Below are positions 1 through 64,000 of a DNA stretch of 64,000 nucleotides, in pieces. Under the pieces are notes generated by a model, which was given only the letters and a program-made list of their open reading frames with translations, was not told the origin of the DNA and made no database searches. The stretch comes from Heterodontus francisci (Eukaryota): positions 6,014,001 through 6,078,000 of the forward strand of contig NC_090404.1 of the NCBI RefSeq assembly GCF_036365525.1. The letters run 5' to 3'. How positions within the stretch are numbered: position 1 is the stretch's first letter; every line of letters begins with the position of its first letter. The translations under genes were made by a program, and so were the position numbers.

Positions 1-640
1 ACTCCTTCTTCCTCCCTCCAATTTCATACGGACAGTCCTTCCTCCTCCCTCCACATTTGCACTGACACTCCTTTCCCCTCCCTCCAATTTCATACTGACA
101 CTCCATCACCTTCCCTCCATTTCATTCTGACACTCTTTCTCTCCCTCCAATTTCATATTAACACTCCATCCCCTTCCCTCCAATTTCATATTGATACTCA
201 TTCCTCTTCCCTCCAATTTCATACTGACACTCCTTCCTCTTCCCTCCAATTTCATACTGACACTCCATCCCCTTGCCACCAATTTCATACTGACACTCCA
301 TCCTCTTCCCTCCAATTTCATACTGACACTACTTCCCCTTCCCTCCAATTTCATACTGACACTCCTTCCTCTTCCCTCCAATTTCATACTGACACTCCAT
401 CCCCTTCCCACCAATTTCATACTGACACTCCATCACCTTCCCTCCAATTTCATTCTGACACTCTTTCTCTCCCTCCAATTTCATATTAACACTCCATCCC
501 CTTCCCTCCAATTTCATATTGACACTCCTTCCTCTTCCCTCCAATTTCATACTGACACTACTTCCCCTTCCCTCCAATTTCATACTGACACTCCTTCCCC
601 TTCCCTCCAATTTCATACTGACATTCCCCCTCCCTCCAAT
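1..640. repeat. 33-bp pyrimidine-rich minisatellite (about 19 copies, unit ~CTCCAATTTCATACTGACACTCCTTCCCCTTCC); degenerate copies also at ~815-925
   Basis: Direct tandem periodicity; the ORFs here are 11-aa repeats (MKLEGRGWSVS). Confidence 0.95.
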
Positions 641-1699
641 AAAACTTAAAAACAGAAGAAATAGCAGGAGTAGACCTTTCAGACCTTAGATCCTGCTCCA
701 CCATTCAAAGAGAACATGGCTAACCTTCTATTGCAACACATTTTCCCGCACAATCACACATTCCTTGATGTTTTTACTATGTAGAAATCTATCGATCGCA
801 ATCTTGAACATGCTCAGTTTCATGCTGACACTTCTTCCCTCTCTCTCCAATTTCACACTGATACTCCTTCCCCTCCCTCCAATGTCACACCGACACTCCT
901 TCCCTCTCCCTCCAATATCATTCTGGAATTTTCCTGCTGTCACTACGGTTTCCATCTCCTGCCCCTTCAATGTCTCCACCATTGTTCTGCCTTCTTGATG
1001 TGCTTTAAGTGATTGAATGTCACGGTAAACTGTGTGACAGAATTCCCGCATACAATGCATAACCGTGTTTAATCACTTAATACAGTAACAACAATATGCA
1101 GGGACCAGCAATGGTGGGCGGGGTGGGGTTGGGCACTGAAGAGCAGGAAGAGGCCAGGAGCTGTTCTGAGGGGGCGAGGAGCAGCTGGCAATGGTACTTC
1201 ATGTATGTGGGCCCGTTATCCCATGATCATGGGACAGATCTGAACTTTGGGAAATAGTTTGACCATCCCTGGTCTCAGAGGCAAACATTTCCCTGTATCT
1301 CGGTATCTCCGGAGACCTTTGCTCATTGATATCGTACAAAAGCTAGGAGCAGTTGAGTCCTTTTGTGCACTTGATGGGTATTGATTTTAACTGACTTAAA
1401 AGCCTCTGGATTTCAATGTTACAACAAGAATATGTTTGAGAAGAGTTAGAAAAGAAATCACGAATACTGGAAAACTGAAAAGAACACAGAAATGGGGAAA
1501 TACACCGCAGGTCAATCATCATTTGAAAGAGATAAATCGATGGCTAATGTTTTAGGTGGGACTCCTTCAAGAATGAATACCTCCTGCAACATAGGAGATC
1601 TCAGCTTCATTTTCACTTGCTAAACAGTTGCAAATATTGCACTGTACTCAGTAATCTCAACTCCCCCCAACCCCCCATCCATTCTCCATAGCAATTCCT

Positions 1700-1855
1700 C
1701 TACCAATCAGAGTTCACTTGCCAACCAATCAGCACTCTCTTCTCATACAGTATAAAGTTGTTGTTTTCTCTTACATTGGTATTCTTGTGGGTTGTCCTGA
1801 TGAGTACAAGACGAAAAGCTTCGGAAACATGTCTCTATTTTCAGCAATACTCAAG
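1700..1855 (+). mobile_element. Penelope-like element 3' end/pLTR fragment with degenerate minimal hammerhead motif
   Basis: CCAAT and TATAAA followed by GTTGTC-CTGATGA-GTACAAGAC-GAAA-AGCTTC at 1791-1822. Confidence 0.55.
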
Positions 1856-2544
1856 TGTTATATATCATGCTGCATGAAATAGCTTACAGACAACTTTAGG
1901 AACAAAGTCTGAATACTTGAGATGGAGAGATATAAAGCAGACGGGAAATGGGCTGAGAAAAAGTATAGGGAAGAAAATAATCAGGAAAAATACAAGTGAA
2001 AAGTGTACAGAGAAATAACAATGGCTGAATGCAAGGGCAGTAGAAACAAAACTGGGAAGCAAGGAACATGAGTTATTAAGAACAAATTTACGTATGAAAC
2101 AGTCCACGCCAAGACTAACATACATTTGGAGGATGTAACAGATATGAAATACACACACAATTCCTGTTTATATTATACTTATAGCAGATCTACCAATGCA
2201 TGGCTTATACTGAAACAGAGGATCTGCTGTTTTACAACCGTAAAGGTGGTACAGAAAGTAACGGACCATTTACCAGAGCCATTGATTTATGTCTGTAAAG
2301 TATGTGCATTTCAATCTTTTATTGAATGGAGTTTATAGCAGTGTTTGGGGGACTAAATTGGAGACACAAGCACAGACGTGTCGGAATCTAACGTCTTAAT
2401 GTGGGGCCTGTTAATGCGTCTGTGAATGTCTTTGGGACATTCGTACGATTGTAGAAACACGTTGCTGTCGTTCACTGTGGGCTGGGATTTATTTGCCCGT
2501 CTGAGCTGGAACCTCATGGACACCGTCATGTTGCAGAGAGGGTA

Positions 2545-2820
2545 TTCACTAGTTGAGTGCAGAAAAGGATTCACTCGGTCACTCCATATACTAACTTGCC
2601 CACACATTCATATTGGAGAGAGACAGTTCAGATATTCCACGTGTGTGAAGGGATTTGCTCAGTTTTCCCACCTGTTAACATGCTAGTTTTAAAAATTCAG
2701 AGGATTCGATGTACGCTCAGCACATGCTTACTGAGAGAGGCTGTTTAAATGTAACGCGCGTTTGGGAAGAGATTCACTCATTCACCCCACCCGCTGAGAC
2801 ACCAGTGTATTCACATGTGA
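2545..2820 (+). pseudogene. Decayed C2H2 (Kruppel-type) zinc-finger array remnant
   Basis: ECRKGFTRSLHILTCPHIHIGERQFRYSTCVKGFAQFSHLLTC* then frameshifted GKRFTHSPHPLRHQCIH; TGERP-like linker with lost Cys/His, stops and frameshifts. Confidence 0.75.
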
Positions 2821-3270
2821 CATTCGGGGTTGTATTCGGCTGTTTTTGCAGTTTTGGGGACTCATATTCCCTTTCCCTTCTTTTTGGTGGATAATGGATC
2901 GTCCGTGCACTTGTGCTACTGTATAATTTATTTCCTAGTTTTATTTATTTCCTAGGCCCCAGTCTCCAGCCCATACCAGCAAAAGAATTCTAATAAATTA
3001 ATTGGAACGCCAATGACGGTACACTTACTCAGCATTCCCCACGGTGGAGAATGTTCCCTCTCCGCAGGCGCACTGCCAACAGTGTTTGGAGCATGCTTAG
3101 TCCGAGTAATGGCGATGAAGAGACCCTGGTGTGTCGCATCTGCAGCCGGGAAGCGGTGGCGGAACGGACGGAGCGAGGGAGCCGGCGGGAGGGTTGCGTA
3201 AACACCCATGTAGGCCCACGTTTGCACCGAGCGGGGCAGAAGCTGCGGGGCTTCTCCCGGTGACAGACCA

Positions 3271-3372
3271 GGTTCCGAAGAAGGGTCACTGACCCGAAAC
3301 GTTAACTCTGCTTCTCTTTCCACAGATGCTGCCAGACCTGCTGAGTGATTCCAGCATTTCTTGTTTTTGTTG
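3271..3372 (+). mobile_element. Penelope-like element 3' tail
   Basis: GAAGAAGGGTCACTGACCCGAAACGTTAACTCTG...CAGATGCTGCCAGACCTGCTGAG; near-identical copy at 9825-9930. Confidence 0.6.
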
Positions 3373-3639
3373 TGACAGATCAGGCTTAACGGCCACCATC
3401 TTTATAGGGGGCAATGTGCAGCAGGGCACATGAGCGGCCATCCTGGGCCAGGAAGCAGGAGGAGAAAATATTGTGAATTTCTATCCCGAACTGACAGTCA
3501 TGACTTTTGTAAACTTTTTTTACTGGCCTTAGAGGCGGGTGCGGGGGGTGGCGGGGGGGGGGTGGCGGGGGTGGGGGGGGGGGGTGGGATTTGTCCACAG
3601 CAAACTGAAACCAAGGGAAATGTTTGTCTCTTAATTTAA

Positions 3640-5130
3640 GAACATACAAAATTAGCAGGATTCGGCCATTCGACCCCTCGAGCCTACTCCGCCATTCAAT
3701 CAGATCATGGCTGATCTGATAGTAGCCTTAACCTCACTTTCCTGCTTGCCAGCCACCCACCGCATAACCCATGACTCCCTTGTCAAGGCAAAATCTGTCC
3801 TACTCAGCCTTGGATATATTCAATGACTCAGCTTCCACTGCTCGCTGGGGAAGGGAGTTCCAAACACTAACAACCCTCTGGGAGAAGAAATTCCGCCTTA
3901 TTTTTGTCTTAAATGGGAGACTCCTTCATTTGAAACTGAGTCCCCCGGTTTAGATTCCCCCAGGAGGGGAAACATCCTCTCAACATCTACCCTGTCATGC
4001 TCCTCAGAATCTTATATGTTTCAATGAGATACGAACATACAAACATGCAAATGAAGAACAGGAGAAGGCCATTTGGCCCCTCGGGCCTGCTGCACCATTC
4101 AGCAAGATCATCATTTGATTGTAGCCCCCACTCCACTCTCCCGCCTACCCCCCATAATCTTTCACCTCCTTGCTCATCAAGAATCTATCTACCTTTGCTT
4201 TAAAGATAATTCAAAGACATTGCTTCCACTACCTTTTGAGGAAGGCAGTTCCAAAGACTCACCACTGTAGGACAGAAAATATTTCTCCTCATCTCTGTCT
4301 TAAATGGACCAGATCACCTTTCATTCTTCTAAACTCCAATGAGTAAAGGCCCAACCTTTCTTCATAAGACAAGCCCCTCACCCCAGGAATCAGTCCAGTG
4401 AACCTTCTCTGAACTACTTCCTATGGAATTATGTCCCTTCTTAAGTAAGGTGAATAAAATTGTACACAGTACTCTAGGTGCGAACTCAACAATACCCTGT
4501 ACAGTTGTAGCAAGACTTCCCTACTTTTATACTCCATCACTCCTGCAATAAAGGCCAACATTCCATTTGCCTTCCTAATTACTTTCTGTACCTGCACGCT
4601 GATTTTTTTCTGATTCGTGTACGAGGACACCAAGACCCCTCTGTAATGCAGCAATCTGCAGTATCTCTTAATTTATATAATATTCTGCTTTTCTATTCTT
4701 CCTGCCAAAGTGAAAGGCCTCACATTTTCCACTATTATATTCCATCTGCCAAATTTTTTCCCACTCACTTAATCCATCTATATCCCTTTGCAGACTTTTT
4801 GTATCCTCCTCACAGCTTATAACTTCGCACCTATCTTAATAACATCAGTAAATGTGGCTAGAGTACACTCGATCCCTTCATCCAGTCATTAATCTAGATC
4901 ATAAATTGTCGATGCCCCAGCACTGATGCCTGTGGCACTCCAGTAGTTACCGTTTCCCATCATGAAAATGACCCATTTATCCCGATTATCTGTTTCCTGT
5001 TCGTTAGCCAGTCCTGCTAATATATCGTGCACAAAAGCATGAACTTTTATCTTGTGCAGTAACCTTTTATGTGACAACTTATAGAATGCCTTTTGGAAAT
5101 ACAAATACACTGCATCTACATCTTTCTACT
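3640..5130 (-). mobile_element. CR1 LINE ORF2 (RT C-terminal) fragments with nested 3' tails
   Basis: Minus-strand peptides YFQKAFYKLSHKRLLHKIK and KANGMLAFIA...HLEYCVQF; CR1 3' tail at ~3640-3720. Confidence 0.85.
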
Positions 5131-5359
5131 CTAACTTCGAGTAATGACTTTTGTAAACGTCTTTTACAGGGGCTTAGAACGGGATTATTTACTCACAGCA
5201 AACTCAGAACAAGAGAAATCTTTTTTTCTCAATTGCTATCCTGGACTGGCAGTGATGGCTTTTGTAAACCGAGAGAATACAGCTGTTGGGAAAGATTTCC
5301 AGGCTGCTTTTTATTTTCAGAATAGAGAAAGCTTTGATTAATGGATCAAATAGGGTAGA

Positions 5360-6500
5360 TAGAAACATAGAATATTTACTGCATAGAAGGAGACCATGTA
5401 GCTCCTTGTGTCCACGCCAGTCGAAAAAATCTTATGAAGTCTAAACCCACTTTCTAGCTCTTTGTCTGTAGCCCTATACGTTACAGTACTTCAAGGGCAT
5501 ATCCACATTTTTTAAAAAAATGTGATGAGGGCTTCTGTCTCTACCACCCTTTCAGACAGTGAGGTCCAGACATCCACCACCCTCTGGGTGAAATGATTTC
5601 TCCTCAACTCCCCTCTAAGCCTTCTACCAGCTATTTTAAATCTATGCTCCCGACTATTTACCTCTCTATTAACGGAAATACGTCCTTCCTATCCATTCCG
5701 CCTCAGTCCCTCATAATTTTATACACCTCAATGAAATCTCCCTTCAGCTTTCTCTGTTCCATAGAAAACAAGCCCAGCCTATCCAATCTTTCATCATAAT
5801 TAAAATTCACAATTTCTGGCATATCTTCATAATTCTCCTCTCTACCCACCCCAGTGTGATCATATACTTCCTGCAATGTGACCAGAAATACATTCGGTAC
5901 TCTGGCTAGGGCCTAACTAGTGGTTTATACATTTCTAGTCTAACTTCTCTGTTTTTATATTATATGCCTTGGCTAATAGAGAAAAATATTCCATAAGCCT
6001 TCTGAACTACCTTATCAACCTGTCCTGGTACCTTCAGGGATCTGTGGACACGCATGCCACGGTCCCTCTGTTCCTCTTCACTTTTCTGTTTTCTACCATT
6101 TGTTGTGTGTTCCCTTGTCTTGTTTGCCCTTTCCAAATACATTACCTCACACTTCTTTGGATTGAATTCCATTTGCCACTTTTATACCCACTTGGCCAGT
6201 CCATTGATACCGTTCTGCAGTCGACAACTTCCTCAGTATCAGCCACACGGCCAATATTTGTATCATCTGCAAACTTCGTAATCATGCCTCCCTACATTTA
6301 AGTCTAAATTCATGATATATACCTGGGGAAAAAAGCAAGGCACCCACTACTGAGCCCTGTGAAACCCCACTGGAAACAGCGTTCTATCACAAGACACCCG
6401 TTGACCACTATCCTTTGCATCCTGACACTGAGCCAATTTTGGATCCAACTTGCCATTGGATCCATTTGGCTTTTACCATTCTGACCACTTTACCATCTAG
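5360..6500 (-). mobile_element. CR1 LINE 3' fragment
   Basis: MEFNPKKCEVM...VDKVVQKAYGI peptide; CR1-like 3' end near 5360. Confidence 0.8.
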
Positions 6501-6845
6501 GACCTTGTAGATGTGAAGAGAATGTTTCCACCTCTGGTAAAATCCAAACCCAGGGACCATAAATGCAAGATAGTTACTAATAAATCCAACAGGGAAATAA
6601 GGAGAAATATGTTTACTTAAAGTGGTTAGATTGTGAACCTCGCTACGACAGCAAGTGCTTGTGGCAAAAAGCTGAGATGCTTTCAAAAGGAAACTACATG
6701 GGTACATGAGAGAAACGGGAATAGAAAGATATGCTGAAAGGCTGAAATGGAATGAGAGTAGAAACACCAACACAAACCTATTGGGCTTAATGGCATATTT
6801 CGATGATGTATATTCTATGTAGTTCTGTGTAAATTTATTTTACAG

Positions 6846-7210
6846 GGTAGTAGATGAGGGGGATTTTCACACAGGAAGCCCAAACTAAACATCACATTAA
6901 GATCTGACTGTTACTAAATGCATCAGGACTTATTATTGGTCTTTGAATGTGGAAGGAGAAATGTTTGTCTGTTTTTTCTGTGGAAAAAGATTTCAAAAAC
7001 TGGAAAAGCACCGACACACACACACCCGAGTGAGCGTGTACCAGTGCACCGACTGCGGAAAGAACTTTAACCAGTTACAGACCCTGAAAAAAAAATCAGA
7101 CCATTCAAAGCGGGGAGAAACCATCCACGTGTTCTCAGGGTGGATGAGGCATCAGTTGATCATCTGGTCTCTCGAAACACAAGCCCAGTCACACTGAGGA
7201 GAACCCCAAG
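6846..7210 (+). pseudogene. Decayed C2H2 zinc-finger exon
   Basis: Possible acceptor TTTTACAG (~6838-6845); FVCFFCGKRFQKLEKHRHTHTRVSVYQCTDCGKNFNQLQTLKK, frameshift in the A run, then an SGEKP linker. Confidence 0.75.
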
Positions 7211-8924
7211 TTCAGGCCTTGACTCATTTAAAATCTCGTATTTTTTAATGTCCCTCTTTGGGGCACATTCATTTTTTCTAAGTTTCCCCTCATTTCTCCC
7301 AGTAATAATCCTCAGTCCATCTTCCCCTTTAGTGAATGTGTTAAAACTAAAAAAAAAATGCTCATGCATTTTATTTTATTTTTAAATGAGGATGTAGGTG
7401 AATGCAATGTTGAGACCAGAAACAATCTGTGCGCTGGTTCTTGATGCTGTCAGAGTGAATCCACCCTCACAGGCAGGAAGACTGTTCATGGTGATAACAT
7501 GAAACTGACACCGGCTATTTCATTCTCAGGCAACACAACTTCCCGTTTCTTTGCTGCCGGTTCCAAACCGCATATCTTACTTCTGAGCAGAAAATAAATC
7601 CAGGGGCCACAACCTGGTGGAAACATCTGCCAAGGCGGCCTATATCTGGCCTCTGAGTTAGTGCATAATCACACAGATCACATTGTGGTCACACTTACAA
7701 ATGAACCTGCTGTTTCTGTTTCGACTCTCCATTCCCAGACATAACTGGTGGTGTCTTTGGATCAGTCTCTGAGTTCCCGCTGCCCTCTGAAACCGGGAGC
7801 TTGGAGTTTGCTCCCTTTCATTTTATATCATTCTCTCTGTGTGTCCCTTGTTTCCTCTATTTCTCAGCTTTTATCTCTCACCACCTCGTATTTCTTTTTT
7901 TATTGTCTCTATCAGTCTTTCTGTCTCTACTTCTATCTGTATCTGTCTCCCTCTGTGTGTTCCTATTTAATAGAGGTGTTAGTGGATTATATAAGGAAAA
8001 TCAGGGATCCACCTTAGAGCAGAGGATGGGAGATTTAGTAGAGGTGTTCAAAATCCGGAAGGATTTTTGATCGAGTAGATCAGGAGAAACTGTTTCCAAT
8101 AGCGGGAGGGTTTGTAACCAGATGGCACAGAGATTCTGGCAACAGAACTGGAGGGGGAGATAAGGCGATCTTTATTTAAATGTTGTGATTTGTAGTGATA
8201 TGGAATGCACACCCTGAAAGGGTGCTGGAAGCAGATTTAATGATAGCTTTCAAAGGAAATTGGATAAATACCTGAAGGGGAGCAAATGGGCAGGTCTATG
8301 GGGAATTTCACCTGACCCACTGATGGTGTCAAACAGAACTTTGAACCGTGACCTCAAAGCATCACCGCATGGCCTTCCACAGAGTCCTAATGTCCACCTC
8401 GTACTTTAAATCTCAGCTGCTTGACCAGAACAACTTAACCGAGTGCACAAAAACATATATGTTTGTGTATGTGTAGAAAGCACATTAAAAAAAATTGCAA
8501 GGTGGCTTGACAATGATAAATGATCATATTTACCAATCATGATTTAGCACTTTACTTCCTTCTATTCAAAACGTAATTGCCAATACTTCAATACATTTGT
8601 CCAGGGCTCTGCAGTTATTACACAAGAGCATGTCTCTGTTTATATTACAGTTGGTCCGACCTCAGTTTTTACTGGACCAGACTCCATCTCTGTTTATATT
8701 AAAATAGTTGACATCTCTGTTTATAATTACACGAGGTCACGTCGTTGTTTGTATTACATCAGACACTGTCTCCTCCATTACTGCACTAGACCAGGCTCTG
8801 CTTCTATTATTCTCCCCCATCTCATTTTTACTGCCTTGAGCAATGTGCCAACTTATATTCCGCTAGGCCCTGTCTCAGTAATTACTACACCAGACATTGT
8901 ACGTGTTTAGATTACATTAGGAAG

Positions 8925-9242
8925 AGACAGTGGCGTAATGGTAATATCACTGGACTAGTAATCCAGAGGCAGCTGGTGGAATTTAAATTCAATTAATTAA
9001 AAATCTGGAATTGAAAGCTAGTCTCAGTAATGGTGCCATGAAATTATCATTGATTGTAGTAAAAACCCAACTGCTTCAATATAGTCCGTTAAGGAAGGAC
9101 TTCTGCTCTCCTTACCTGCTACATGTGACAGACCCACAGTAATGTGGTTGACTCCTGACTGCCCTCTGAAATGGCCCACTCAGTTCAAGGGCAATTAGGG
9201 ACTGGCACCAACGATACCCACACCCCATGAAAGAATAAAAAA
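8925..9242 (+). mobile_element. tRNA-derived shark SINE (internally deleted)
   Basis: tRNA-like head CAGTGGCGTAATGGTAATATCACTGGACTAGTAATCCAGAGGC; 3' tail CAAGGGCAATTAGGGA...CCCATGAAAGAATAAAA shared with a local LINE family. Confidence 0.7.
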
Positions 9243-9319
9243 GGCCTCATCTCAGTTGTCACTGCAATAGGCAACAGACTACTCGAGAAGAAAAAAATGG
9301 AGTCATCCAAAATCTTCAT

Positions 9320-12300
9320 AAAATACTGCATGAAAAGCTGGTTAAATGGAATAGGAGGAATTTCCAGAAGGCATTTGAAAAGGTGCCACATAAAAGTTAT
9401 TGCGCAAAGAAGGGGCTCATGATGTAGGGAGTAACATATTAGCATGAATAGAAGATTGGCTTGCAGGCAGAAAACAGAGACTACGCATAAATGGGTCTTT
9501 TTCTGATTGGCAGGATACGAGTGGAGCCCTGCAGGGGTCTGTGCTGGGTCCTCAACCTTTTATAATTTATATCAATGACTTAGATGAGGGGAGCGATGGC
9601 ATGGTAGCTAAATTTGCAGATGACACAAAAAGAGGTAGGAAAGTATGTTGTGAGGAGGACATAAGGAGGTTGCAGACCAATAGAGATAGGTTGAGTGAGT
9701 GGGCAAAACTCTGGCAGATGGAGTATAATGTGGGAAAATGTGAAGTTCACTTTGGAAGAATAAAAAAGCAGAGTACTACTTAAACGGAGAACGACTGCAG
9801 AATTCCAAGGTGCAGATTCTAATATCTGCTAGTTCTGAAGAAGGGTCACTGACCTGAAATGTTAACTCTGCTTCTCTCTCCATAGATGCTGCCAAACCTG
9901 CTGAGTATTTCCAGCATTTCTTGTTTTTATTGCACAGGGATCTAGATGTTTTAGTGCATGAATCACAAAAGGTTAGTATGCAGGTTCATCAAGTAATAAG
10001 GAAGGCTAATGGAATGCTATCCATTATTACGAGTGGAATTGAAAATATAAGTAAGGATGTTATACTTCAGTTATACAGGGCATTGGTGAGACCACATCTT
10101 GAATACTGCGTGCAAGTTTGATCTCCTTATTTATGGAAGGATGTGAATGCGTTGGAGGCGGTTCAGAGACGTTTTACTAGATTTATACCTGGAATGAATG
10201 GGTTGTCTTATGAGGAAATGTTAGACAGACAGGGCTTGTTTTCACTGAATTTTACAAGAGTGAGGGGAGACTTGATTGAAGTATATAAGATCCTGAACGT
10301 TCTTGACATGGTGGATGTGGAAAGGATTTTTTAAAATTCATTCACGGGATGTGGATGTTGCTGGCTAGGCCAGCATTTATTGCCCTCCCTTATTATCCCT
10401 ACGAAGGTGGTAGTGAGCTGCCTTAATGAACCGCTGCAGTCTGTGTGGAATAGGTATACCCATAGTGCTGTTAGGAAGGGTTAGTTCCAGGATTTTGACC
10501 CAGTGACAGTGAAGGAATGGCGATATAGTTCCAAGTCAGATTGATGTGTGGCTTGGAGGGGAATTTGCAGGTGGTGGTGTTCCCATGCATTTACTGCCCT
10601 TGTCCTTCTCGGAGGATGTTTCCTCTTATGGGTGAGTCCAAAACTCGGGGTGCACAGTTTAAAATTAGGGATCGCCCTTTTAGGACGGAGAGGAGGAGAA
10701 TTTATTTTCTCTCAGCGGGTTGTGCGGCTTTGGAACTCTCTGCCTCAGAAGGTGGTGGAGGCGGGGTCATTGAATGTTTGTAAGGCGGAGGTAGATAGAT
10801 TATTGTTAGGCAAGGGAATCAAATGTTATCAGCGGTGGATGGGAGTGTGGAATTCAAGACACAAACAGATCAGCCATGATATTATTGAATGGTGGAGCAG
10901 GCTCGAGGGGCTGAATGGCCTACTTCTGCTCCTAATTCGTATGTTTGTATGTTCGTATGAGGTTCTGAATCCAATTGGATAAAAAAAATGGCTTAAGGGC
11001 AGAAAACAGCGAATTATACAAAATAGTTGTTTTTCAGACTGCAGGATGGCGGACAGTGTTGTTCCCCCAAGGTCAGTGATAGGACTACTGCTTTTATGGG
11101 TGTATAAATGATTTGGAATCTGGAATACAGAGTAGAATCTCAACATTTACTGATGATATCAAACTTGGAGGAATGGCAAACAATAAGGATGATACCATCC
11201 ACTTGCCATAGGACATAGGCTAGCAGAAAGGGTGGGCAGACGAATGGCTGATTGAATTTAATACAGGCAAGTGTGAGACATTTTGGCAGAAAGGGTGAGG
11301 CAATAGAGAATAGTACAGTTCTAAAGAGTGTGCAGGAACAGAGGGACTTGAGTGTGCATTGATCATATTGAGAGAGTGGTCAGCAAAGTATATGGGATCT
11401 TGGGCTTCATAATTAGAGGCATAGAGTACAAAATCAGGGAAGTTATGCTGAACCTTTATAAAGCTCTGGTTCGGTCCTAACTAGGAAAGATGTGGGGATC
11501 CTTAAGAGGGCGCAGAGCAGATTTATCAGAATGGTTCTAGGGATGGTGGATTTTAGTTACAAGATTAGGTTGGAAAAGCTGGGGTTGTTCTCCCTGCAAC
11601 AAAGGCGTTTTACCGGAGATTTGATAGAAGTGAATAAGATTATGACCGGCTTAGATAAGTTAGACAAGGAACAGCTGTTCCCATTAACTGATGATACAGG
11701 GACTAAGGGACACAGAATTAGGGTTTTGGGCAAGAGATGCAGGGGAAATGTGAGAAAGAACACTCCTACACAGCGAGTAATAATGACTTAGAACTCGCTG
11801 TCCATGAGGATGGTGAAAGCGGAGAAGATCGATGACTTCAAAAGGAAATTGGATGCATACTTGAAGGAAATAAACTTGCATAGATACGGGGATAGAGCGA
11901 GGTCGTGCGACTGATTTGATTGCTCCGCAGGGAGCCGGCATGGATTTGATGGGCCGAATAGCTTCCTTCTATGCCGTAAATGACTCTATGACCGGTCCCA
12001 GCTGGAGCGTTGTGCCCAATTTTGGAGACCACACTTCCAGAAGGACATCGAAACATTGGAGAGAGTGCCAAAGAGATTTTCTAAAATGTTAACAGTGATG
12101 AAGCACTTCAGTTACGCAGAGAGACTGGAGAAGCTGGGAATATTCTGCTCAGGGCAGAAATCATGGACTGTTTTGATAGAGTATGTAAGCTGAGATATTT
12201 TTCCAGTGGCCGAAGGGTTAATAACTAAAGGACATAGATTTAAAGTAAATGGCAAAGCAACCAGCAGCAGCATGAGTGGGAAGATAAATTACAGAACAAG

Positions 12301-12530
12301 TTGCTATGATCTGAAATGTACGCCTGAAAGAGTAGTGGAAGCAGACTGAATAATAATTTAAAAGGGAATTTGATTAATATCTCAAATTTGCAGGACTCTG
12401 GGGAAACAGCAGTGTGGTGCACGGGGGAGGAGGAGGGGTAAGAGTGGGACTAATAGGGTAGTACTTTCAAAGAGATGGTACAGTCATGAAGGGCTGAATG
12501 GCCTTCTCCTCAGCTCTTTCAGTTTAGGAG
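9320..12530 (+). mobile_element. Stacked CR1 LINE RT fragments with nested Penelope-like tail (9825-9930) and an antisense LINE tail (~10335-10610)
   Basis: LGPQPFIIYINDLDEG...KFADDTK, RPHLEYCVQ and QRVVRLWNSLPQKVVEA peptides. Confidence 0.85.
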
Positions 12531-12597
12531 TCTATGCTTTACGAGCTCAATTCAACACCCCTTATTTATACTTATTGTCAATAAAAAGAACAAAAAG

Positions 12598-12990
12598 TAA
12601 ATCTTGCATTTAAATAGCGCCTTTCACGACCAACGGACGTCTCAAAGTGCTTTACAGCCAATTAATTACTAGTGAAATGTAGTCAATGCTGGTTTGCATG
12701 AAACGTGGCAACCATTTGCTTTCCCACAAGCAGACATGTGATAAGCACCAAATAATCTGTTCCTGTGATGTTAGTTGAGCGAAAAAATATTGACCAGGAC
12801 ACCAGGGATAGCTCACCTGGACCTCTTCGAAACAGTGCCATGGGATCTTCTACATCCACCTGAATGGGCAGATGGAGACTCGGTTATAACATCTCATCCA
12901 CAAGATGGCACCTCCGACAGTACTTCACCGGAGTGCCAGCCTCATTTTGTACTCAAGTGCTGGAGTAGCTCTTAAACCTGGAGCCTTCTG
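12598..12990 (-). mobile_element. Deu-domain SINE (AmnSINE/SacSINE-like)
   Basis: TTGCATTTAAATAGCGCCTTTCACGACC...GTGCTTTACAGCCA resembles the reversed 3' end of Deu-SINEs (recalled consensus). Confidence 0.6.
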
Positions 12991-14374
12991 ACTTGATGAT
13001 GAAGGGTCGTTGCTAATTGAAATATAGATCAAGAAGAGAGGTCAGTGGACGCCAGACAATCAACGATTCAACTTACAATGTTAAAATCAGTCTGAGTCAG
13101 GAACTCTCAGGTATTCCCCCTTAATGTACAGTCTGGCCTGTGTTTAAAAGTTTGGCGATTGTTGATAGATCAAAGGCACAGATCGATTTCAAGCAATCAG
13201 TTGTTTGATAAATTTGATGGTTGTGGATCTATCAATGAAATAGAACCATCAATGGATTGAGAAACACCTAAGGGTTGAATTTTATGAGTGTGCTGCAATA
13301 TAAATGGAGCGGACAGAGCGGCCGCCCCCGATGACATAGAGGCGGCGGCTGCTCCATCCCCGGCAATGGCCTCCGACGCCACCACGCAGGCTTATAGAGT
13401 CATAGAGACGTACAGCAAAAATACAGGCTCTTCGGCCCACCGCATCCATGCCAACCATAATGCCTATCTATACTAATCCCACCTGCCTGCATTAATTCCA
13501 TATCCCTCTATGCCTTGCTCATTCAAGTACCTGTCCAGATGCCTCTTAAATGTTGCTACTGTTCCTGCCTCCACCACCTCCTGAGGCAGCTCATTCCAGA
13601 TACCCACTATTCTTTGTGTGAATTGCTCCGGCACAATTTTTAAAGGGCTTCAAGCCCTAAGCAAAATTTAAATTTTTGAATTCATATCATTGTCCCTTTT
13701 TCTAAAAAAAAGGTGGAGGTCCTTTCCCAAAATCCCTAATATTTTTCCGCCTATGTCACGAAAATTAGCTTTCTTTCCAACCCGAACTTCCCGACCGATT
13801 TCCGAAAGCAGGGAAGTTCCAACCAGCTGCCAGAATATCAGCGTGGGTCGGCCGCCGGGACAAGGTGAGTTAATTTCCATTCTTAATCTTTATTAACATA
13901 TTGAAATGAAGGCTCGCTGCCTAGAGGCGAGAGGGGTTGGAGGCTCGGCACCGAGGCCTCACCGCCACCGGTAAAATGCGGCGGAGTCTTCCCGGCGTCG
14001 GGGATCGTGGCGCGCCTCTCCTGGAAGAATTTTCCGGGCCCTCCTACCACGTTCCCCGACGACGGAGGGCGAGTAAAATTCAGCAAACAATGTTTCGGAA
14101 ACACGGTGAGGGACAGAAATATTGAGAAATACCATTTGTTTTGTAACATGACGGCCTGGGAATTACCTACGGATCTGGAAATGTCTATCCATCTATCTGC
14201 CACTATTTCTGTTCGTTGGCAGAGACAATTTGTTAGTCCTGATAGCAATATTGGGATACTGAGGGATATTGAGTGGGAATAGGAGCTGTGCAGAACCCAG
14301 ATAATATAAGGGGGGAGAGGTCCAATCGCGTATCGATCAACTCAGCACCATGCATCTTATCATATCTCTCTCTG

Positions 14375-14756
14375 NNNNNNNNNNNNNNNNNNNNNNNNNN
14401 NNNNNNNNNNNNNNNNNNNNNNNNNNNNNNNNNNNNNNNNNNNNNNNNNNNNNNNNNNNNNNNNNNNNNNNNNNNNNNNNNNNNNNNNNNNNNNNNNNNN
14501 NNNNNNNNNNNNNNNNNNNNNNNNNNNNNNNNNNNNNNNNNNNNNNNNNNNNNNNNNNNNNNNNNNNNNNNNNNNNNNNNNNNNNNNNNNNNNNNNNNNN
14601 NNNNNNNNNNNNNNNNNNNNNNNNNNNNNNNNNNNNNNNNNNNNNNNNNNNNNNNNNNNNNNNNNNNNNNNNNNNNNNNNNNNNNNNNNNNNNNNNNNNN
14701 NNNNNNNNNNNNNNNNNNNNNNNNNNNNNNNNNNNNNNNNNNNNNNNNNNNNNNNN
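14375..14756. other. Assembly gap (382 N)
   Basis: Run of N. Confidence 1.
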
Positions 14757-15724
14757 TGGGTAGATCTTCCAGTGGACTGTTGCTAACAGGGTGTCCAGAC
14801 GCTGGATGCATTTCCTTTCCTGGGATACGGGAACAGTTCACATAGTTCCAAAAACTGAAAAAATAAAATTGACTCCAGTATTGTTGCTGGGTAGATTCGC
14901 TTATGAATAGGCCTCATTGACAACGTTAGGGGGTTGAAGTTGGCTTACTGCCAAGCGGTCAGTAATGAGGAAACAGATCTTTGATTTACTGCACAGAACC
15001 CCCAGATGCTTCCTGTAAGTGACAGTGGGTGTTCGAGCCTCCCTGACAGCAGTCGGCTGGGTTGCTGCCAAATACTGTACCGGGCAGATTAGCGAGAATA
15101 TGAATGGGAGAAGATAGGATTTAACCATTCTAACATTAAGTTATTCAGCCGCACAAAAAATACACGTTTTGCATCTTATTACATCTACAGAGTTATTTTC
15201 AGAAAATTGCAAACTCAAAATAACATAAAATAGAATCAGACAATATCCTATTTACTGAAATTATTTGCAAATAAAGATCATTATAGTTATTCAAAAGGGC
15301 TTATTCAGTACTTGATGAAATGTGGGAGAGAGATTTGAATGACCCCGACGCCCACACTGTAATAAGAGAAGTGGGAACTGCAAAATAAATAAAAATATAA
15401 ATGGGATTGCCTCGAACCCGGAGCAGTTCCTTGTGTGTCTCATTTAAACTGGAGGCTCTCGTATTATTGTGTAGCAGCCGCGTATTGCATTGTTTAATTT
15501 GCACTAATTTGGATTCCTTAACGACCCCTCTGATAGTCTGGCTACCAAAGAGTAGAGAAATTCTCAGTTTAGGATCTGCTTCAACGGCAGATAAAGCATT
15601 TATTCTGGTGATATTATGTAATATGCCGCTAAGTCCTGATATACTGTGTCCCTGATAACAGTGCATGTTACACGGTCTGTTGCTATAAAGTTAGCTGCAA
15701 TAATTTGGATGCTGACAGATAGCT

Positions 15725-18545
15725 TTACGAACATACAAATACAAGAATTAGGAGCAGGAGTAGCCCACTCGGCCCCTCGAACCTGCTCCGCCATTCAACA
15801 CGGTCATGGCTGCTCTGTTTGTAACGCACAACTCCACATTTCCAATAACCTTTCACCCCTTTGCATATCAAGAATCTATCTACCCCTGCCTTAAAAATAT
15901 TCAAAGACTCTGCTTCCACTACCTTTTGATGGAGAGTTCCAAAGAACAAAAGAACAAAGAACAAAGAACAGGACAGCACAGGAACAGGACATTCGGACAT
16001 CGAATTCTGGGCAGATCTTGATGCCTGCCTAAACTAACACCTTCTGCACTTCCGGGGCCCATATCCCTTTATTCCCTTCCTATTCATGTATTTGTCAAGA
16101 TGTCTCTTAAACGTCTCTATGGTACCTGCTTCCACCACCTCCCCCAGCAGCAAGTTCCAGGCACTCACCACCCTCTGCGTAAAATACTTGCCTCGCACAT
16201 CCCCTCTAAACTTTGTCCCTCGCACCGTAAACCTATGTCCCCTAGTAACTGACTCTTCCACCCTGGGAAAAAGCTTTTGACTATCCACTCTGTCCATGCC
16301 GCTCAGAACTTTGTAAATCTCTATCATGTCGCCCCTCCACCTCCGTCATTCCGGTGAAAACAATCCGAGTTTTTCCAACTTCTCCTCATAGCTAATACCC
16401 TCCAGACCAGGTAACATCCTGGTAAAGCTCCTCTGTACCCTCTCCAAAGCCTCCACGTCCTTCTGGTAGTGTGGCGACCAGAATTGCACGCAATAAAGAC
16501 TCATGAACCTTTGAGAGAAAAAAAATTCTCCTCATCTCTGTCTTAAATGAGTGACCCCTTATTTTTAAACATTGACCCCTATTTCTAGATTCTCCCACAA
16601 TCGGAAACATCCTTTCTAAATCCACCCTGTCAAGACCTCTCAGGGTCTTATATGTTTCAATCAAGTCGCCTCTTACTCTTCTAAATTCCAGCCTGTTCAA
16701 CCTTTCCTCATAAGATAACCCGCCCATTCCAGGTATTAGTCAAGTAAATCTTTCTCTGACCTGCTTCCAACGTATTTATATCCTTCCTTAAATAAGGAGA
16801 CCAGTATTGTACACAGTAATCCAGATGTGGTCTCATTAATGTCCTGTATAGCTGAAGCATAACCTCCCTACTTTTGTATTCAATTCACCTTTTGATAAAT
16901 GACAACATTCTATTAGCTTTCCTGTTACTTGTTGTACCTCCATACTAACTTTTGCGATTCATGCACTAGGACACCCAGATCCCTCTGCAACTCAGAGCTC
17001 TGCAATCTCTCACCATTTAGATAATATGCTTCTTTTTAATTCTTGCAGCCAAAATGGACAATTTCACACTTTCCAACATTATACTCCATTTTCCATAATT
17101 CTGTCCACTAATTTAACCTACCGATATTCCTTTGTAGCCTCCTTCTGTCCTCTTCAGAGCTTACTTTCCTACCTATCTTTGTGCCATCAGCAAATTCAGC
17201 AACCATATCTTCCGTCCCTTCATGCAAATCATTTATATAAATTGTAAAACGTTGAGGACTCAGCACGGATCCGTGTGGCACACCACTCATTACATCTTGC
17301 CAACAATTTATGCCTCATCTCTATTTCCTGTGAGCTCGCCAATCTTCTATTCTTATCAATATGTTACCCCCAACACCATGAGCATTTATTTTCCACAATA
17401 ACCTTTGATGTGGCACCTAATCAAATGCCTTCTGGAAATCTAAGTACAATGCATCCACCACTTCTCCTTTATCCACAGCACGCGTTACTTCTTCAAAGAA
17501 CTCCAGTAAATTGGTGAAACACGAATTCCCTTTCACAAAACCATGTTGACTCTACCTGATTACCTTGAATATTCCTAAGTGCCCTGCTATAATGTTTTTA
17601 ACAATAGCTTCCAACATTTCCCCTAAGACAAATGTTAAGCTAACTGGCCTGTAGTTTCCTGCTTTCTGTCTCCTTCCCATTTTGAATAAATGAGTTACAT
17701 TGGCTACTTTCCAATCTAATGAAACCTTCCCAGAATCTACGGAATTTTGGGAAATTAAAACCAACGCATCAATTATCTCACTAGCCACTTATTTTAAGGC
17801 CCTGGGATGAAGTCCATCAGGACCTGGGGACTTGTCAGCCCACGGCTCCAACAATTTGCTGAGCACCACGTCCCTGGTGATTCTAATTTTCTTGAATTTC
17901 TCCCACCCTTCTATTTCTTGATTTAGAGCTATTTTGGGGATGCTACTTGCGTCCTCTATGGTTAAGACTAATGGAAAATATCTGTTCAATTCATCTGCCA
18001 TCTCCTTATTTTCCCTTATTAATTCCCCAGACTCACTTTCTATAGGACCAACCCTCACTTTGTTAACTCTTTTCTTTTAAAATATCTATAGAAACTCTTA
18101 CTATCTGTTTTTATAATTCCAGCTAGCTTTTTCCCGTACTCTAATTGTTCCCTCCTTATTAATCTTTCAGTCCATTCTTTGTTTTTTCATATTCTGTATA
18201 ATCTTCTGACCTGCCACCTATATTTGTGCAATTATAAGCTTTTTCTATAAGTGTGATACCAACTTTAACTTTTTTTAGTTAACCACAAGTAGTGGCTCCC
18301 CCCCCCCCCCCCCCCACCCCCCCACTTTGGAATTTTGCTTTCTCATTGGAATGTATCTATCCTGTGTAGCTAGCTCTGCTTTCATGCCCTGATAACCGCC
18401 CTTATTTAAGTTTAAAATACTGGAATTATACCCACCCTTTTCTCCCTCGAACTGAATGTAAAATTGACTCAGATTATGACCGCTGCCACCTAGGGGCGTC
18501 CTCACTATAAGGTCCTTAACTAATCCTATCTCGTTGCACAATATC
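15725..18545 (-). mobile_element. Decayed CR1 LINE ORF2 with a nested second CR1 3' fragment (~15945-16495)
   Basis: KSPGPDGLHPRALK, GNYRPVSLT, SGVPHGSVL and FADGTKIG peptides; nested copy ends in (AAGAACA)n tail. Confidence 0.9.
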
Positions 18546-19131
18546 GGGTCTTTGCTGATCGCCGTATGGGTTCTGATTCACGAGCTTCTCTTTTTCCAAA
18601 ACTGATCTGAATGATATGTGTCTCCATCACCTCACTCCTTAATTATGAGACAAGCGGACTGAGTTTACAGCTAATTTGCAAAGGATTGTCATTGGGCTGC
18701 AGAATCAGCGGTATTTAGAGAAATGCAAAGAGAAGCACTTATACAATGTGAAGAGTTTCTACTTATCTCAGGGCTCAAATCATGTAGATAACGCCAGCCA
18801 CAGTGTAAGCAGAATCGCGTTGTTTATCGCCCGAATTTAATCGCATAAAACGATTTTAAAAATCATATGAAAGGGGATACTTTATTTCTATAGAGGGATA
18901 CGTTGCCGGAGATGGTGTGTAATGCATTCGCATCCCCTGTGACGGTGTGGAAATGAAGGGGTTAGATTTACAACATAATTAGTTATTATGAACAGATTCT
19001 AAACTGTAAGATCGTCATTAGCACCAAAGATAACATTGCATTGAAATCATGCAGCCTAATGACGATCGCGATACAGATAAAACGTCCAACTTTAATCATA
19101 ACCTATTGTTAAAACATGAGTCTATTCTGTT

Positions 19132-19229
19132 AGTGATGTGGAAGGTGGGACGTGGATCCAGTAACCGCCTCGATCAGGGATTCGATAGGCGGCGCCTGTA
19201 ACCTCGCCCCCTTCTGCCAGGTATTTAAA
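19132..19229 (+). promoter_or_regulatory. VH promoter: TCR-decamer/CRE-like AGTGATGTGG (19132-19141) and TATA-like TATTTAAA (19222-19229); no canonical octamer seen
   Basis: Motifs ~190 and ~100 bp upstream of the leader ATG; shark IgH promoters are known to lack the octamer. Confidence 0.55.
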
Positions 19230-19320
19230 TGCCAGTCACTGGGACCGCAATACAACAGTCCGGGAGCCGGTTTGCTCAGTGAGTTCTTGTCAGAACCATT
19301 TACCCCGAATTGTCGAAAGG

Positions 19321-19366
19321 ATGAGGTCGGCGATTTTTCTCAGTCTGTTGCTGGTTTTCTTACCCC
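19321..19366 (+). CDS. IGHV: IgM VH leader exon (MRSAIFLSLLLVFLP)
   Basis: ATG, hydrophobic signal peptide, phase-1 donor C|GTGAGT, 130-bp intron ending TTTTACAG. Confidence 0.93.
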
Positions 19367-19496
19367 GTGAGTAGTTTTTTTTAAATTGTCCAACCATTCA
19401 CTGTTACTGTCTCAGTGTTGGTCTCTCTGAGGAATATTACAGAGACAGGAATCATTTCACCAGGATTAATCCTCTGGATTTTTGATATTTTTACAG

Positions 19497-19824
19497 GTGT
19501 CCATTCGGATGTCGTGTTGACTCAGCCAGAGGCAGAGACCGGGATTCCCGGTGGCTTCCTGAGACTGACCTGTAAATCCAGCGGGTTCGATATTGGCAGC
19601 CATGGCATGCACTGGGTCCGACAATTTCCCGGGCAGAGGCTGGAGTGGTTGCTTTACTACTATAGTCCATCCAGCAGCAATTATTCCCCAGGGATTGAAA
19701 GTAGATTTACTGCGTCTAAAGACATTTCAAAGAGCATCTTCGCTTTGGACATGAAGAACCTGAAGACTGAAGACACCGCCATCTATTACTGTACAAACAG
19801 CACAATAGCCCGTCTACTATGTAT
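19497..19824 (+). CDS. IGHV: IgM VH exon pre-joined to D-like sequence (germline VD/VDD)
   Basis: [15 protein letters not shown]...LTC...WVRQ...EDTAIYYC then in-frame [10 protein letters not shown]; no 23-RSS after V; followed directly by a 12-RSS. Confidence 0.92.
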
Positions 19825-19852
19825 CACAGCAGTTAACGGCAATACAAAAATC
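19825..19852 (+). other. 12-bp-spacer RSS (D-type 3' signal)
   Basis: CACAGCA + GTTAACGGCAAT (12 nt) + ACAAAAATC. Confidence 0.88.
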
Positions 19853-20172
19853 TCCTCCGCACCAATAGATTGAGTCTGGGTCAGTGCTGACTTTTACCAT
19901 CCAGCTGTATATGCGGTCAAGAGCTATTTGTGTTCAGCACTGTCCTACCAGCATGGTTCAGTACGGATTAACTGTGATAATTAATCACTGGATTAGTTAG
20001 AGTTTCACTGAGACAATAACAGTTCACGGATTACTCTATGAAATATTTATAAAGAGTTAAAATTATTTATTAACGTAATTATCATTTTATGGAGATCCAT
20101 CGTGACTTTACTTTCCATCTGGATTGGAGCATTTAAACTAATGCTGGATTTCTGTCTGCTCTTTGCAGAACA

Positions 20173-20211
20173 GGTTATTGTGTGGCGCAGGCCGGGGAAT
20201 GCAACACTGTG
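20173..20211 (-). other. 23-bp-spacer RSS of JH
   Basis: GGTTATTGT + 23 nt + CACTGTG immediately 5' of J. Confidence 0.92.
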
Positions 20212-20259
20212 ACTCTATAGCCTACTGGGGACAAGGCACCATGGTGGCGGTGACTGCAG
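20212..20259 (+). CDS. IGHJ: JH segment (SIAYWGQGTMVAVTA)
   Basis: WGQG motif, donor G|GTAAG. Confidence 0.95.
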
Positions 20260-21329
20260 GTAAGAAATATGCACTCATTCAGTAACTGCAGTTTTTATTT
20301 TATATTTCTGTTTATCTAAGTAACTTATTCCTTCACTGAAACATGGTTTCGGTGGATTCTGTATAAGATTGTAATGTTTCATGAATTCTGCTGGAAATGG
20401 ATTCGGGGATTGAATGATTTCTCCTCAGAAGTTGTTGTTGAAGAATTGATTGATGTGAATTGGCGATGAGATTATGTGGCTGGTTTATTTAACATTCCGA
20501 ATTGTTTGGCGTTTCTACAATGTTTAATCTGGGTGACATCCTGTCCTGCAGGCCCGATGATCTAATGCAAGCACTATGTGTTTAAATTTGTTTGAAATTA
20601 GATTGTCTACAGAAAGCTTTAGCAGTCAAAAATAACCTTCCGATATTTTAATGTACTTTTCTTTGTGACAATTAAATTATCAGTTAATCTAATGCTCACG
20701 AACACTCATATAAAATACATGAGCTGTTACTGCAATTGAAAACTACATGAATAACAATTTGGAGCTTTGCTCCGATTAAAAAATAATAAAACTTATAATA
20801 GAGAGTTATCACCTAATAATGCTAAAATATGCTATCGTCTCAAATAGAAATTTATTGGTCATGTTCCGCCTACTCACAATTCTGCTGCTAGCCTTTCATA
20901 TTTATTTTATTGAATAATTAATTACCTCAGTGATGAGCGAGTTCTGTAAATTCTGTGTTGAGATTTTTTTTTTTGAAATGTTACTTTTTTATTTGTTCTT
21001 AGAGTGTGAGCATCGCTGGCAAGGCCAACAATTAAGGCTCATCCTGATTATTATCCCAAAAATATAATCCATTGATAAAAAATGTAAGACTACATGACAA
21101 AGCAGCTCAAATTGGGCATTTCATAAAGTGCACTAAAGATCAGTTTCTTTCAATACAGTCTATGAGGTGCTTCACTACTCTTGCCACCCCAGGTTATATT
21201 TACCATGTACATTTTCATTACATGCCAAAAGCATTCTCTGATGCCTGCAGCCCGAGAGTTTTTGCACAGTTTTCAGTCCCTCGGTATAACTATGGTGAGA
21301 GGATTTTTTTTACACAGTGGCCTTTCTGA

Positions 21330-21662
21330 GCAGGTTGTGATGGGCCGCATGCAACTGAGTGGCTTGCTAGGCCATTTCAGAGGGCGGTTGAGAGTCAACT
21401 ACATTTGTGTGGGTCTGGGTTCACATACAGGACGGCAGATTTCCATCCTGACGGACATTAGTGAACCAAACAGGGTTTTACGACAATCCGGTTGTTTCAT
21501 TATTATTAGTAATGGGACTCGTATTTTAATCCAGGTTTATTAATTTATTTAATGTAAATTCCTCCAGTTGCCGTGGTGAAATTCGAACTCAGCTCTCCGA
21601 AGCATTAGTCCGGGCCTCTGGATTACTACTATAGTAACATTACCTCTATGTTACTATCCCCG
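21330..21662 (-). mobile_element. tRNA-derived shark SINE (same family as 8925-9242)
   Basis: Reverse complement contains GTAATCCAGAGGCCCGGACTAATGC and a B-box-like GTTCGAATTTC. Confidence 0.65.
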
Positions 21663-24385
21663 CCAATTGATTTGGATGACAGAGTTTATAGAAATGTGTG
21701 CTTCCCCATAAAACGTTGTGTTGTTCCCTCAGTGTTGCGATTTGCTGTTTAGGTGCTGCGGAAAGTGTAGATTTGGCTTACTTTGAATAAGTAACATTTG
21801 TGAAAGTGTTTTGGCTTTTTTGTATTGTTTAATCTCGGTGACATCGAGCGAATGCAGGTTTTCTGATCGGATTGAAAGATATGTGCTTAAAACAGTTTGA
21901 AAGACGATTGTAGGCAGAAAACTGGCAGCTTTCAGAAATGGGATATTTCAATATTTTTTTTAAATTTAAGTGATATTTGCAGTTTGAACTAGTCGGCCTT
22001 TGTTTACCACGTGCATTCAGTAAGTGAAATATTACTGCAATTGCAAGCTACATAATTAGCAAGTTTGCAGATTGGAGAATAAAGGTAATGTAATTTAAAC
22101 AATTATAATGCGACACTATTTCACCAAATAAAAACAATATGCCTTAATATTAATATCGATTCATGATTCATTAATCGCCTTTCACAATTCTTGTGTCCTG
22201 TGCACAATTAACGTGACTGGAAAATTTTATCGGCTGGAGACAATTATTAATAATGCCTGAAATTATTTCAATAAGAACATTCTGATTCCACCACTGCGTT
22301 CAGTTTGATGATCGGTTTTGAATTAATTGTTATATTCCTGATTAAAACAGATGAATGACAGTTTGATTTTACTTATAACTTCAATAGGAGTTGTAAATTG
22401 CAGTTTGTCAGTGTAATATATCTGTCCGGTTATTACATTCTTTGCGTGCAGCCCAAACCATGTTCTTCCTTCAATGTCATTTGTTGCTGGATAGTGAGAT
22501 AATTATCACTAATCTAATATTAACCATTTTCCTGAGGCAGGAAGTCGCTGGCAGTCAAATAATTGTTCATATGATTTTAGTTAAATTGTCAGACGGTGCA
22601 GACTGCCTAAGACTGGAGACAAAAAAATAACACCTTGAAATTCAAGTAGATGCATTTCATTATAAAAGGTTAATATTGGTTTTGAATTAAATAACAACAT
22701 CCTGTCTCACATAGCTGTGCTGCACACAGGATAGAATTATAGACAAAGAACAGATTATACCTGAGAGTTATGCTTAATTCTTATCAAATATTCAGTTGAT
22801 CAACAAAATCTCGACTCCATGCGCTGATTAAGTTTCAGCGTCGCAGATGAACTGAATGAATTGTTCTCCTCCAGTTTTACGGTAATCATTTTGGAATTTC
22901 TTTCAAGTAATTTGCAGGGATTGTGTGAATTACGGGACTGAAATATAAAAACATTGTCTGTATTATTAAATAGCAGCAGCGCAATTACAAATCGCAAACT
23001 GCCGGGGAATTTAAAAAATATATATTTTTGTATAGTCAAGATTTATGCCAACATTTAAACACGAGTGTCCTGCATCAGCAAACAGGCGATGTTACAGCCC
23101 TTCGGCAGTTAGTGAGATGTGATCCCGGCCAGGCTTGGAACGATTTAAAATATCCCACTCCTAAAGCTATCATGTGAAATACTCGCTGGGAATAGCCGGA
23201 GATTATAAAATATATCAATTTGTTCAGATACATGCGCAGTTTACAATTTTGTCGAGTGAAAGCAGACCAGGATTAGAAGTTATTGTTTATTTTAAACTAT
23301 TGAAATGAGATTCGATTCTAGTAAAATGAATTGTTAGAATGTTTTCATCTATTAATATGAAGTTAATTATTTTATATTGATTCAGTGTCATAATAATTTA
23401 GCTAAAAACAATTATTTCACAAGGCATCAGGCAGAAGCAGGTCTTGAATTCATATGAACTATTTTTAAAAATACAGTATAAAATCAGCTAACATGAATGT
23501 TAAGTTAGAATATAAAAGTAGTGCTAATTCATTGAGCGTAAATGACCTCCCACAATTCAGTAGTGTACTTGCCAGGATTCCAATGAGTGCACAATCTCAA
23601 GAGTTGGAGAGAATTTTAAATTATGCCAACAGCTTACACAGCTGTTCCCAGCTCGATAAGGTGTCGCCCAGATTTTAATGAATGAACCTTGTGTATTGTT
23701 TCGATTTTTTTTTTGCTTACGTTTAATTATGAAATTATATCAAATCAGTGGGTAATCAGTTTTTAGTGTAAACGTTTTCTGATTCCTTAAATTTTTACGG
23801 TGTCACTGAGCTCCTGTTACGGACATCAAACTACCCTGAATGTAAATTATTTTGATGTACTCATTTTCAGGGAATTATATCCTTCAGATTTTCAACATTT
23901 TAGCCAGACCTGGAGTAACAGTTGGAAGTCGAAGGGAGTTTTGAAATGAATATCAGTTTAATTTCAAATAATTTACATACATGGAGTGGTCACAATTTGA
24001 CAATTGATAAATTGAATCAAACAGCTTCATTGAAATTGACAGATTGAACAGATCTATCTGCTGAGAGCCCGATTGTTGCACCGTTTGTGCCTGTTCTGTT
24101 TCTGTGCACCTGCTCACTGTGCAGGCTGCCAGAGAGTAGCGTCTGTTCTGATCTGATGGGAGGCTGAAAGTTATTTTCACCATTTAAATGGAAAAAAATC
24201 TAGACTCCCGCTCCAAATAACTGTCATGATAACCTGATGTTTGAAACCAGTACTTCGTTCATGTATTTTCAAAAGTTGACAGGCAGTGATAAACTCGGGT
24301 GAGATGTGGTTATTGGACTGCGTCACAGCAGAGGGTGCAAAGTCACTGAAGTAAGCGCATGTGAAATGTTTGAAGTGATACAGTT

Positions 24386-24664
24386 TTATTTATTTTTATT
24401 TATTTTATTTTTATTTAGAGATACAGCACTGAAACAGGGCCTTCGGCCCACCGAGTCTGTGCTGACCAACAACCACCCATTTATACTAACCCTACAGTAA
24501 TCCCAAATTCCTTACCACCTACCTACACTAGGGGCAATTTACAACAGCCAATTTACCTATCACCTGCAAGTCTTTGGCTGTGGGAGGAAACCGGAGAACC
24601 CGGTGAAAACTCACGCGGTCACAGGGAGAACTTGCAAACTCCGCACAGGCAGGACCCAGAATCC
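24386..24664 (-). mobile_element. HE1/V-SINE, 5'-truncated, with CAGTT target-site duplication
   Basis: V-domain GTGCGGAGTTTGCAAGTTCTCCCTGTG...CCGGTTTCCTCCCACA on minus; CAGTT at 24381-24385 and 24665-24669; empty site in the paralog at ~59375-59395. Confidence 0.85.
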
Positions 24665-25099
24665 CAGTTAGCTTGCAATCAAAATAAGTTATGTCTCTGA
24701 CAGTACCTGACTGGCTCATTTGTATCAAATTCCTCAGATCCTTTTATTTTAAAAATCCACTTTCATTATAACAATCAAAATACATGTCACAATTTTTTTC
24801 AAATTTATGAAACCTTTCCTCCCATTAAATCGGGAAGAATTAATTCTACTGAGTCGGGTAGAATCATAGACTCTTGTAGCTCTGAATGCGTCCATTGGAC
24901 CCGTCATGCCTGTGTTAGCTCTCAAAGAGCTCTCCAATTTAATCCTATTAAACAGCTTTTTCCTCATAAACTTACAAATCATCCCCTTCGTGGAGATGTC
25001 AGGTTGCTTTGCGCATTCCATATGTGCTTGCAGAGAGACTGCACGGACACGACTGGTCGAACGGCCTGCTTTTGTGCTGTAGCCATTCTATGGTGCTAT

Positions 25100-28050
25100 G
25101 AAAAACACCCTCTGTCAGGAAAGAAACCTCCTTCCCCAACTACCCCACCACCCGCCCACACTCCAAATACTTTTGCCAATTATTTATTTTGTTAGAGACC
25201 CACTTACCAGAGGAAACAGTTTCTCCTTATCTGTTATATCAAAACATCCCATAATTTTGAATATACCTATTCGGTAACCGTTAACTTTCACTACACTAAG
25301 GGGAACAGTTCAGCTGTGCAATCTCTCTATGTAAATGAACTCCCCCATTCCTGACATAATTCTGCTAAATCTCCTCTGTGCTCTCTCCAAGGCCTTGACA
25401 TCCATCCTAAAATGTGATGGCCAGAATTGTGAAAAAAATGCTCCACTAATTCAGTGATGTGTAAAGCTTTAACATGACTTCTTTGTTTTTGCATTCAGTT
25501 CTCCTTTGAACAAAACAAAATATTCCATTGGCTTTCTCAACCACCTTCAAAACATTGCGAATATGCACCCCAGCTCCCTTTACTTTTTACCCTCTTCAAA
25601 ACAGTACTATTTCGATTACAATAGCTTTCCATGTTGTTTCTTTAAAAGTGCATCACTTCACACTTAGCCGCATTAAATTGCATCTGTTATCTGTCTGCCC
25701 ATTTCACTAGTCTGTCGATGTCCTCCAGAAATCTCTTAGAGTCCTGCTCACTATTTGTTGTTATCATCCTCAAATTTCAAAATTGCACTGCCTTATGTCC
25801 AAGTCCACATCATTATATTTAACAAAAATAAATGGTCCTAATACCGACAGTACTTCATTAATTCCAGTCAGAAAAGCATTGCTTCACTGTTACTCTTTGC
25901 CTCCAATACTTTAGCAAACACCTACCCAGGTTACCACCGACCCTTTAATCCCATGCACTTGTATTTTCTGAATATTCTGTAATGTGGAATGTTATCTCAT
26001 GCCATTCGAAAGTCTATTTGTACATCTATTGCTCCACCAATATCGACAATCTCTGTGACATCACACTGGAGACGGAGCTTTCAGTATCTGGCCAATAAGC
26101 CTCAGATGTTTGAACAGTTCACACAAATGAGAAGTGAAAGGTGACCATTTCAGTAATAAACACTTTAATTATTTTTGCCCTTCGTTGCAAGGAACCCACT
26201 GATATCCATTGGATTTATAATGTTTAAGTGATTCTAATATCAGATACTTATAAAAAAGGAAACCTGTCCTGATGTTCACATTATGGACAATGCAAGTAGC
26301 AACAAGAAGTGACTGTAACGATACAGTTAGCAACACCGATTCTCTGCAAATACTTTGGGGGGGGGGGGGGGGAAGGGGCGGTGAATGGACCATATAAAGA
26401 ACACCTTTCCAGATGACCGATTTTAGGAACCGGATTTAATTCAGAATAATTGAGTTGGAGGGAGAAGCAAACACCGGGAAAGATCTATTCAGCAGAATAA
26501 GATAGAGCACAAATCACAATCCATTGAGCTGCATCGTTTTCTCAAATACTGAGAAGGAAATAGATAGTCTAGAGTCAATGCCATGTCGTCTAAAGCTTTA
26601 ATTCCATAAACTAGGTTGTGTAAAAATTCCCCTTTGAAATCTGTGCACTGAATATGTTAAAAGGGGTCTTCAAACATTTATTATAAACGTACTTTATTCT
26701 CATGGGAACATCAAATATTAGAGTGAAGTCTGGTCGAGGTGTTTTGAATAATGAATAGCTTTAGACAGAAATTCAGAAACAAATTTCCCCAGATCAGTGG
26801 GTTGGACTATGCAGGGCACTTATTTAAAATCATAATCGATTAATGAGGTGAGAGGGTAGACATCTACTTTTCTGCACAGGAGATTGTCAGGATCTGGGAT
26901 GTCCTATCAGAAAGAGTGGGTGAGTAAAATCCATAATAGCTCTATAAAATAACACTTTTGAAAAAATGAGTTGGAAATGGAGCATAAGAAATAGAAGCAG
27001 AAGTAGACCATATGGCCCATCGAGCCTGCTCCACCGTTCAATACGATCATGGCTGATCTTGGGCTTCAATTCCACTTTCCTGCCCGCTCACCATATCCCT
27101 TATCTCCCCGTCAGACCAAAACGCTATCTATTCCAGCCTTAAATGTATTCAACGATGGAGCATCCACAACCCTCGGGGGGAGAGAATTCCAAAGATTCAC
27201 AATACTTTGAGTGAAGTAATTTCTCCTCATCTCAGTCCTGACTGGCCCATTATCCTGAGACTGTGTCCCCGTGTTCTAGATTCCCTGACCAGCGGAAACA
27301 ATCGCTCAGCTTCTACCCTATCAGGCCCTTTCAGAATCTTGTATGTCTCAATTAGATCGCCTCCCATTCTTCTAAACTCCAGCGATTACAGGCCCACCTT
27401 ACTCAGCCTTTCATCATAGTTCAGCCCCCTCATCCCAGGGACCAATTTAGCAAGTTTTCACTGCACTGCCTCCAGTGCAAGTATATCTTTTCTTAAATAT
27501 AGAGACCTGCACACAGTGTTCCAGGTGCAGTCTCACCAAAGCCCTGTGCAATTTTAGTGAGACTTCCTTATTCCTATACTCCAATTCCCTTGAAGAAATG
27601 GTTGTCCTATGATGAGAAGCTGAGTAAATTGGGCTTACATTTTCTGGAGGATGAGAGGCAATCTCATTAAAACATCCAAGATTCTGAATGGGGGACTATA
27701 GGGTAGACTCTGAGATATTGATTTCCATGGTCAGGGAATATAAAACATGGGAACACCATCTCGGGATGATCGGCTTATCATGTAGGACTGAGATGAGGAG
27801 CAATTACTTCACTCAAAGGGTTGTGAATTTTTGGAATTCTCTACCCCAAAGGGCCGTGGATGCGTCATAGTTGAATGTATTTAAGGCTGGGATTAACAGA
27901 TTCTTGGCCTCTCTGGGAATCAAGGGATGTGGGGATCTGGCGGGAAAGTGGAGTTAAAGTGCAAGTTCAGCCACGATTGTACTGAATAATGGAACAGGAT
28001 CGATGGGCCATCGGGGCTACTCCACTGCTATTTCTTGTGTTCTTATGATA
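25100..28050. mobile_element. Several CR1 fragments in both orientations in the J-C intron
   Basis: CR1 RT C-terminal and 3' tail similarity, e.g. NYFTQRVVNFWNSLPQRAV at 27688-27870. Confidence 0.7.
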
Positions 28051-28558
28051 GTCAAGTTTCGAGTTTATAATAATATTGGAATCACACATTACGATGGCAC
28101 TTTTGCAGACTAGTTACTTTTTTTTGTTGAGGGGCTGGAGGAGTGGAGGACCCAGAAGTCAGTTTGCACACAGCAAATTTCCAAAAACTGCATTGATAAA
28201 TGACGATTTCTTTTTTAAGGTGCTGTTGATTGAGAAATAAATACTAGCCAAAGTGGTGGAGAAACTGCTCTGCTCTTCTATATTAATCCAATGAAAAGTA
28301 CTTCATTGAAATTACTTCAAACGGTTCTTATTTTTGTCATGTGGCAGAGCTCGGTACAGAGAGATGTGTTCCTGACCAGGGGTCCGACAGGTGATGATCA
28401 CCAAATGATGGAACTGATAGAAGCTCAGATGTGGATGAAGGTTTTAATCAGAAAATATTGGAATTCGTTTCTAACTGGAGTAATATTTCGAGTCCATTAG
28501 TTACTTTATGAGCATGAATCACAGAGTCTAACTTGTTCAATCTGCCATTCTTCCCCAG

Positions 28559-28858
28559 CGACACCGTCTCCCCCAACCCTCTACGGCCTGTTCTCCTCCT
28601 GTGAACAACCCAACACCGACAGCTCCGTGGCCTACGGCTGTTTGGCGATGGACTACACCCCTGAAATCACTACCGTTTCCTGGAAGAAAGATAAAGAGCC
28701 GATCACCACTCGATTGAAGAATTACTCGTCAGTGCTGAACAAGAAGGGAACCTACACCCTGAGCAGCCAATTAACCATCACCGAGTCAGAGGTGGGAAGC
28801 AGCAAAATCTACTGCGAGGTTCGACGCGGAGAGTCAGTCTGGATCAAAGAAATTCCAG
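28559..28858 (+). CDS. IGHM: IgM heavy chain Cmu1 exon (locus 1)
   Basis: CCCCAG|CG acceptor; [17 protein letters not shown]...YGCLAMD...WKK...[17 protein letters not shown]; G|GTTAGT donor. Confidence 0.97.
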
Positions 28859-29072
28859 GTTAGTGTTGTGGAAACTGTGAAAAACAAAAAAGCTACAACA
28901 AGCTTGAGTGCAGCCTTGGCTATATCACATTTAGAGCACCATGTACAGTTCTTATCCCTGGAAACTCCAGTTAGTGTCTGCTTGACAGCAAAGAATCTGT
29001 AAAAATATAAGAACAGTTTGCATTATGTATTAATTTCCTCTGCAATAAATGTCTAACATGTATTTTTTGAAG

Positions 29073-29390
29073 ATCTTCAAAATGACATCGTCCATCCAAC
29101 TATTATCCTCACCCTGAGTTCCAGTGAAGAAATCACAAGCAGCAGATTTGCAACTGTCGTGTGTTCAATCATCGATTTCCATCCAGAGTCAATAACCGTG
29201 AGTTGGTTGAAGGATGGACAACCCATGGATTCGGGCTTCGTCACCTCTCCCGCCTGTGAAGCGAACGGGAACTTCTCGGCGACCAGCCGGCTGACTGTCC
29301 CCGCTGGGGAATGGTTCACCAACACGGTCTATACCTGCCAGGTCTTCCATCAAGAGGTCACCCAAAGCCGAAACATCACCGGATCTCAGG
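29073..29390 (+). CDS. IGHM: Cmu2 exon (locus 1)
   Basis: TTGAAG|AT; [10 protein letters not shown]...[20 protein letters not shown]...YTCQV...ITGSQ; G|GTAAG. Confidence 0.97.
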
Positions 29391-30149
29391 GTAAGAGACA
29401 CAAACCGAGGCAGCTCCGGATCATTCTGTGCCCCATGTTAAAGTCAAGATTTTATTGGAATTAGTAAAAAGCACAGAACTGTTACTAATTTACCATCATG
29501 TAGTTTTTTTTGCTTCATTTAGCTATGAGTGCTGAATTAGGATTGCTGACGGTTCAGCATGTCATCACATCACCAAAGAATGTTTCCCTCTGCTTTGATG
29601 TCATACAGTGAGTGAGGTGGCCTTGATTTCAGGTTTATTCTGAGTCGGCTGATGGTATTCGGAGCGGCAATTGGTGTCTGGAACCCTTTACCGGTAACAG
29701 TCTCGGGATCAAGTGCCAGAAAGAGTATCTATCCGATTGAGAAAACTGTTCAATTCTGGGCTCAGGAGGAATATATTGGACCTGGGAGTGGTACAATGCA
29801 GATTCACTGGATTGATAGCGGGGCTGACTAGGTTAAATTATGAGGGCAGTTCTCACAGACCAAACTGTTGCTCCTTTAATTATAGAAGATTAAAGGGTGA
29901 TCTGATTGAATTGTTTTTAAGCTGTTTACTGGAACTAAGGGAGTAGATGGAGAAAAATATTTCCTCTGGTGGAGACCCCAGAACGAATGAAAGCAAGGCC
30001 GTTCAGGGATGATATCAGGAAGGAGCTGTTCACAGGGCGGGTAGCTGAAATCTGAACTTCTCTCGCCCAAATTCGTGTTGAGACTTGGCATCAATTGAAA
30101 ATGTCAATTTTGAGATTGATAGATTTATGTTAGGCAAGGGTATTCAGGA

Positions 30150-31845
30150 TTTTTCCATTCGTTTCATGGGATGTGGGCATCGCTGACAAGGCCAACATTT
30201 GTTGTCCATCCTTGATTTCTCTTGAAGGGGTGGTGGTGGGCTGCCTTCTTGAACTACAGCAGTCCATCTGGTGTGTTAGGGAGGAAGTTTCATGATTTTG
30301 ACCCAATGACAGGTGATATAGTTCCAAGTCAGGATGGTGTGTGACTTGGAGGAGCACTTTCAGATGCTGGTGTGCCCATACGTTTGCTGCCCTTGTCCTT
30401 CTAGGTGGAAGAAGTCGCATACTTGGAACGTGCTGTTGAAAGAGGCGTGGTGAGTTACTGCAGTGCACCTTGTATATGGTACACGTTGCTGCACCATGCG
30501 TCGGTGGTGGAGCGAGTGAATGTTTAAGGTGCCTAAATAGGGTGTCGATCAAGCGGGCTGCTTTGTCCCGGATGGTGTCGAGCTTCCTTAGTATCGCTGG
30601 AGCCGCATTTATCCAGGCAAGTGGAGAGTATTCCATCACATTCCTGACTTGTGTCTTGTAGATGGTGGATCGGCTTTGGGGAGTCAGGAGGTGAGTTACT
30701 CTCTGCACAATTTCTAGCCTCTGACCTGCTCTTGTAGCCACAGTATTTATGTGGCTATAGCTGTTCAATCTCTAGTCAATGTTAATCCCGAGGATGCTGA
30801 TAGTTTGGGATTACGCAATGGAAATGCCACTGAATGTCAAGGGGAGATGGTTAGATTCCCTATTGCTGGAGATCGCCATTGCCTGGCACTTGTGTGGCAC
30901 GAATGTTGCTTGCCATTTATGATCCCTAGCCTGAATGCTGTTAAGGTCTTATTGCAGGACATGGGCTGCATTAGTATCTGAGGAGGTGCGAATGGTACTG
31001 AACATTGTACAATCATCAGAAAACATCCCCACTTCTGACCTTATGACTGAGGGAAGGGCATTGATGAAGCAGCTGAATATGGTTGGGCCTAGGACGGTAT
31101 CCTGACAAACTCCTGCAGCGATGTCCTGGGGCTGAGATAATTGGCCTCCCACAACCACAACCACAACCATCTTCCTTTGCGTTAGGTATGACTCCAACTG
31201 GTGGAGAGTTTTCCCCCTGTTTCCCATTGATTTCAATTTGGCGAGGGCTTCTTGGTGCCACACTCGGTCAAATGCTGCCTTGGTATCAAGGGCGATCACT
31301 CCCGCATCTCTTCTTGAGTTCAGCTCTTTCGTCCATGTTTGCACGAAGGTTGCAAAGAGGCCAGGTGGCATTTGACACTGACAGAACCCAAACTGAGCAT
31401 CAGCGAGTAGATTTTTGCAGTTTAAATGGCACTTGACATCACTTTGCTGATGATCAAGAGTAGACTGACGGGGAGATAGTTGGCCCCTTTAGCCAGTAGT
31501 GGTGTTACCAAGCCACTCTTGGTGATGGACATTGACGTCCCACACCGAGAGAACATTCGGTGCCCTTGCAACCCTCAGTGCTTCTTCCAAGTGGCGTTCA
31601 ACATGGAGGAGTACAATTCAACATCTAAGGGACCGGGCGGTAGGTAGTAATCAGCAGGAGGTTTATTTGCCCATGTTTGACCTAATGCCACGAGAATTCA
31701 TGGGATCTGGAGTCAATGTTGAGGACTCCCAGGGCAATTCCTTCCCGACTGTATACCGCTGTGCCGCCACCTCTGATGAGTCTGTTCTATGGTGGGACAG
31801 GACATGCCTAGGGATAGTGTTGATGGTGTCTGGGATGACATATGT
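30150..31845 (-). mobile_element. CR1/L2-group LINE RT fragment inserted in an older CR1 within the Cmu2-Cmu3 intron (absent from the paralog)
   Basis: ALDTKAAFDRVWHQ...LGPTIFSCFIN...FSDDCTMF; the paralog intron (54430-54970) has the uninterrupted host CR1. Confidence 0.85.
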
Positions 31846-32615
31846 GTAAACAGAATTAAGAAATTAAGATACATATCAATATCAGTCAATTGAATGGTGG
31901 AAATGGCTCGAAGGGCTGAATGGCCTACTCTTTATCCTTTGGTTCTATTACTGCCCTGTGGTCAGATTTCCTTTTGACTCCATACTGACGCATGAGGAGT
32001 ACTCACTCAAGACAGATTTTAGCAAACTACCTCACACCCTGATTACAAATTATTCTGCACCATAAAAAGACTCCTTCGAACCGCAGTTTTCCGACCTATA
32101 ACCCCTCCTTTTACCGGTTCCTGCGCTTTTTCATCTCCACAAATACCGTACAAGGCACCAGAAAATTAACTTTGTTTCCTGTTGCGCCTAAAATTCGGAA
32201 TTTCATTGGACGCTTGTTTGAGGCAGCGTAATTTGCATGTATATCTCGTGCCCTTGGGTGACAGAGCCACTATATTCACCGGAGATGCGATCCAGCGGGA
32301 GCATTGATAGATGGGCAGAAATGAGCCTAGGATTTCAGGAAGAACGTTATTCTGTACGAAACAGAATTGCTTCCGCAATTATTCGGTATTTACGCCGGGT
32401 ACTTGCTTCAAAGCCCATTACAGGTTTCTTTGGGTGTAAGTACACAATACATGTTATAGGATGTCGCAGAAGTTTTTCAAATCATTGCTCTTCTAATAAA
32501 CAATGATGTTTAAGCAAAAGATTTGTTTTTCCTCTCCTGAAAAAAGTGAAGGTTGAATACTGGTGTGCTGATTCTGAAGATGGAGCTTTTCATGACTTCC
32601 ATTTCTGTTTTACAG

Positions 32616-32924
32616 TTCCTTCCTCATGCAATGATCCAGTAATTAAACTACTGCCACCACCAATGGAACAGGTCTTACTGGAGGCGACGGTGACCTTAAC
32701 CTGTGTCGTGTCTAATGCTCCTTATGGAGTCAACGTGTCCTGGACCAAAGAAATGAAGCCTTTGAAATCAAAGATTGCCGTCCAACCCGGAGAGGATCCC
32801 GACAGTGTGATCAGCACCATAAACATCTCGACACAATCCTGGCTGAGTGGGGTTGAGTTCTACTGTGTGGTGAGCCATCAGGATCTGCCGACTCCTCTCA
32901 GAGATTCCATCCACAAGGAAGAAG
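32616..32924 (+). CDS. IGHM: Cmu3 exon (locus 1)
   Basis: TTTTACAG|TT; [15 protein letters not shown]...LTCVVS...[22 protein letters not shown]; G|GTGAAA. Confidence 0.97.
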
Positions 32925-33415
32925 GTGAAAATGAGATTGAAGCAATAAGTGAGAGGTTGTGCTTATTTCTAGTGTTTGTGCAAGGGACAATTAGTCCTTT
33001 TAGGTTGTCTAATGGATTACTGTGATAATTTAATTGTAATTCAACTAACGAAACTCTCTGGAATCATAGGTGATGTATATCAGCAGAAACTAGATAAGTA
33101 GATGATGGAGAAAGGAATAGAAGGAGATGAAGTAAAGTGGGAGGAGGTTCGCATGCAGCTTAAACGCCAGCGCAGACTAGTTGGGTAGTTGGGCCGAATG
33201 GCCTGTTCCTGTGCTGTGAATTCAATGTAATTTTCCAGCTAATCCTTTCAGTTCTCAGCGAGAAGAATTGCATCCGCCTCTGCTCCAGGCTGGAAAACAG
33301 AACAGGTCCCTGGGAGGAAAAGGAAAACCTTTAACATTTCTCTCACATCTAACCACCGGTTTCATTGTCTCTGAAATTCTCCACTTTTTTGATACTTATT
33401 TTAATGTTTCTGCAG

Positions 33416-33807
33416 TTAAAGATCTGCGGGAACCGTCCGTATCTGTCCTCCTGCCCCCGGCAGAAGAAGTCTCCGCTCAGAGTTTCCTCTCCCTCACCTG
33501 CTTAGTGAGAGGTTTCTCCCCCCGAGAGATCTTCGTCAAGTGGACCGTCAATGACAAGTCGGTGAATCCTGGCAACTACAAGAACACCGAGGTGATGGCG
33601 GAGAACGACAATAGCTCCTTCTTCATCTACAGCCTGTTATCCATTGCAGCGGAGGAGTGGGCCAGCGGCGCTTCTTACTCCTGTGTGGTGGGACATGAAG
33701 CGATCCCCTTGAAGATCATCAACAGAACAGTTAATAAATCCAGCGGTAAACCGAGTTTTGTGAACATTTCCCTTGCACTGATGGATACTGTTAATTCATG
33801 TCAATGA
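33416..33807 (+). CDS. IGHM: Cmu4 plus secretory tail; internal donor for the membrane form after 33745 (AGCG|GTAAA)
   Basis: VKDLREPSV...[17 protein letters not shown]...[11 protein letters not shown]...[23 protein letters not shown]; NIS sequon and penultimate Cys. Confidence 0.97.
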
Positions 33808-33835
33808 ACATCTTTGTATTGCATTTCAGTTCGAA

Positions 33836-33841
33836 AATAAA
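33836..33841 (+). terminator. Poly(A) signal of the secreted form
   Basis: AATAAA ~30 nt after the stop, with a downstream GT/T-rich stretch. Confidence 0.75.
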
Positions 33842-34629
33842 AAGGTATTTTGTTCCAACCGTCAGTGGCAACCCACAGCGGTTCAATTAATTTGGTTCCC
33901 TATTTTTGCCAAGAGAAGGGCTGTTCATCTGAAGTAGGGGGTTTGCTTGGAGCAGGCCGAAGTCTTGTGCAGCCAACCTAGATACACCATGGATACGAGT
34001 CAGAGTGACACTATTTCATTACAGGATTCCGCAAAGTAACTTCAGCGACTTTCCTCCCGCTGAAGAGAAACTCGACAGTTCCCAATTTTGATAAAGAAAA
34101 GCAGAGCATTTAGATCCCGGAGTCACTGTTCCGCATGTTGTCCATCACTGCAGAATTAGGGCCAATTTTAATTTTGCAGTGTCACACCCTCTGGGAACTG
34201 AAGTGAGGATCATAAACGAATAGGAACTGTATCCCCACTCCCCCCGAGGGAGACAGGAGAGGGCAATTGTTAATCCACTGTACTCGCATTCTCCCACCAG
34301 AGAGAGGGGAAGTGAACCACTCTATTATATGGATTCAGTTGTGATCAGTTCAAATTCAGCTTGTAACTCACTGTGCGAAGTTTATAGAATTGTGAAAAGG
34401 GAATTATATTATAACATTCATATTTGTACAACGTAATGTTATGAAATCATGTTCGGGGGCACATTTGCCCTTCTTAATCCAAAACTAAAATATTGAATTA
34501 GCATACGCCAAATCTAAACTGATGCTTGAATCACTTTTGGCTCTCTCACGGTTCTCTTTCTGATGTTTATGAGGCTATTCGGTTGAATTGTTGAATTCCA
34601 TCGGCCGATGTCACATTGCATCTCAAAGA

Positions 34630-35740
34630 GAACACATTTACACACAATGAGGAAGAATATTCCCCATAAAGCACATGGTTATTGGTACGTGGCGAAAATC
34701 TGAACAATAGTAAAATTTCATACACAAACGCAAAAACACATATAAAATATTTGCACATAAACACACATATTAACAAAGACACACATATATCAACACATTA
34801 AGAACACGCATAACATTAACTGATTTACACACAAACGCACACATTCGCACACTCACAGCAGCACACAAATAAACATGGGTATTAACGCATACATAAATAC
34901 AGTGAACAAACATACATTAACACAGTCATACAGGCATAAGCACAACACACACATCAATCCACTCACGCTCACACACACACACATACAAACAAACACCCCG
35001 AAATATATAAATGCAACACACTGACATCCTCAAATACACACATGGACACGCAGCCACGTTCGTAAACACACATAGGCACACTGAAAAACGGACGCATTAA
35101 CAAATTCACACAAACGTAAACACACAGTCACGTACCTCAACACACACACACATAAACAGAATGATGAACATCCCCATTTACACGATCATATATACTCATT
35201 AACACAATAAACACTCATTCTATTGTTACCTCATAAACAAGTGGCCACACAAAGTCAAATATCAACGAACGACACAACAGGCATGGACAACGAAACGCAC
35301 TCATAAACAAACACGCTCACACATACATGGACCCACACATACACAAGCATACACGTTAACACACACACATAAAAGGACACGCAAGCGCACACATAAACAA
35401 ACACACGGACAGACACCCAAACGCACACATAAACATTCATCTTCTTGGCATTTCTTCGTGGATGAACATTTTAGGAAGGTTTCGCTCATGGGTTGCAGGC
35501 CCGCTGGTGGCTAGTCAGGCCTAGCCGTGACCGCAACACATAAACACTCAAGAACACACGTTAACATACACACAGTAAAAGGACTCAACTAGACACATTA
35601 ACACACTCATGGCCACACAAACACACACATTATCACGCTCGCGCACATAAATGGACTCACAAAGACAGAAAAAAGCAAAGCACGAGATAGACATGCACAC
35701 ATTAAAACACGGATACAAAAGCACCACATGATACACCTAT
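34630..35740 (+). repeat. Degenerate (CA)n-rich tract, interrupted by a ~100-bp insertion (~35437-35535)
   Basis: CA-rich low complexity; ACACATAAACA duplicated on both sides of the insert. Confidence 0.85.
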
Positions 35741-36322
35741 GTAGAATTAAATTATACTTTATGATTGAGCGAAGTCTCCAACAATTGCCCTAAATAAATA
35801 ATTTCTGACACCATAATATTTCACTGGTCTTTATGCCGGTGCTAAAACACACTGAAAAAATGTTCTCAGTTAAAAACTGATACAAGTTAAAGCTGTTCAT
35901 TGGATTTCCACCATAGGATTTGAACCATCAGCCGATTCTCAATCAGCATCCTTGACGGTCTCCAACTAAGTTGCTATCGAAACATAACGCATGCATGATC
36001 TATATCCAATCAGCTACCTCACCTTAATATTCACGAATGTTAGATTGTCCGAGATTAACCCAAAATAAATTAGCGTCTGACAACAAAGAAAAAAATAAAT
36101 AAGATTTTCCAGCACGAAATGTATGAGGATCTTAAAGGAAGAACGGTTGTGGTATCAGGAACAGGCTGAGAGTCATTCATTTAAAGCCAGATATACATTG
36201 AAGATTAAATTACAGAACAAAATGGTATCTCAGAGAAATTATAAGAAAACAGAATATAATAATTATATGAAATCCTGGATTAATAAACGACCTGAATATA
36301 TTTCCTCCTCAACACCCTGTAG

Positions 36323-36450
36323 GTTCCTCCGGCCACGTCTGGATTGAAGACTATGAAGAAGAAAGATGCAACATCAGGACAGCCACGTCCACATACATCA
36401 TCCTGTTCCTCCTGAGCATATTCTACAGTGTTGCCCTCACTCTGGTGAAG
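36323..36450 (+). CDS. IGHM: TM1 exon copy A (intact, divergent)
   Basis: CTGTAG| acceptor; (G)SSGHVWIEDYEEERCNIRTATSTYIILFLLSIFYSVALTLVK; |GTGAG donor; 128 nt, in phase with the Cmu4 donor. Confidence 0.88.
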
Positions 36451-37055
36451 GTGAGAAGATTCGATCCACTCGCACCCACAAGAGCCTGGGGTCCATCTGA
36501 CACATTCACACTGGGAAGTAGTGAGCCTGGTAATCATTCAAAGTGTTTGAGGCCTATCTGATAAAGCAGGGAGCAAAGATCTTGTGAATGATACCCAGAG
36601 TCTGGGGACTACTGGACTGATAGACTCTCTCTTTCCCATTTCTGTTATAGAAGACGGAACGATGAACAGAAAGACTGTATCTGAGGGAGAGGGGATGAGG
36701 GATAACACATTATATGCATGTACATTTGGAAGGTTCATCTCCCTAACATTGCCAGAAACAGTTTGTGTGAAAGCTGGAAAAAGTGAAATTCTGACAGAAT
36801 AACATTTATATTTGTATAGGGAGTGGGGCCCTGCTCTCGGGCAGGAAAAGTGTAGAAAGCATTTTCCTTTTGAATGAGTTCCTTCGAAGGATCCCGAGTC
36901 CAAATGGACCACACAGACTGAAGACACGAATAGTCTGCGCTAGAGTAATCACTTCCAACACTTCAACATCTCGGCAGCACTAATTAAGCCTGACTCTGTC
37001 TGCTGCTTCCTTGACAACATTTCTCTATGTTCTGAGACATTTTCTCTGATACGAT

Positions 37056-39378
37056 CTGAACATCAACCCAGGCATCATCTCTCCCTGCTCCATTCCCTCT
37101 GAAACCATTTCCCTGAACTCATTGAATATCACCCCAGGAATCCTCTCTCCCTGCTTCATTCCCTATGAAACCATTTCCCTGAACTCATTGAATATCATCC
37201 CAGGGATCCTCTCTCCCTGCTTCATCCCCTATGAAACCATTTCCCTGAACTCACTGATAATCACCCCAGGCATCGTCTCTCCCTGCTCCATTCCCTATGA
37301 AACCATTTCCCTGAACTCACTGAACATCACCCCAGGCATCGTCTCTCCCTGCTCCATTCCCTCTGAAACCATTTCCCTGAAATCACTGAACATCACCCCA
37401 GGCATCCTCTCTCCCTGTTCCATTCCCTCTGAAACCATCTCCCTGAACTCACTGAATATCACCCCAGGGATCCTCTCTCTCTGCTTCATTCCCTATGATA
37501 CCATCTCCCTGAACTCACTGAACATTATCCCAGGGATCCTCTCTCCCTGCTTCATTCCCTATGAAACCATTTCCCTGAACTCACTGAACATCACCCCAAG
37601 CATCGTCTCTCCCTGCTCCATTCCCTATGAAACCATTTCCCTGAACTCACTGAACATCACCCCAAGCATCGTCTCTCCCTGCTCCATTCCCTATGATACC
37701 ATTTCCATGAACTCACTGAACATTACCCCAGGGATCCTCTCTCCCTGCTCCATTCCCTCTGAAACCATTTCCCTGAACTCACTGAACATTACCCCAGGGA
37801 TCCTCTCTCCCTGCTCCATTCCCTATGAAACCATTTCCCAGAACTCACTGAACATTACCCCAGGGATCCTCTCTCCCTGCTCCATTCCCTATGAAACCAT
37901 TTCCCTGAACTCACTGAACATTACCCCAGGGATCCTCTCTCCCTGCTCCATTCCCTCTGAAACCATTTCCCTGAACTCACTGAACATTACCCCAGGGATC
38001 CTCTCTCCCTGCTCCATTCCCTATGAAACCATTTCCCAGAACTCACTGAACATTACCCCAGGGATCCTCTCTCCCTGCTCCATTCCCTCTGAAACCATTT
38101 CCCTGAACTCACTGAACATTACCCCAGGGATCCTCTCTCCCTGCTCCATTCCCTATGAAACCATTTCCCAGAACTCACTGAACATTACCCCAGGCATCGT
38201 CTCTCCCTGCTGCATTCCCTCTGAAACCATCTCCCTGAACTCACTGAACATCACCACAGGCATCGTCTCTCCCTGCTCCATTCCCTATGATACCATCTCC
38301 CAGAACTCACTGAACATTACCCCAGGCATCGTCACTCCCTGCTCCATTCCCTCTGTAACCATTTCCCTGAACTCACTGAACATTGCCCCAGGCATCGTCA
38401 CTCCCTGCTCCATTCCCTCTGTAACCATTTCCCTGAACTCACTGAACATTACCCCAGGCATCGTCACTCCCTGCTCCATTCCCTCTGTAACCATCTCCCT
38501 GAACTCACTGAACATTGCCCCAGGCATCCTCTCTCCCTACTTCATTCCCTATGAAACCATTTCCCTGAACTCACTGAACATTGCCCCAGGGATCCTCTCT
38601 CCCTGCTCCATTCCCTATGAAACCATCTCCCTCAACTCACTGAATATCGCCCCAGGCATCGTCTCTCCCTGCTCCATTCCCTATGAAACCATTTCCCTGA
38701 ACTCACTGAACATTACCCCAGGCATCGTCTCTCCCTGCTTCATTCCCTATGAAACCATTTCCCTGAACTCACTGAACATTACCCCAGGCATCGTCTCTCC
38801 CTGCTTCATTCCCTATGAAACCATTTCCCTGAACTCACAGAACATTACCCCAGGCATCGTCTCTCCCTGCTTCATTCCCTATGAAACCATTTCCCTGAAC
38901 TCACAGAACATTACCCCAGGCATCGTCTCTCCCTGCTTCATTCCCTATGAAACCATTTCCCTGAACTCACAGAACATTACCCCAGGGATCCTCTCTCCCT
39001 GCTCCATTCCCAATGATACCATCTCCCTCAACTCACTGAATATCGCCCCAGGCATCGTCTCTCCCTGCTCCATTCCCTATGAAACCATTTCCCTGAACTC
39101 ACAGAACATTACCCCAGGGATCCTCTCTCCCTGCTCCATTCCCAATGATACCATCTCCCTGAACTCACTGAGCATCACCCCAAGGATCCTCTCTCCCTGC
39201 TTCATTCCCTATGAAACCATTTCCCAGAACTCACTGAACACTACCCCAGGGATCCTCTCTCCCTGCTCCATTCCCTATGAAACAATTTCCCTGAACTCAC
39301 AGAACATTACCCCAGGGATCCTCTCTCACTGCTCCATTCCCTCTGATACCATCTCCCTGAACTCAATAAACATCACAG
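37056..39378. repeat. 66-bp minisatellite, about 35 copies
   Basis: Unit ~CTGAACTCACTGAACATTACCCCAGGGATCCTCTCTCCCTGCTCCATTCCCTATGAAACCATTTCC. Confidence 0.97.
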
Positions 39379-39675
39379 GAGGAATATGCCAGTGACCAGC
39401 AGATCGTCCCTCCCTGTGACCCGAAAGTTTTGATCCACCTGTTTCAAGTCATCGATTTTATTTGATGCCTCCTGACCTGGGGGATATCCGCAGACGCTTT
39501 TAGAGTTAGAAATAGATATAGACTGATGTAATTAACTCAATGGATGTACATTGAAAAATAAATTAGGGGAAAAATAATATTTCAAGTAAAATAAAAAAGT
39601 ATATCAAATTATAGTAATATGATATCTTTGGTTAATAAAAAACCTGAATATATTTCCTCCGTTACATCCCTGTTG

Positions 39676-39802
39676 ATTCCTCAGACCACATCTGGAATGA
39701 AGATAATGAGAAAGCGAGTGGCAACATCTGGGCAACCGCTTCCACATTCATCATCCTGTTCTTCCTGAAAATTTCCTACAGTGCTGCCTCACTCTGGTGA
39801 AG
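39676..39802 (+). pseudogene. IGHM: TM1 exon copy B (acceptor AG->TG, 1-bp deletion)
   Basis: CTGTTG|ATTCC; DSSDHIWNEDNEKASGNIWATASTFIILFFLKISYSAA then frameshift to SLW*; 127 nt versus 128. Confidence 0.88.
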
Positions 39803-39931
39803 GTGAGAATATTCACACTTCAATCGGACTGAGGCCGTTTCACAAATGTCTGAAATTATCATTGATGAAAACCTGAACAAATTGCCCCTGAACATTAAAT
39901 CACTGCTTCATTCTTTATCCCTCTTTTACAG

Positions 39932-39940
39932 GCCAAATGA
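39932..39940 (+). CDS. IGHM: TM2 exon coding part (AK*)
   Basis: CTCTTTTACAG|GCC AAA TGA, 129 nt after the TM1-B donor. Confidence 0.8.
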   Translation, partial: AK

Positions 39941-40381
39941 TCGATTGGATTTCGGAAGCTGTGGATTTTTCTTTATCAATATTTCTGCATTAAGAATATA
40001 AAATATGTTGTTTTGGTAATTCTCAAAGTTAAATACCTTCAGTTAACCGATCCGAATCCACCGCTGAGACAAAAGGAAAACACAAATTCCAACATTCTGT
40101 TTGAAAAATGTATTCATGTGTGAGATAATCGTAGCTATAATGTTTCACAGTTGCTTGAATATTTCCGATGCATATAAGTAAAGTTTCTCATTGCTTATTT
40201 ATACTTATCCCATTCCCTTTATGGTGAGTCCTTGTTTTCTCTCTCTGGTCTGTTACAGTTGTCCAGAGAGATGGAAGCTCAGCCCGCTTGTATTCTGTTC
40301 TCAATGTGACGCTCAGTTGTTATATTCACTTGGTGTTAACTTTTAAAATTTTCCCTCGGGATTGCTCTCTGTCAAATTGTT

Positions 40382-40387
40382 AATAAA
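40382..40387 (+). terminator. Probable poly(A) signal of the membrane form
   Basis: First AATAAA seen after TM2, followed by T/GT-rich sequence. Confidence 0.6.
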
Positions 40388-41039
40388 TCTGGAATGGCAA
40401 ATGGGCAAACTTCCATTTTGTGGATTTTTTTTTCTCTCCAAGGCTACTCCTCACTGTTCCATTTTCCCGTTTGCAGTTCACTTTATTTCTCTGCCAGGTA
40501 TTTTTCACCTGCTTTGTTTGAGTAAATTATGAACACAAGTCCCTATTGGTCAATGAGCTAGGGCGCCATTCAATGATCCAACAAAGCAAAGACACCTCCC
40601 CCTTCATGAGTCAGAAGGTGCACAACGAGCAGGCGCACCTCCCAGTCTACTCTGATATTCTACATTGTAGCAGTCAGTATTAAAGAGCAGGGCTCTGATC
40701 CATCACAGCCTGATATAAGGCAGCACATTGCTGATTAAATTTCTATTTATACTGTATCATCAAATATTTACAAGGCAGGCACAGCACAGTTTAGGTGTCG
40801 GATGCAGACACAACTGGAAGCACAAAACCTGGGAGTGATCCCTGGAGACTCGAGCCTATGAGGCACAGAGACACGAACACACATAAAACCTTGGAATGAT
40901 TCATAGAATTTGTACCTGAATTCACGCAGCATTCGCAAAAAGATAGATGGTTTAAAGGTACAAATAGAGGTAAATGGGTACGATCTAATTTCCATGACGG
41001 AAACGTGGCTACAGGGTGACCAAGACAGGGAACTGAATT

Positions 41040-42375
41040 CATTTTTATTCATTCATGGGATGTGGGCATCGCTGGCTAGGACAGCATTTATTGCCCATCT
41101 CTAATTGCCCTTGAGAAAGTAGTGGTGAGCCGCCATCTTGCAGTGCTGCAGTCCATGTGGGGTAGGTACACCCACATTGCTGTTCGGAAGGCAGTATTCC
41201 AGGATTTTGACCCAGCGACAGTGAAGGAATGGCGATATATTTCCACGCCAGGATGGTGTGTGACTTGCAGGAGAACTTGCAGGTGGTAGTGTTCCCATGC
41301 ATCTGCTGCTCTTGGCCTTCTAGGTGCTAGTGGTCGTGGGTTTGGAAGGTGTTGTCCAAGGAGCCTTGGTGAGTTGCTGCAGTGCATCTTGTAGATGGTA
41401 CACACTGTTGTCACTGTGCATTGATGGTGGAGGCAGTGAATATTTAAGGTGATGGATGGGGTGCCAATCAAGTGGGTTGCTTTGTTTTGGATGGTGTCGA
41501 GCTTCTTGAATGTTGTTGGAACTGTACCCATCCAGGCAAGTGGAGAGTATTCCATCACACTCCTGACTTGTGCCTTGTAGATGATGGACAGGCATTGAAA
41601 AGTCAGGAGGTGAGTTACTCATCGCAGAATCCCAGCATCTGACCTGCTCGTGTAGCCATGGTATTTATATGGCTACTCCAGTTCAGTATCTGGTCAATGG
41701 TAATCCCCAGAATGTTGATCCTGGGGTATTCAGTGATCATAATGTCATTGGACGTCAAGGGAGGTTGTTAGATGCTCTCTCTTGATTGAGATAGTCATTG
41801 CCTAACACTTGTGTGGCGTGAATGTTCATTGCCACTTATCAGCTCAAGCCTGGATATTGTCCAGGTCTTGCTGCATTTATACACTGACTGCTTCAGCATC
41901 TGAGGAGTTGTGAATGGTGCTGAACATTGGGCAATCATCATCAAACATCCCCACTTCTGACCTTATGATTGAAGAAAGCTCATTGATGAATCAGCTGAAG
42001 ATGGTTGGACCTAGGACACTACCCTGACGAACTCCTGCAGTGATATCCTGGAGCTGAGATGCTTGACCTCCAACAACCACAGCCATCTTGTTTGCGCTAG
42101 GTATGACTCCAACCAGCGGAGAGTTTTCCCCCTGATTCCCATTGACCTCAGTTTTGCTAGGGCTCCTTGATGCCATACTCGGTCAAATGCTACCTTGATG
42201 TCAAGGGCAGTCACCCTCACCTCACCTCTTGAGTTCTGTGTTTGAACCGAGGCTGTAATGAGGTCAGGAACTGAGTAGCCCTGGAGGAACCCAAACTGAG
42301 CGTCACTGAGTAGGTTATTGCTAAAGCAATTGCCACTTGATAGCACTGTTGTAAACACTTTCCATCACTTTACTG
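41040..42375 (-). mobile_element. CR1/L2-group LINE 3' fragment nested in CR1 (possible TGAAT TSD)
   Basis: ALDIKVAFDRVWHQGALAKL; the host reading frame ELN|IQG is split by the insert. Confidence 0.85.
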
Positions 42376-44828
42376 ATGAATATTCAAGGATATTCGACAT
42401 TGAGGAAGGACATGTATAAAGGAAAAGGTGCTGGCGTTGCACTGATAATAAGGGCTGTCATCAGTACATGAAAAAGGGAGGGTTTCAGATCGGATGAACA
42501 AAATGTGGACTCTGTTTGGGTGGAGCTAAGAAACAGCAAGGGGCAACAAATGTTGATAGCAGTTGTTTATAGGCCACCAAACAATAGTGGTAGTTTGGTG
42601 CATGGTATTAATCAGGAGATTAGGGAAGCATGTAACATGGGTAGTACAGTAATCTGCATATGGACTGGGTAAATCGAATGAGTACTCATGCTCTGGAGGA
42701 CGAGTTCCTGGAGTGTGTTAGGGATGGTTTTCTGGAGCAATATGTTGAGGACACGACTGGAGAATACGCTATTTTAGATCTATATTATGTAATGAGAAAG
42801 GGTAAATAATAATCTTGTGCAAAAGAAGCTTTACGAATGAGTGACCCTAATATGATAGAATTTTACATTATGTTTGAAAGTGATGTAGTTCAATCTGAAG
42901 ACAGGATGTTAAATTTGAACAAAGGAAATTATGAAGGTATGAGGGACAAATTGGCTGAGTTGGATTGGGAAAATGCATTAGAATGTATGACAGCATATAG
43001 GCAATGGATAGTCTGTCAAGAATGATATAGTTTACAGAAAATATACATTCTTTCAAGGCAGAAAACCCCAAAACTAAAGGCAGTCAACCGTGGCTAACAA
43101 ACGAAGGTAAGGATTGTATAAGATTAAAAGAAAAGGTCTATAAAGTTGTCATAAATAGTAGTAAACTTGAGGATTGGGATGATTTTAAAATATAGCAAAT
43201 GAGGATGAAGAAACTGACAAAGAAAGGGAGAATAGAATATGAATGTAAACTAGCAAAGAACATAAAAACGGACTGCAAAATCTTCTATAGATACGTAAAA
43301 AGGAAACGTTTGGCTAAGACAAATGTGGGTCCATTACAGGTAGGGCCAGGAGAATTTGCAATGGGGAATAGAGAAATGGCAGTGAAGCTAAATGATTACT
43401 TTGTGTCCGTCTTCACTGAGGAAGATACAAGAAATCTCCCAGAATTAAAGATCCAAGGGACTAGGTAAAATGAGGAATTGAAGGAAATTAGTATCAGTAA
43501 GAAGGTTGTAATGGAGAAATTAACTGGGCTGAAGGTTGATAAGTCCCCTGAACCTGATATTCTACATTCCAGACTGTTGAAAGAGGTAGCTATGGAGATA
43601 GTGGATGTATTTCTGATCATCTTCCAAAAGTCTACAGATTCTAGAACTGTTCCTGCAGATTGTAAGGTAGAAAATGTCACTATTTATGAAGTGGATGATT
43701 GACCACTATTTAAGAAGGGTAGGAGAGAGGAAACAGGGAACTACAGACCTGTTAGATTTACATCAGTTGTAGGGAAAATGCTAGACTCTCTTCCAAAGGA
43801 TGTGATAAATGGACACTTGGATAATAATGATCTGGTTGGGCACAGTCAACATGGATTTATGAATGGGAAATCATGTTTGACGAACCTGTTGGAGTTTTTG
43901 GAGGATGTTACTAACAGAATTGATAAAGGGGAGTCGGTAGACGTAGTATAGATGTATTTTCAGAAGGCTTTCGAAAAAGTGCCCCACAGGAGATTGGTTA
44001 GCAAAAATTAAAGCACGTGGGATAGGAGATCGTATACTGGCATGGATTGATTAACAGGCAGAAAACAGAGAGTAGCAATAAACGGGCCATTCTCGCATTG
44101 GCATGCTGTGATGTGGGGAATAAATGTAATATTTCCAAGTTCACGGATGACACAAAACTAGGTGGGAATGTATGCTGTGAGGGAGATGCAAAGCGGCTTC
44201 AAAGGGATTTGGCCAGACTTAGTGAGTAGGCAAGCACATGGCAGATGGAATATAATGTGGAAAAATGTGAGGTTATCCACTTTGATAGGAGGAATAGATG
44301 TGCACAGTATTTCTTAAATTGTAAGAGATTAGAAAGTGTAAATGTACAAAGTGACCTGGATGTCCTCGTCAAAAGTCACTGAAAGCTAACATGCAGATAC
44401 AACAAACAATTAGGAAGGATAATGGCGTGTTAGCCTTTATCGCATGAGGATTTGAGTACAGGAGTAGTGAAGTCTTGCTTCAGTTGTACAGAACCTTGGT
44501 TAGACCTCACCTGGGGTACTGTGTGCAGCTTTGGACCCCTTACCTTAGGAAGGATATTATTGCCAAAATGAGAGTGCAAAGAATGTTCAGCAGATTTGTT
44601 TCTGGGATGGCAGGACTGGCCTATGAAGAGAGATTGGGGAAACTGGGCCTGTATTCTCTAGAGTTTCAAAGAATGATAGGGGATCTCATTGAAACTTACA
44701 AAATACTTAAATGGATAGACAGGGTAGATGTGGGTAAGATGTTTCTGCTGGTTTGTGGAGTCTAGAACCAGGGGACACAATTTCAAAATAAGGGGAAGCT
44801 ACCTAGGACCGAGATGAGGAGAAATGTC

Positions 44829-45040
44829 TTTAGATTTAGATTTAGATTTTTTAGATTTAGAGATACAGCACTGAAACAGGCCCTTCGGCCCACCGAGTCT
44901 GTGCCGACCATTAACCACCCGTTTATACTAATACTACATTCCTACCACATCCTCACCTGTCCCTATATTCCCCTACCACCTACCTATACTAGGGGCAATT
45001 TATAATGGCCAATTTACCTATCAACCTGCAAGTCTTTTGG
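44829..45040 (-). mobile_element. HE1-type SINE 3' fragment with (TTTAGA)n tail nested in CR1
   Basis: Near-identical to 24415-24575. Confidence 0.8.
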
Positions 45041-46199
45041 CTCAGAGGGTTGTGAATCTTTGGAATTCTCTACCCCCAGAGGGCTGTGGAAGCTGAGCCA
45101 TTGAGGATGTTTAAAGCAGAAATTAACAGATTTCTAAATACAAAAGACATAGAGGGATATGGGACAGTGTGGGGAAAAGGGCATTGAAGTGGATGATCGG
45201 CCATTCTGGTATTGAATGGCGGAGCAAGCTCTCTAGGCTGAATAGCCTACTCCTGGTCCTATGTTCCTTTGTCCTCGGTTCATATGTCGCCATATAAATA
45301 CAAATTGTTGATGTCGACATGAGGAAAAACAATTTTATGCAAAGAGCTGTTATGCCTGACAGGGCAGCGGAAGCAGGTTCAAAAGTAACATTCAAAAGTA
45401 CAGATAATTGGATAAATACTTGATGTGCAAAAATAATGTATCGAGCAGACGGTTTGTGTGTGCTCGTTCACATTGTTCCGATCAAGCAGATGTGAGTATC
45501 TTATCGCGGTGGACATTAGGACCCTGCGGCAGCCCATCCGGCGATGCTGTGAAGTCGATTAGACCATCGGCCATGTTTGTGTGTTGGGCTTTGCTCCTGA
45601 AGTCCCCTCTTGCCCTGAGCAGCTCTTCCCTTGTCTCCCTGTCAGTTTCCCGGAGACTTTGACCGCGGCCTGTTCACAGTTTTTATTTGATCAGAGTGGT
45701 TGCTGGCTCGGAGATAGTTTCTACCCAATGAACAGATTCCACAAGGTAGTGACTATGATCTTTCAAAGAAGCCACAAGCACAGAGTTCCCCCAAGATCCA
45801 TTAAGCTTCATCATGTTTCCATTATGCTGGAATGTTTTCTGTCACCATTAACAATTCTGAGCTCCCTGGCGATAGTTAATAGACCCCTCTCAGGCCTCTG
45901 ACTGTAGCCCAGCTCGGGGTGTTTCCATTCACTGACAGAAAGCTCACCACCGACTGGTCTCACAGCACCACTGAGGACAAGTAGAAATCATAGAGTCGTA
46001 GAGTCGTTTCCGGCAGAGAAGGAGCGTGCTCTGCCCATCGAGTCCATGCCAGCACTCCGTGGCGCAATCCAGTCAGTCCCACTCCCCCGCTCGATCCCCG
46101 TTGTGCTGCAAGTTTATTTCCTTCAAGTGTCCGTCCAATTTCCGTTTGACATCATTGCTTGCCTCCGCTTGCACCACCCTCATAGGCAGCGAATTCCGC

Positions 46200-48030
46200 C
46201 ACAAGTAGGGCTCCACTTGCTCCCACAGGAGGAGCTGCATGTAGAGGGGCCTCCCCCTCCCCTCCATCCTGAGGAATAGGGAACTCGTGCCCAGACTTCG
46301 CAGCCTTGATGTTGATGGTGGTAGGAGGAACCTGGGGACCCAGAACAGGAGACAGCTCCCCTCCAACATATGGGCCCTGCACCTCAGGGCCCTGTGTTAC
46401 CTCTGTGGAGGGGTGCCTTCTCCTCTTTTTCCCGCTAGGGCGCAGAGGCTCAGAGACCTCCATGTCATCAGAGGCCTCCGCCTCCGCACCCTCCTTTTTT
46501 TTAGTTACTCTAGGCCTGAGCCCAGCCCTGGGACAGGTGGATTCCCTGGGAGTGGACCTTGGGCTGAGCTCAGGCTCGGGTTGTGTCATGGTGTCCAGGG
46601 GACGAGTCTCTTGATGTTTACATTTCCTCCGCACCTTCCTTCCACTCGGATGGGCACTCACGGAACTGACTGAGCGGTGTCTGTAGGATGTGTGGGGGGA
46701 GTGGGAGGAGGTGCAGTGGCGCCACCCTGGGCCGCCGAGGTCGAGGTGGAGTTGGCGGCCAGGAGGTTGGGGCAGTTCTTATGAACATGCCCCACTGCCT
46801 TACAGACGTGGCACCGCGCCCCGTCCGATGTCCAGAAGACGTGGTAGGCCGTCCCCTGGAACTCTGCATCAAAATGGCCCTCCAAAACCTCCTCCGATGC
46901 CATCTTCATAAATAGCTGGTGATGGAAGGAGTAGACATGTCGGAGGCTGTGCTCCCGAAGACCGAGCGGGATTGGGGTGATCCCCGACCTTACCTCCCCC
47001 AGATGGTGCAGGTGAGGGAGGGGGAGCTCATTGGGAATGAAGGGCGGGACAGTTGATAATATTATCCGCTGTGCAGTGGCCTCCAGAGGGTCCACCGGCA
47101 GGGAAGTCCCACCCACAGTGAGCCTTTTATTCAAACCCAGGGACATGGCCCGTTCGGTCTTCAGGAAGAACACAGCCTTCCCGTACATTTTTGAGGCTGC
47201 CACAATGGCCGAGGGGCCGACAACCTCAGCCATTGCCTTTACACAGGCCTGTATAGACATATTGGGGTGGGGATAGCTCTTTACCCCACGGCTCGAAGCA
47301 ATTAATTTAAAAGGTGAGTGGGTCACACGGGCGGCCATAGAGGCTACAGCCGCATAGGTATGTGAGGGCCCCGCCGCCGGTGATGATAGGATTGCCAAGG
47401 ATTCAAGAGCCAAACCTACCCCCAAATTCCAGGAAAACAAACAAACATTTCCAAGAAAAGTAGATCTGGGGGGAGGCTGAGGGAATACAGGAAAGGGGAA
47501 AGACAGGCTGCAAGCGACAACTTTGATTTTTTTTCCTTAAAGTGTGGTACTCTGAACACTCTAACTACTCCTGGTCTTCTGGTCTTCTGCTTGTGGTTGT
47601 GGGAGGGGTCTTCACCTGGGTCAGCCGAAATCTACCCAGGCACTAGTTAGATCCTTCTGTCTCTATAGCCAGGCAGCTTCAGCTGACCCAGGCTGAGCAA
47701 TTCGGGTGGGGAGGGAGCTTCCTTGTGTCGTCAAATGCAATTGCACAGCTCCCTGCAGAATTGTACAGCGCCACCCCTTGTTATTCCGGCCTCTTCTATC
47801 TCCCACAACAGTCCAAATGAAATAGAAGTCTGGTGCTCGACGTCCACCTCGAAATACAAGCTTATTCCCAAGTCTTTCCTCCTCTGCAACAAAAGTTGTT
47901 CAAAGTTTTTGCAGTTCTCTCCTCAGCTCTCCCTCTCCAGCAGCACCTCAAGCAACTGACTGCAGCACTGTCCGCTGCACCTCGTTGAGACACTCAGCAC
48001 ACTGCAGTCCCAATCAGACAGCAGCCAACC
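46200..48030 (-). mobile_element. Tx1-like (L1 clade) element A: 5' UTR and ORF1 with CCHC knuckle, 3'-truncated
   Basis: GVKSYPHP...AEVVGPSAIVAASKMYGKAVFFL...VPPFIP...CHVCKAVGHVHKNC. Confidence 0.85.
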
Positions 48031-48054
48031 CCATTTTTTTGTTTGTTTTATTTT

Positions 48055-50540
48055 AGCCGGTATGGGAATTGAACCAGTTTTTTTTTCTTCTTTTTCTTTA
48101 AATTTTTCATGTCGAGGGTGCCTTTATTGCTCAGGCCCCCTTTATATACATGCTTATATTTTTAAAATAACTTTATTAAAAACAGAAATAAACAAAAACT
48201 CAAATTAAAATGCCATTTTCGGCGTCGACAATGCATTCCAGTCCCTACGGTGCCCAAGGGTTGCGGAAGGCTTCAAGCGTACCGGCGGACACCACATGCT
48301 CCTTCTCCAGGGACCCGTTAACATTGACTAGACACTCTGTGGCGGCGTATAAAAGTCGGACCCGGGCCACGAAATGTGGCCCGACTCCAAAAGTGCGCAG
48401 AGTCCCAAAAAGGTAGTCGTGATCCACCCTGTCAAACGCCTTCTCCTGATCGAGGGAGAGAAAGCCGAACAACTGTCCAGGTGGATGTTGTCCTGGATGG
48501 ACTGGCCCGGGACAGTGTAGGATTGGTCGGGGTGGATCATGTGGGCCAGCACGGAGCCCAGGAGGGTAGACATAGCCCGAGCAAAAATCTTATAATCCAT
48601 GCTGAGGAGGGAGACCGGACGCCAGTTTTTAAGCAGGCGGAGATTGCCCCTCTTCGGCAGCAGGATGATGACCACCCTGCACCACGATCGCCAGGCTTTC
48701 CCCCAGGACCCGCGCGTAATCGTCCCCCAGGATGTCCCAGAACGCCCTGAGGAACTCCACGGTCAACCCATCCAGCCCTTGTGATTTGTCCCTTGAGAGC
48801 TGGTGGAGGTCACCAGTCAGCTCCGCCAACGTGAGCGGAGCCTCCAATCCTTCGGCGCCCTCCGGGCTGACCTGCAGCAGGTCCTCCCACAAATCTCTGC
48901 ATGCATCCTCACTGGATGGATCCGGAGAGAACAACGCACTGTAATAAGTACGGACCAGGAGGCCCAATCCCTCCAGATCCGTGATGGAGGATCCGTCGTC
49001 GGCCAGCAGCTCAACGAGCTGCAAATGGAACCCCCCGCCATTTTTCCAGAGAGTAGAAGAAGGGTGACGCGCGGTTCAAATCTTCCAGGGTCTGGATCCG
49101 CGACCTCACGAACGCGCCTCGGGACCCGATGAGCTGCAGGTCCCTCAGCGCGCCCTTCTTCTCTTTGTACGCCTGCAGCAGGGCCGGGTCCACGACGGCA
49201 TGATCGTGGCGGGACTCCAGGTCGAGCACCTCGCTCTCAAGGCGCACGATCTCGGCTTCCCGCCTCTTGGTCGACCCCTTCGCGCACTCCTGACAGAAGA
49301 CACGGATGTGAGTCTTGCCCACATCCCACCATAGCCTCAAGGAGGGGAAGCCCCCCTGCTTCCTTCTCCAGTTGGCCCAGAATCGACAGAACGAGTCCCG
49401 AAATCGCTCGTCCTCCAGCAGCCGGTTGTTAAAGTGCCAGTACGTGGGTGCAGGTGGGGAAGGAGGAGCTCACCAGGAATGAAGGGCGGGACGTTGGATA
49501 AAATGACCCTTTGTGCAGTGGCCTCCAGGGGGTCCACTGGCAGAAAGGTCCCACCTACGGTGAGCCCCTTGTTCAGAGCCAGGGACACCGCCCGCTCGGT
49601 CTTCAGGAAAAACACTGCCTTCCCGTACATTTTAGAGGCTGCAACAATGGCCGAAGGGCTGACAACCTCGGCCATTGCTTCCACGCATGCCTCGATCGTC
49701 ATGTTTGGGTGGACGTAACTCTTGACCCCATGCTTCGATGTTATTAATGCAAACGGTGATGGGACAACGGGTGCAGCTGCAGCAGCCGCAGCAGCATATG
49801 TCCGGGAAGGCCCCGCCACCAGCAAAGGAGGGCTTGCCATGGGGTCTAAGAGCCACGTCCACCCCCAAGAAACAAAGCAATTTTACACAATTGAAACAAA
49901 ACAAACAAACTTTAAACAATAGTGGAGTGGGAGTAGAGGAGGATCGGGGTAGGAAGGTAAAGGAAAAAGGGGGGATAGGTGACTGAGGTGACTGATTGGA
50001 GGAAGGGGGACAAAGGCTGAAAGGGATGTTTAATCCAACTGCCAGTTGGAGCACCTTTGTAACAATTAGTCCAAAACTGTTTGTTGTCTTCCAGTTGGGG
50101 GAGGCGTCTTTGCCTGGGATGGCTGGAGCTGCCCGGTACTCTCCTCTTCTGCTTTTAACAAGAAAGTCTTCACCCGGGCAACTCCAGCTGTCCCGAGCAG
50201 GCAGTTGGGGTGGGGAGGGAGCTCCCTGGGTGCAAGCCCCAATACAAATTCAGGGGCCCCTTACTGGATTTGGCAGACCCACCCAAGTCTTCCGGCCTCT
50301 TCTCCCTCCCCCAAACTGTTCAAACTTAAGACTCCTTCAGGTGGCCTGACACCCACCTCTCCAAAACAATTGCAGCCTTTTTTGATGGTTGCTCTCCACT
50401 CTGCATTCACCTCTCTCCACTTTCTCCAATTACTCCAGTCTGCAATCTCCTCTCTCCACTCTGCAGTTGCTGCAGCACTGGTGCAGCTGCTCCCCCTGAT
50501 TGCTGGCAGTAAGTGCTCCAAATTGTCCAGCCAATCCCAG
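48055..50540 (-). mobile_element. Tx1-like element B with two large internal deletions (ORF1 joined to mid-ORF2; RT joined to the C-terminus)
   Basis: ORF1 N-terminus 49445-49840; WHFNNRLL...LWWDVGK, NWRPVSLL.MDYKI and LSLDQEKAFDRVDH; A-rich 3' region. Confidence 0.85.
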
Positions 50541-50665
50541 TGCTGTACCTGTCCTGGGAGTGTTTGATGGGACAGTGTAGAGAGAGATTTACTCTGTATC
50601 TAACCCATGCTGTACCTGCTCTGGGAGTGTGTGATTGAACAGTGCGCAGGGAGCTTTGCTCTCTT
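50540..50665 (+). repeat. Two units of the common shark ~65-bp satellite-like repeat; degenerate reversed units at ~59860-60175
   Basis: TGCTGTACCTGTCCTGGGAGTGTTTGATGGGACAGTGTAGAG...TACTCTGTATCTAACCC repeated. Confidence 0.7.
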
Positions 50666-51029
50666 CTCAGCTCATGACGTTCCCGACTTAAATGCGATAT
50701 ATATATTCTCTCGATATATAGATATATATATCGAGAGAATAATTCTTATATATACTTATATACGTACTGAGGCCGGGAAAGGCGAAATATAAGTAAAGGT
50801 CTGTCCCTTTCTATTGTAAACAGCATTTTCTTCTGTGTGATATAACACACTCACGCTTACATTCATTGTCTTCCTGCTTCCACGGGCACCAGTAGAGTTT
50901 CTTCCTTCCATTTATTTGGTTCAATCCGTCTTTGGTTGATAAGCAGTATCTACCTCCTGTGATGTTCTGGATTCGGTCTCCAATCTTCTCAGATTCGCTC
51001 CGCTCAGCAGGATATTTTGCTTGTTCTTG

Positions 51030-52830
51030 AATGGGATATGAGAGTCTCTGGCACGGCCAACATGTGCTGCCCATCGCGAATTGCCCTTGAGAGGGTGGTG
51101 GTGAGCTACCTTCTTGAACCGCTGCAGTCCATTGGGTGCAGGTACACCCTTAGTGCTATTGGGAGAGAGTTCCAGGATTTTGACCCAGCGACAGTGAAGG
51201 AACAGCAATATAGTTCTAAGTCATAGGAACATAGGAAGATAGGAACAGGAGTAGGCCATTCAGCCCCTCGAGCCTGTCCCGCCATTCGATGAGATCATGG
51301 CTGATCCGCGGCCTAACTCCAGATACCTGCCTTTGGCCCATATCCCTTAATATCTTTGCTTAACAAAAATCTCTCGATCTCAGATTTAAAATTAACAACT
51401 GTTCCAGCTTCAACTGCTGTTTGTGGGAGAGAGTTCCAAACCTCTACCACCCTCTGCGTGAAGAAGTGCTTCCTCATCTCTCTCCTGAACGGTCTAGTCC
51501 TAATTTTTAGACTATGCCCCCTAGTTTTTGAATCTCCAACCAGTGGAAATAGTTTATCTTTATCTAGCCTGTCCTTTCTGTTAATATCTTGAAGACTTCG
51601 ATCAGATCACCCCTTAACCTTCTAAATTGTAGCGAAAACAGGCCTAATTTGTGTAATCTCTCCTCGTAACTTAACCCCTGTTGTCCAGGTATCATTCTTG
51701 TAAACCTACGTTGAACTCCCTCCAAGGCCAATATATCCCTCCTAAGGTGTGGTGCCCAGAACTGCTCACAGTACTCCAAGTGGGGTCTAACCAGGGTTTT
51801 GTACAGCTTCAGCATAACCTATGTGTCAGGATGGCTTGTGGCTCGAAAGGGAACTTGCAGCTGGTGGGGTTCCCATGTGTCTGCTACCAATGGTGGTAGA
51901 GGTCGCGGGTTTGGAAGGTCTTGGCGAAGGAGGCAAGGTGAGTTGCTGCAGTGCATGTTGCAGATGGTACACACTGCTGCCACTATGCGCCGGTGGCCGA
52001 GGGAGTGAATGTTTAAGGTGGTGGACGGGGTGCTGATGAAGCAGGCTGTTCTCTCCTGGATGGTGTCGAGATTCTTGAGTTTTGTCAGAGCTGCACCCAT
52101 TTAGGCAAGTGCAGAGTATTCCATCACATTCCTGACTTGTGCCTTGTAGATGATGGTGGACAGGCTTTGGGGAGTCAGCAGGTGAGTTACTCATCGTAGA
52201 ATTCCCTGCCTCTGATTTGCTCTTTTATCCACAATATTTATAAATCTGGCCCAGTTACGTTTCCTGTTAATGTTAACTCCCAGGATGTTGATAGTGGGGG
52301 ATTCAGCGATGGTGATAACGTTGACTATCAAGGGGAGATGGCTAGATTATCTCTTGTTGTGTGTGCATGGTCATTGCCTGGCATTTGTGTGGTGCGAATG
52401 CTACTAGTCACTTATCAGCCCAAGCCTGGATATTGGCCAGGTCTTGCTGCATATGGACATGGACTGCTTCAGTATCTAAGGAGTCACGAATGGTGCTGAA
52501 CATTATGCAAGCATCAGCGAACATCCCAAATTCTGACCTTGTGATGGAGGGAAGATCACTGATGAAGCAGTGATCGGTGGAAGCAGTGAAGATGGTCGGG
52601 CTTAGGACACAACCCTGCAGACCTCCTGCAGTGATGTCCTGGGACTGAGATGATTGTGTTTTAGCCACCACAACCTGTTGTGCTAGGCATGACTACAACC
52701 AGTGGAGTATTTTGCCCCTACTTCCCATTGACACAATTTTGCTAGGGTTCTTCGATGCCACACTCAGTCAAATGCTGCCAAGGGCACTCACGCCTACCTG
52801 ACTCTGGAAGTCAGCTCCTTTGTCCATGGT
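51030..52830 (-). mobile_element. CR1/L2-group LINE fragment with a nested younger CR1 3' end (51222-51820)
   Basis: QDITAGGLQGCVLSPTIF...MFADAC; nested LVRPHLEYCEQFWAPHLRRD with a repeated-tail 3' end. Confidence 0.8.
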
Positions 52831-53348
52831 CTGTACTGAGTGCTGCTGGAGTGCATAGAGTCTGAAGGAGGGAGTTTGGCAAGGGAGGGGATTTTAAGGG
52901 TTGATCTCTCTAAAGTGTAGTTTTTCTTTACATTTAGCAATTAACTAAAATGATTGTTTAAGTTAAGAGGCAATTTAAGTTTCTTACGGTTTTAAACAGG
53001 GATATATAAGCTCTCTGAGAGTAATAGTCTGTAGATAATTAGGTAGCTAGCTTAAACTGGTATCTGAGCTCTGGCACAACTGACTCGTCATTGCTTTCAG
53101 AGGGATCAATTCAGGGGGGCGCTGAGTGCTGCTTGTCTGCTGGAGTACACAGTGTGAAAAAGGGAGTTTGGTAAGTGAGGGAGTTCCAAATTAATTAAGA
53201 TAAATCAATTTAATTTAATTAACACAATACACATGGCAGGACAGGAGATGTGTCATGGCTGCAGCATGTGGGAGCTCCTGGATGTCACGGCAATCCATGG
53301 CAACCACGTCTGTTGTCCGTGTTTGCGGCTTGACGAGCTTTGGCTCAG
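52831..53348 (+). mobile_element. CR1 5' UTR and ORF1 N-terminal zinc finger, truncated at its 3' side
   Basis: ATG at 53233: MAGQEMCHGCSMWELLDVTAIHGNHVCCPCLRLDELWLR (CxxC...CxxC), abutting IgM intron sequence. Confidence 0.7.
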
Positions 53349-53394
53349 GAAATAGGCACAACCTCTCACTTATTGCTTCAATCTCTCCGCTCAC

Positions 53395-53703
53395 CTTCTT
53401 CCTTGTGGATGGAATCTCTGAGAGGAGTCGGCAGATCCTGATGGCTCACCACACAGTAGAACTCAGCCCCACTCAGCCAGGATTGTGTCGAGATGTTTAC
53501 GGTGCTGATCACACTGTCGGGATCCTCTCCTGGTTGGACGGCAATCTCAGATTTCAAAGGCTTCTGTTCTTGCATCCAGGACACATTGATGCCATAAGGA
53601 GCATTAGACACGACGCAGGTTAAGGTCACCGTCGCCTCCAGTAAGACCTGTTCTATTGATGGTGGCAGTAGTTTAATTACTGGATCATTGCAGGAACAAG
53701 GAA
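53395..53703 (-). CDS. IGHM: Cmu3 exon (locus 2; no Cmu4 downstream)
   Basis: [19 protein letters not shown]...SIHKEE; AG/GT intact; 309 nt. Confidence 0.93.
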
Positions 53704-55314
53704 CTGTAAAACAGAAATAAAAGTCAAACAAAGATTCATCTTCAGAATCAGACACCAATATTCAGCCTTCACTGTCTCTAGGAGAATAAATCAACTTCGA
53801 GATATCGACCTCAAGCTGTTGCTCAAATAATATCGTTTATTGGAAGGACAACAACCTGAAAAGGCTTCCGGGAGATTCTATAACATATACTGTGTACTTG
53901 CACCCTAAGAAGCCTTTATAGGCTTTGAAGCAAGTACCCGCCGTAAAAATCGAATAATTGAGGGAGAAATTGTGTGACGCACGAAACAATGTTTTTTCTG
54001 AAATTCCTGGCGGAACAGGCTCGAGGGGCCGAGTGGCCTACGACTGCTCCTGTTATTTCCGCCCGTTTATCGGGCTTTGCGCTGGATCACATTTCCGTTG
54101 ATTATAATGGCTCTGCCTCCCAAGGACACGAGTTATATATCTAATTCACACTGGCTCAAAACGGGTGTCAAATGAAATTCCGAATTTTAGGCCCAATAGG
54201 AAACAAAGTTAATATTCTGGCGCCTTGTCACGATATTTCGGGTGTTGAAAATATGTTGGAACCAATCAGAGGAGAGGTGGAAGGTCGAGAAAATGCAGTT
54301 TCAGTGAGTCTTTTTGAGGCGGAGAATAACTTTCAATAATGGTGTGAGGCAGTTTGCTAATATATGTCGTGAGGGAGAACTCCTCATGTGTCAATCTCGA
54401 GTCAGAAGGCATTCTGCTCAGAGGGCAGTAATAGAAACATAGGAAAACTGAGAAGGCCATTCAGCCCGTCGAGCTTATTCCACCATTCAATCAGACAATG
54501 GCTGATCTGTATCTTTGTACCGTCTACCCATAGGTAACCCTTAACACCATTGCCTAACTTCAATCTATCAATCTCAACATGAAAATAGTCAATTGATGCC
54601 AAACTTCAAGAGCGAGTTGAGGGAGAGAATTCCAGATTTCCGCTACCCACTGTGTGAATAGCTTTCCCGATATCATCCCTGAATGACATTGGTCTAATTT
54701 GAAGGTTATGCCCCCTTGTTCTGGAGTCGCCCACCAGAGGAAATATTTTTCTCCGTCGACTCCATCAATTCCAGTAAACATCTTAAACACCTCAATTAGA
54801 TCACCCTTTAATCTTCTATACTCAAAGGAATACCAGTTGGGTCAATGAAACCTGTCCTCTTATTTAACCCGTTCAGCCCCACTATCATTCTAGTCAATTT
54901 GTGTTGCATCACTCCCAATGCCAATATATTCTTCTTGAGCTCATGAGTCCAGAATTGAACACAGTTTTCTAAATAGGGAGGATGCTCTTTCTGACACTTG
55001 ATGCCGAGGCTATTACCTGGAAAGGTTTCCAGACACCTATTGCTGCTATCAGCCAAATCACGATAATCCTGATATCAAGGCCACCTCACTCATGAAATGA
55101 CATCAAAGCAGAGGGAAACATTCTTTGGTGATGTGATGACATGTTGAACAGTGAGCAATTCTAATTCAGCACTCACAGCGGATTGAGGCATACAACTACA
55201 CGATGGCGAATTGGAAAAATATTCAGTGCTTTGTAATAATTCCAATAAATTGTTACGTTTGATTATCATTGGAGCACAAAATGATCTGGAACTTCCTGGG
55301 ATTGTGTCTCTTAC

Positions 55315-55632
55315 CCTGAGATCCGGTGATGTTTCGGCTTTGGGTGACCTCTTGATGGGAGACCTGGCAGGTATAGACCGTGTTGGTGAACCATTCCCGA
55401 GCGGGGACTGTCAACCGACTGGTCGCTGAGAAGTTCCCGTTCACTTCACAGGCAGGAGAGGTGACGAAGCCCGAATCCATGGGTTGTCCATCCTTCAACC
55501 AACTCACGGTTATTGACTCTGGATGGAAATCGATGATTGAACACACGACAGTTGCAAATCTGCTGCTTGTGGTTTCTTCACTGGAAGTCTGGGTGAGGAT
55601 AACAGTTGGATGGACGATGTCACCTTGACAAT
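55315..55632 (-). CDS. IGHM: Cmu2 exon (locus 2)
   Basis: [15 protein letters not shown]...ITGSQ; AG/GT intact; 318 nt. Confidence 0.93.
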
Positions 55633-55841
55633 CTTCAAGAAAAACATGTTAGACATTTCTGGAAGAAAGTAATAACTAATGCAAACTATTCTAATAATTT
55701 TACAGGTTCCTTGCTGTCAAGCAGACACTAACTGGAGTTTCCAGGGATCAGAACTGTGCACTATACTCTAAATGTGATATAGCCAAACCTCTACACAAGA
55801 TCACGATAGCTTTTCTGTTTTTCAGTTTCCACAACACTAAC

Positions 55842-56138
55842 CTGGAATTTCCTTGATCCAGAGCGACTCTCCGCGTCGAACCTCGCAGTAGATTTTGCTT
55901 CTTCCCACCTCTGACTCGGTGATGGTTAACTGGCTGCTCAGGGTGTAGGTTCCCTTCTTGTTCAGCACTGACGGATAAGTCTTCAGCCCAGTGGTGATCG
56001 TCTCTTTATCTTTCTTCCAGGAAACGCTGCTGATTTCGGGGATGCAGTCCATCGCCAAACAGCCGTAGGCCATGGAGCCGTCGGTGTTGGGTTGTTCACA
56101 GGAGCACAGGCCGTAAAGTGTTGGGGGAGACGGTGTCG
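55842..56138 (-). CDS. IGHM: Cmu1 exon (locus 2)
   Basis: [16 protein letters not shown]...WIKEIP; AG/GT intact; 297 nt. Confidence 0.93.
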
Positions 56139-59100
56139 CTGGGCAAGAACGACAGATTGAACAAGTTAGACTCTGTGATTCATGATTATTAACCAGACAA
56201 CTCGGAATTTCACTCCAGCTAGAAACTGATTCCAATATCTTCCGCTTAAAACCTTCATCCGCATTTGAGCTTCTATCAGTTCCATCATTTGCTGATCATC
56301 ACATGCCGGTCCCCTGGTCAGGAACACACCTCTCTTTCAGGACCTGTTACATTACAAAAGTAAGAGCCTTTTGACGCCATCTCAGTGAAGTATCTTTTAT
56401 TAGATTAAACTGGAAGTGGAGTTTCCCCGCTAATCCGACCAGTATTTATTTCTGAACCAACAGCACTTCGCCAAAAATAAAACACTCAGCATTTATTAAT
56501 TGCAATTATTGGAAATTTTCTCTCTGCAAATAGCTTGCTGGGTTCCCCCACCCCACCACTCCGTCCCCACCCCCAGCGCCCATCACCCCGCTCCCATCCA
56601 CTTCCCCACCTCCAACCCCCACCCCCCGGAAAATAGCGACTGCTATTTAAAAGTGCCATCTGTTATTCTAATAGGTGCTTATAAAAATGTGCTTAAAACT
56701 CGAAACTTGATTACCAGGCAAAGTAATTCCACTATTTTCTCATAAAAACCTAGAACAAATCCTAGCATGTTCATGACCCAGGCTTATCAAACAATAAAAA
56801 TAATAGCAGAGAAGGAGGCCATTCGGTCCATCAAACCTGTGAAAGATGACTCCAGCGATCCCGCTGACCTTCCAATTCCTAATCTTCTTTTCAAAAGTTC
56901 CATTTTATCCAGCTATTTTAGATTCTATTTACAGCCCTCTTTCTGATAGGACATTCCAGATCCTAACAACCCCCTGTGTAGAAGAGTAGATTCATACCCT
57001 CTTCCTTCATTCTTTTGACGCTGATTTTAAATCAGTGCCCTCCACAGACCAACTCACTGATCTGGGGAAATTGGTTTCTGAATTTCTGTATAAAATATTC
57101 ATTATTCAAAACACCTCTACCAGACTTCATTTTAATCTTCTATGTTCCCATAACAATAAATATCTTTTACAATAAATAGTTGAAGTCTCCTTTAAAATAT
57201 GGACTGAATCATTTAGTACACAGATTTCAGAGGGGAATTTTCCACAACCTAGTTTCTGGAATTAAAACTTTGGACGACTCGGCATTGACTCCAGACTACC
57301 ACTTTCCTTCTCAGTACTTGTGGATTGCGATTTGTGTTCTATCTTTACTGAATGGATCTCTCCCGAGTTTAATTCTCCCTCCAACTCAATTAATAATCCG
57401 AATTAAATCCGATTCCAAAAAATCGGTCATCTGGAATGATGTTCTTGAAAAGGTCCATTTAATTTTTCAAAGTATCTTCCCACCCCTCACCAGTGAGAAC
57501 TGGTGTTGCTGACTGTGCTGTTACAGCCACCTCTTCTTGCTGCTTGCACCGATCATAATGTGATCAGGACAGGCTCCTTCTATAAATATCTGATATTGAC
57601 ATCACTTACACATTATACATCGAGTGAATACATCGAGGTTCCAGGCAAGGAAGGACAAAAGTTCCTGAAGTGTTATTGCTGACATGGTCAACTCTCACTT
57701 CTGGTTTGTGTGGACAATTCAAACACCTGCAATTTATTGATCAGGTATTGAAAGCTCGCTCACCAATATAGTGTAAAAGATTGTCGATGTTGATGGCGCA
57801 GAAGTAGGAGATATGGGCTTTCAAATGGCAAGAGATAATATACCACATAAGAGAACATTTGGAAAATAGAAGCGAATAGATTAAAGGGATGGTGGTTACC
57901 TGCTAAGATATAGGAAGCAAAGAGAGACGGTGAACCAATGCTTTTCTGACTAAAAAGAATTAACTATTGTGATCCCCTTGCTTGGTCAGAGGGTCATTGT
58001 TTTTTTTTGTTAAGTACAATGAGGTGGACTTGAGCACCTGACTACTATATTTAGTAGTCTTTGTACATGGACATCTCTTTGGACTGCCATTGTTCTTAGC
58101 TTTCTCGTGATACATGGATCTATCCTTTATTGGCCCAAATAGGACGATGCCAGACTCACCTGTGTTGAAATCCATCTGCCACAGTTTTGTCCAATCACTT
58201 AATCTGTCAATGTCTCTGTAATTTTATGTGTCCGTCTATACTACTCATTGCACCACCAATCTTTGTGTCATTGATAAACCTGAATTGATGTCGAAGTTCG
58301 AGGATGATACAAAACAAATAGTGAGCAGGATAGTAACAGGGTTCAGGAGGACATAGACAGAGTGGTGAAATGTTCAGTGACACAGTAGATGCAATTTAAT
58401 GCGGATAAGTGTGAAGTGTAATCTGAAGGTAATGTAATCGAAATGGCACTATTTTGAAGGGGGTAAAAAAGTAGAGGGGCCTGAGGTGCATATTCACAAT
58501 GTTATGAAGGCGGTTAAGAAAGCAACTTGGTCTTGTAAAATGGATTATTGAATAAAAAAACAAGGAAGTCAGGTTAAAGCTTTACAAATCACTGATTAGG
58601 CTGGAGTATCTTTTGCACAATTCTGCACATCACACTTCCGGAAGGATGTCACGGCTTTGGGGAGAGTGCAGAGGGAGTTTACCAGGATTATGTCAGAAAT
58701 GAGGGAGTTCAGTTATATAGAGTGATTATACAAGTCGAATTGATCTCATTAGGCGGTCACCGAATAGATATATTCAAAATTTTGGGATGTCTTGATGTAG
58801 CAGATAAGGAGAAATTGTTTCCTCTGGCAAGTGGGTCAGTGGCAAAATAAATAACTGGCAACAAAATGGAGTGTGGGCGGGGTGGTGTCTGCAGAAGGAG
58901 GTTTGTTTACTGATAGACGGTGGTTTTCATAGAACCATAAATTGGCTACAGCACAAAAGGAGACCATACGACCCATCGTATCCATGCAGGCTCACTGCAA
59001 AGTGAGCCCGCATCTGGAATGCACAAGGCAACCGGACACGTCCTCGAAGGAGACTAATTTGCATGGTTATGAGGAAAAAACTGGCTTGTAGGATTAAATT

Positions 59101-62100
59101 GGAGAGTTCTCAGAGCTAACACAGGCTTGACGGACCGAATGGCCGCATTCTGTGCTATAAGATTCTTTGATTCTACCCGACTCAGTAGAATTTGGTTCTT
59201 CCAAATTTAATGGGAGGAAAGGCTTCATTAATTTGAACATCTCTGTGACATACATTTTTATTGCTTGTTATATGAAAGAGGATTTTTAAAATAAGAGGAT
59301 CGGAAGGATTTAGTACAAATGAGTCAATCAGATACTGTCAGAGACTTAAAGCTTATTGTGATTGGCATTGATTTCAGGCTAACTGTATCACTTCAAAAGC
59401 TACCCTCTGCTGTGACCCAGTCCAATAACTGCATCTCACCAGAGTTTATCGCTGCCTGTTACCTTTTGAAAATACTTGAACGAAATAATGGTCTCAAACA
59501 TGAGATTATCATGGTTATTTGGAGCAGGATTCTCGACTTTTCTCCATTTAAATCGCCAAAAGAACTTCCAGCCTCCCATCAGATCAGAACAGGTGCTGTT
59601 CTCTGGAATGTTACAGTCACTTCTTGAAACTGTTTGTTTTGAAAGTTCACTCAAGATCAGGCCAATCTCATTCAGTTCCTATCTGATACTTAACATGTTT
59701 TAAAATTATTAATTCATTAAAACTTGGTTTTGAATGAATAGTAAAATCAATTAATGTGCGTTGTTTCATCTGGGCAATGGAACAATTTATTTTCATATAT
59801 CTGGGTCGAGAACTCACAGTTTATGAGTTAGATGCAGATTAAGGATCTTTGAACATTGTGAGGGAAACACTCAGGTCAGGTACAGGAAAGTTAAGTTATA
59901 GAGTAAAGACCCGCTTGTCCGGCCCTGTCAGGAGCTGTAAGGTCAGACATCGCAAATGTTATATTCCGGGGAAAGCCACCTCTATACTTCACTGTCACTC
60001 TGGGTCAGGTACAGCACTAGTTTAATATAAAATAAAGCTCCCTCTACGCAGTCCCATCAAATACATCCAGGACAACTTCAACCCGGTTTAGATACAGAGT
60101 AATGTCTCCCTCTACACTGTCCACATCAAACAGACCCAGGACCGTTACAGCATGGATTAAATATACAGTAAAGCATTGCCAATCAAATATTCAAGGGAGG
60201 TACATTACTGATTGCAAACTGACCAAAGCTCCTTCCACGTCTGTCTGCCCTGTCTCTGAACTGGCATTACTGATTGTCACAGACTGGAATACTGATCTCA
60301 TTGCTGAGGCGCCTCATCAAACTTAAAGTCAAAATTTCACTTTTCTCCCAGATTCAAGTTTCTTAAATAAATGGATCAAGTTGCACTCCCTGAAATGCAG
60401 GAGAATGAACCAGAAGGTTTACGATCAGTCGGGAGGACTCAGTGAGCAGGCGCACAGGAACAAATGGTGAAACCATGGGGTTCTCAGCAGCTAGATCTGT
60501 TCAATCTGTCAATTTCAATGTGAAATTGCAACCACTCCAAGTCTGTAAGATCTTTGAAATTAAATTGAAATTCATTTCAAAAACTCCCTTCGACTTCCTA
60601 CTGTTTCTTCCTGTGTGGCTGCAATCTTAAAAACATAAGATATAGTTTCCTGTAAAATGAATACATTGAAACAATTTATTTTCAGGAAAATTTGATGTCC
60701 TTAACAGCAGCTCAGTGACAGAGTAAGCATTTAGAAAATTAGGAGACATTTATCTTGCAAACCGATTACCCACTGGTTTGATACAATTTCAGAATTAAAC
60801 GTTACCAAAAAAATAATTGAAGCAATGCTCAAAGTTAATTCATTAAAATCTGCGGCGGCACCTTATCGAGCTGAGAACAGCTGAGTAAGAAATGTATTGT
60901 TCTCAAAATTATTTTTAGACGTAATTCACAATTCTCTCCGGCCCTTGAGATTTTGCACTTATTGGAATCCTGGCAATTATACTACTGAATTGTGGGAGGT
61001 CATTTATGTTTAATGAATTAGCACTATTATATTTTAGGCTAATATCCATGTCAGTTGATTTTATATTGTATTTCTTTTAAAAATAGGTAATATCAATTCC
61101 AGACTTGTTTCTTCCGGGTACCTTGTGAAATAATTGGGTTTTAATTAAATTATTATGACACTTAATCAATATTAAAAAATAATCATATTAATAGATGAAA
61201 ACATTCAGACAAATGTATTACTTTCACTGAAATCGAATCGCAGTTCAATCATTTAAAATGAGCAATAATTTCTACTCCCATCCTGTTTTCTATCTACAAA
61301 CTTGTAAACTGCGCATGTATCTGAATGTGTTGATATATCATGAACTCCATCTATTCTCAGCGAGTATTTCGCATGATGGAATTAGGAGTGGAATATTTTC
61401 AAAATTCCAAGCCTGGCCGGCGTCACATCTCACTAACTGTCGATGGGCTGTAACATTGCTTGTTTGTGAAAGCAGGACTCCTGTATTTTAAATATTATCA
61501 TAAATCTTAACTAGATAAAAAAAAAACTCCCAGGTAGTTTGTCATCACGATGTTTTAATATTTTACGCCCGTAATTAACACAATCCCTGCAAATTAATTG
61601 TTAAACATTTTGTGTTTTTTATTGAAAAAAGTTCCAAAACGATCACTGTCAAACTGGACAAGAACAATTCTTTCAGATCATCTACGGCAGTGAAAATTAA
61701 TGGGAAAATATAGCTGAGATTTTGTTGACCAATTTAACAGTTAAGAATTCAGCATAACTCTCTGGTATAATCTGTTCTTTACCTATAATACTTTCCTATG
61801 TGAAGCACAGTTATCAGAGACAAGATGTTGTTATTAAATTCAAAACTATTAACCTTTTGTAAGTAAATGAATCTGCTTGAATTTCAAGGTGTTATTTGTC
61901 TGTGTCTAGCCTTACACAGTCTGCAACTTTCTTCGATTTAAATAAAATCATCGGAACAATCCTTTGACTGCCAGCGACTTCTACCTCTCAGGAAAATATT
62001 TAACTTAGATTAATGATAATTATCTCGCTATCCAACAACACATGGCATTGAAGGAAGAACATGGTTTGGGCTTCACGCAAAGAATGTAATAACCAGACAG

Positions 62101-62374
62101 ATATATTACTCTGACAAACTGCAATTTACAACTCCTGTTTAAGTTATAAGTAAATACAAGCTGCCATTCCTCTGTTTTAATCAGGAATATACCAATTAAT
62201 TCAAAAGTGCTCATCAAACTGAACACAGCGGTGGAATCAATGTCTTCTTGTTGAAATAATTTCAAGCTAAATTAAAAATTATCGCCAACCCAGAATTGTG
62301 AAAGGCGTTTAATGAATAATGAATCGATGTTAATATTGAAGCATATCTGTTTTCTTTTATTAGGAGATATTGCC
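56139..62374 (-). other. J-C intron of locus 2, homologous to locus 1 ~22110-28558
   Basis: Colinear shared blocks, e.g. GAAGTCGCTGGCAGTCAAA, AAATGACCTCCCACAATTCAGTA, GTTCTGATCTGATGGGAGGCTG. Confidence 0.88.
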
Positions 62375-62387
62375 ATATCTCCTAATA

Positions 62388-63365
62388 TGTTGTTTGTGAT
62401 ATACATTAATGATTTGGAGGAAAGTATAGGTGGTCTGATTAGCAAGTTTGCAGACGACACTAAGATTGGTGGAGTAGCAGATAGTGAAGGGGACTGTCAG
62501 AGAATACAGCAGAATATAGATAGATTGGAGAGTTGGGCAGAGAAATGGCAGATGGAGTTCAATCAGGGCAAATGCGAGGTGATGCATTTTGGAAGATCCA
62601 ATTCAAGAGTGAACTATACAGTAAATGGAAAAGTCCTGGGGAAAATTGATGTCCAGAGAGATTTGGGTGTTCAGGTCCACTGTTCCCTGAAGGTGGCAAC
62701 GCAGGTAAATAGAGTGGTCAAGAAGGCATACGGCATGCTTTCCTTCATCGGGCGGGGCATTGAGTACAAGAGTTGGCAGGTCATGTTACAGTTGTATAGG
62801 ACTTTGGTTCGGCCACATTTGGAATACTGCGTACAGTTCTGGTCGCCACATTATCAAAAGGATGTGGATGCTTTGGAGAGGGTGCAGAGGAGGTTCACCA
62901 GGATGTTGCCTGGTATGGAGGGCGCTAGCTATGAAGAGAGGTTGAGTAGATTAGGATTATTTTCATTAGAAAGACGGAGGTTGAGGGGGGACCTGATTGA
63001 GGTGTACAAAATCATGAGAGGTATAGACAGGGTGGACAGCAAGAGGCTTTTTCCCAGAGTGGGGGTTTCAATTACTAGAGGACACGAGTTCAAAGTGAAA
63101 GGGGAAATGTTTAGGGGGGATATGCGTGGAAAGTTCTTTACGCAGAGGGTGGTGGGCACCTGGAACGCGTTGCCAGCGGAGGTGGTAGACGCGGGCACGA
63201 TAGAGTCTTTTAAGATGTATCTAGACAGATACATGAATGGGCAGGAAGAAAAGAGATACAGAACCTTAGAAAATAGGCGACATGTTTAGAGAGAGGATCT
63301 GGATCGGCGCAGGCTTGGAGGGCCGAAGGGCCTGTTCCTGTGCTGTAATTATCTTTGTTCTTTGT
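62388..63365 (+). mobile_element. Young 5'-truncated CR1 (HER1-like) RT C-terminus with an uninterrupted frame of about 300 codons
   Basis: LFVIYINDLEE...KFADDTKIGG...RPHLEYCVQFWSP...QRVVGTWNALP; 3' tail TCTTTGTTCTTTGT. Confidence 0.93.
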
Positions 63366-63652
63366 CTTCTAATTCAAGTTTCCTTTGTTCCAATTGTATC
63401 TTTGCTAGCAGTACCCTGTCTGGGTCTGCTTCCAACACTGCTTCTGCTTCTAACACTGCTTCTGCTTCGTCAGATTCAAGGGAGAAATGGTTGGCCACTA
63501 GCCTAACGAGTTCAGACTTTCTAGCCTTGCCATGTACAGTGTTCCCACACTGCTCAGCCATTTTTCTCAACTCTTCTGTAGACATTGCTTTTAACTTATC
63601 CCAAGGTCCTTCACCCTGGCTTGGAGAGCTACTCGCTTCAGTGGCAGACATG
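63366..63652 (-). mobile_element. Gypsy/Gmr1-like LTR retrotransposon gag N-terminus (truncated); sequence to 64000 may be leader/LTR
   Basis: MSATE...LKAMSTEELRKMAEQCG...KARKSELVRLVANHF...LAKIQLEQRKLELE resembles fish Gmr1-type gag starts (recalled). Confidence 0.5.
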
Positions 63653-64000
63653 TTAGTATACAATAACACACATCCACAACCTGTATTGATTTGCTCTTTT
63701 TTGATAGGGATGAGATATTCAGAGTCCATGAGCACACGGCATTCTGCCTGGCAATTCCTTTGTTTGGGACTTCAAAAACTCTGCAATAGTCATGTGATCA
63801 AAACTGGTCTGACCATTTCTGTGTACTGGAGGAACGGTTATTGGCTCCCTTTGTTTCCACATTGTCTGGTACTATGCAAATGTCCTTCCAGTCAGACACT
63901 GCAATTTTTAAAGTTTTAATGTTCATGTGGCGATATAATGTGTGCCTCAGTCTTGGCAGGTGGCGTTTGCCTGGCACTATCCTCTTCACTACCAACTACA

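What the first reader, a model, noticed from the sequence alone, without database searches (positions are those of the whole stretch)
19497..20259. Partially germline-joined VD(D)-J IgM gene, one RAG join from completion, with an otherwise intact locus
Seen: VH has no 23-RSS. After YYC the frame continues for 32 nt ([10 protein letters not shown]) and ends on CACAGCA-12-ACAAAAATC; 320 bp later is JH with a 23-RSS, and no free D with flanking RSSs lies between. Known: unrearranged shark IgH is V-23, 12-D1-22/23, 12-D2-12, 23-J, and germline-joined VDD-J genes exist in Heterodontus, attributed to RAG activity in germ cells. Inference: V-D1-D2 were fused in the germline in frame. Leader, V, J, Cmu1-4, tail and one TM1 are all open, so this may be an expressible semi-invariant antibody gene with a mostly hard-wired CDR3 and a single variable junction. 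An untrimmed join is one base out of frame, so trimming or N addition is needed.
Basis: partly seen in the sequence, partly recalled or inferred. Interest (0 to 1): 0.85.

Follow-up and report, generated by a model that had tools for sequence, protein, structure and literature searches.

The report
Half-joined shark IgM antibody gene
This is a shark-type IgM heavy-chain gene whose V segment is already fused in the chromosome to a short D-like stretch, leaving one cut-and-paste step to J. That layout has been known in sharks since 1988 and recurs in this genome, so it is real but ordinary.

Summary
After the YYC codon (TGT 19790-19792) the V frame runs on for 32 nt. It ends on a 12-spacer recombination signal (CACAGCA / 12 / ACAAAAATC, 19825-19852). 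A J segment with a perfect-heptamer 23-spacer signal lies 320 nt further on, and no free D lies between. Leader, V, J, Cmu1-4, secretory tail and one TM1 exon are open, with good splice sites.

A 1,390-nt short-read DNA contig from the assembly's own sample matches the fused layout exactly, as does a spliced unrearranged transcript. An assembly artefact is therefore unlikely. No non-lymphoid or second-animal DNA was available.

One RNA contig joins position 19816 to 20215, as a D-to-J join would, so both signals appear usable. That product is out of frame and hits a stop. No productive transcript was seen in the rows shown.

D origin of the 32 nt cannot be demonstrated. There is only a 7-nt D1-like core and no D2 similarity. 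A heptamer-like CACAATA sits where related V genes carry their own heptamer.

Partly germline-joined VD-J clusters are textbook for cartilaginous fish, and this scan noted at least six more on this chromosome. Verdict: new member of a known kind, low to moderate interest.

The parts
19321..19366 (+). Leader exon (MRSAIFLSLLLVFLP, phase 1), GT donor at 19367
   Evidence: RNA contigs splice 19366 to 19497 with GT..AG ends (table 5).
19497..19792 (+). VH exon up to the conserved YYC cysteine codon
   Evidence: Pfam V-set, E 4.9e-15. 52-63% identical to other shark VH. Two X5 RNA contigs match 19562-19751 with no differences (table 8).
19793..19824 (+). 32-nt in-frame extension ([10 protein letters not shown] plus 2 nt): the presumed V-end / junction / D remnant. 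Contains heptamer-like CACAATA at 19801-19807.
   Evidence: D homology test. Paralog V flanks seen as loose ends.
19825..19852 (+). 12-RSS: CACAGCA / GTTAACGGCAAT / ACAAAAATC (D2-type 3' signal)
   Evidence: Heptamer 5/7 with CAC kept, nonamer 8/9.
19880..20168 (+). Cryptic GT..AG intron (289 nt) removed from the unrearranged transcript. Both RSS are retained in that RNA.
   Evidence: X5 contig of 187 nt lies on 19769-19878 and then 20168-20244 with no differences (table 8).
20173..20211 (+). JH 23-RSS: GGTTATTGT / 23 nt / CACTGTG
   Evidence: Heptamer 7/7, nonamer 8/9.
20212..20259 (+). JH coding segment (SIAYWGQGTMVAVTA), GT donor at 20260
   Evidence: The RNA loose end behind 20259 equals the first 19 nt of Cmu1 at 28559.
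28559..28858 (+). Cmu1 exon
   Evidence: Pfam C1-set, E 5.6e-12. AG/GT borders, length divisible by 3.
29073..29390 (+). Cmu2 exon
   Evidence: Pfam C1-set, E 2.1e-19. Borders.
32616..32924 (+). Cmu3 exon
   Evidence: Pfam C1-set, E 2.6e-9. Borders.
33416..33807 (+). Cmu4 exon with secretory tail and TGA stop. Internal TM splice donor after 33745. AATAAA at 33836.
   Evidence: Pfam C1-set, E 4.2e-22..
36323..36450 (+). TM1 exon, open in phase 1 (SSGHVWIEDYEEERCNIRTATSTYIILFLLSIFYSVALTLVK)
   Evidence: TM2 was not examined.

Best explanation
This is a cartilaginous-fish IgM minilocus (leader-V ... J ... Cmu1-4, tail, TM) carried in the chromosome in a partly joined state.

Layout (shown): V is fused in frame to 24-32 nt of junction or D-derived sequence. 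That sequence still carries a D2-type 3' 12-RSS. J with its 23-RSS lies 320 nt away, unjoined.

Origin (inferred): RAG-type V-to-D (and probably D-to-D) joining in a germ-line cell of an ancestor, as accepted for such clusters, followed by drift of the junction.

Behaviour today:
- The V promoter drives transcripts of the unjoined allele. These read into a stop at 19871 and have a cryptic 289-nt intron spliced out (shown).
- In lymphocytes one 12/23 deletion joins 19824 minus trimming to 20212 plus trimming (one example shown, non-productive).
- About a third of such joins would be in frame. They would give a heavy chain with a largely fixed CDR3 (TNSTIARLL[C]...YWGQG) and one variable junction (inferred, not observed).
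For: - Anatomy. Only one V and one J in the window.
- All exons are open, phase 1, with Pfam V-set or C1-set hits.
- DNA: a 1,390-nt Logan contig of run X1 matches 19763-20400 exactly. Its depth of 4 equals the only depth seen across the single-copy V-J spacer (tables 2 and 8).
- RNA of the same animal: an exact contig carries V end, extension, 12-RSS, a splice, then 23-RSS and J.
- RNA joint 19816 to 20215 with 4 nt of microhomology. Trimming is 4-8 nt on the V side and 3-7 nt on the J side, as expected for a coding joint at exactly these two RSS (table 5).
- The kind is established: PMC5192425, PMC4279169, and PMC2193156 citing Kokubu et al. 1988. Somatic VDD-J joints keep the D2 3' end and RSS intact (PMC2435157, Fig. 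S1).
- The scan's own unchecked notes list at least six further VDD-J clusters on this chromosome.
- A bamboo-shark predicted protein (P0001) reads YYC-TRAVGSWIV and then TA....TK. This is compatible with the same V-D(D)-12-RSS read-through (back-translation only, a lead).
Against: - The 32 nt are G-poor and lack the GGG cores of shark D1 and D2. The only match is ACAGCAC to a D1-like core taken from one CDR3 of the same animal (P 0.01-0.02, picked after the fact). D2 similarity is at chance level.
- CACAATA at 19801-19807 sits within 1 nt of the offset at which a paralogous V gene has its heptamer CACAATG (loose ends). A coding joint should not retain a heptamer.
- The DNA and RNA come from the same sample as the assembly, and the tissue is unknown.
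- The only cluster-specific rearranged transcript shown is out of frame.
- This V carries residues that differ from nearly all paralog transcripts (19545, 19546, 19552, table 3). That could mean relaxed constraint.
Confidence: 0.75

Rival explanations
1. Non-canonical origin. The V heptamer (CACAATA) is still present, and an ordinary roughly 0.7-0.8 kb germline deletion (or an aberrant repair event) removed the rest of the V signal, D1 and most of D2. This fused V plus heptamer to the tail of D2 with its 12-RSS. Functionally it would still behave as V(12)-(23)J, but it would not be a RAG coding joint.
For: - A paralog V flank in the same animal reads TGT GCCAGAGAT CACAATG AGAAGAACC.
- A related species has TGT ACAAGACAGT CACAGTG (table 7).
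- Here the sequence is TGT ACAAACAG CACAATA, so the heptamer-like word sits at the same offset within 1 nt, and the V end matches the other species' V end but for one base.
- No D2 homology is detectable.
Against: - Free local alignment of the extension to those flanks is not significant (P 0.25-0.76). The positional coincidence was noticed after the fact, in an A/C-rich stretch that also gives chance matches to J and to a nonamer.
- Nothing after CACAATA resembles the paralogs' 23-spacer.
- RAG-type joining is the accepted and, in this genome, apparently common route (PMC2193156).
Confidence: 0.15
2. The fusion is not germline. It would be a somatic VDD-J intermediate (abundant in shark thymocytes and present in B cells) or an assembly error captured from lymphoid DNA.
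For: - Somatic VDD-J configurations and their transcripts are well documented in nurse shark (PMC2435157).
- All supporting reads come from the assembly's own sample.
Against: - Each somatic junction is a rare clone and would not form the consensus.
- The short-read contig runs through junction, spacer and J at the same depth as the single-copy flank.
- An exact unrearranged transcript carries the same junction.
- Somatic joints are usually G/C-rich in N nucleotides and keep recognisable D2, unlike this one.
Confidence: 0.04
3. The origin is as in the best explanation, but the cluster is a functionally inert relic. It is transcribed and occasionally recombined but contributes no useful heavy chains. 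Reasons could be an unpaired Cys and an N-glycan site in the fixed CDR3, and unusual FR1 residues.
For: - Only a sterile and an out-of-frame transcript were seen.
- In horned shark, expression of germline-joined H genes was not detected (PMC2193156, section 23).
- FR1 differs from nearly all paralog transcripts at 19545, 19546 and 19552.
Against: - Every exon and splice site is intact.
- 55 of the 169 simple trimming combinations tried give open frames.
- 15 joints and 130 junction inserts were not displayed, so a productive one may have been missed.
- Joined genes can be favoured in neonates (PMC4279169).
Confidence: 0.35

Closest known systems
Partly germline-joined (VD-J) IgM heavy-chain clusters of the horned shark Heterodontus francisci (Kokubu et al. 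1988, as cited in PMC2193156; reviews PMC5192425, PMC4279169)
   Same: - One V fused in the germline to D-region sequence.
- J still separate with its RSS.
- Its own Cmu exons in the same minilocus.
- Coexists with unjoined and fully joined clusters in the same genome.
   Different: The species here is not identified. The junction shows almost no recognisable D sequence and carries a heptamer-like word. The primary 1988 paper could not be read, so no base-level comparison was made.
Somatic VDD-J (2R) intermediates of nurse shark IgH in thymocytes and B cells (PMC2435157)
   Same: - Same topology: V-D1-D2 fused, D2 3' end and 12-RSS intact, D2-J spacer and J in germline form.
- Such alleles are transcribed.
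   Different: Those are somatic, clonal, rich in N nucleotides, and keep clear D2 cores such as ...TGGGATAG. This one sits in the assembled chromosome and has no D2 core.
Nurse shark IgM1gj, a fully germline-joined VDJ IgM expressed in neonates (PMC4279169, PMC5192425)
   Same: Germline-fixed CDR3 in an IgM-class gene, with a proposed innate-like role.
   Different: IgM1gj is fully joined, lacks Cmu2 and is known to be expressed. Here J is unjoined, all four Cmu exons are present, and productive expression has not been shown.
Chiloscyllium punctatum predicted protein chiPu_0018910 (P0001)
   Same: A VH followed by about 9 extra codons (TRAVGSWIV) and then a TA-4 aa-TK read-through. This is the pattern given here by CACAGCA-12-ACAAAA (ITAVNGNTK).
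   Different: Its extension contains the D1-type AVG motif, which is absent here.

Membership tests
Partly germline-joined VD(D)-J IgH cluster of cartilaginous fish | The V exon has no functional 23-RSS at its 3' end | tested here: met
   No nonamer lies 22-24 nt after any heptamer-like word at the V end. The heptamer-like CACAATA at 19801-19807 has no partner nonamer.
Partly germline-joined VD(D)-J IgH cluster of cartilaginous fish | Extra in-frame nucleotides beyond the V end that derive from D1 and/or D2 | tested here: inconclusive
   32 nt are in frame. There is a 7-nt D1-like match (P 0.01-0.02). D2 comparisons are at chance level, both against nurse shark germline D2 and against a D2-like core from the same animal's CDR3s.
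Partly germline-joined VD(D)-J IgH cluster of cartilaginous fish | The fused coding end carries a heptamer-first 12-RSS (the D2 3' signal) | tested here: met
   CACAGCA / 12 / ACAAAAATC at 19825-19852. An RNA joint lies within 4-8 nt of its border.
Partly germline-joined VD(D)-J IgH cluster of cartilaginous fish | Unjoined J with a 23-RSS a few hundred bp downstream, and no free D between | tested here: met
   320 nt separate the two nonamers.
Partly germline-joined VD(D)-J IgH cluster of cartilaginous fish | The configuration is present in germline (non-lymphoid) DNA | tested here: inconclusive
   An exact short-read contig at flank depth and an exact unrearranged transcript exist. They come from the assembly's own sample, the tissue is unknown, and there is no second animal.
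Partly germline-joined VD(D)-J IgH cluster of cartilaginous fish | Own constant-region exons in the same minilocus | tested here: met
   Cmu1-4, tail and TM1 lie on the same strand 8.3-16 kb downstream. The RNA loose end behind J equals the start of Cmu1.
Functional (productively expressed) IgM heavy-chain gene | In-frame V(D)J-Cmu transcripts from this cluster | tested here: not met
   Among the rows shown, only a sterile spliced transcript and one out-of-frame join (TIARLL-stop) are specific to this cluster. Many rows were not displayed, so absence is not shown.
Functional (productively expressed) IgM heavy-chain gene | Intact leader, splice sites, conserved Cys/Trp, WGxG in J, open C exons | tested here: met

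The most novel reading that the evidence does not exclude
The junction keeps the V gene's own heptamer. The fusion would then have been made not by a standard RAG coding joint but by another germline deletion that handed V the 12-RSS of D2. This would be an independent, non-RAG route by which a four-segment heavy-chain cluster turns into a light-chain-like two-segment V(12)-(23)J gene that still recombines.
Probability: 0.15. Interest if true: 0.5.

Novelty: new member of a known kind. Interest (0 to 1): 0.3.

Why it matters
Partly pre-joined antibody genes are the classic evidence that the V(D)J recombinase has acted in shark germ cells. They are also candidates for innate-like, semi-invariant antibodies.

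This locus adds one well-documented example. It comes with direct RNA evidence that such a gene is transcribed unjoined, with a cryptic splice between the two signals. It also shows that the remaining join is made in lymphocytes.

It does not change the picture. Its modest value lies in being a testable case for two open questions: whether VD-J clusters ever give productive chains, and how their junctions arose.

Tried and rejected
- J-derived origin of the 32 nt (shared ATAGCC and TACT; ACAGCAGTTAA resembling the J end and donor). Local alignment to J is at chance level (P 0.32-0.58). Rejected.
- Homology to nurse shark germline D1 and D2 (PMC2435157, Fig. S1). None found.
- V 23-RSS with an insertion. 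CACAATA lies 36 nt from the nonamer and shows no spacer similarity to paralogs. Rejected as unparsimonious.
- Hybrid joint or inversion. This would leave further RSS in the 320-nt spacer, and none is present. Rejected.
- Nonamer-like ACAATAGCC at 19802-19810 (8/9 to the reverse complement of this J's nonamer). It has no partner heptamer at 12 or 23 nt, so it is treated as chance.
- The search of earlier findings by sequence gave nothing. The operators state that this means nothing.
- Kokubu et al. 1988 (PMC454840) is not held.
- A canonical octamer within 500 bp upstream of the ATG was not found. Only a TATTTAAAT box at 19222-19230, apparently shared with paralogs.
- Species identity was not resolved. 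The best V hits are 61-73% identical (Pristiophorus, Mustelus, Chiloscyllium, Rhincodon).
- The protein search also returned human antibody Fab chains (P0015 and others). These were not fetched, saved, aligned or searched further.
- Exons were scanned one by one by reference.

Full report
**What is there**

The + strand of the window carries one complete cartilaginous-fish IgM minilocus.

- The leader exon is 19321-19366, with ATG at 19321 and a GT donor at 19367.
- The V exon starts at 19497 after an AG. It encodes a normal VH domain (Pfam V-set, E 4.9e-15). It is 52-63% identical to VH of Chiloscyllium, Pristiophorus, Rhincodon, Mustelus and Scyliorhinus.
- After the YYC cysteine codon (19790-19792) the frame continues for 32 nt (19793-19824, [10 protein letters not shown] plus two bases).
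- It then abuts CACAGCA, a 12-nt spacer, and ACAAAAATC (19825-19852). The frame reaches a TGA at 19871.
- 320 nt after that nonamer lies GGTTATTGT, a 23-nt spacer, CACTGTG (20173-20211), and then JH (20212-20259, SIAYWGQGTMVAVTA) with a GT donor.

In a window-wide scan these two signals are the top-scoring RSS matches (13/16 and 15/16) and the only ones next to Ig coding sequence. Overall there were 23 weak hits against about 10.7 in shuffles. A relaxed scan of the V-J interval finds no other signal pair, so no free D exists. The window has one V and one J.

Downstream exons are all open, all phase 1, and have canonical AG/GT borders and C1-set hits where expected:

- Cmu1: 28559-28858
- Cmu2: 29073-29390
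- Cmu3: 32616-32924
- Cmu4 with secretory tail: 33416-33807, with the internal TM donor after 33745
- AATAAA at 33836
- One TM1 exon: 36323-36450

**Is the layout real, and is it germline?**

It also used one RNA run of a related species (X7).

- A 1,390-nt X1 contig matches 19763-20400 with no difference. Its depth of 4 equals the only depth seen across the single-copy V-J spacer. The V exon itself piles up paralogs.
- A 187-nt X5 contig matches 19769-19878 and continues at 20168-20244 with no difference. It therefore carries the V end, the 32 nt, the whole 12-RSS, a 289-nt gap, then the 23-RSS and J. The gap has GT..AG ends (CTGG|GTCAGT ... TTTGCAG|AACAGG). This is a spliced transcript of the unjoined allele, not a recombination product.

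Two data types thus agree with the assembly, so an assembly artefact is unlikely. A clonal somatic event would not give consensus-level DNA. Strictly, though, no non-lymphoid tissue and no second individual were available, and the sample's tissue is unknown. Germline status is well supported rather than proven.

**Does the last join happen?**

X5 and X6 are clearly lymphoid RNA. Leader introns are spliced out (19366 to 19497). Hundreds of contigs join V ends to J with diverse inserts. The loose end behind 20259 equals the first 19 nt of Cmu1 at 28559.

Almost all of these joints come from paralogous clusters, whose V ends read TGT GCAAGAGA... or TGT ACAAGAGA.... One X5 contig (depth 277) is different. 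It joins 19816 to 20215 with 4 nt of shared CTAT. That retains 24-28 of the 32 cluster-specific nucleotides. The implied trimming is 4-8 nt from the 12-RSS border and 3-7 nt from the J border, which is what a coding joint at these two signals should look like.

The translation is ...[12 protein letters not shown]-stop, out of frame. So the signals appear usable, but the only cluster-specific rearranged message on display is non-productive. Fifteen further joints and 130 inserts were not shown, so a productive one cannot be excluded. Simple trimming alone gives 55 open in-frame products out of the 169 combinations tried.

**What are the 32 nucleotides?**

In the canonical cluster (V-23, 12-D1-22/23, 12-D2-12, 23-J) the only coding-side 12-RSS is the 3' signal of D2. 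The signal and the D2-J-like spacing therefore argue for a V...D2 fusion. Somatic nurse shark VDD-J joints do leave the D2 3' end and its signal intact (PMC2435157, Fig. S1).

The coding sequence itself does not confirm this.

- It is G-poor and lacks the GGG cores of shark D segments.
- Against nurse shark germline D1 and D2, and against D-like cores read from this animal's own CDR3 inserts, there is only one match. ACAGCAC (19797-19803) matches a D1-like core with P 0.01-0.02, chosen after the fact. D2 comparisons are at chance level.
- Whether one or two D segments went in cannot be told. An unchecked scan note reports a cluster with a single 12/12 D in this genome (s1-874426).

A second oddity was first flagged in a sister note (s1-874026). 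CACAATA at 19801-19807 lies 8 nt after TGT. Loose ends show a paralog in the same animal reading TGT GCCAGAGAT CACAATG AGAAGAACC.... The related species reads TGT ACAAGACAGT CACAGTG.... Here the sequence is TGT ACAAACAG CACAATA. The word therefore sits where the V heptamer belongs, and the 8 nt before it match the other species' V end but for one base.

A coding joint should not retain a heptamer, so this raises a rival: an ordinary deletion from just after the V heptamer into D2. I rate that rival at about 0.15, for these reasons.

- Free alignment to those flanks is not significant.
- The A/C-rich stretch gives several other chance resemblances, to J and to a nonamer.
- Nothing after CACAATA resembles the paralogs' spacer.
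- RAG-type joining is the accepted route (PMC2193156) and is evidently frequent in this genome.

A hybrid joint, an inversion and an expanded V signal were also considered and rejected (see Tried and rejected).

**Comparison with what is known**

Clusters that are partly (VD-J, VD-DJ) or fully (VDJ) joined in the germline are a textbook peculiarity of cartilaginous fish. They were first found in the horned shark and are attributed to RAG activity in germ cells (PMC5192425 section 17; PMC4279169 section 4; PMC2193156 introduction and discussion, citing Kokubu et al. 1988).

For horned shark heavy chains, expression of the joined genes was not detected (PMC2193156, section 23). Transcripts of somatic VDD-J alleles are known in nurse shark spleen (PMC2435157, section 15).

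The scan's own unchecked notes list at least six other VDD-J or VD(D)-J IgM clusters, plus fully joined ones, on this same chromosome. So the scan has found this kind before on other DNA of this genome.

A bamboo-shark predicted protein (P0001) shows the same read-through pattern at the protein level.

**Verdict**

Layout, intactness and recombination competence are supported. D1-D2 origin is undemonstrated. Productive, semi-invariant antibody expression is unsupported so far.
- This is a new member of a known kind.
- The small additions are the spliced sterile transcript, the observed though non-productive completion of the join, and the heptamer-like word in the junction.
- Interest is about 0.3.

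**Housekeeping**

- Human antibody sequences returned were not used in any way.
- Exons were searched one by one by reference.
- The N run at 14375-14756 was left alone.

Noticed in passing
window 19880-20168: A cryptic GT..AG intron between the 12-RSS and the 23-RSS is spliced out of the unrearranged transcript (X5 contig, exact match). Both signals stay in the RNA. The acceptor lies 4 nt before the J nonamer.
   Followed up: partly
window 53381-56295 (minus strand): A second, inverted IgM constant region with open Cmu1, Cmu2 and Cmu3-like exons. No V or J motif is found anywhere else in the window. No Cmu4 open frame of 75 aa or more was seen on that strand. A sister note (s1-873944) reports the same.
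   Followed up: no
window 37056-39373: A 66-bp tandem repeat of 35 copies, 92% matches, just downstream of the TM1 exon. It gives a 781-codon open frame that is an artefact of the repeat.
   Followed up: no
window 19545, 19546, 19552: This V differs from nearly all paralog transcripts in FR1. The letters T, T, T here are read as A, A, A in over 97% of the depth laid, giving GIPGGF where the two closest Chiloscyllium V genes have GRPAGS. This is either a cluster-specific marker or a sign of relaxed constraint.
   Followed up: partly
window 29400-32600: The Cmu2-Cmu3 intron is swollen to 3.2 kb by reverse-transcriptase / LINE-like open frames on the minus strand (30133-31488).
   Followed up: no
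window 1-1000: A degenerate short tandem repeat gives long open frames on both strands (SSLQFHTDTP-type).
   Followed up: no
window 19802-19810: ACAATAGCC inside the 32-nt extension matches 8/9 to the reverse complement of this cluster's own J nonamer (GGTTATTGT). It has no partner heptamer, so it is probably chance.
   Followed up: partly

Follow-up and report, generated by a model that had tools for sequence, protein, structure and literature searches.

A tandem duplication of the TM1 exon in a Heterodontus-like shark IgM heavy-chain cluster, with an intact upstream copy and a downstream copy broken as a membrane anchor

Organization of the IgM cluster

We analysed a window of 64,000 nt from Heterodontus francisci (NC_090404.1, positions 6,014,001 to 6,078,000). 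It contains an open, Heterodontus-like shark IgM heavy-chain cluster in which the TM1 exon is duplicated in tandem. The features are listed below by position in the window; P0006 is the membrane IgM of H. francisci (P23088), RSS is the recombination signal sequence, and TM1-A and TM1-B are the upstream and downstream TM1 copies.

19321..19366, + strand, leader exon of the IgM cluster: ATG, GT donor, in open frame with V
19497..19824, + strand, VH exon, germline-joined to D-derived sequence: open frame
20212..20259, + strand, JH: 23-spacer RSS upstream, heptamer ending at 20211
28559..28858, + strand, Cmu1: 85% to P0006, splice sites intact
29073..29390, + strand, Cmu2: BLAST similarity, splice sites checked
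32616..32924, + strand, Cmu3: BLAST similarity, splice sites checked
33416..33807, + strand, Cmu4 with secretory tailpiece: 94.5% to P0006
36323..36450, + strand, TM1-A, the intact but divergent membrane exon lying upstream: open frame entered in phase 1 and left in phase 0, acceptor TAG and donor GT
37056..39373, no strand, 66-bp tandem array of 35 copies between TM1-A and TM1-B (TRF)
39676..39802, + strand, TM1-B, copy in the ancestral position, dead as anchor: acceptor TG, 1-bp deletion, Lys and Ser within the membrane core; the donor is intact
39685..39768, + strand, computed 27-codon frame that would follow TM1-A from a putative shifted acceptor of TM1-B (AG at 39683-84)
39932..39940, + strand, TM2 (Ala-Lys-stop)

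All the parts of an IgM minicluster (leader, V, (D), J and four Cmu exons) are present in one cluster, and VH is identical at 87 of 114 amino acids to an expressed H. francisci leader and V (P0094). The RSSs were scanned against a consensus. A 12-spacer RSS was found at 19825, directly 3' of the VH/D-derived exon, and no 23-spacer RSS was found for V at up to 3 mismatches. Since the D-type sequence ends in a 12-spacer RSS that faces the 23-spacer RSS of J, the cluster is of the partly germline-joined (VD-J) type, such as is described in two reviews (PMC4279169, PMC5192425).

Cmu4 has an internal donor for the membrane form after position 33745 and a poly(A) signal at 33836; the next AATAAA after TM2 is at 40382. 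JH, Cmu1-4, TM1-A and TM2 make a single open frame of 480 codons with GT/AG at all splice sites. The cluster breaks the rule of one TM1 and one TM2 in the elasmobranch IgM minicluster, because it has two TM1 copies, the only two that tblastn found in the window, and one TM2. We consider the second TM1 a variant feature, and the IgM label stands.

The two TM1 exons

The two TM1 copies are homologous over the exon and the adjoining upstream intron, in agreement with a previous reading made from the sequence alone (hereafter, the sequence-only reading). BLASTN aligned them at 77% over 274 nt (E 2e-55), with 102 of 128 letters alike in the exon and 98 of 132 in the 133-nt upstream flank; by BLAST, the homology of the flanks extends no farther than about 135 nt on the upstream side and 12 nt on the downstream side.

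That reading had also described TM1-A as open, with both splice sites, a new Cys, Trp changed to Arg and Phe to Tyr, and as lacking a TM2 of its own, and both descriptions hold. Relative to mouse, TM1-A has Cys at E447, Arg at W450, Ala at T452 and Tyr at F456, hence it has lost Trp450, Thr452 and Phe456, which are conserved from shark to mouse, and it retains the YS motif and N448. Within the membrane core TM1-A has four changes, all of them uncharged, and the core, with 19 uncharged residues, has a hydropathy of 2.25, versus 1.59-2.14 in nine reference tails. A TM2 belonging to TM1-A was found neither by pattern nor by BLAST, and a single TM2-like exon, the listed TM2, lies between 36451 and 41000. 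These data support TM1-A as the only exon in the cluster able to give a membrane anchor. TM1-A likely serves as such an anchor, in a putative receptor protein whose new Cys may form a bond.

TM1-B begins like the membrane segment of P0006 and carries two hard lesions in the assembly, both correctly seen in the sequence-only reading: its acceptor is TG at 39674-75, where AG is expected, and a 1-bp deletion leaves it 127 nt long, in a frame that hits a stop 2 nt before the intact donor. Besides these lesions it shows 8 replacement and 2 silent changes, among them Ser to Lys and Phe to Ser in the membrane core. Alternatively, these lesions may be assembly errors or one rare allele, with TM1-B the normal anchor and TM1-A a spare. 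In favour of this, the deletion is a 1-bp loss in a short run of C, a typical long-read error. We consider this very improbable, because at least four separate damaging changes would have to be explained, three of them substitutions (the TG, the Lys and the Ser), and nearby DNA of the window agrees with contigs of the same sample with 0-1 differences over 304-1563 nt (records 2, 4 and 7).

The claim that this copy is disabled holds for the anchor and probably not for the exon. Precisely, an AG at 39683-84, in frame, 9 nt downstream and the first AG past the pyrimidine tract of TM1-B, resembles the real acceptor of TM1-A: both have 15 of 20 pyrimidines, YAG and a 70-nt AG-free zone. Since the shifted AG scores like the acceptor of TM1-A, and the donor is intact, TM1-B is probably still usable as an exon. 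Entered there after TM1-A, it would be read in another frame up to a stop at 39766-68, 34 nt before its donor. This second frame stays open over some 30 codons, presumably as a by-product of the TM1 sequence, and its openness is therefore no sign of selection.

The sequence-only reading had offered, as one option, that the pair is a relic of mutually exclusive exons. Tandem exons can be made exclusive by a very short intron, by mixed spliceosome types or by decay of the double form. The two copies are homologous, in tandem and of the same length and phase, as a regulated pair would be, but they are 3.2 kb apart, both are of the GT-AG type, and under the 50-nt rule a form that includes the two of them would be spared decay, its stop lying 34 nt before the last junction. 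In addition, TM1-B cannot encode an anchor, and we saw no cluster in which both copies are intact. None of these exclusion mechanisms was found, so the option is unsupported and we regard it as the least probable of those weighed here.

RNA evidence and the exon joined to TM1-A

Four of the 13 sequencing runs were compared (X4, X5, X6 and X7, with X1-X3 and X8-X13 left out), three of the four being RNA-type. X6, which is very deep in IgM, and X7 derive from the same sample as the DNA, and X5 is a run under another organism label. X5 behaves as RNA: introns are uncovered except at a repeat, and Cmu3 letters stand at the start of Cmu4. The matches listed comprised 32 of 12,988 pieces, 40 of 178 letter rows and 24 of 209 loose ends.

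One X5 contig (record 15; 165 nt long, at depth 3.5) matches 36328-36450 at 122 of 123 letters, the sole mismatch being at 36366 (Arg to Ser). It keeps the private letters of TM1-A (the Cys codon, Arg and Tyr) and departs from the genome exactly at the TM1-A donor (36450), after which come 42 letters unlike the intron. TM1-A is thus spliced at its donor in this related sample, against the view that A-type exons are never spliced and are degenerate in every paralog. The X5 copy is 99% identical to TM1-A, which leaves little added time for selection to show.

The A-type RNA is one contig in one of the three RNA-type runs; its depth of 3.5 is less than 1% of that reached by the common TM contig (418.6). 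Among the matches listed, no A-type contig was found in X6 or X7; we did not count this as evidence, because contigs drop rare forms. Of the two junctions expected in the sequence-only reading, 33745 to 36323 was not seen: record 15 begins 5 nt inside the exon, so the Cmu4-to-TM1-A joint lies outside it. In X6 the corresponding Cmu4 donor is used and is joined to common-type TM1 starts in all four Cmu4-to-TM1 joints among the matches listed. From depth arithmetic, the same-sample DNA contigs hold a second A-like copy (records 5, 6 and 8, flanks 89-97%), apparently without the Cys; as judged from these contigs, the Cys seems private to the window TM1-A and its X5 counterpart and is not a property of all A-like copies.

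The other junction, 36450 to 39932, corresponds to a direct splice of about 3.5 kb from TM1-A to TM2 with TM1-B skipped, which would give a Lys-Ala-Lys tail and a new extracellular Cys. Its frame is perfect, the TM1-A donor is used, and the TM2 acceptor is the strongest of the region (17 of 20 pyrimidines). However, the fit of record 15 stops at 36450. The common-type X5 contig fits on to 36452 because its TM2 begins with GT, from which it follows that the aligner extends through matching letters; the next letter of record 15 is therefore likely not G, as a TM2 beginning with G would have brought the fit to 36451. TM2 begins with G in the window and likewise in X5 and X6, while TM1-B begins with A through either acceptor. 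Moreover, TM1-B has a donor and a good shifted acceptor, and nothing was found that would force it to be skipped. We consider the direct splice, as the claim now stands, unsupported and unlikely.

We found 11 acceptor candidates in 36451-40400; 2 of them lie within the read-compared stretch and gave no joint, and 5 are in the array. Among those not starting with G, the shifted AG of TM1-B has the longest AG-free zone. The first 42 nt of TM1-B are like TM1-A at 31 of 42 letters, under the 80% threshold, so a joint from TM1-A to TM1-B would go unlisted. On the one-letter argument and the acceptor quality, the partner of TM1-A is likely TM1-B; this hangs on a single letter and on aligner behaviour, and the X5 organism might possess a TM2 with a different first letter.

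We tentatively favour, as a possibility and not as an established course, the following reading. TM1 was duplicated in tandem; TM1-B was broken as an anchor and TM1-A, left intact, likely became the anchor. Cmu4 would splice to TM1-A, the phases being compatible, and TM1-A to TM1-B through the acceptor at 39683-84. Read in the other frame, TM1-B would supply a 27-residue cytoplasmic tail and then splice on to TM2. A stop close to the last junction escapes nonsense-mediated decay by the 50-55 nt rule, and this message would escape it because its stop lies 34 nt before that junction. The anchor frame of TM1-B would have decayed because it was no longer read. The protein would be made and exposed on the surface with CD79. 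The predicted tail (39685-39765) includes one Cys and a cluster of basic residues; as it lacks Tyr, it would carry no tyrosine signalling motif.

Selection, meaning and comparison with known systems

The dN/dS of the A-type exon gave no sign of purifying selection. TM1-A differs from the common expressed TM1 by 12 replacement changes and 5 silent ones, a ratio that does not deviate from the neutral expectation (p 0.33), and the dN/dS between TM1-A and TM1-B is 0.9; by region it is 0.43 in the spacer and 1.72 in the membrane part, with 6 silent changes only, too few to be read. In neutral simulations with 17 substitutions, the open frame and both splice sites persisted in 9-32% of runs, and in 1-3% when a clean core and the YS motif were also required; with 12 substitutions the values were 19-47% and 4-10%. 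The survival criteria of these simulations were picked after the sequence had been seen.

These values suit a neutral relic in which both TM1 copies decay, TM1-A is open by chance, its splicing is residual and the cluster yields no working membrane receptor, being silent or secreted only. We consider this a real though doubtful possibility. The loss of the conserved Trp, Thr and Phe in TM1-A, the replacement-to-silent ratios (12:5 and, in TM1-B, 8:2), the single low-depth contig and the survival of frame and splice sites in 9-47% of neutral simulations are in its favour. Yet the rest of the gene is intact, TM1-A is transcribed and spliced, and its uncharged core changes with the YS motif kept are expected in 1-10% of cases under neutrality. 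Furthermore, TM1-A stands 17 letters from the common type with no lesion, whereas TM1-B, at about 11 letters, has two hard lesions and the Lys.

Searches with the TM1-A peptide found no A-type protein among longer proteins (15 candidates, 0 scored) or at near length. HMMER gave 7 matches, and the 4 of these examined are ordinary TM tails. No A-type protein was thus found on record, which is weak evidence, since the query is short. In the full-text literature we found no shark IgM reported to have TM1 duplicated in tandem; most subscription papers, and also the first work on horn-shark genes (Kokubu 1988) and the survey of nurse-shark loci (Lee 2008), were outside the search.

As the shark and mouse tails compared here illustrate, the membrane segment of IgM, with its tail of three residues, belongs to the most conserved components of adaptive immunity. 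A natural shark variant in which Trp450, Thr452 and Phe456 are altered, a Cys is placed at the membrane border and a long tail may be gained would put to the test what CD79 assembly needs in the way of residues. It would also illustrate how a new receptor tail can arise in a single step: a phase 1-0 exon is duplicated and both copies are included, the second being read out of frame without triggering decay. The wider claim that exon duplication gave a small subclass of horn-shark IgM clusters a new B-cell receptor, its remodelled anchor with an outer Cys coming from the upstream copy and its 27-residue tail from the dead one, so that an IgM gained a long tail independently of mammalian IgG and IgE, we judge rather unlikely. 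If TM1-A merely drifts, the locus is a case of ordinary birth and death in a multi-copy gene family.

The cluster shares with H. francisci membrane IgM (P0006) the plan V-D-J-Cmu1-4, secretory tail, internal Cmu4 donor, TM1 and TM2, and differs from a minicluster of that type in having two TM1 exons. Neither the Cys, the Arg nor a long tail occurs in any of the nine elasmobranch membrane tails retrieved (P0006, P0008, P0010, P0012, P0016, P0026, P0075, P0098 and P0099).

TM1-A aligns without gaps to the membrane bundle of the mouse IgM receptor (PDB 8E4C and 8EMA; bioRxiv 2022.08.13.503858), and keeps the acidic connecting peptide, N448 and the Y466-S467 motif, but its predicted tail is of 28 residues versus 3. 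According to the same work (bioRxiv 2022.08.13.503858), T452 belongs to an outer polar network with CD79, and AlphaFold did not position the membrane IgM helices consistently.

Other systems resemble the window in single respects. In tandem exon duplication-derived substitutions the exons are likewise homologous and in tandem, but in the window just one of the two can code the homologous peptide, and they are more likely to be included together than exchanged. The IgW and IgNAR of sharks also diversify membrane Ig by splicing into multiple TM forms, which vary the number of C domains before one TM exon and not the TM exon or tail (PMC5192425). The proposed joint of TM1-A with TM1-B resembles the human IgE variants CH4-M1'-M2 and CH4-M2', in which splicing to a shifted acceptor changes the reading frame of membrane exons and gives a new C-terminus (PMC2119292). 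The human case involves no exon duplication, and there the frame-shifted form is a secreted protein with no anchor (PMC2119292), whereas in the window cluster the anchor would come from TM1-A and the tail from its dead duplicate.

The IgM cluster and its neighbours

One complete IgM heavy-chain cluster lies in the window, on the plus strand, with GT/AG at every splice site and a single 480-codon frame from J to TM2 via exon A, the upstream copy of the TM1 membrane-anchor exon. Identity between its C exons and the H. francisci IgM membrane form P23088 (P0006) is 76-95%.

Features of the cluster (window coordinates)
19321-19366, plus strand, leader
19497-19824, plus strand, V
20212-20259, plus strand, J
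28559-28858, plus strand, Cmu1
29073-29390, plus strand, Cmu2
32616-32924, plus strand, Cmu3
33416-33745, plus strand, Cmu4, with secretory tail to 33807
36323-36450, plus strand, TM1-A
39676-39802, plus strand, TM1-B
39932-39940, plus strand, TM2

V is fused in the germ line to a D-type sequence in open frame and is followed by a 12-spacer RSS at 19825, which the 23-spacer RSS of J faces 360 nt on (window 19497-20259). The cluster is partly germline-joined, D-to-J being by its signals the sole join that would still be needed; this type is described in two reviews (PMC4279169, PMC5192425). Compared with the high-depth common type in the DNA run X4, 2 of 252 letters differ in Cmu4 (33484-33735) and 17 of 128 in TM1-A, and Cmu4 looks homogenised or strongly conserved.

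An inverted, partial second IgM cluster lies on the minus strand (53349-62353), with J-C intron homology and Cmu1-Cmu3 in open frames at 91-96% nucleotide identity to the first; similarity stops shortly past Cmu3, and the window has no counterpart of Cmu4, TM, V or J for this second cluster. A 33-bp tandem array occupies 1-925 and an assembly gap of 382 N (14375-14756) lies upstream of the leader. The Cmu4-A intron contains a degenerate CA-rich tract (34720-35720) and, within it, a high-copy element (35440-35533) that RNA contigs contain too.

Two TM1 exons and one TM2

The main claims of the earlier sequence-only reading on this region were borne out: TM1 is duplicated (A and B are 77% alike across 274 nt), A is intact in both splice sites and frame, B is disabled by TG instead of AG and a 1-bp deletion, and A has no TM2 of its own, a single TM2-like exon lying downstream. 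That reading had missed further lesions in the membrane core of B (Ser>Lys, Phe>Ser), and had overlooked that its donor is intact and that the first AG past the pyrimidine tract, 9 nt downstream and in frame, scores like the real acceptor of A. Between A and B lies a tandem array (37056-39373) of 35 copies of a 66-bp unit, with 92% matches; its plus strand is rich in pyrimidines and contains five weak acceptor-like sites. The window TM2 encodes Ala-Lys-stop, and the expressed TM2 in runs X5 and X6 Val-Lys-stop.

The twin TM1 feature at this IgM locus is real, and the A/B arrangement is limited to few of the many clusters. X4 contains the window's own sequence at depth ~7 (contigs 2, 4 and 7; 0-1 differences), and we regard it as very improbable that the lesions of B are errors. 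Three other X4 contigs (5, 6 and 8; depth 12-16) match the flanks of A at 89-97% and include the downstream flank that B is without. Residual X4 depth for the window letter is 7-9 at the Gly1, Val6, Arg15 and Cys16 sites and 20-22 at the Trp>Arg, Thr>Ala, Ala>Val and Val>Leu sites; contig depth in run alignments does not equal copy number, and we read these values as probably reflecting at least one further A-like copy, with the membrane changes common to A and without the Cys.

RNA contigs and the splicing of A

A run search with 36250-36520 returned 13 runs, five holding words from the query: four are DNA of one sample (0.80-0.92), probably from the assembled animal and hence not independent, and the fifth, X5 (0.20), has another organism label. 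Four of the 13 runs (X4-X7) were aligned to 33380-37030 at a threshold of 80% likeness, and X5, X6 and X7 behaved like RNA.

Contig 15 of X5 (165 nt, depth 3.5) matches 36328-36450 with one differing letter (36366, Arg>Ser); its codons for Cys, Arg and Tyr are those of A, and the private letters of the window copy are retained. Its 42 letters past 36450 do not fit the intron, and this departure from the genome at the A donor shows that the donor is used. The X5 contig of common-type TM1, the ordinary expressed form (depth 418.6), matches through 36452 because its TM2 starts GT and the alignment extends across matching letters; since contig 15 ends at 36450, its partner exon likely lacks an initial G. 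The first letter of TM2 is G in the window, X5 and X6, which makes the direct A-to-TM2 splice proposed by the sequence-only reading unlikely; the first letter of B is A for both of its acceptors. Eleven acceptor candidates were scored; the two within 33380-37030 yielded no joint, and among the remaining ones without initial G the shifted site of B is best. We infer that the partner of contig 15 may be B.

Contig 15 begins 5 nt into A, the Cmu4-A junction lying outside it; the four Cmu4-to-TM1 joints listed are all from X6, each with a common-type start. Common-type TM1 in X6 shows at least four distinct starts at this joint (36323-36333), so the connecting peptide differs among clusters. X6 contig 24 (common-type, depth 1713) is without the usual G at 36367, in the Cys codon of A, and may encode either Ser or Cys there. 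Usage of A has one piece of RNA support, and a receptor function is putative.

Our tentative preference is that both copies are included, A as anchor and B as an out-of-frame tail. TM1 would have been duplicated without TM2; as both copies run from phase 1 to 0 with no exclusion device, both exons would be included, and mutually exclusive usage is the least probable reading that we weighed. By computation, joining Cmu4 to the shifted site of B would yield a truncated, tailless peptide whose core contains a Lys. Joining A to that site would put B into its other frame, which runs over 27 codons and is closed by a stop at 39766-68, a point 34 nt upstream of the B donor. Nonsense-mediated decay follows a 50-55 nt rule, by which the A-B message would escape. 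With B read as a tail, its anchor frame would be free to decay.

Conservation of the anchor and known systems

A close rival, also quite possible, is that both copies drift and the transcript is residual. Against common-type TM1, the 17 differences of A (one more in contig 16 being left out) comprise 12 replacement and 5 silent ones, not distinct from neutral (p 0.33), and B has 8 and 2; dN/dS between A and B is 0.9. A is lesion-free, with a clean hydrophobic core and YS present. In neutral simulations, frame and splice sites survived in 9-47% of runs and all listed traits in 1-10%, by criteria picked after the sequence was seen. Splicing and function are separate questions: a real A-to-B joint could exist without a working receptor, and a new tailed IgM receptor is doubtful.

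Placed on the mouse IgM B-cell receptor, A preserves N448 and Y466-S467. Cys stands in A at the E447 position, and W450, T452 and F456 are lost; T452 belongs to the outer polar network with CD79, according to one preprint (bioRxiv 2022.08.13.503858). None of nine retrieved elasmobranch membrane tails has the Cys or Arg of A, and seven have the Trp. Both Trp-less tails (P0006, P0099) are one old Heterodontus sequence, two residues shorter than the others, and its missing Trp is possibly an old sequencing error. RNA contigs in X5-X7 show a Trp codon, unlike the published Heterodontus TM peptide. Three cysteines (early Cmu1, Cmu2 start, Cmu3 start; 28559-32924), present in P0006 and the inverted neighbour, are missing here and largely missing in the protein records P0003 and P0012 too; speculatively, the new Cys of A might compensate for a lost inter-chain bond.

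Neither the protein databases nor the literature searched, which lacked key older shark papers, yielded an arrangement of this kind. The cluster belongs with the elasmobranch IgM clusters and has a variant 3' end. If the A-to-B reading holds, it would work as in human IgE, where membrane-exon products are frame-shifted (PMC2119292), here via duplication.

Follow-up and report, generated by a model that had tools for sequence, protein, structure and literature searches.

Why does an immunoglobulin heavy-chain locus keep three open constant exons and none of the exons that follow them in its relatives? The question is raised by a 64,000-nt stretch of horn shark (Heterodontus francisci) DNA (the window), in which an IgM cluster on the forward strand (locus 1) is followed by a second, inverted IgM constant region (locus 2; Table 1). 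We argue that locus 2 is probably a pseudogene of recent origin. It would have been a complete IgM cluster, lying tail to tail with locus 1, until a single germline deletion, as seems likely, took away Cmu4, the tailpiece and the TM exons. Read in this way, locus 2 is an unremarkable gene death among shark IgM clusters, but one that is well resolved and seen at an early stage, and retrotransposon fragments lie at both of its breakpoints.

Table 1. Features of the two IgM loci and of the repeats around them; positions are those of the window.
Feature	Position	Strand	Remarks
Locus 1 leader	19321-19366	+	
Locus 1 germline-joined V-D exon	19497-19824	+	12-RSS 19825-19852
Locus 1 J	20212-20259	+	preceded by 23-RSS 20173-20211
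Locus 1 Cmu1	28559-28858	+	
Locus 1 Cmu2	29073-29390	+	
Locus 1 Cmu3	32616-32924	+	
Locus 1 Cmu4 + secretory tail	33416-33807	+	
Locus 1 TM exon	36323-36450	+	
Locus 1 second TM copy, broken	~39677-39803	+	acceptor changed, frameshifted; short last exon; block 36323..39942
Interval between loci	40400..52830	.	LINE/SINE fragment mosaic, RT matches, no Ig exon
5' part of CR1-like LINE	52830..53349	+	leader + first 39 ORF1 codons; left limit approximate
Two overlapping ATTAAA hexamers	53209..53219	-	~160 nt past read-through stop; candidate cryptic poly(A) signal
Remnant of Cmu3-Cmu4 intron	53349..53394	-	46 nt; contains read-through TGA
Locus 2 Cmu3	53395..53703	-	309 nt, open; Pfam C1-set E 1.8e-10; donor AAG|GTGAGC intact
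Locus 2 Cmu2	55315..55632	-	318 nt, open; Pfam C1-set E 3.4e-20
Locus 2 Cmu1	55842..56138	-	297 nt, open; Pfam C1-set E 1.7e-10
Locus 2 J-C intron	56139..62353	-	homologous to locus 1 22131-28558
Perfect inverted repeat	62358..62387	.	13 bp, 4-nt loop; at 5' junction
Young 5'-truncated CR1	62388..63365	+	RT region open 299 codons; very high depth in DNA runs
Start of dispersed-repeat ORF, gag-like	63352..63651	-	interrupted by CR1, not resumed beyond

The original prediction, made from the sequence, of three open minus-strand exons with intact splice sites proved correct. AG acceptors and GT donors flank all three exons, the phase is 1 throughout, and the 924 coding nt hold no stop, frameshift or splice defect, which in itself counts against a pseudogene. 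The three C1-set exons best match shark Cmu1, Cmu2 and Cmu3, in that order, as an elasmobranch IgM (mu) C region does. The closest relative is horn shark IgM (93%); compared with the horn shark IgM clusters P23088/P23087 and UTD43067.1, locus 2 Cmu1-3 are 88-95% identical in protein and have the same exon phases and the same subfamily marks, namely LCSCEQ and a Cys at the start of both Cmu2 and Cmu3, the retained inter-chain cysteines. Amino acid identity with locus 1 is 85/98 in Cmu1, 96/105 in Cmu2 and 92/102 in Cmu3, and locus 2 belongs to a different subfamily, a point that had been missed. Its private changes include Tyr>Cys in the MDY motif of Cmu1, adjoining the B-strand Cys, and Ile>Thr in Cmu2 at a column that does not vary among 12 other sequences.

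Four types of search across 40400-64000 (tBLASTn with locus-1 Cmu4/tail and TM, tBLASTn with seven queries including six shark heavy chains, a profile HMM built from 11 C-terminal regions, and nhmmer with locus-1 3' DNA) found no Cmu4, tailpiece or TM, in agreement with the claim that none lies on the minus strand up to locus 1; the only matches were cross-hits to Cmu1-3 and repeats. Whereas horn shark IgM chains carry Cmu4 with a tailpiece or TM, locus 2 therefore has neither Cmu4 and a secretory tailpiece nor TM/cytoplasmic exons, as a functional elasmobranch IgM cluster would. No V, J or RSS was found in 56139-64000 or elsewhere in 40400-64000, and the only two RSS in the window with <=3 mismatches are those of locus 1. 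Read-through of the Cmu3 donor gives, as predicted, a peptide ending in GERRD, with a TGA at 53380-53378, six codons past the exon. With no acceptor exon downstream, a transcript would run through the donor to this stop, and ATTAAA within the antisense CR1 could set its end. A scan downstream of Cmu3 gave 25 candidate cryptic acceptors; one, at 45355, would encode 19 residues of hydrophobic character (mean 1.9) and was put down to chance.

How were these exons lost? The two loci are homologous between 22131-32969 (+) and 62353-53349 (-), so that homology ends 46 nt past the Cmu3 donor, close to the predicted 45 bp. There the intron meets a piece of ORF1 (53233-53349), 39 codons of the zinc-finger/leucine-zipper type, cut at the junction. 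These 39 residues have no Pfam match; as an ORF ending at the junction they match five proteins (best E 8.8e-8), four of which extend the match into a leucine zipper missing from this element; by this comparison its ORF1 is of the type with an N-terminal CxxC...CxxC followed by a leucine zipper. Its sequence stops after codon 39, with no esterase domain and no ORF2. A LINE with its 5' end kept and its 3' end missing is the opposite of what a normal insertion leaves. Because this element keeps its 5' end and is cut after 39 ORF1 codons, we conclude that at the 3' end of locus 2 the intron breaks off against a cut element, probably through deletion and not insertion. A simple LINE insertion into intron 3 is rejected on the same ground and because the intron does not resume; a twin-primed insertion also fails, the adjoining LINE (52828-51031) being apparently of another family and the intron again not resuming beyond it. 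The ORF1 domain table of PMC4120745 gives the domain order of vertebrate CR1 zf/lz-esterase ORF1, and by that table the junction element would be CR1-like. Besides the 3' end of the gene, the deletion, with 1 bp of microhomology, would have removed the 3' part of the CR1 and spacer DNA, and so account for the short distance of 13.4 kb between the clusters. Shark genomes hold up to 200 clusters, pseudogenes included, with a spacing of 120 to >200 kb in the nurse shark, according to PMC5192425 (section 6.1).

The 5' end is a breakpoint too, and the original prediction missed that both ends of locus 2 abut truncated repeats. The J-proximal 1870 nt of the locus-1 J-C intron have no counterpart in the window. 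One arm of the inverted repeat at the junction derives from the intron, and the other is likely a fold-back copy. Other copies of the adjoining young CR1 extend 5' at 62388, and the dispersed repeat that it interrupts is presumably an LTR retrotransposon. A second, recent event, a CR1 insertion with deletion and fold-back, would have cut the J-C intron ~1.9 kb short of J. In the interval between the loci lie two related ORF1 pieces, which we take to be Tx1-like.

Four of the 18 listed sequencing runs were used, all from one sample, probably the assembled one. X1 and X2 gave near-identical numbers and are counted as one data set; no run is RNA by record, and X5 and X6 were taken as RNA because they contain spliced Cmu1-Cmu2 and Cmu2-Cmu3 joints. 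A misassembly at 53349, the hazard first raised, is not borne out locally, since an X6 RNA contig (53267-53382) bridges the 3' junction with no difference and with 33 nt on the Ig side. The loss of Cmu4, tail and TM, a disabling lesion for an Ig cluster, is confirmed to that extent. An error over a longer range, in which this junction is real but wrongly placed or oriented with respect to locus 1, or a mis-join in the young repeat has created the 5' junction, we consider distinctly improbable. The interval is repeat-rich, the family has many copies and there is a run of 382 N at 14375-14756, all of which would favor such an error; that no DNA piece among those listed bridges either junction or spans the stretch carries no weight. 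However, the sequence between the loci is free of N, a separate library type bridges the 3' junction, and the 5' fold-back appears to resemble a repair product and not an assembler join.

Alternatively, the 9-kb block might be an orphon, a segmental copy of part of an intact cluster elsewhere, pasted in inverted between repeats, non-functional and never with a V-D-J, Cmu4 or TM of its own at this site. Each end is joined without homology to a truncated repeat, there is no V, J or RSS in 56139-64000, and a recent copy would be expected to have intact exons. Against this, the two ends look like separate events, the 3' end of a young CR1 at one and the 5' end of a CR1 at the other, and the DNA runs give no clear sign of a near-identical donor: seven of the eight X1 pieces listed match with no difference at a depth of 7.8-10.4 (10.4 in bin 61506-61836), weak evidence with no single-copy baseline. 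In-place deletion and a pasted-in copy are not separable on window sequence alone, and we regard the copy as unlikely.

Locus 2 leaves a trace in RNA. In X6 the depth is 42 at the junction against ~1.0x10^6 at 53463 in Cmu3 (~4x10^-5), where paralogous transcripts splice Cmu3 to Cmu4. Because the junction contig is ~15x deeper than the one locus-2 intron piece among those listed in X6 (2.7), the junction is probably transcribed, a point that tells against the pseudogene reading. For a young pseudogene, the absence of a TM exon would mean no B-cell receptor, so that a B cell using locus 2 would likely not be selected, and this fits the trace level. Locus-2 letters are missing from Cmu1 in X6, an observation set aside, as the DNA runs also have no contig there. 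In X5, six of the eight locus-2 intron pieces listed show no differences at a depth of 2.4-4.9, and a seventh, which starts one letter in, is also without differences; they could be DNA or unspliced RNA and were likewise set aside.

The same RNA bears on the suggestion that locus 2 encodes a three-domain, tail-less heavy chain. A V-D-J beyond 64000 would be spliced to Cmu1-3, the donor read through and the message ended at the CR1 poly(A) signal, giving a secreted, non-polymerising chain, F(ab')2-like with one extra domain. The open exons, the inter-chain Cys retained at the start of both Cmu2 and Cmu3, a stop six codons on with ATTAAA beyond it, and the X6 pattern (junction depth 42, depth 0 in a bin inside the Cmu2-Cmu3 intron, locus-2 letters at ~117 at 53585 and 734 at 55572) are all consistent with this. 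However, the signal is minute beside that of Cmu3 and unstranded, and antisense RNA could arise from the CR1 leader, which is directed into the gene; there would be no receptor for selection; an extra Cys lies beside the Cmu1 B-strand Cys; and no such protein appears among 36 and 12 database matches (weak evidence). What stands of the suggestion is the read-through contig, a trace at most, and the window holds no V-D-J to go with it; we think a functional chain very unlikely. Still more doubtful is a rescued, secreted-only "IgM-deltaCmu4", in which an upstream V-D-J, or that of the neighbor brought in by inversional switching in a selected plasmablast, would be placed on Cmu1-3 with the GERRD end and the antisense-CR1 poly(A) signal to make a J-chain-independent, Fc-less antibody. 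Should the trace RNA turn out to be a V-D-J-Cmu1-3 message that is spliced and translated, it would represent an IgM without a tail; we found no report of one in the open-access literature, where several key shark Ig papers are missing.

Known systems offer partial parallels. Duck IgY(deltaFc) is also a heavy chain without the C-terminal constant domains, but there the gene is intact, an alternative terminal exon is used and the membrane form remains, whereas in locus 2 the DNA itself is lost and a membrane form is impossible. A three-C-domain shark chain does exist in the IgM-derived IgM1gj of the nurse shark. IgM1gj, however, lacks Cmu2 and keeps Cmu4 and the tailpiece, the reverse of locus 2; its VDJ is joined and the neonate has it in abundance, whereas no V-D-J accompanies locus 2 in the window. 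Nurse shark IgH pseudogenes (G2C, groups 6-8) are non-functional members of a multi-cluster family (PMC2435157, PMC5192425). Locus 2 is likened to them by that status; its own lesion is the deletion of the 3' part of the gene, with open exons left behind and a convergent cluster only 13.4 kb away. Catshark and bamboo shark likewise have IgM gene models that are incomplete (P0028, P0047), although these may be annotation errors.

The open exons of a pseudogene call for a recent loss. A recent duplication of locus 1 is not the answer, as the introns of the two loci differ by ~19% (1145/6075 sites, 18.8%) and the exons at 58/924. Beyond 0.031 neutral substitutions per site, the exons would have less than a 5% chance of remaining intact, and between the introns of the two loci the figure is 0.22. 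The intact exons thus suggest that constraint was lost recently. Intact exons despite that divergence, together with the clean join to a cut CR1-like element, bear out the idea of a recent truncation. The dN/dS of locus 2 versus locus 1 is 0.45, which counts against a pseudogene but mirrors selection over most of the shared history. Private amino acid changes fall at columns invariant in 12 other sequences in 3/7 cases for locus 2 and 2/22 for locus 1, an excess in the direction that relaxed selection on the locus 2 branch would give, but not significant (p = 0.075).

Finally, could a dead cluster still serve its neighbor? It had been proposed that locus 2 is a donor for gene conversion or switching, that is, a silent template for Cmu exons or an AID-driven switch acceptor by inversion with locus 1. 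Inter-cluster switching is known in the nurse shark and is not unidirectional (review PMC4279169); it is reported (Zhu et al. 2012, as reviewed) for neighboring clusters with homologous J-C introns like those of loci 1 and 2. Fourfold-degenerate sites are less diverged than introns (11/129 vs 18.8%; P = 0.0009), and the exons share identical runs of 117 and 75 bp, which fits homogenization of exons across the family. Yet low synonymous divergence may be family-wide or reflect codon constraint and is no proof of locus 2 as donor; the J-C introns are ~81% identical with no identical run longer than 32 bp; and AGCT/WGCW is not enriched in the locus-2 intron. The one J loose end at Cmu1 among those listed is not the locus-1 J (contigs drop rare forms). 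Switching is reported to join functional clusters >120 kb apart, whereas here no switched transcript appears among the listed ends. The claim thus finds no direct support, and we judge such a role quite improbable. The related claim, that inversion could place the locus 1 VDJ on the locus 2 exons, has the correct geometry in the inverted homologous introns, but the resulting C region would have neither TM nor tailpiece. Since its two C regions can be told apart and face opposite ways at a distance of 13 kb, the pair offers a natural marker of whether inter-cluster switching in sharks can work by inversion.

By sequence, locus 2 reads as a mu C region: across Cmu1-3 it shares 88-95% identity with two horn shark chains, and for Cmu3 the identity to Heterodontus francisci IgM is 93%. 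The original prediction, of three open exons with intact splice sites and of homology to the plus-strand cluster (locus 1) ending about 45 bp past Cmu3, is borne out; the homology extends 46 nt beyond the Cmu3 donor and ends at 53349, where one base is shared across the junction. Of the J-C intron, 6.2 kb is also retained. The predicted lack of Cmu4, tail and TM exons held as well. tBLASTn with locus-1 exons found no Cmu4, tail, TM, V or J in 40400-64000, including no Cmu4/TM match downstream of the locus-2 Cmu3, and the same exon set was absent from this interval in searches by tBLASTn with seven queries, a profile of 11 C-terminal regions and nhmmer. The window holds two RSSs, both of locus 1. 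With no Cmu4, no tail and no TM, locus 2 does not qualify as a functional IgM cluster.

Positions of features at and around the two IgM loci
Feature	Position	Strand	Remarks
Locus 2 Cmu1	56138-55842	minus	open, AG/GT sites
Locus 2 Cmu2	55632-55315	minus	open, AG/GT sites
Locus 2 Cmu3	53703-53395	minus	open, AG/GT sites
Fold-back, 13 bp	62358-62387		meets intron end
Locus 1 V-D to J region	19497-20259	plus	V already joined to D, then 12-bp RSS; J unjoined
Locus 1 TM exon, first copy	36190-36462	plus	open
Locus 1 TM exon, second copy	39543-39942	plus	acceptor changed, frameshift
Locus 1 region without Cmu2/Cmu3 start cysteines	28559-32924	plus	
ORF1-like piece	46658-47536	minus	
ORF1-like piece	49337-49882	minus	
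Inverted repeat, 17 bp, perfect	50704-50741		4-nt loop
33-bp tandem array	1-640 and 815-925		about 19 copies
Run of 382 N	14375-14756		upstream of locus 1

Both ends of this C region are breaks. Leading up to 53349 on the plus strand are a leader and an ORF of 39 codons, which has two CxxC motifs and no Pfam match. Searched against 1.84 billion proteins, this ORF had five matches; three are shark gene models whose other parts are mutually unrelated, and four run on into a leucine zipper exactly where the ORF stops at the locus-2 junction. A zinc finger/leucine zipper ahead of an esterase is described as ORF1 of vertebrate CR1 subgroup 7 (PMC4120745). We therefore infer from this layout and the leucine zipper that the element is a CR1 5' end. 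LINE insertions retain their 3' end, so the 5' end alone points to a deletion after the element's insertion. Further downstream, the Ig intron is not picked up again. At the 5' side, the J-C intron breaks off near 62370, which leaves it 1870 nt short of where J lies in locus 1. Beyond the fold-back there lies a 5'-truncated CR1 that is young, as its RT region has an open frame of 299 codons and its depth in the DNA runs is about 10^6. Its 3' end cuts an ORF, which we take to be gag-like, found also in two unrelated H. francisci gene models and thus a dispersed repeat. This ORF is not resumed across the CR1, implying DNA loss at this side also; in mammals, deletions have been described where LINEs inserted.

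We compared contigs of four of the 18 sequencing runs listed, all four from one sample, over 52900-62800 (X1 and X2 are DNA; X5 and X6 were taken as RNA by the spliced Cmu joints in them). A local misassembly at 53349 is refuted by an X6 contig that spans 53267-53382 with zero differences, at depth 42 and with 33 nt on the Ig side. Among the pieces listed, no DNA piece bridges either junction. The single locus-2 intron piece listed in X6 has a depth of 2.7, with 5 of 30 bins empty, so the junction is probably transcribed. Its signal is about 4x10^-5 of the Cmu3 depth at 53463 (about 1.0x10^6), summed contig depth being a poor measure of expression; the contigs do not reveal the strand, and the leader of the CR1 is directed into the locus 2 gene. 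Paralogous transcripts splice Cmu3 to Cmu4, and the J loose end at Cmu1, among those listed, is not the locus-1 J. DNA depth is about 190-500 at exon positions versus 7.5-10.4 for the intron pieces listed, which suggests tens of close Cmu copies and is not a copy number.

A locus-2 transcript would be spliced from Cmu1 through Cmu3 and, with no Cmu4 acceptor, read through to a peptide ending GERRD-stop; it could terminate at ATTAAA near 53215. The predicted product would lack the last Fc domain, tailpiece and membrane anchor. Lacking a membrane form of the receptor, a B cell could not undergo selection through this gene, which fits the trace RNA. The prediction also envisaged recombination between the two J-C introns, inverting the interval and placing the locus-1 VDJ on locus-2 C exons. 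The geometry allows this, and switching between clusters is reported in the nurse shark (PMC4279169), but the longest identical run common to the two introns is 32 bp, they show no excess of AGCT/WGCW, and inversion would leave locus 1 with a tail-less product. The reciprocal direction would be the more useful of the two, as a locus-2 V-D-J, if existing, would gain the full locus-1 C region.

Locus 2 did not arise as a recent copy of locus 1: their aligned introns show 1145 differences in 6075 sites (18.8%), and the repeat insertions are particular to each locus. The exons differ at 58 of 924 sites (6.3%), with a dN/dS of 0.45. Named horn shark chains are nearer to locus 2 than to locus 1 in all six exon comparisons, placing locus 2 in their subfamily. 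Fourfold sites differ less than introns (11 of 129; P = 0.0009), which fits homogenisation of exons, or synonymous constraint, within the family and shows no direction. The clusters lie 13.4 kb apart; nurse shark spacing is given as 120 to over 200 kb (PMC5192425).

Loss of constraint at locus 2 is recent, unless conversion repaired the exons. Under a model that takes the nonsense fraction and the rate of frame-breaking indels in the introns (59 per about 1290 substitutions), the chance that all three exons remain intact drops below 5% once neutral substitutions exceed 0.031 per site; at half the intron divergence, it is 3x10^-5. Three of seven residues private to locus 2 fall at columns invariant in 12 other sequences, one being a Tyr>Cys change next to the Cmu1 B-strand cysteine; the contrast with locus 1 (2 of 22) is not significant (p = 0.075).

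Overall, locus 2 is quite probably a non-functional remnant, in-place deletion and pasted copy taken together; we favor a remnant of in-place deletion, with some reserve, and think a pasted copy unlikely. It fits the known class of IgH cluster pseudogenes (PMC2435157; PMC5192425). It does not belong with IgM1gj, the nurse shark IgM-derived gene with three C domains, which lacks Cmu2 and retains Cmu4, whereas locus 2 has Cmu2 and lacks Cmu4. We found no Cmu4-less shark IgM in a collection of open-access papers that leaves out several primary shark Ig papers.

Locus 1 is a complete cluster, with leader, V-D exon, 12-bp RSS, 23-bp RSS and J, Cmu1-4, secretory tail and TM. Its open V runs into D-derived sequence about 320 bp from the unjoined J, so it is partly joined in the germline, and one recombination step would complete joining; partly joined clusters are known in sharks (PMC5192425). 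It lacks cysteines at the Cmu2 and Cmu3 starts that are present in locus 2 and in the horn shark IgM chain P23088, and at columns that are otherwise invariant it carries Gly>Arg and Glu>Lys; locus 1 may represent a divergent subfamily, or may be in decay itself. Its two TM copies are 77% identical, with 35 copies of a 66-bp tandem repeat lying between them; the short exon that follows the first would encode KTER-stop in place of the usual two residues.

Between the loci, the two ORF1-like pieces, presumably Tx1-like, share 77% DNA identity; their ORF1 parts have no Pfam match, and one is followed by an internally deleted RT region. The inverted repeat lies in an AT-rich stretch between repeats. 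Among public shark gene models, several (P0016, P0017, P0021, P0022) have retrotransposon ORF pieces called as start or end exons, likely annotation artefacts.
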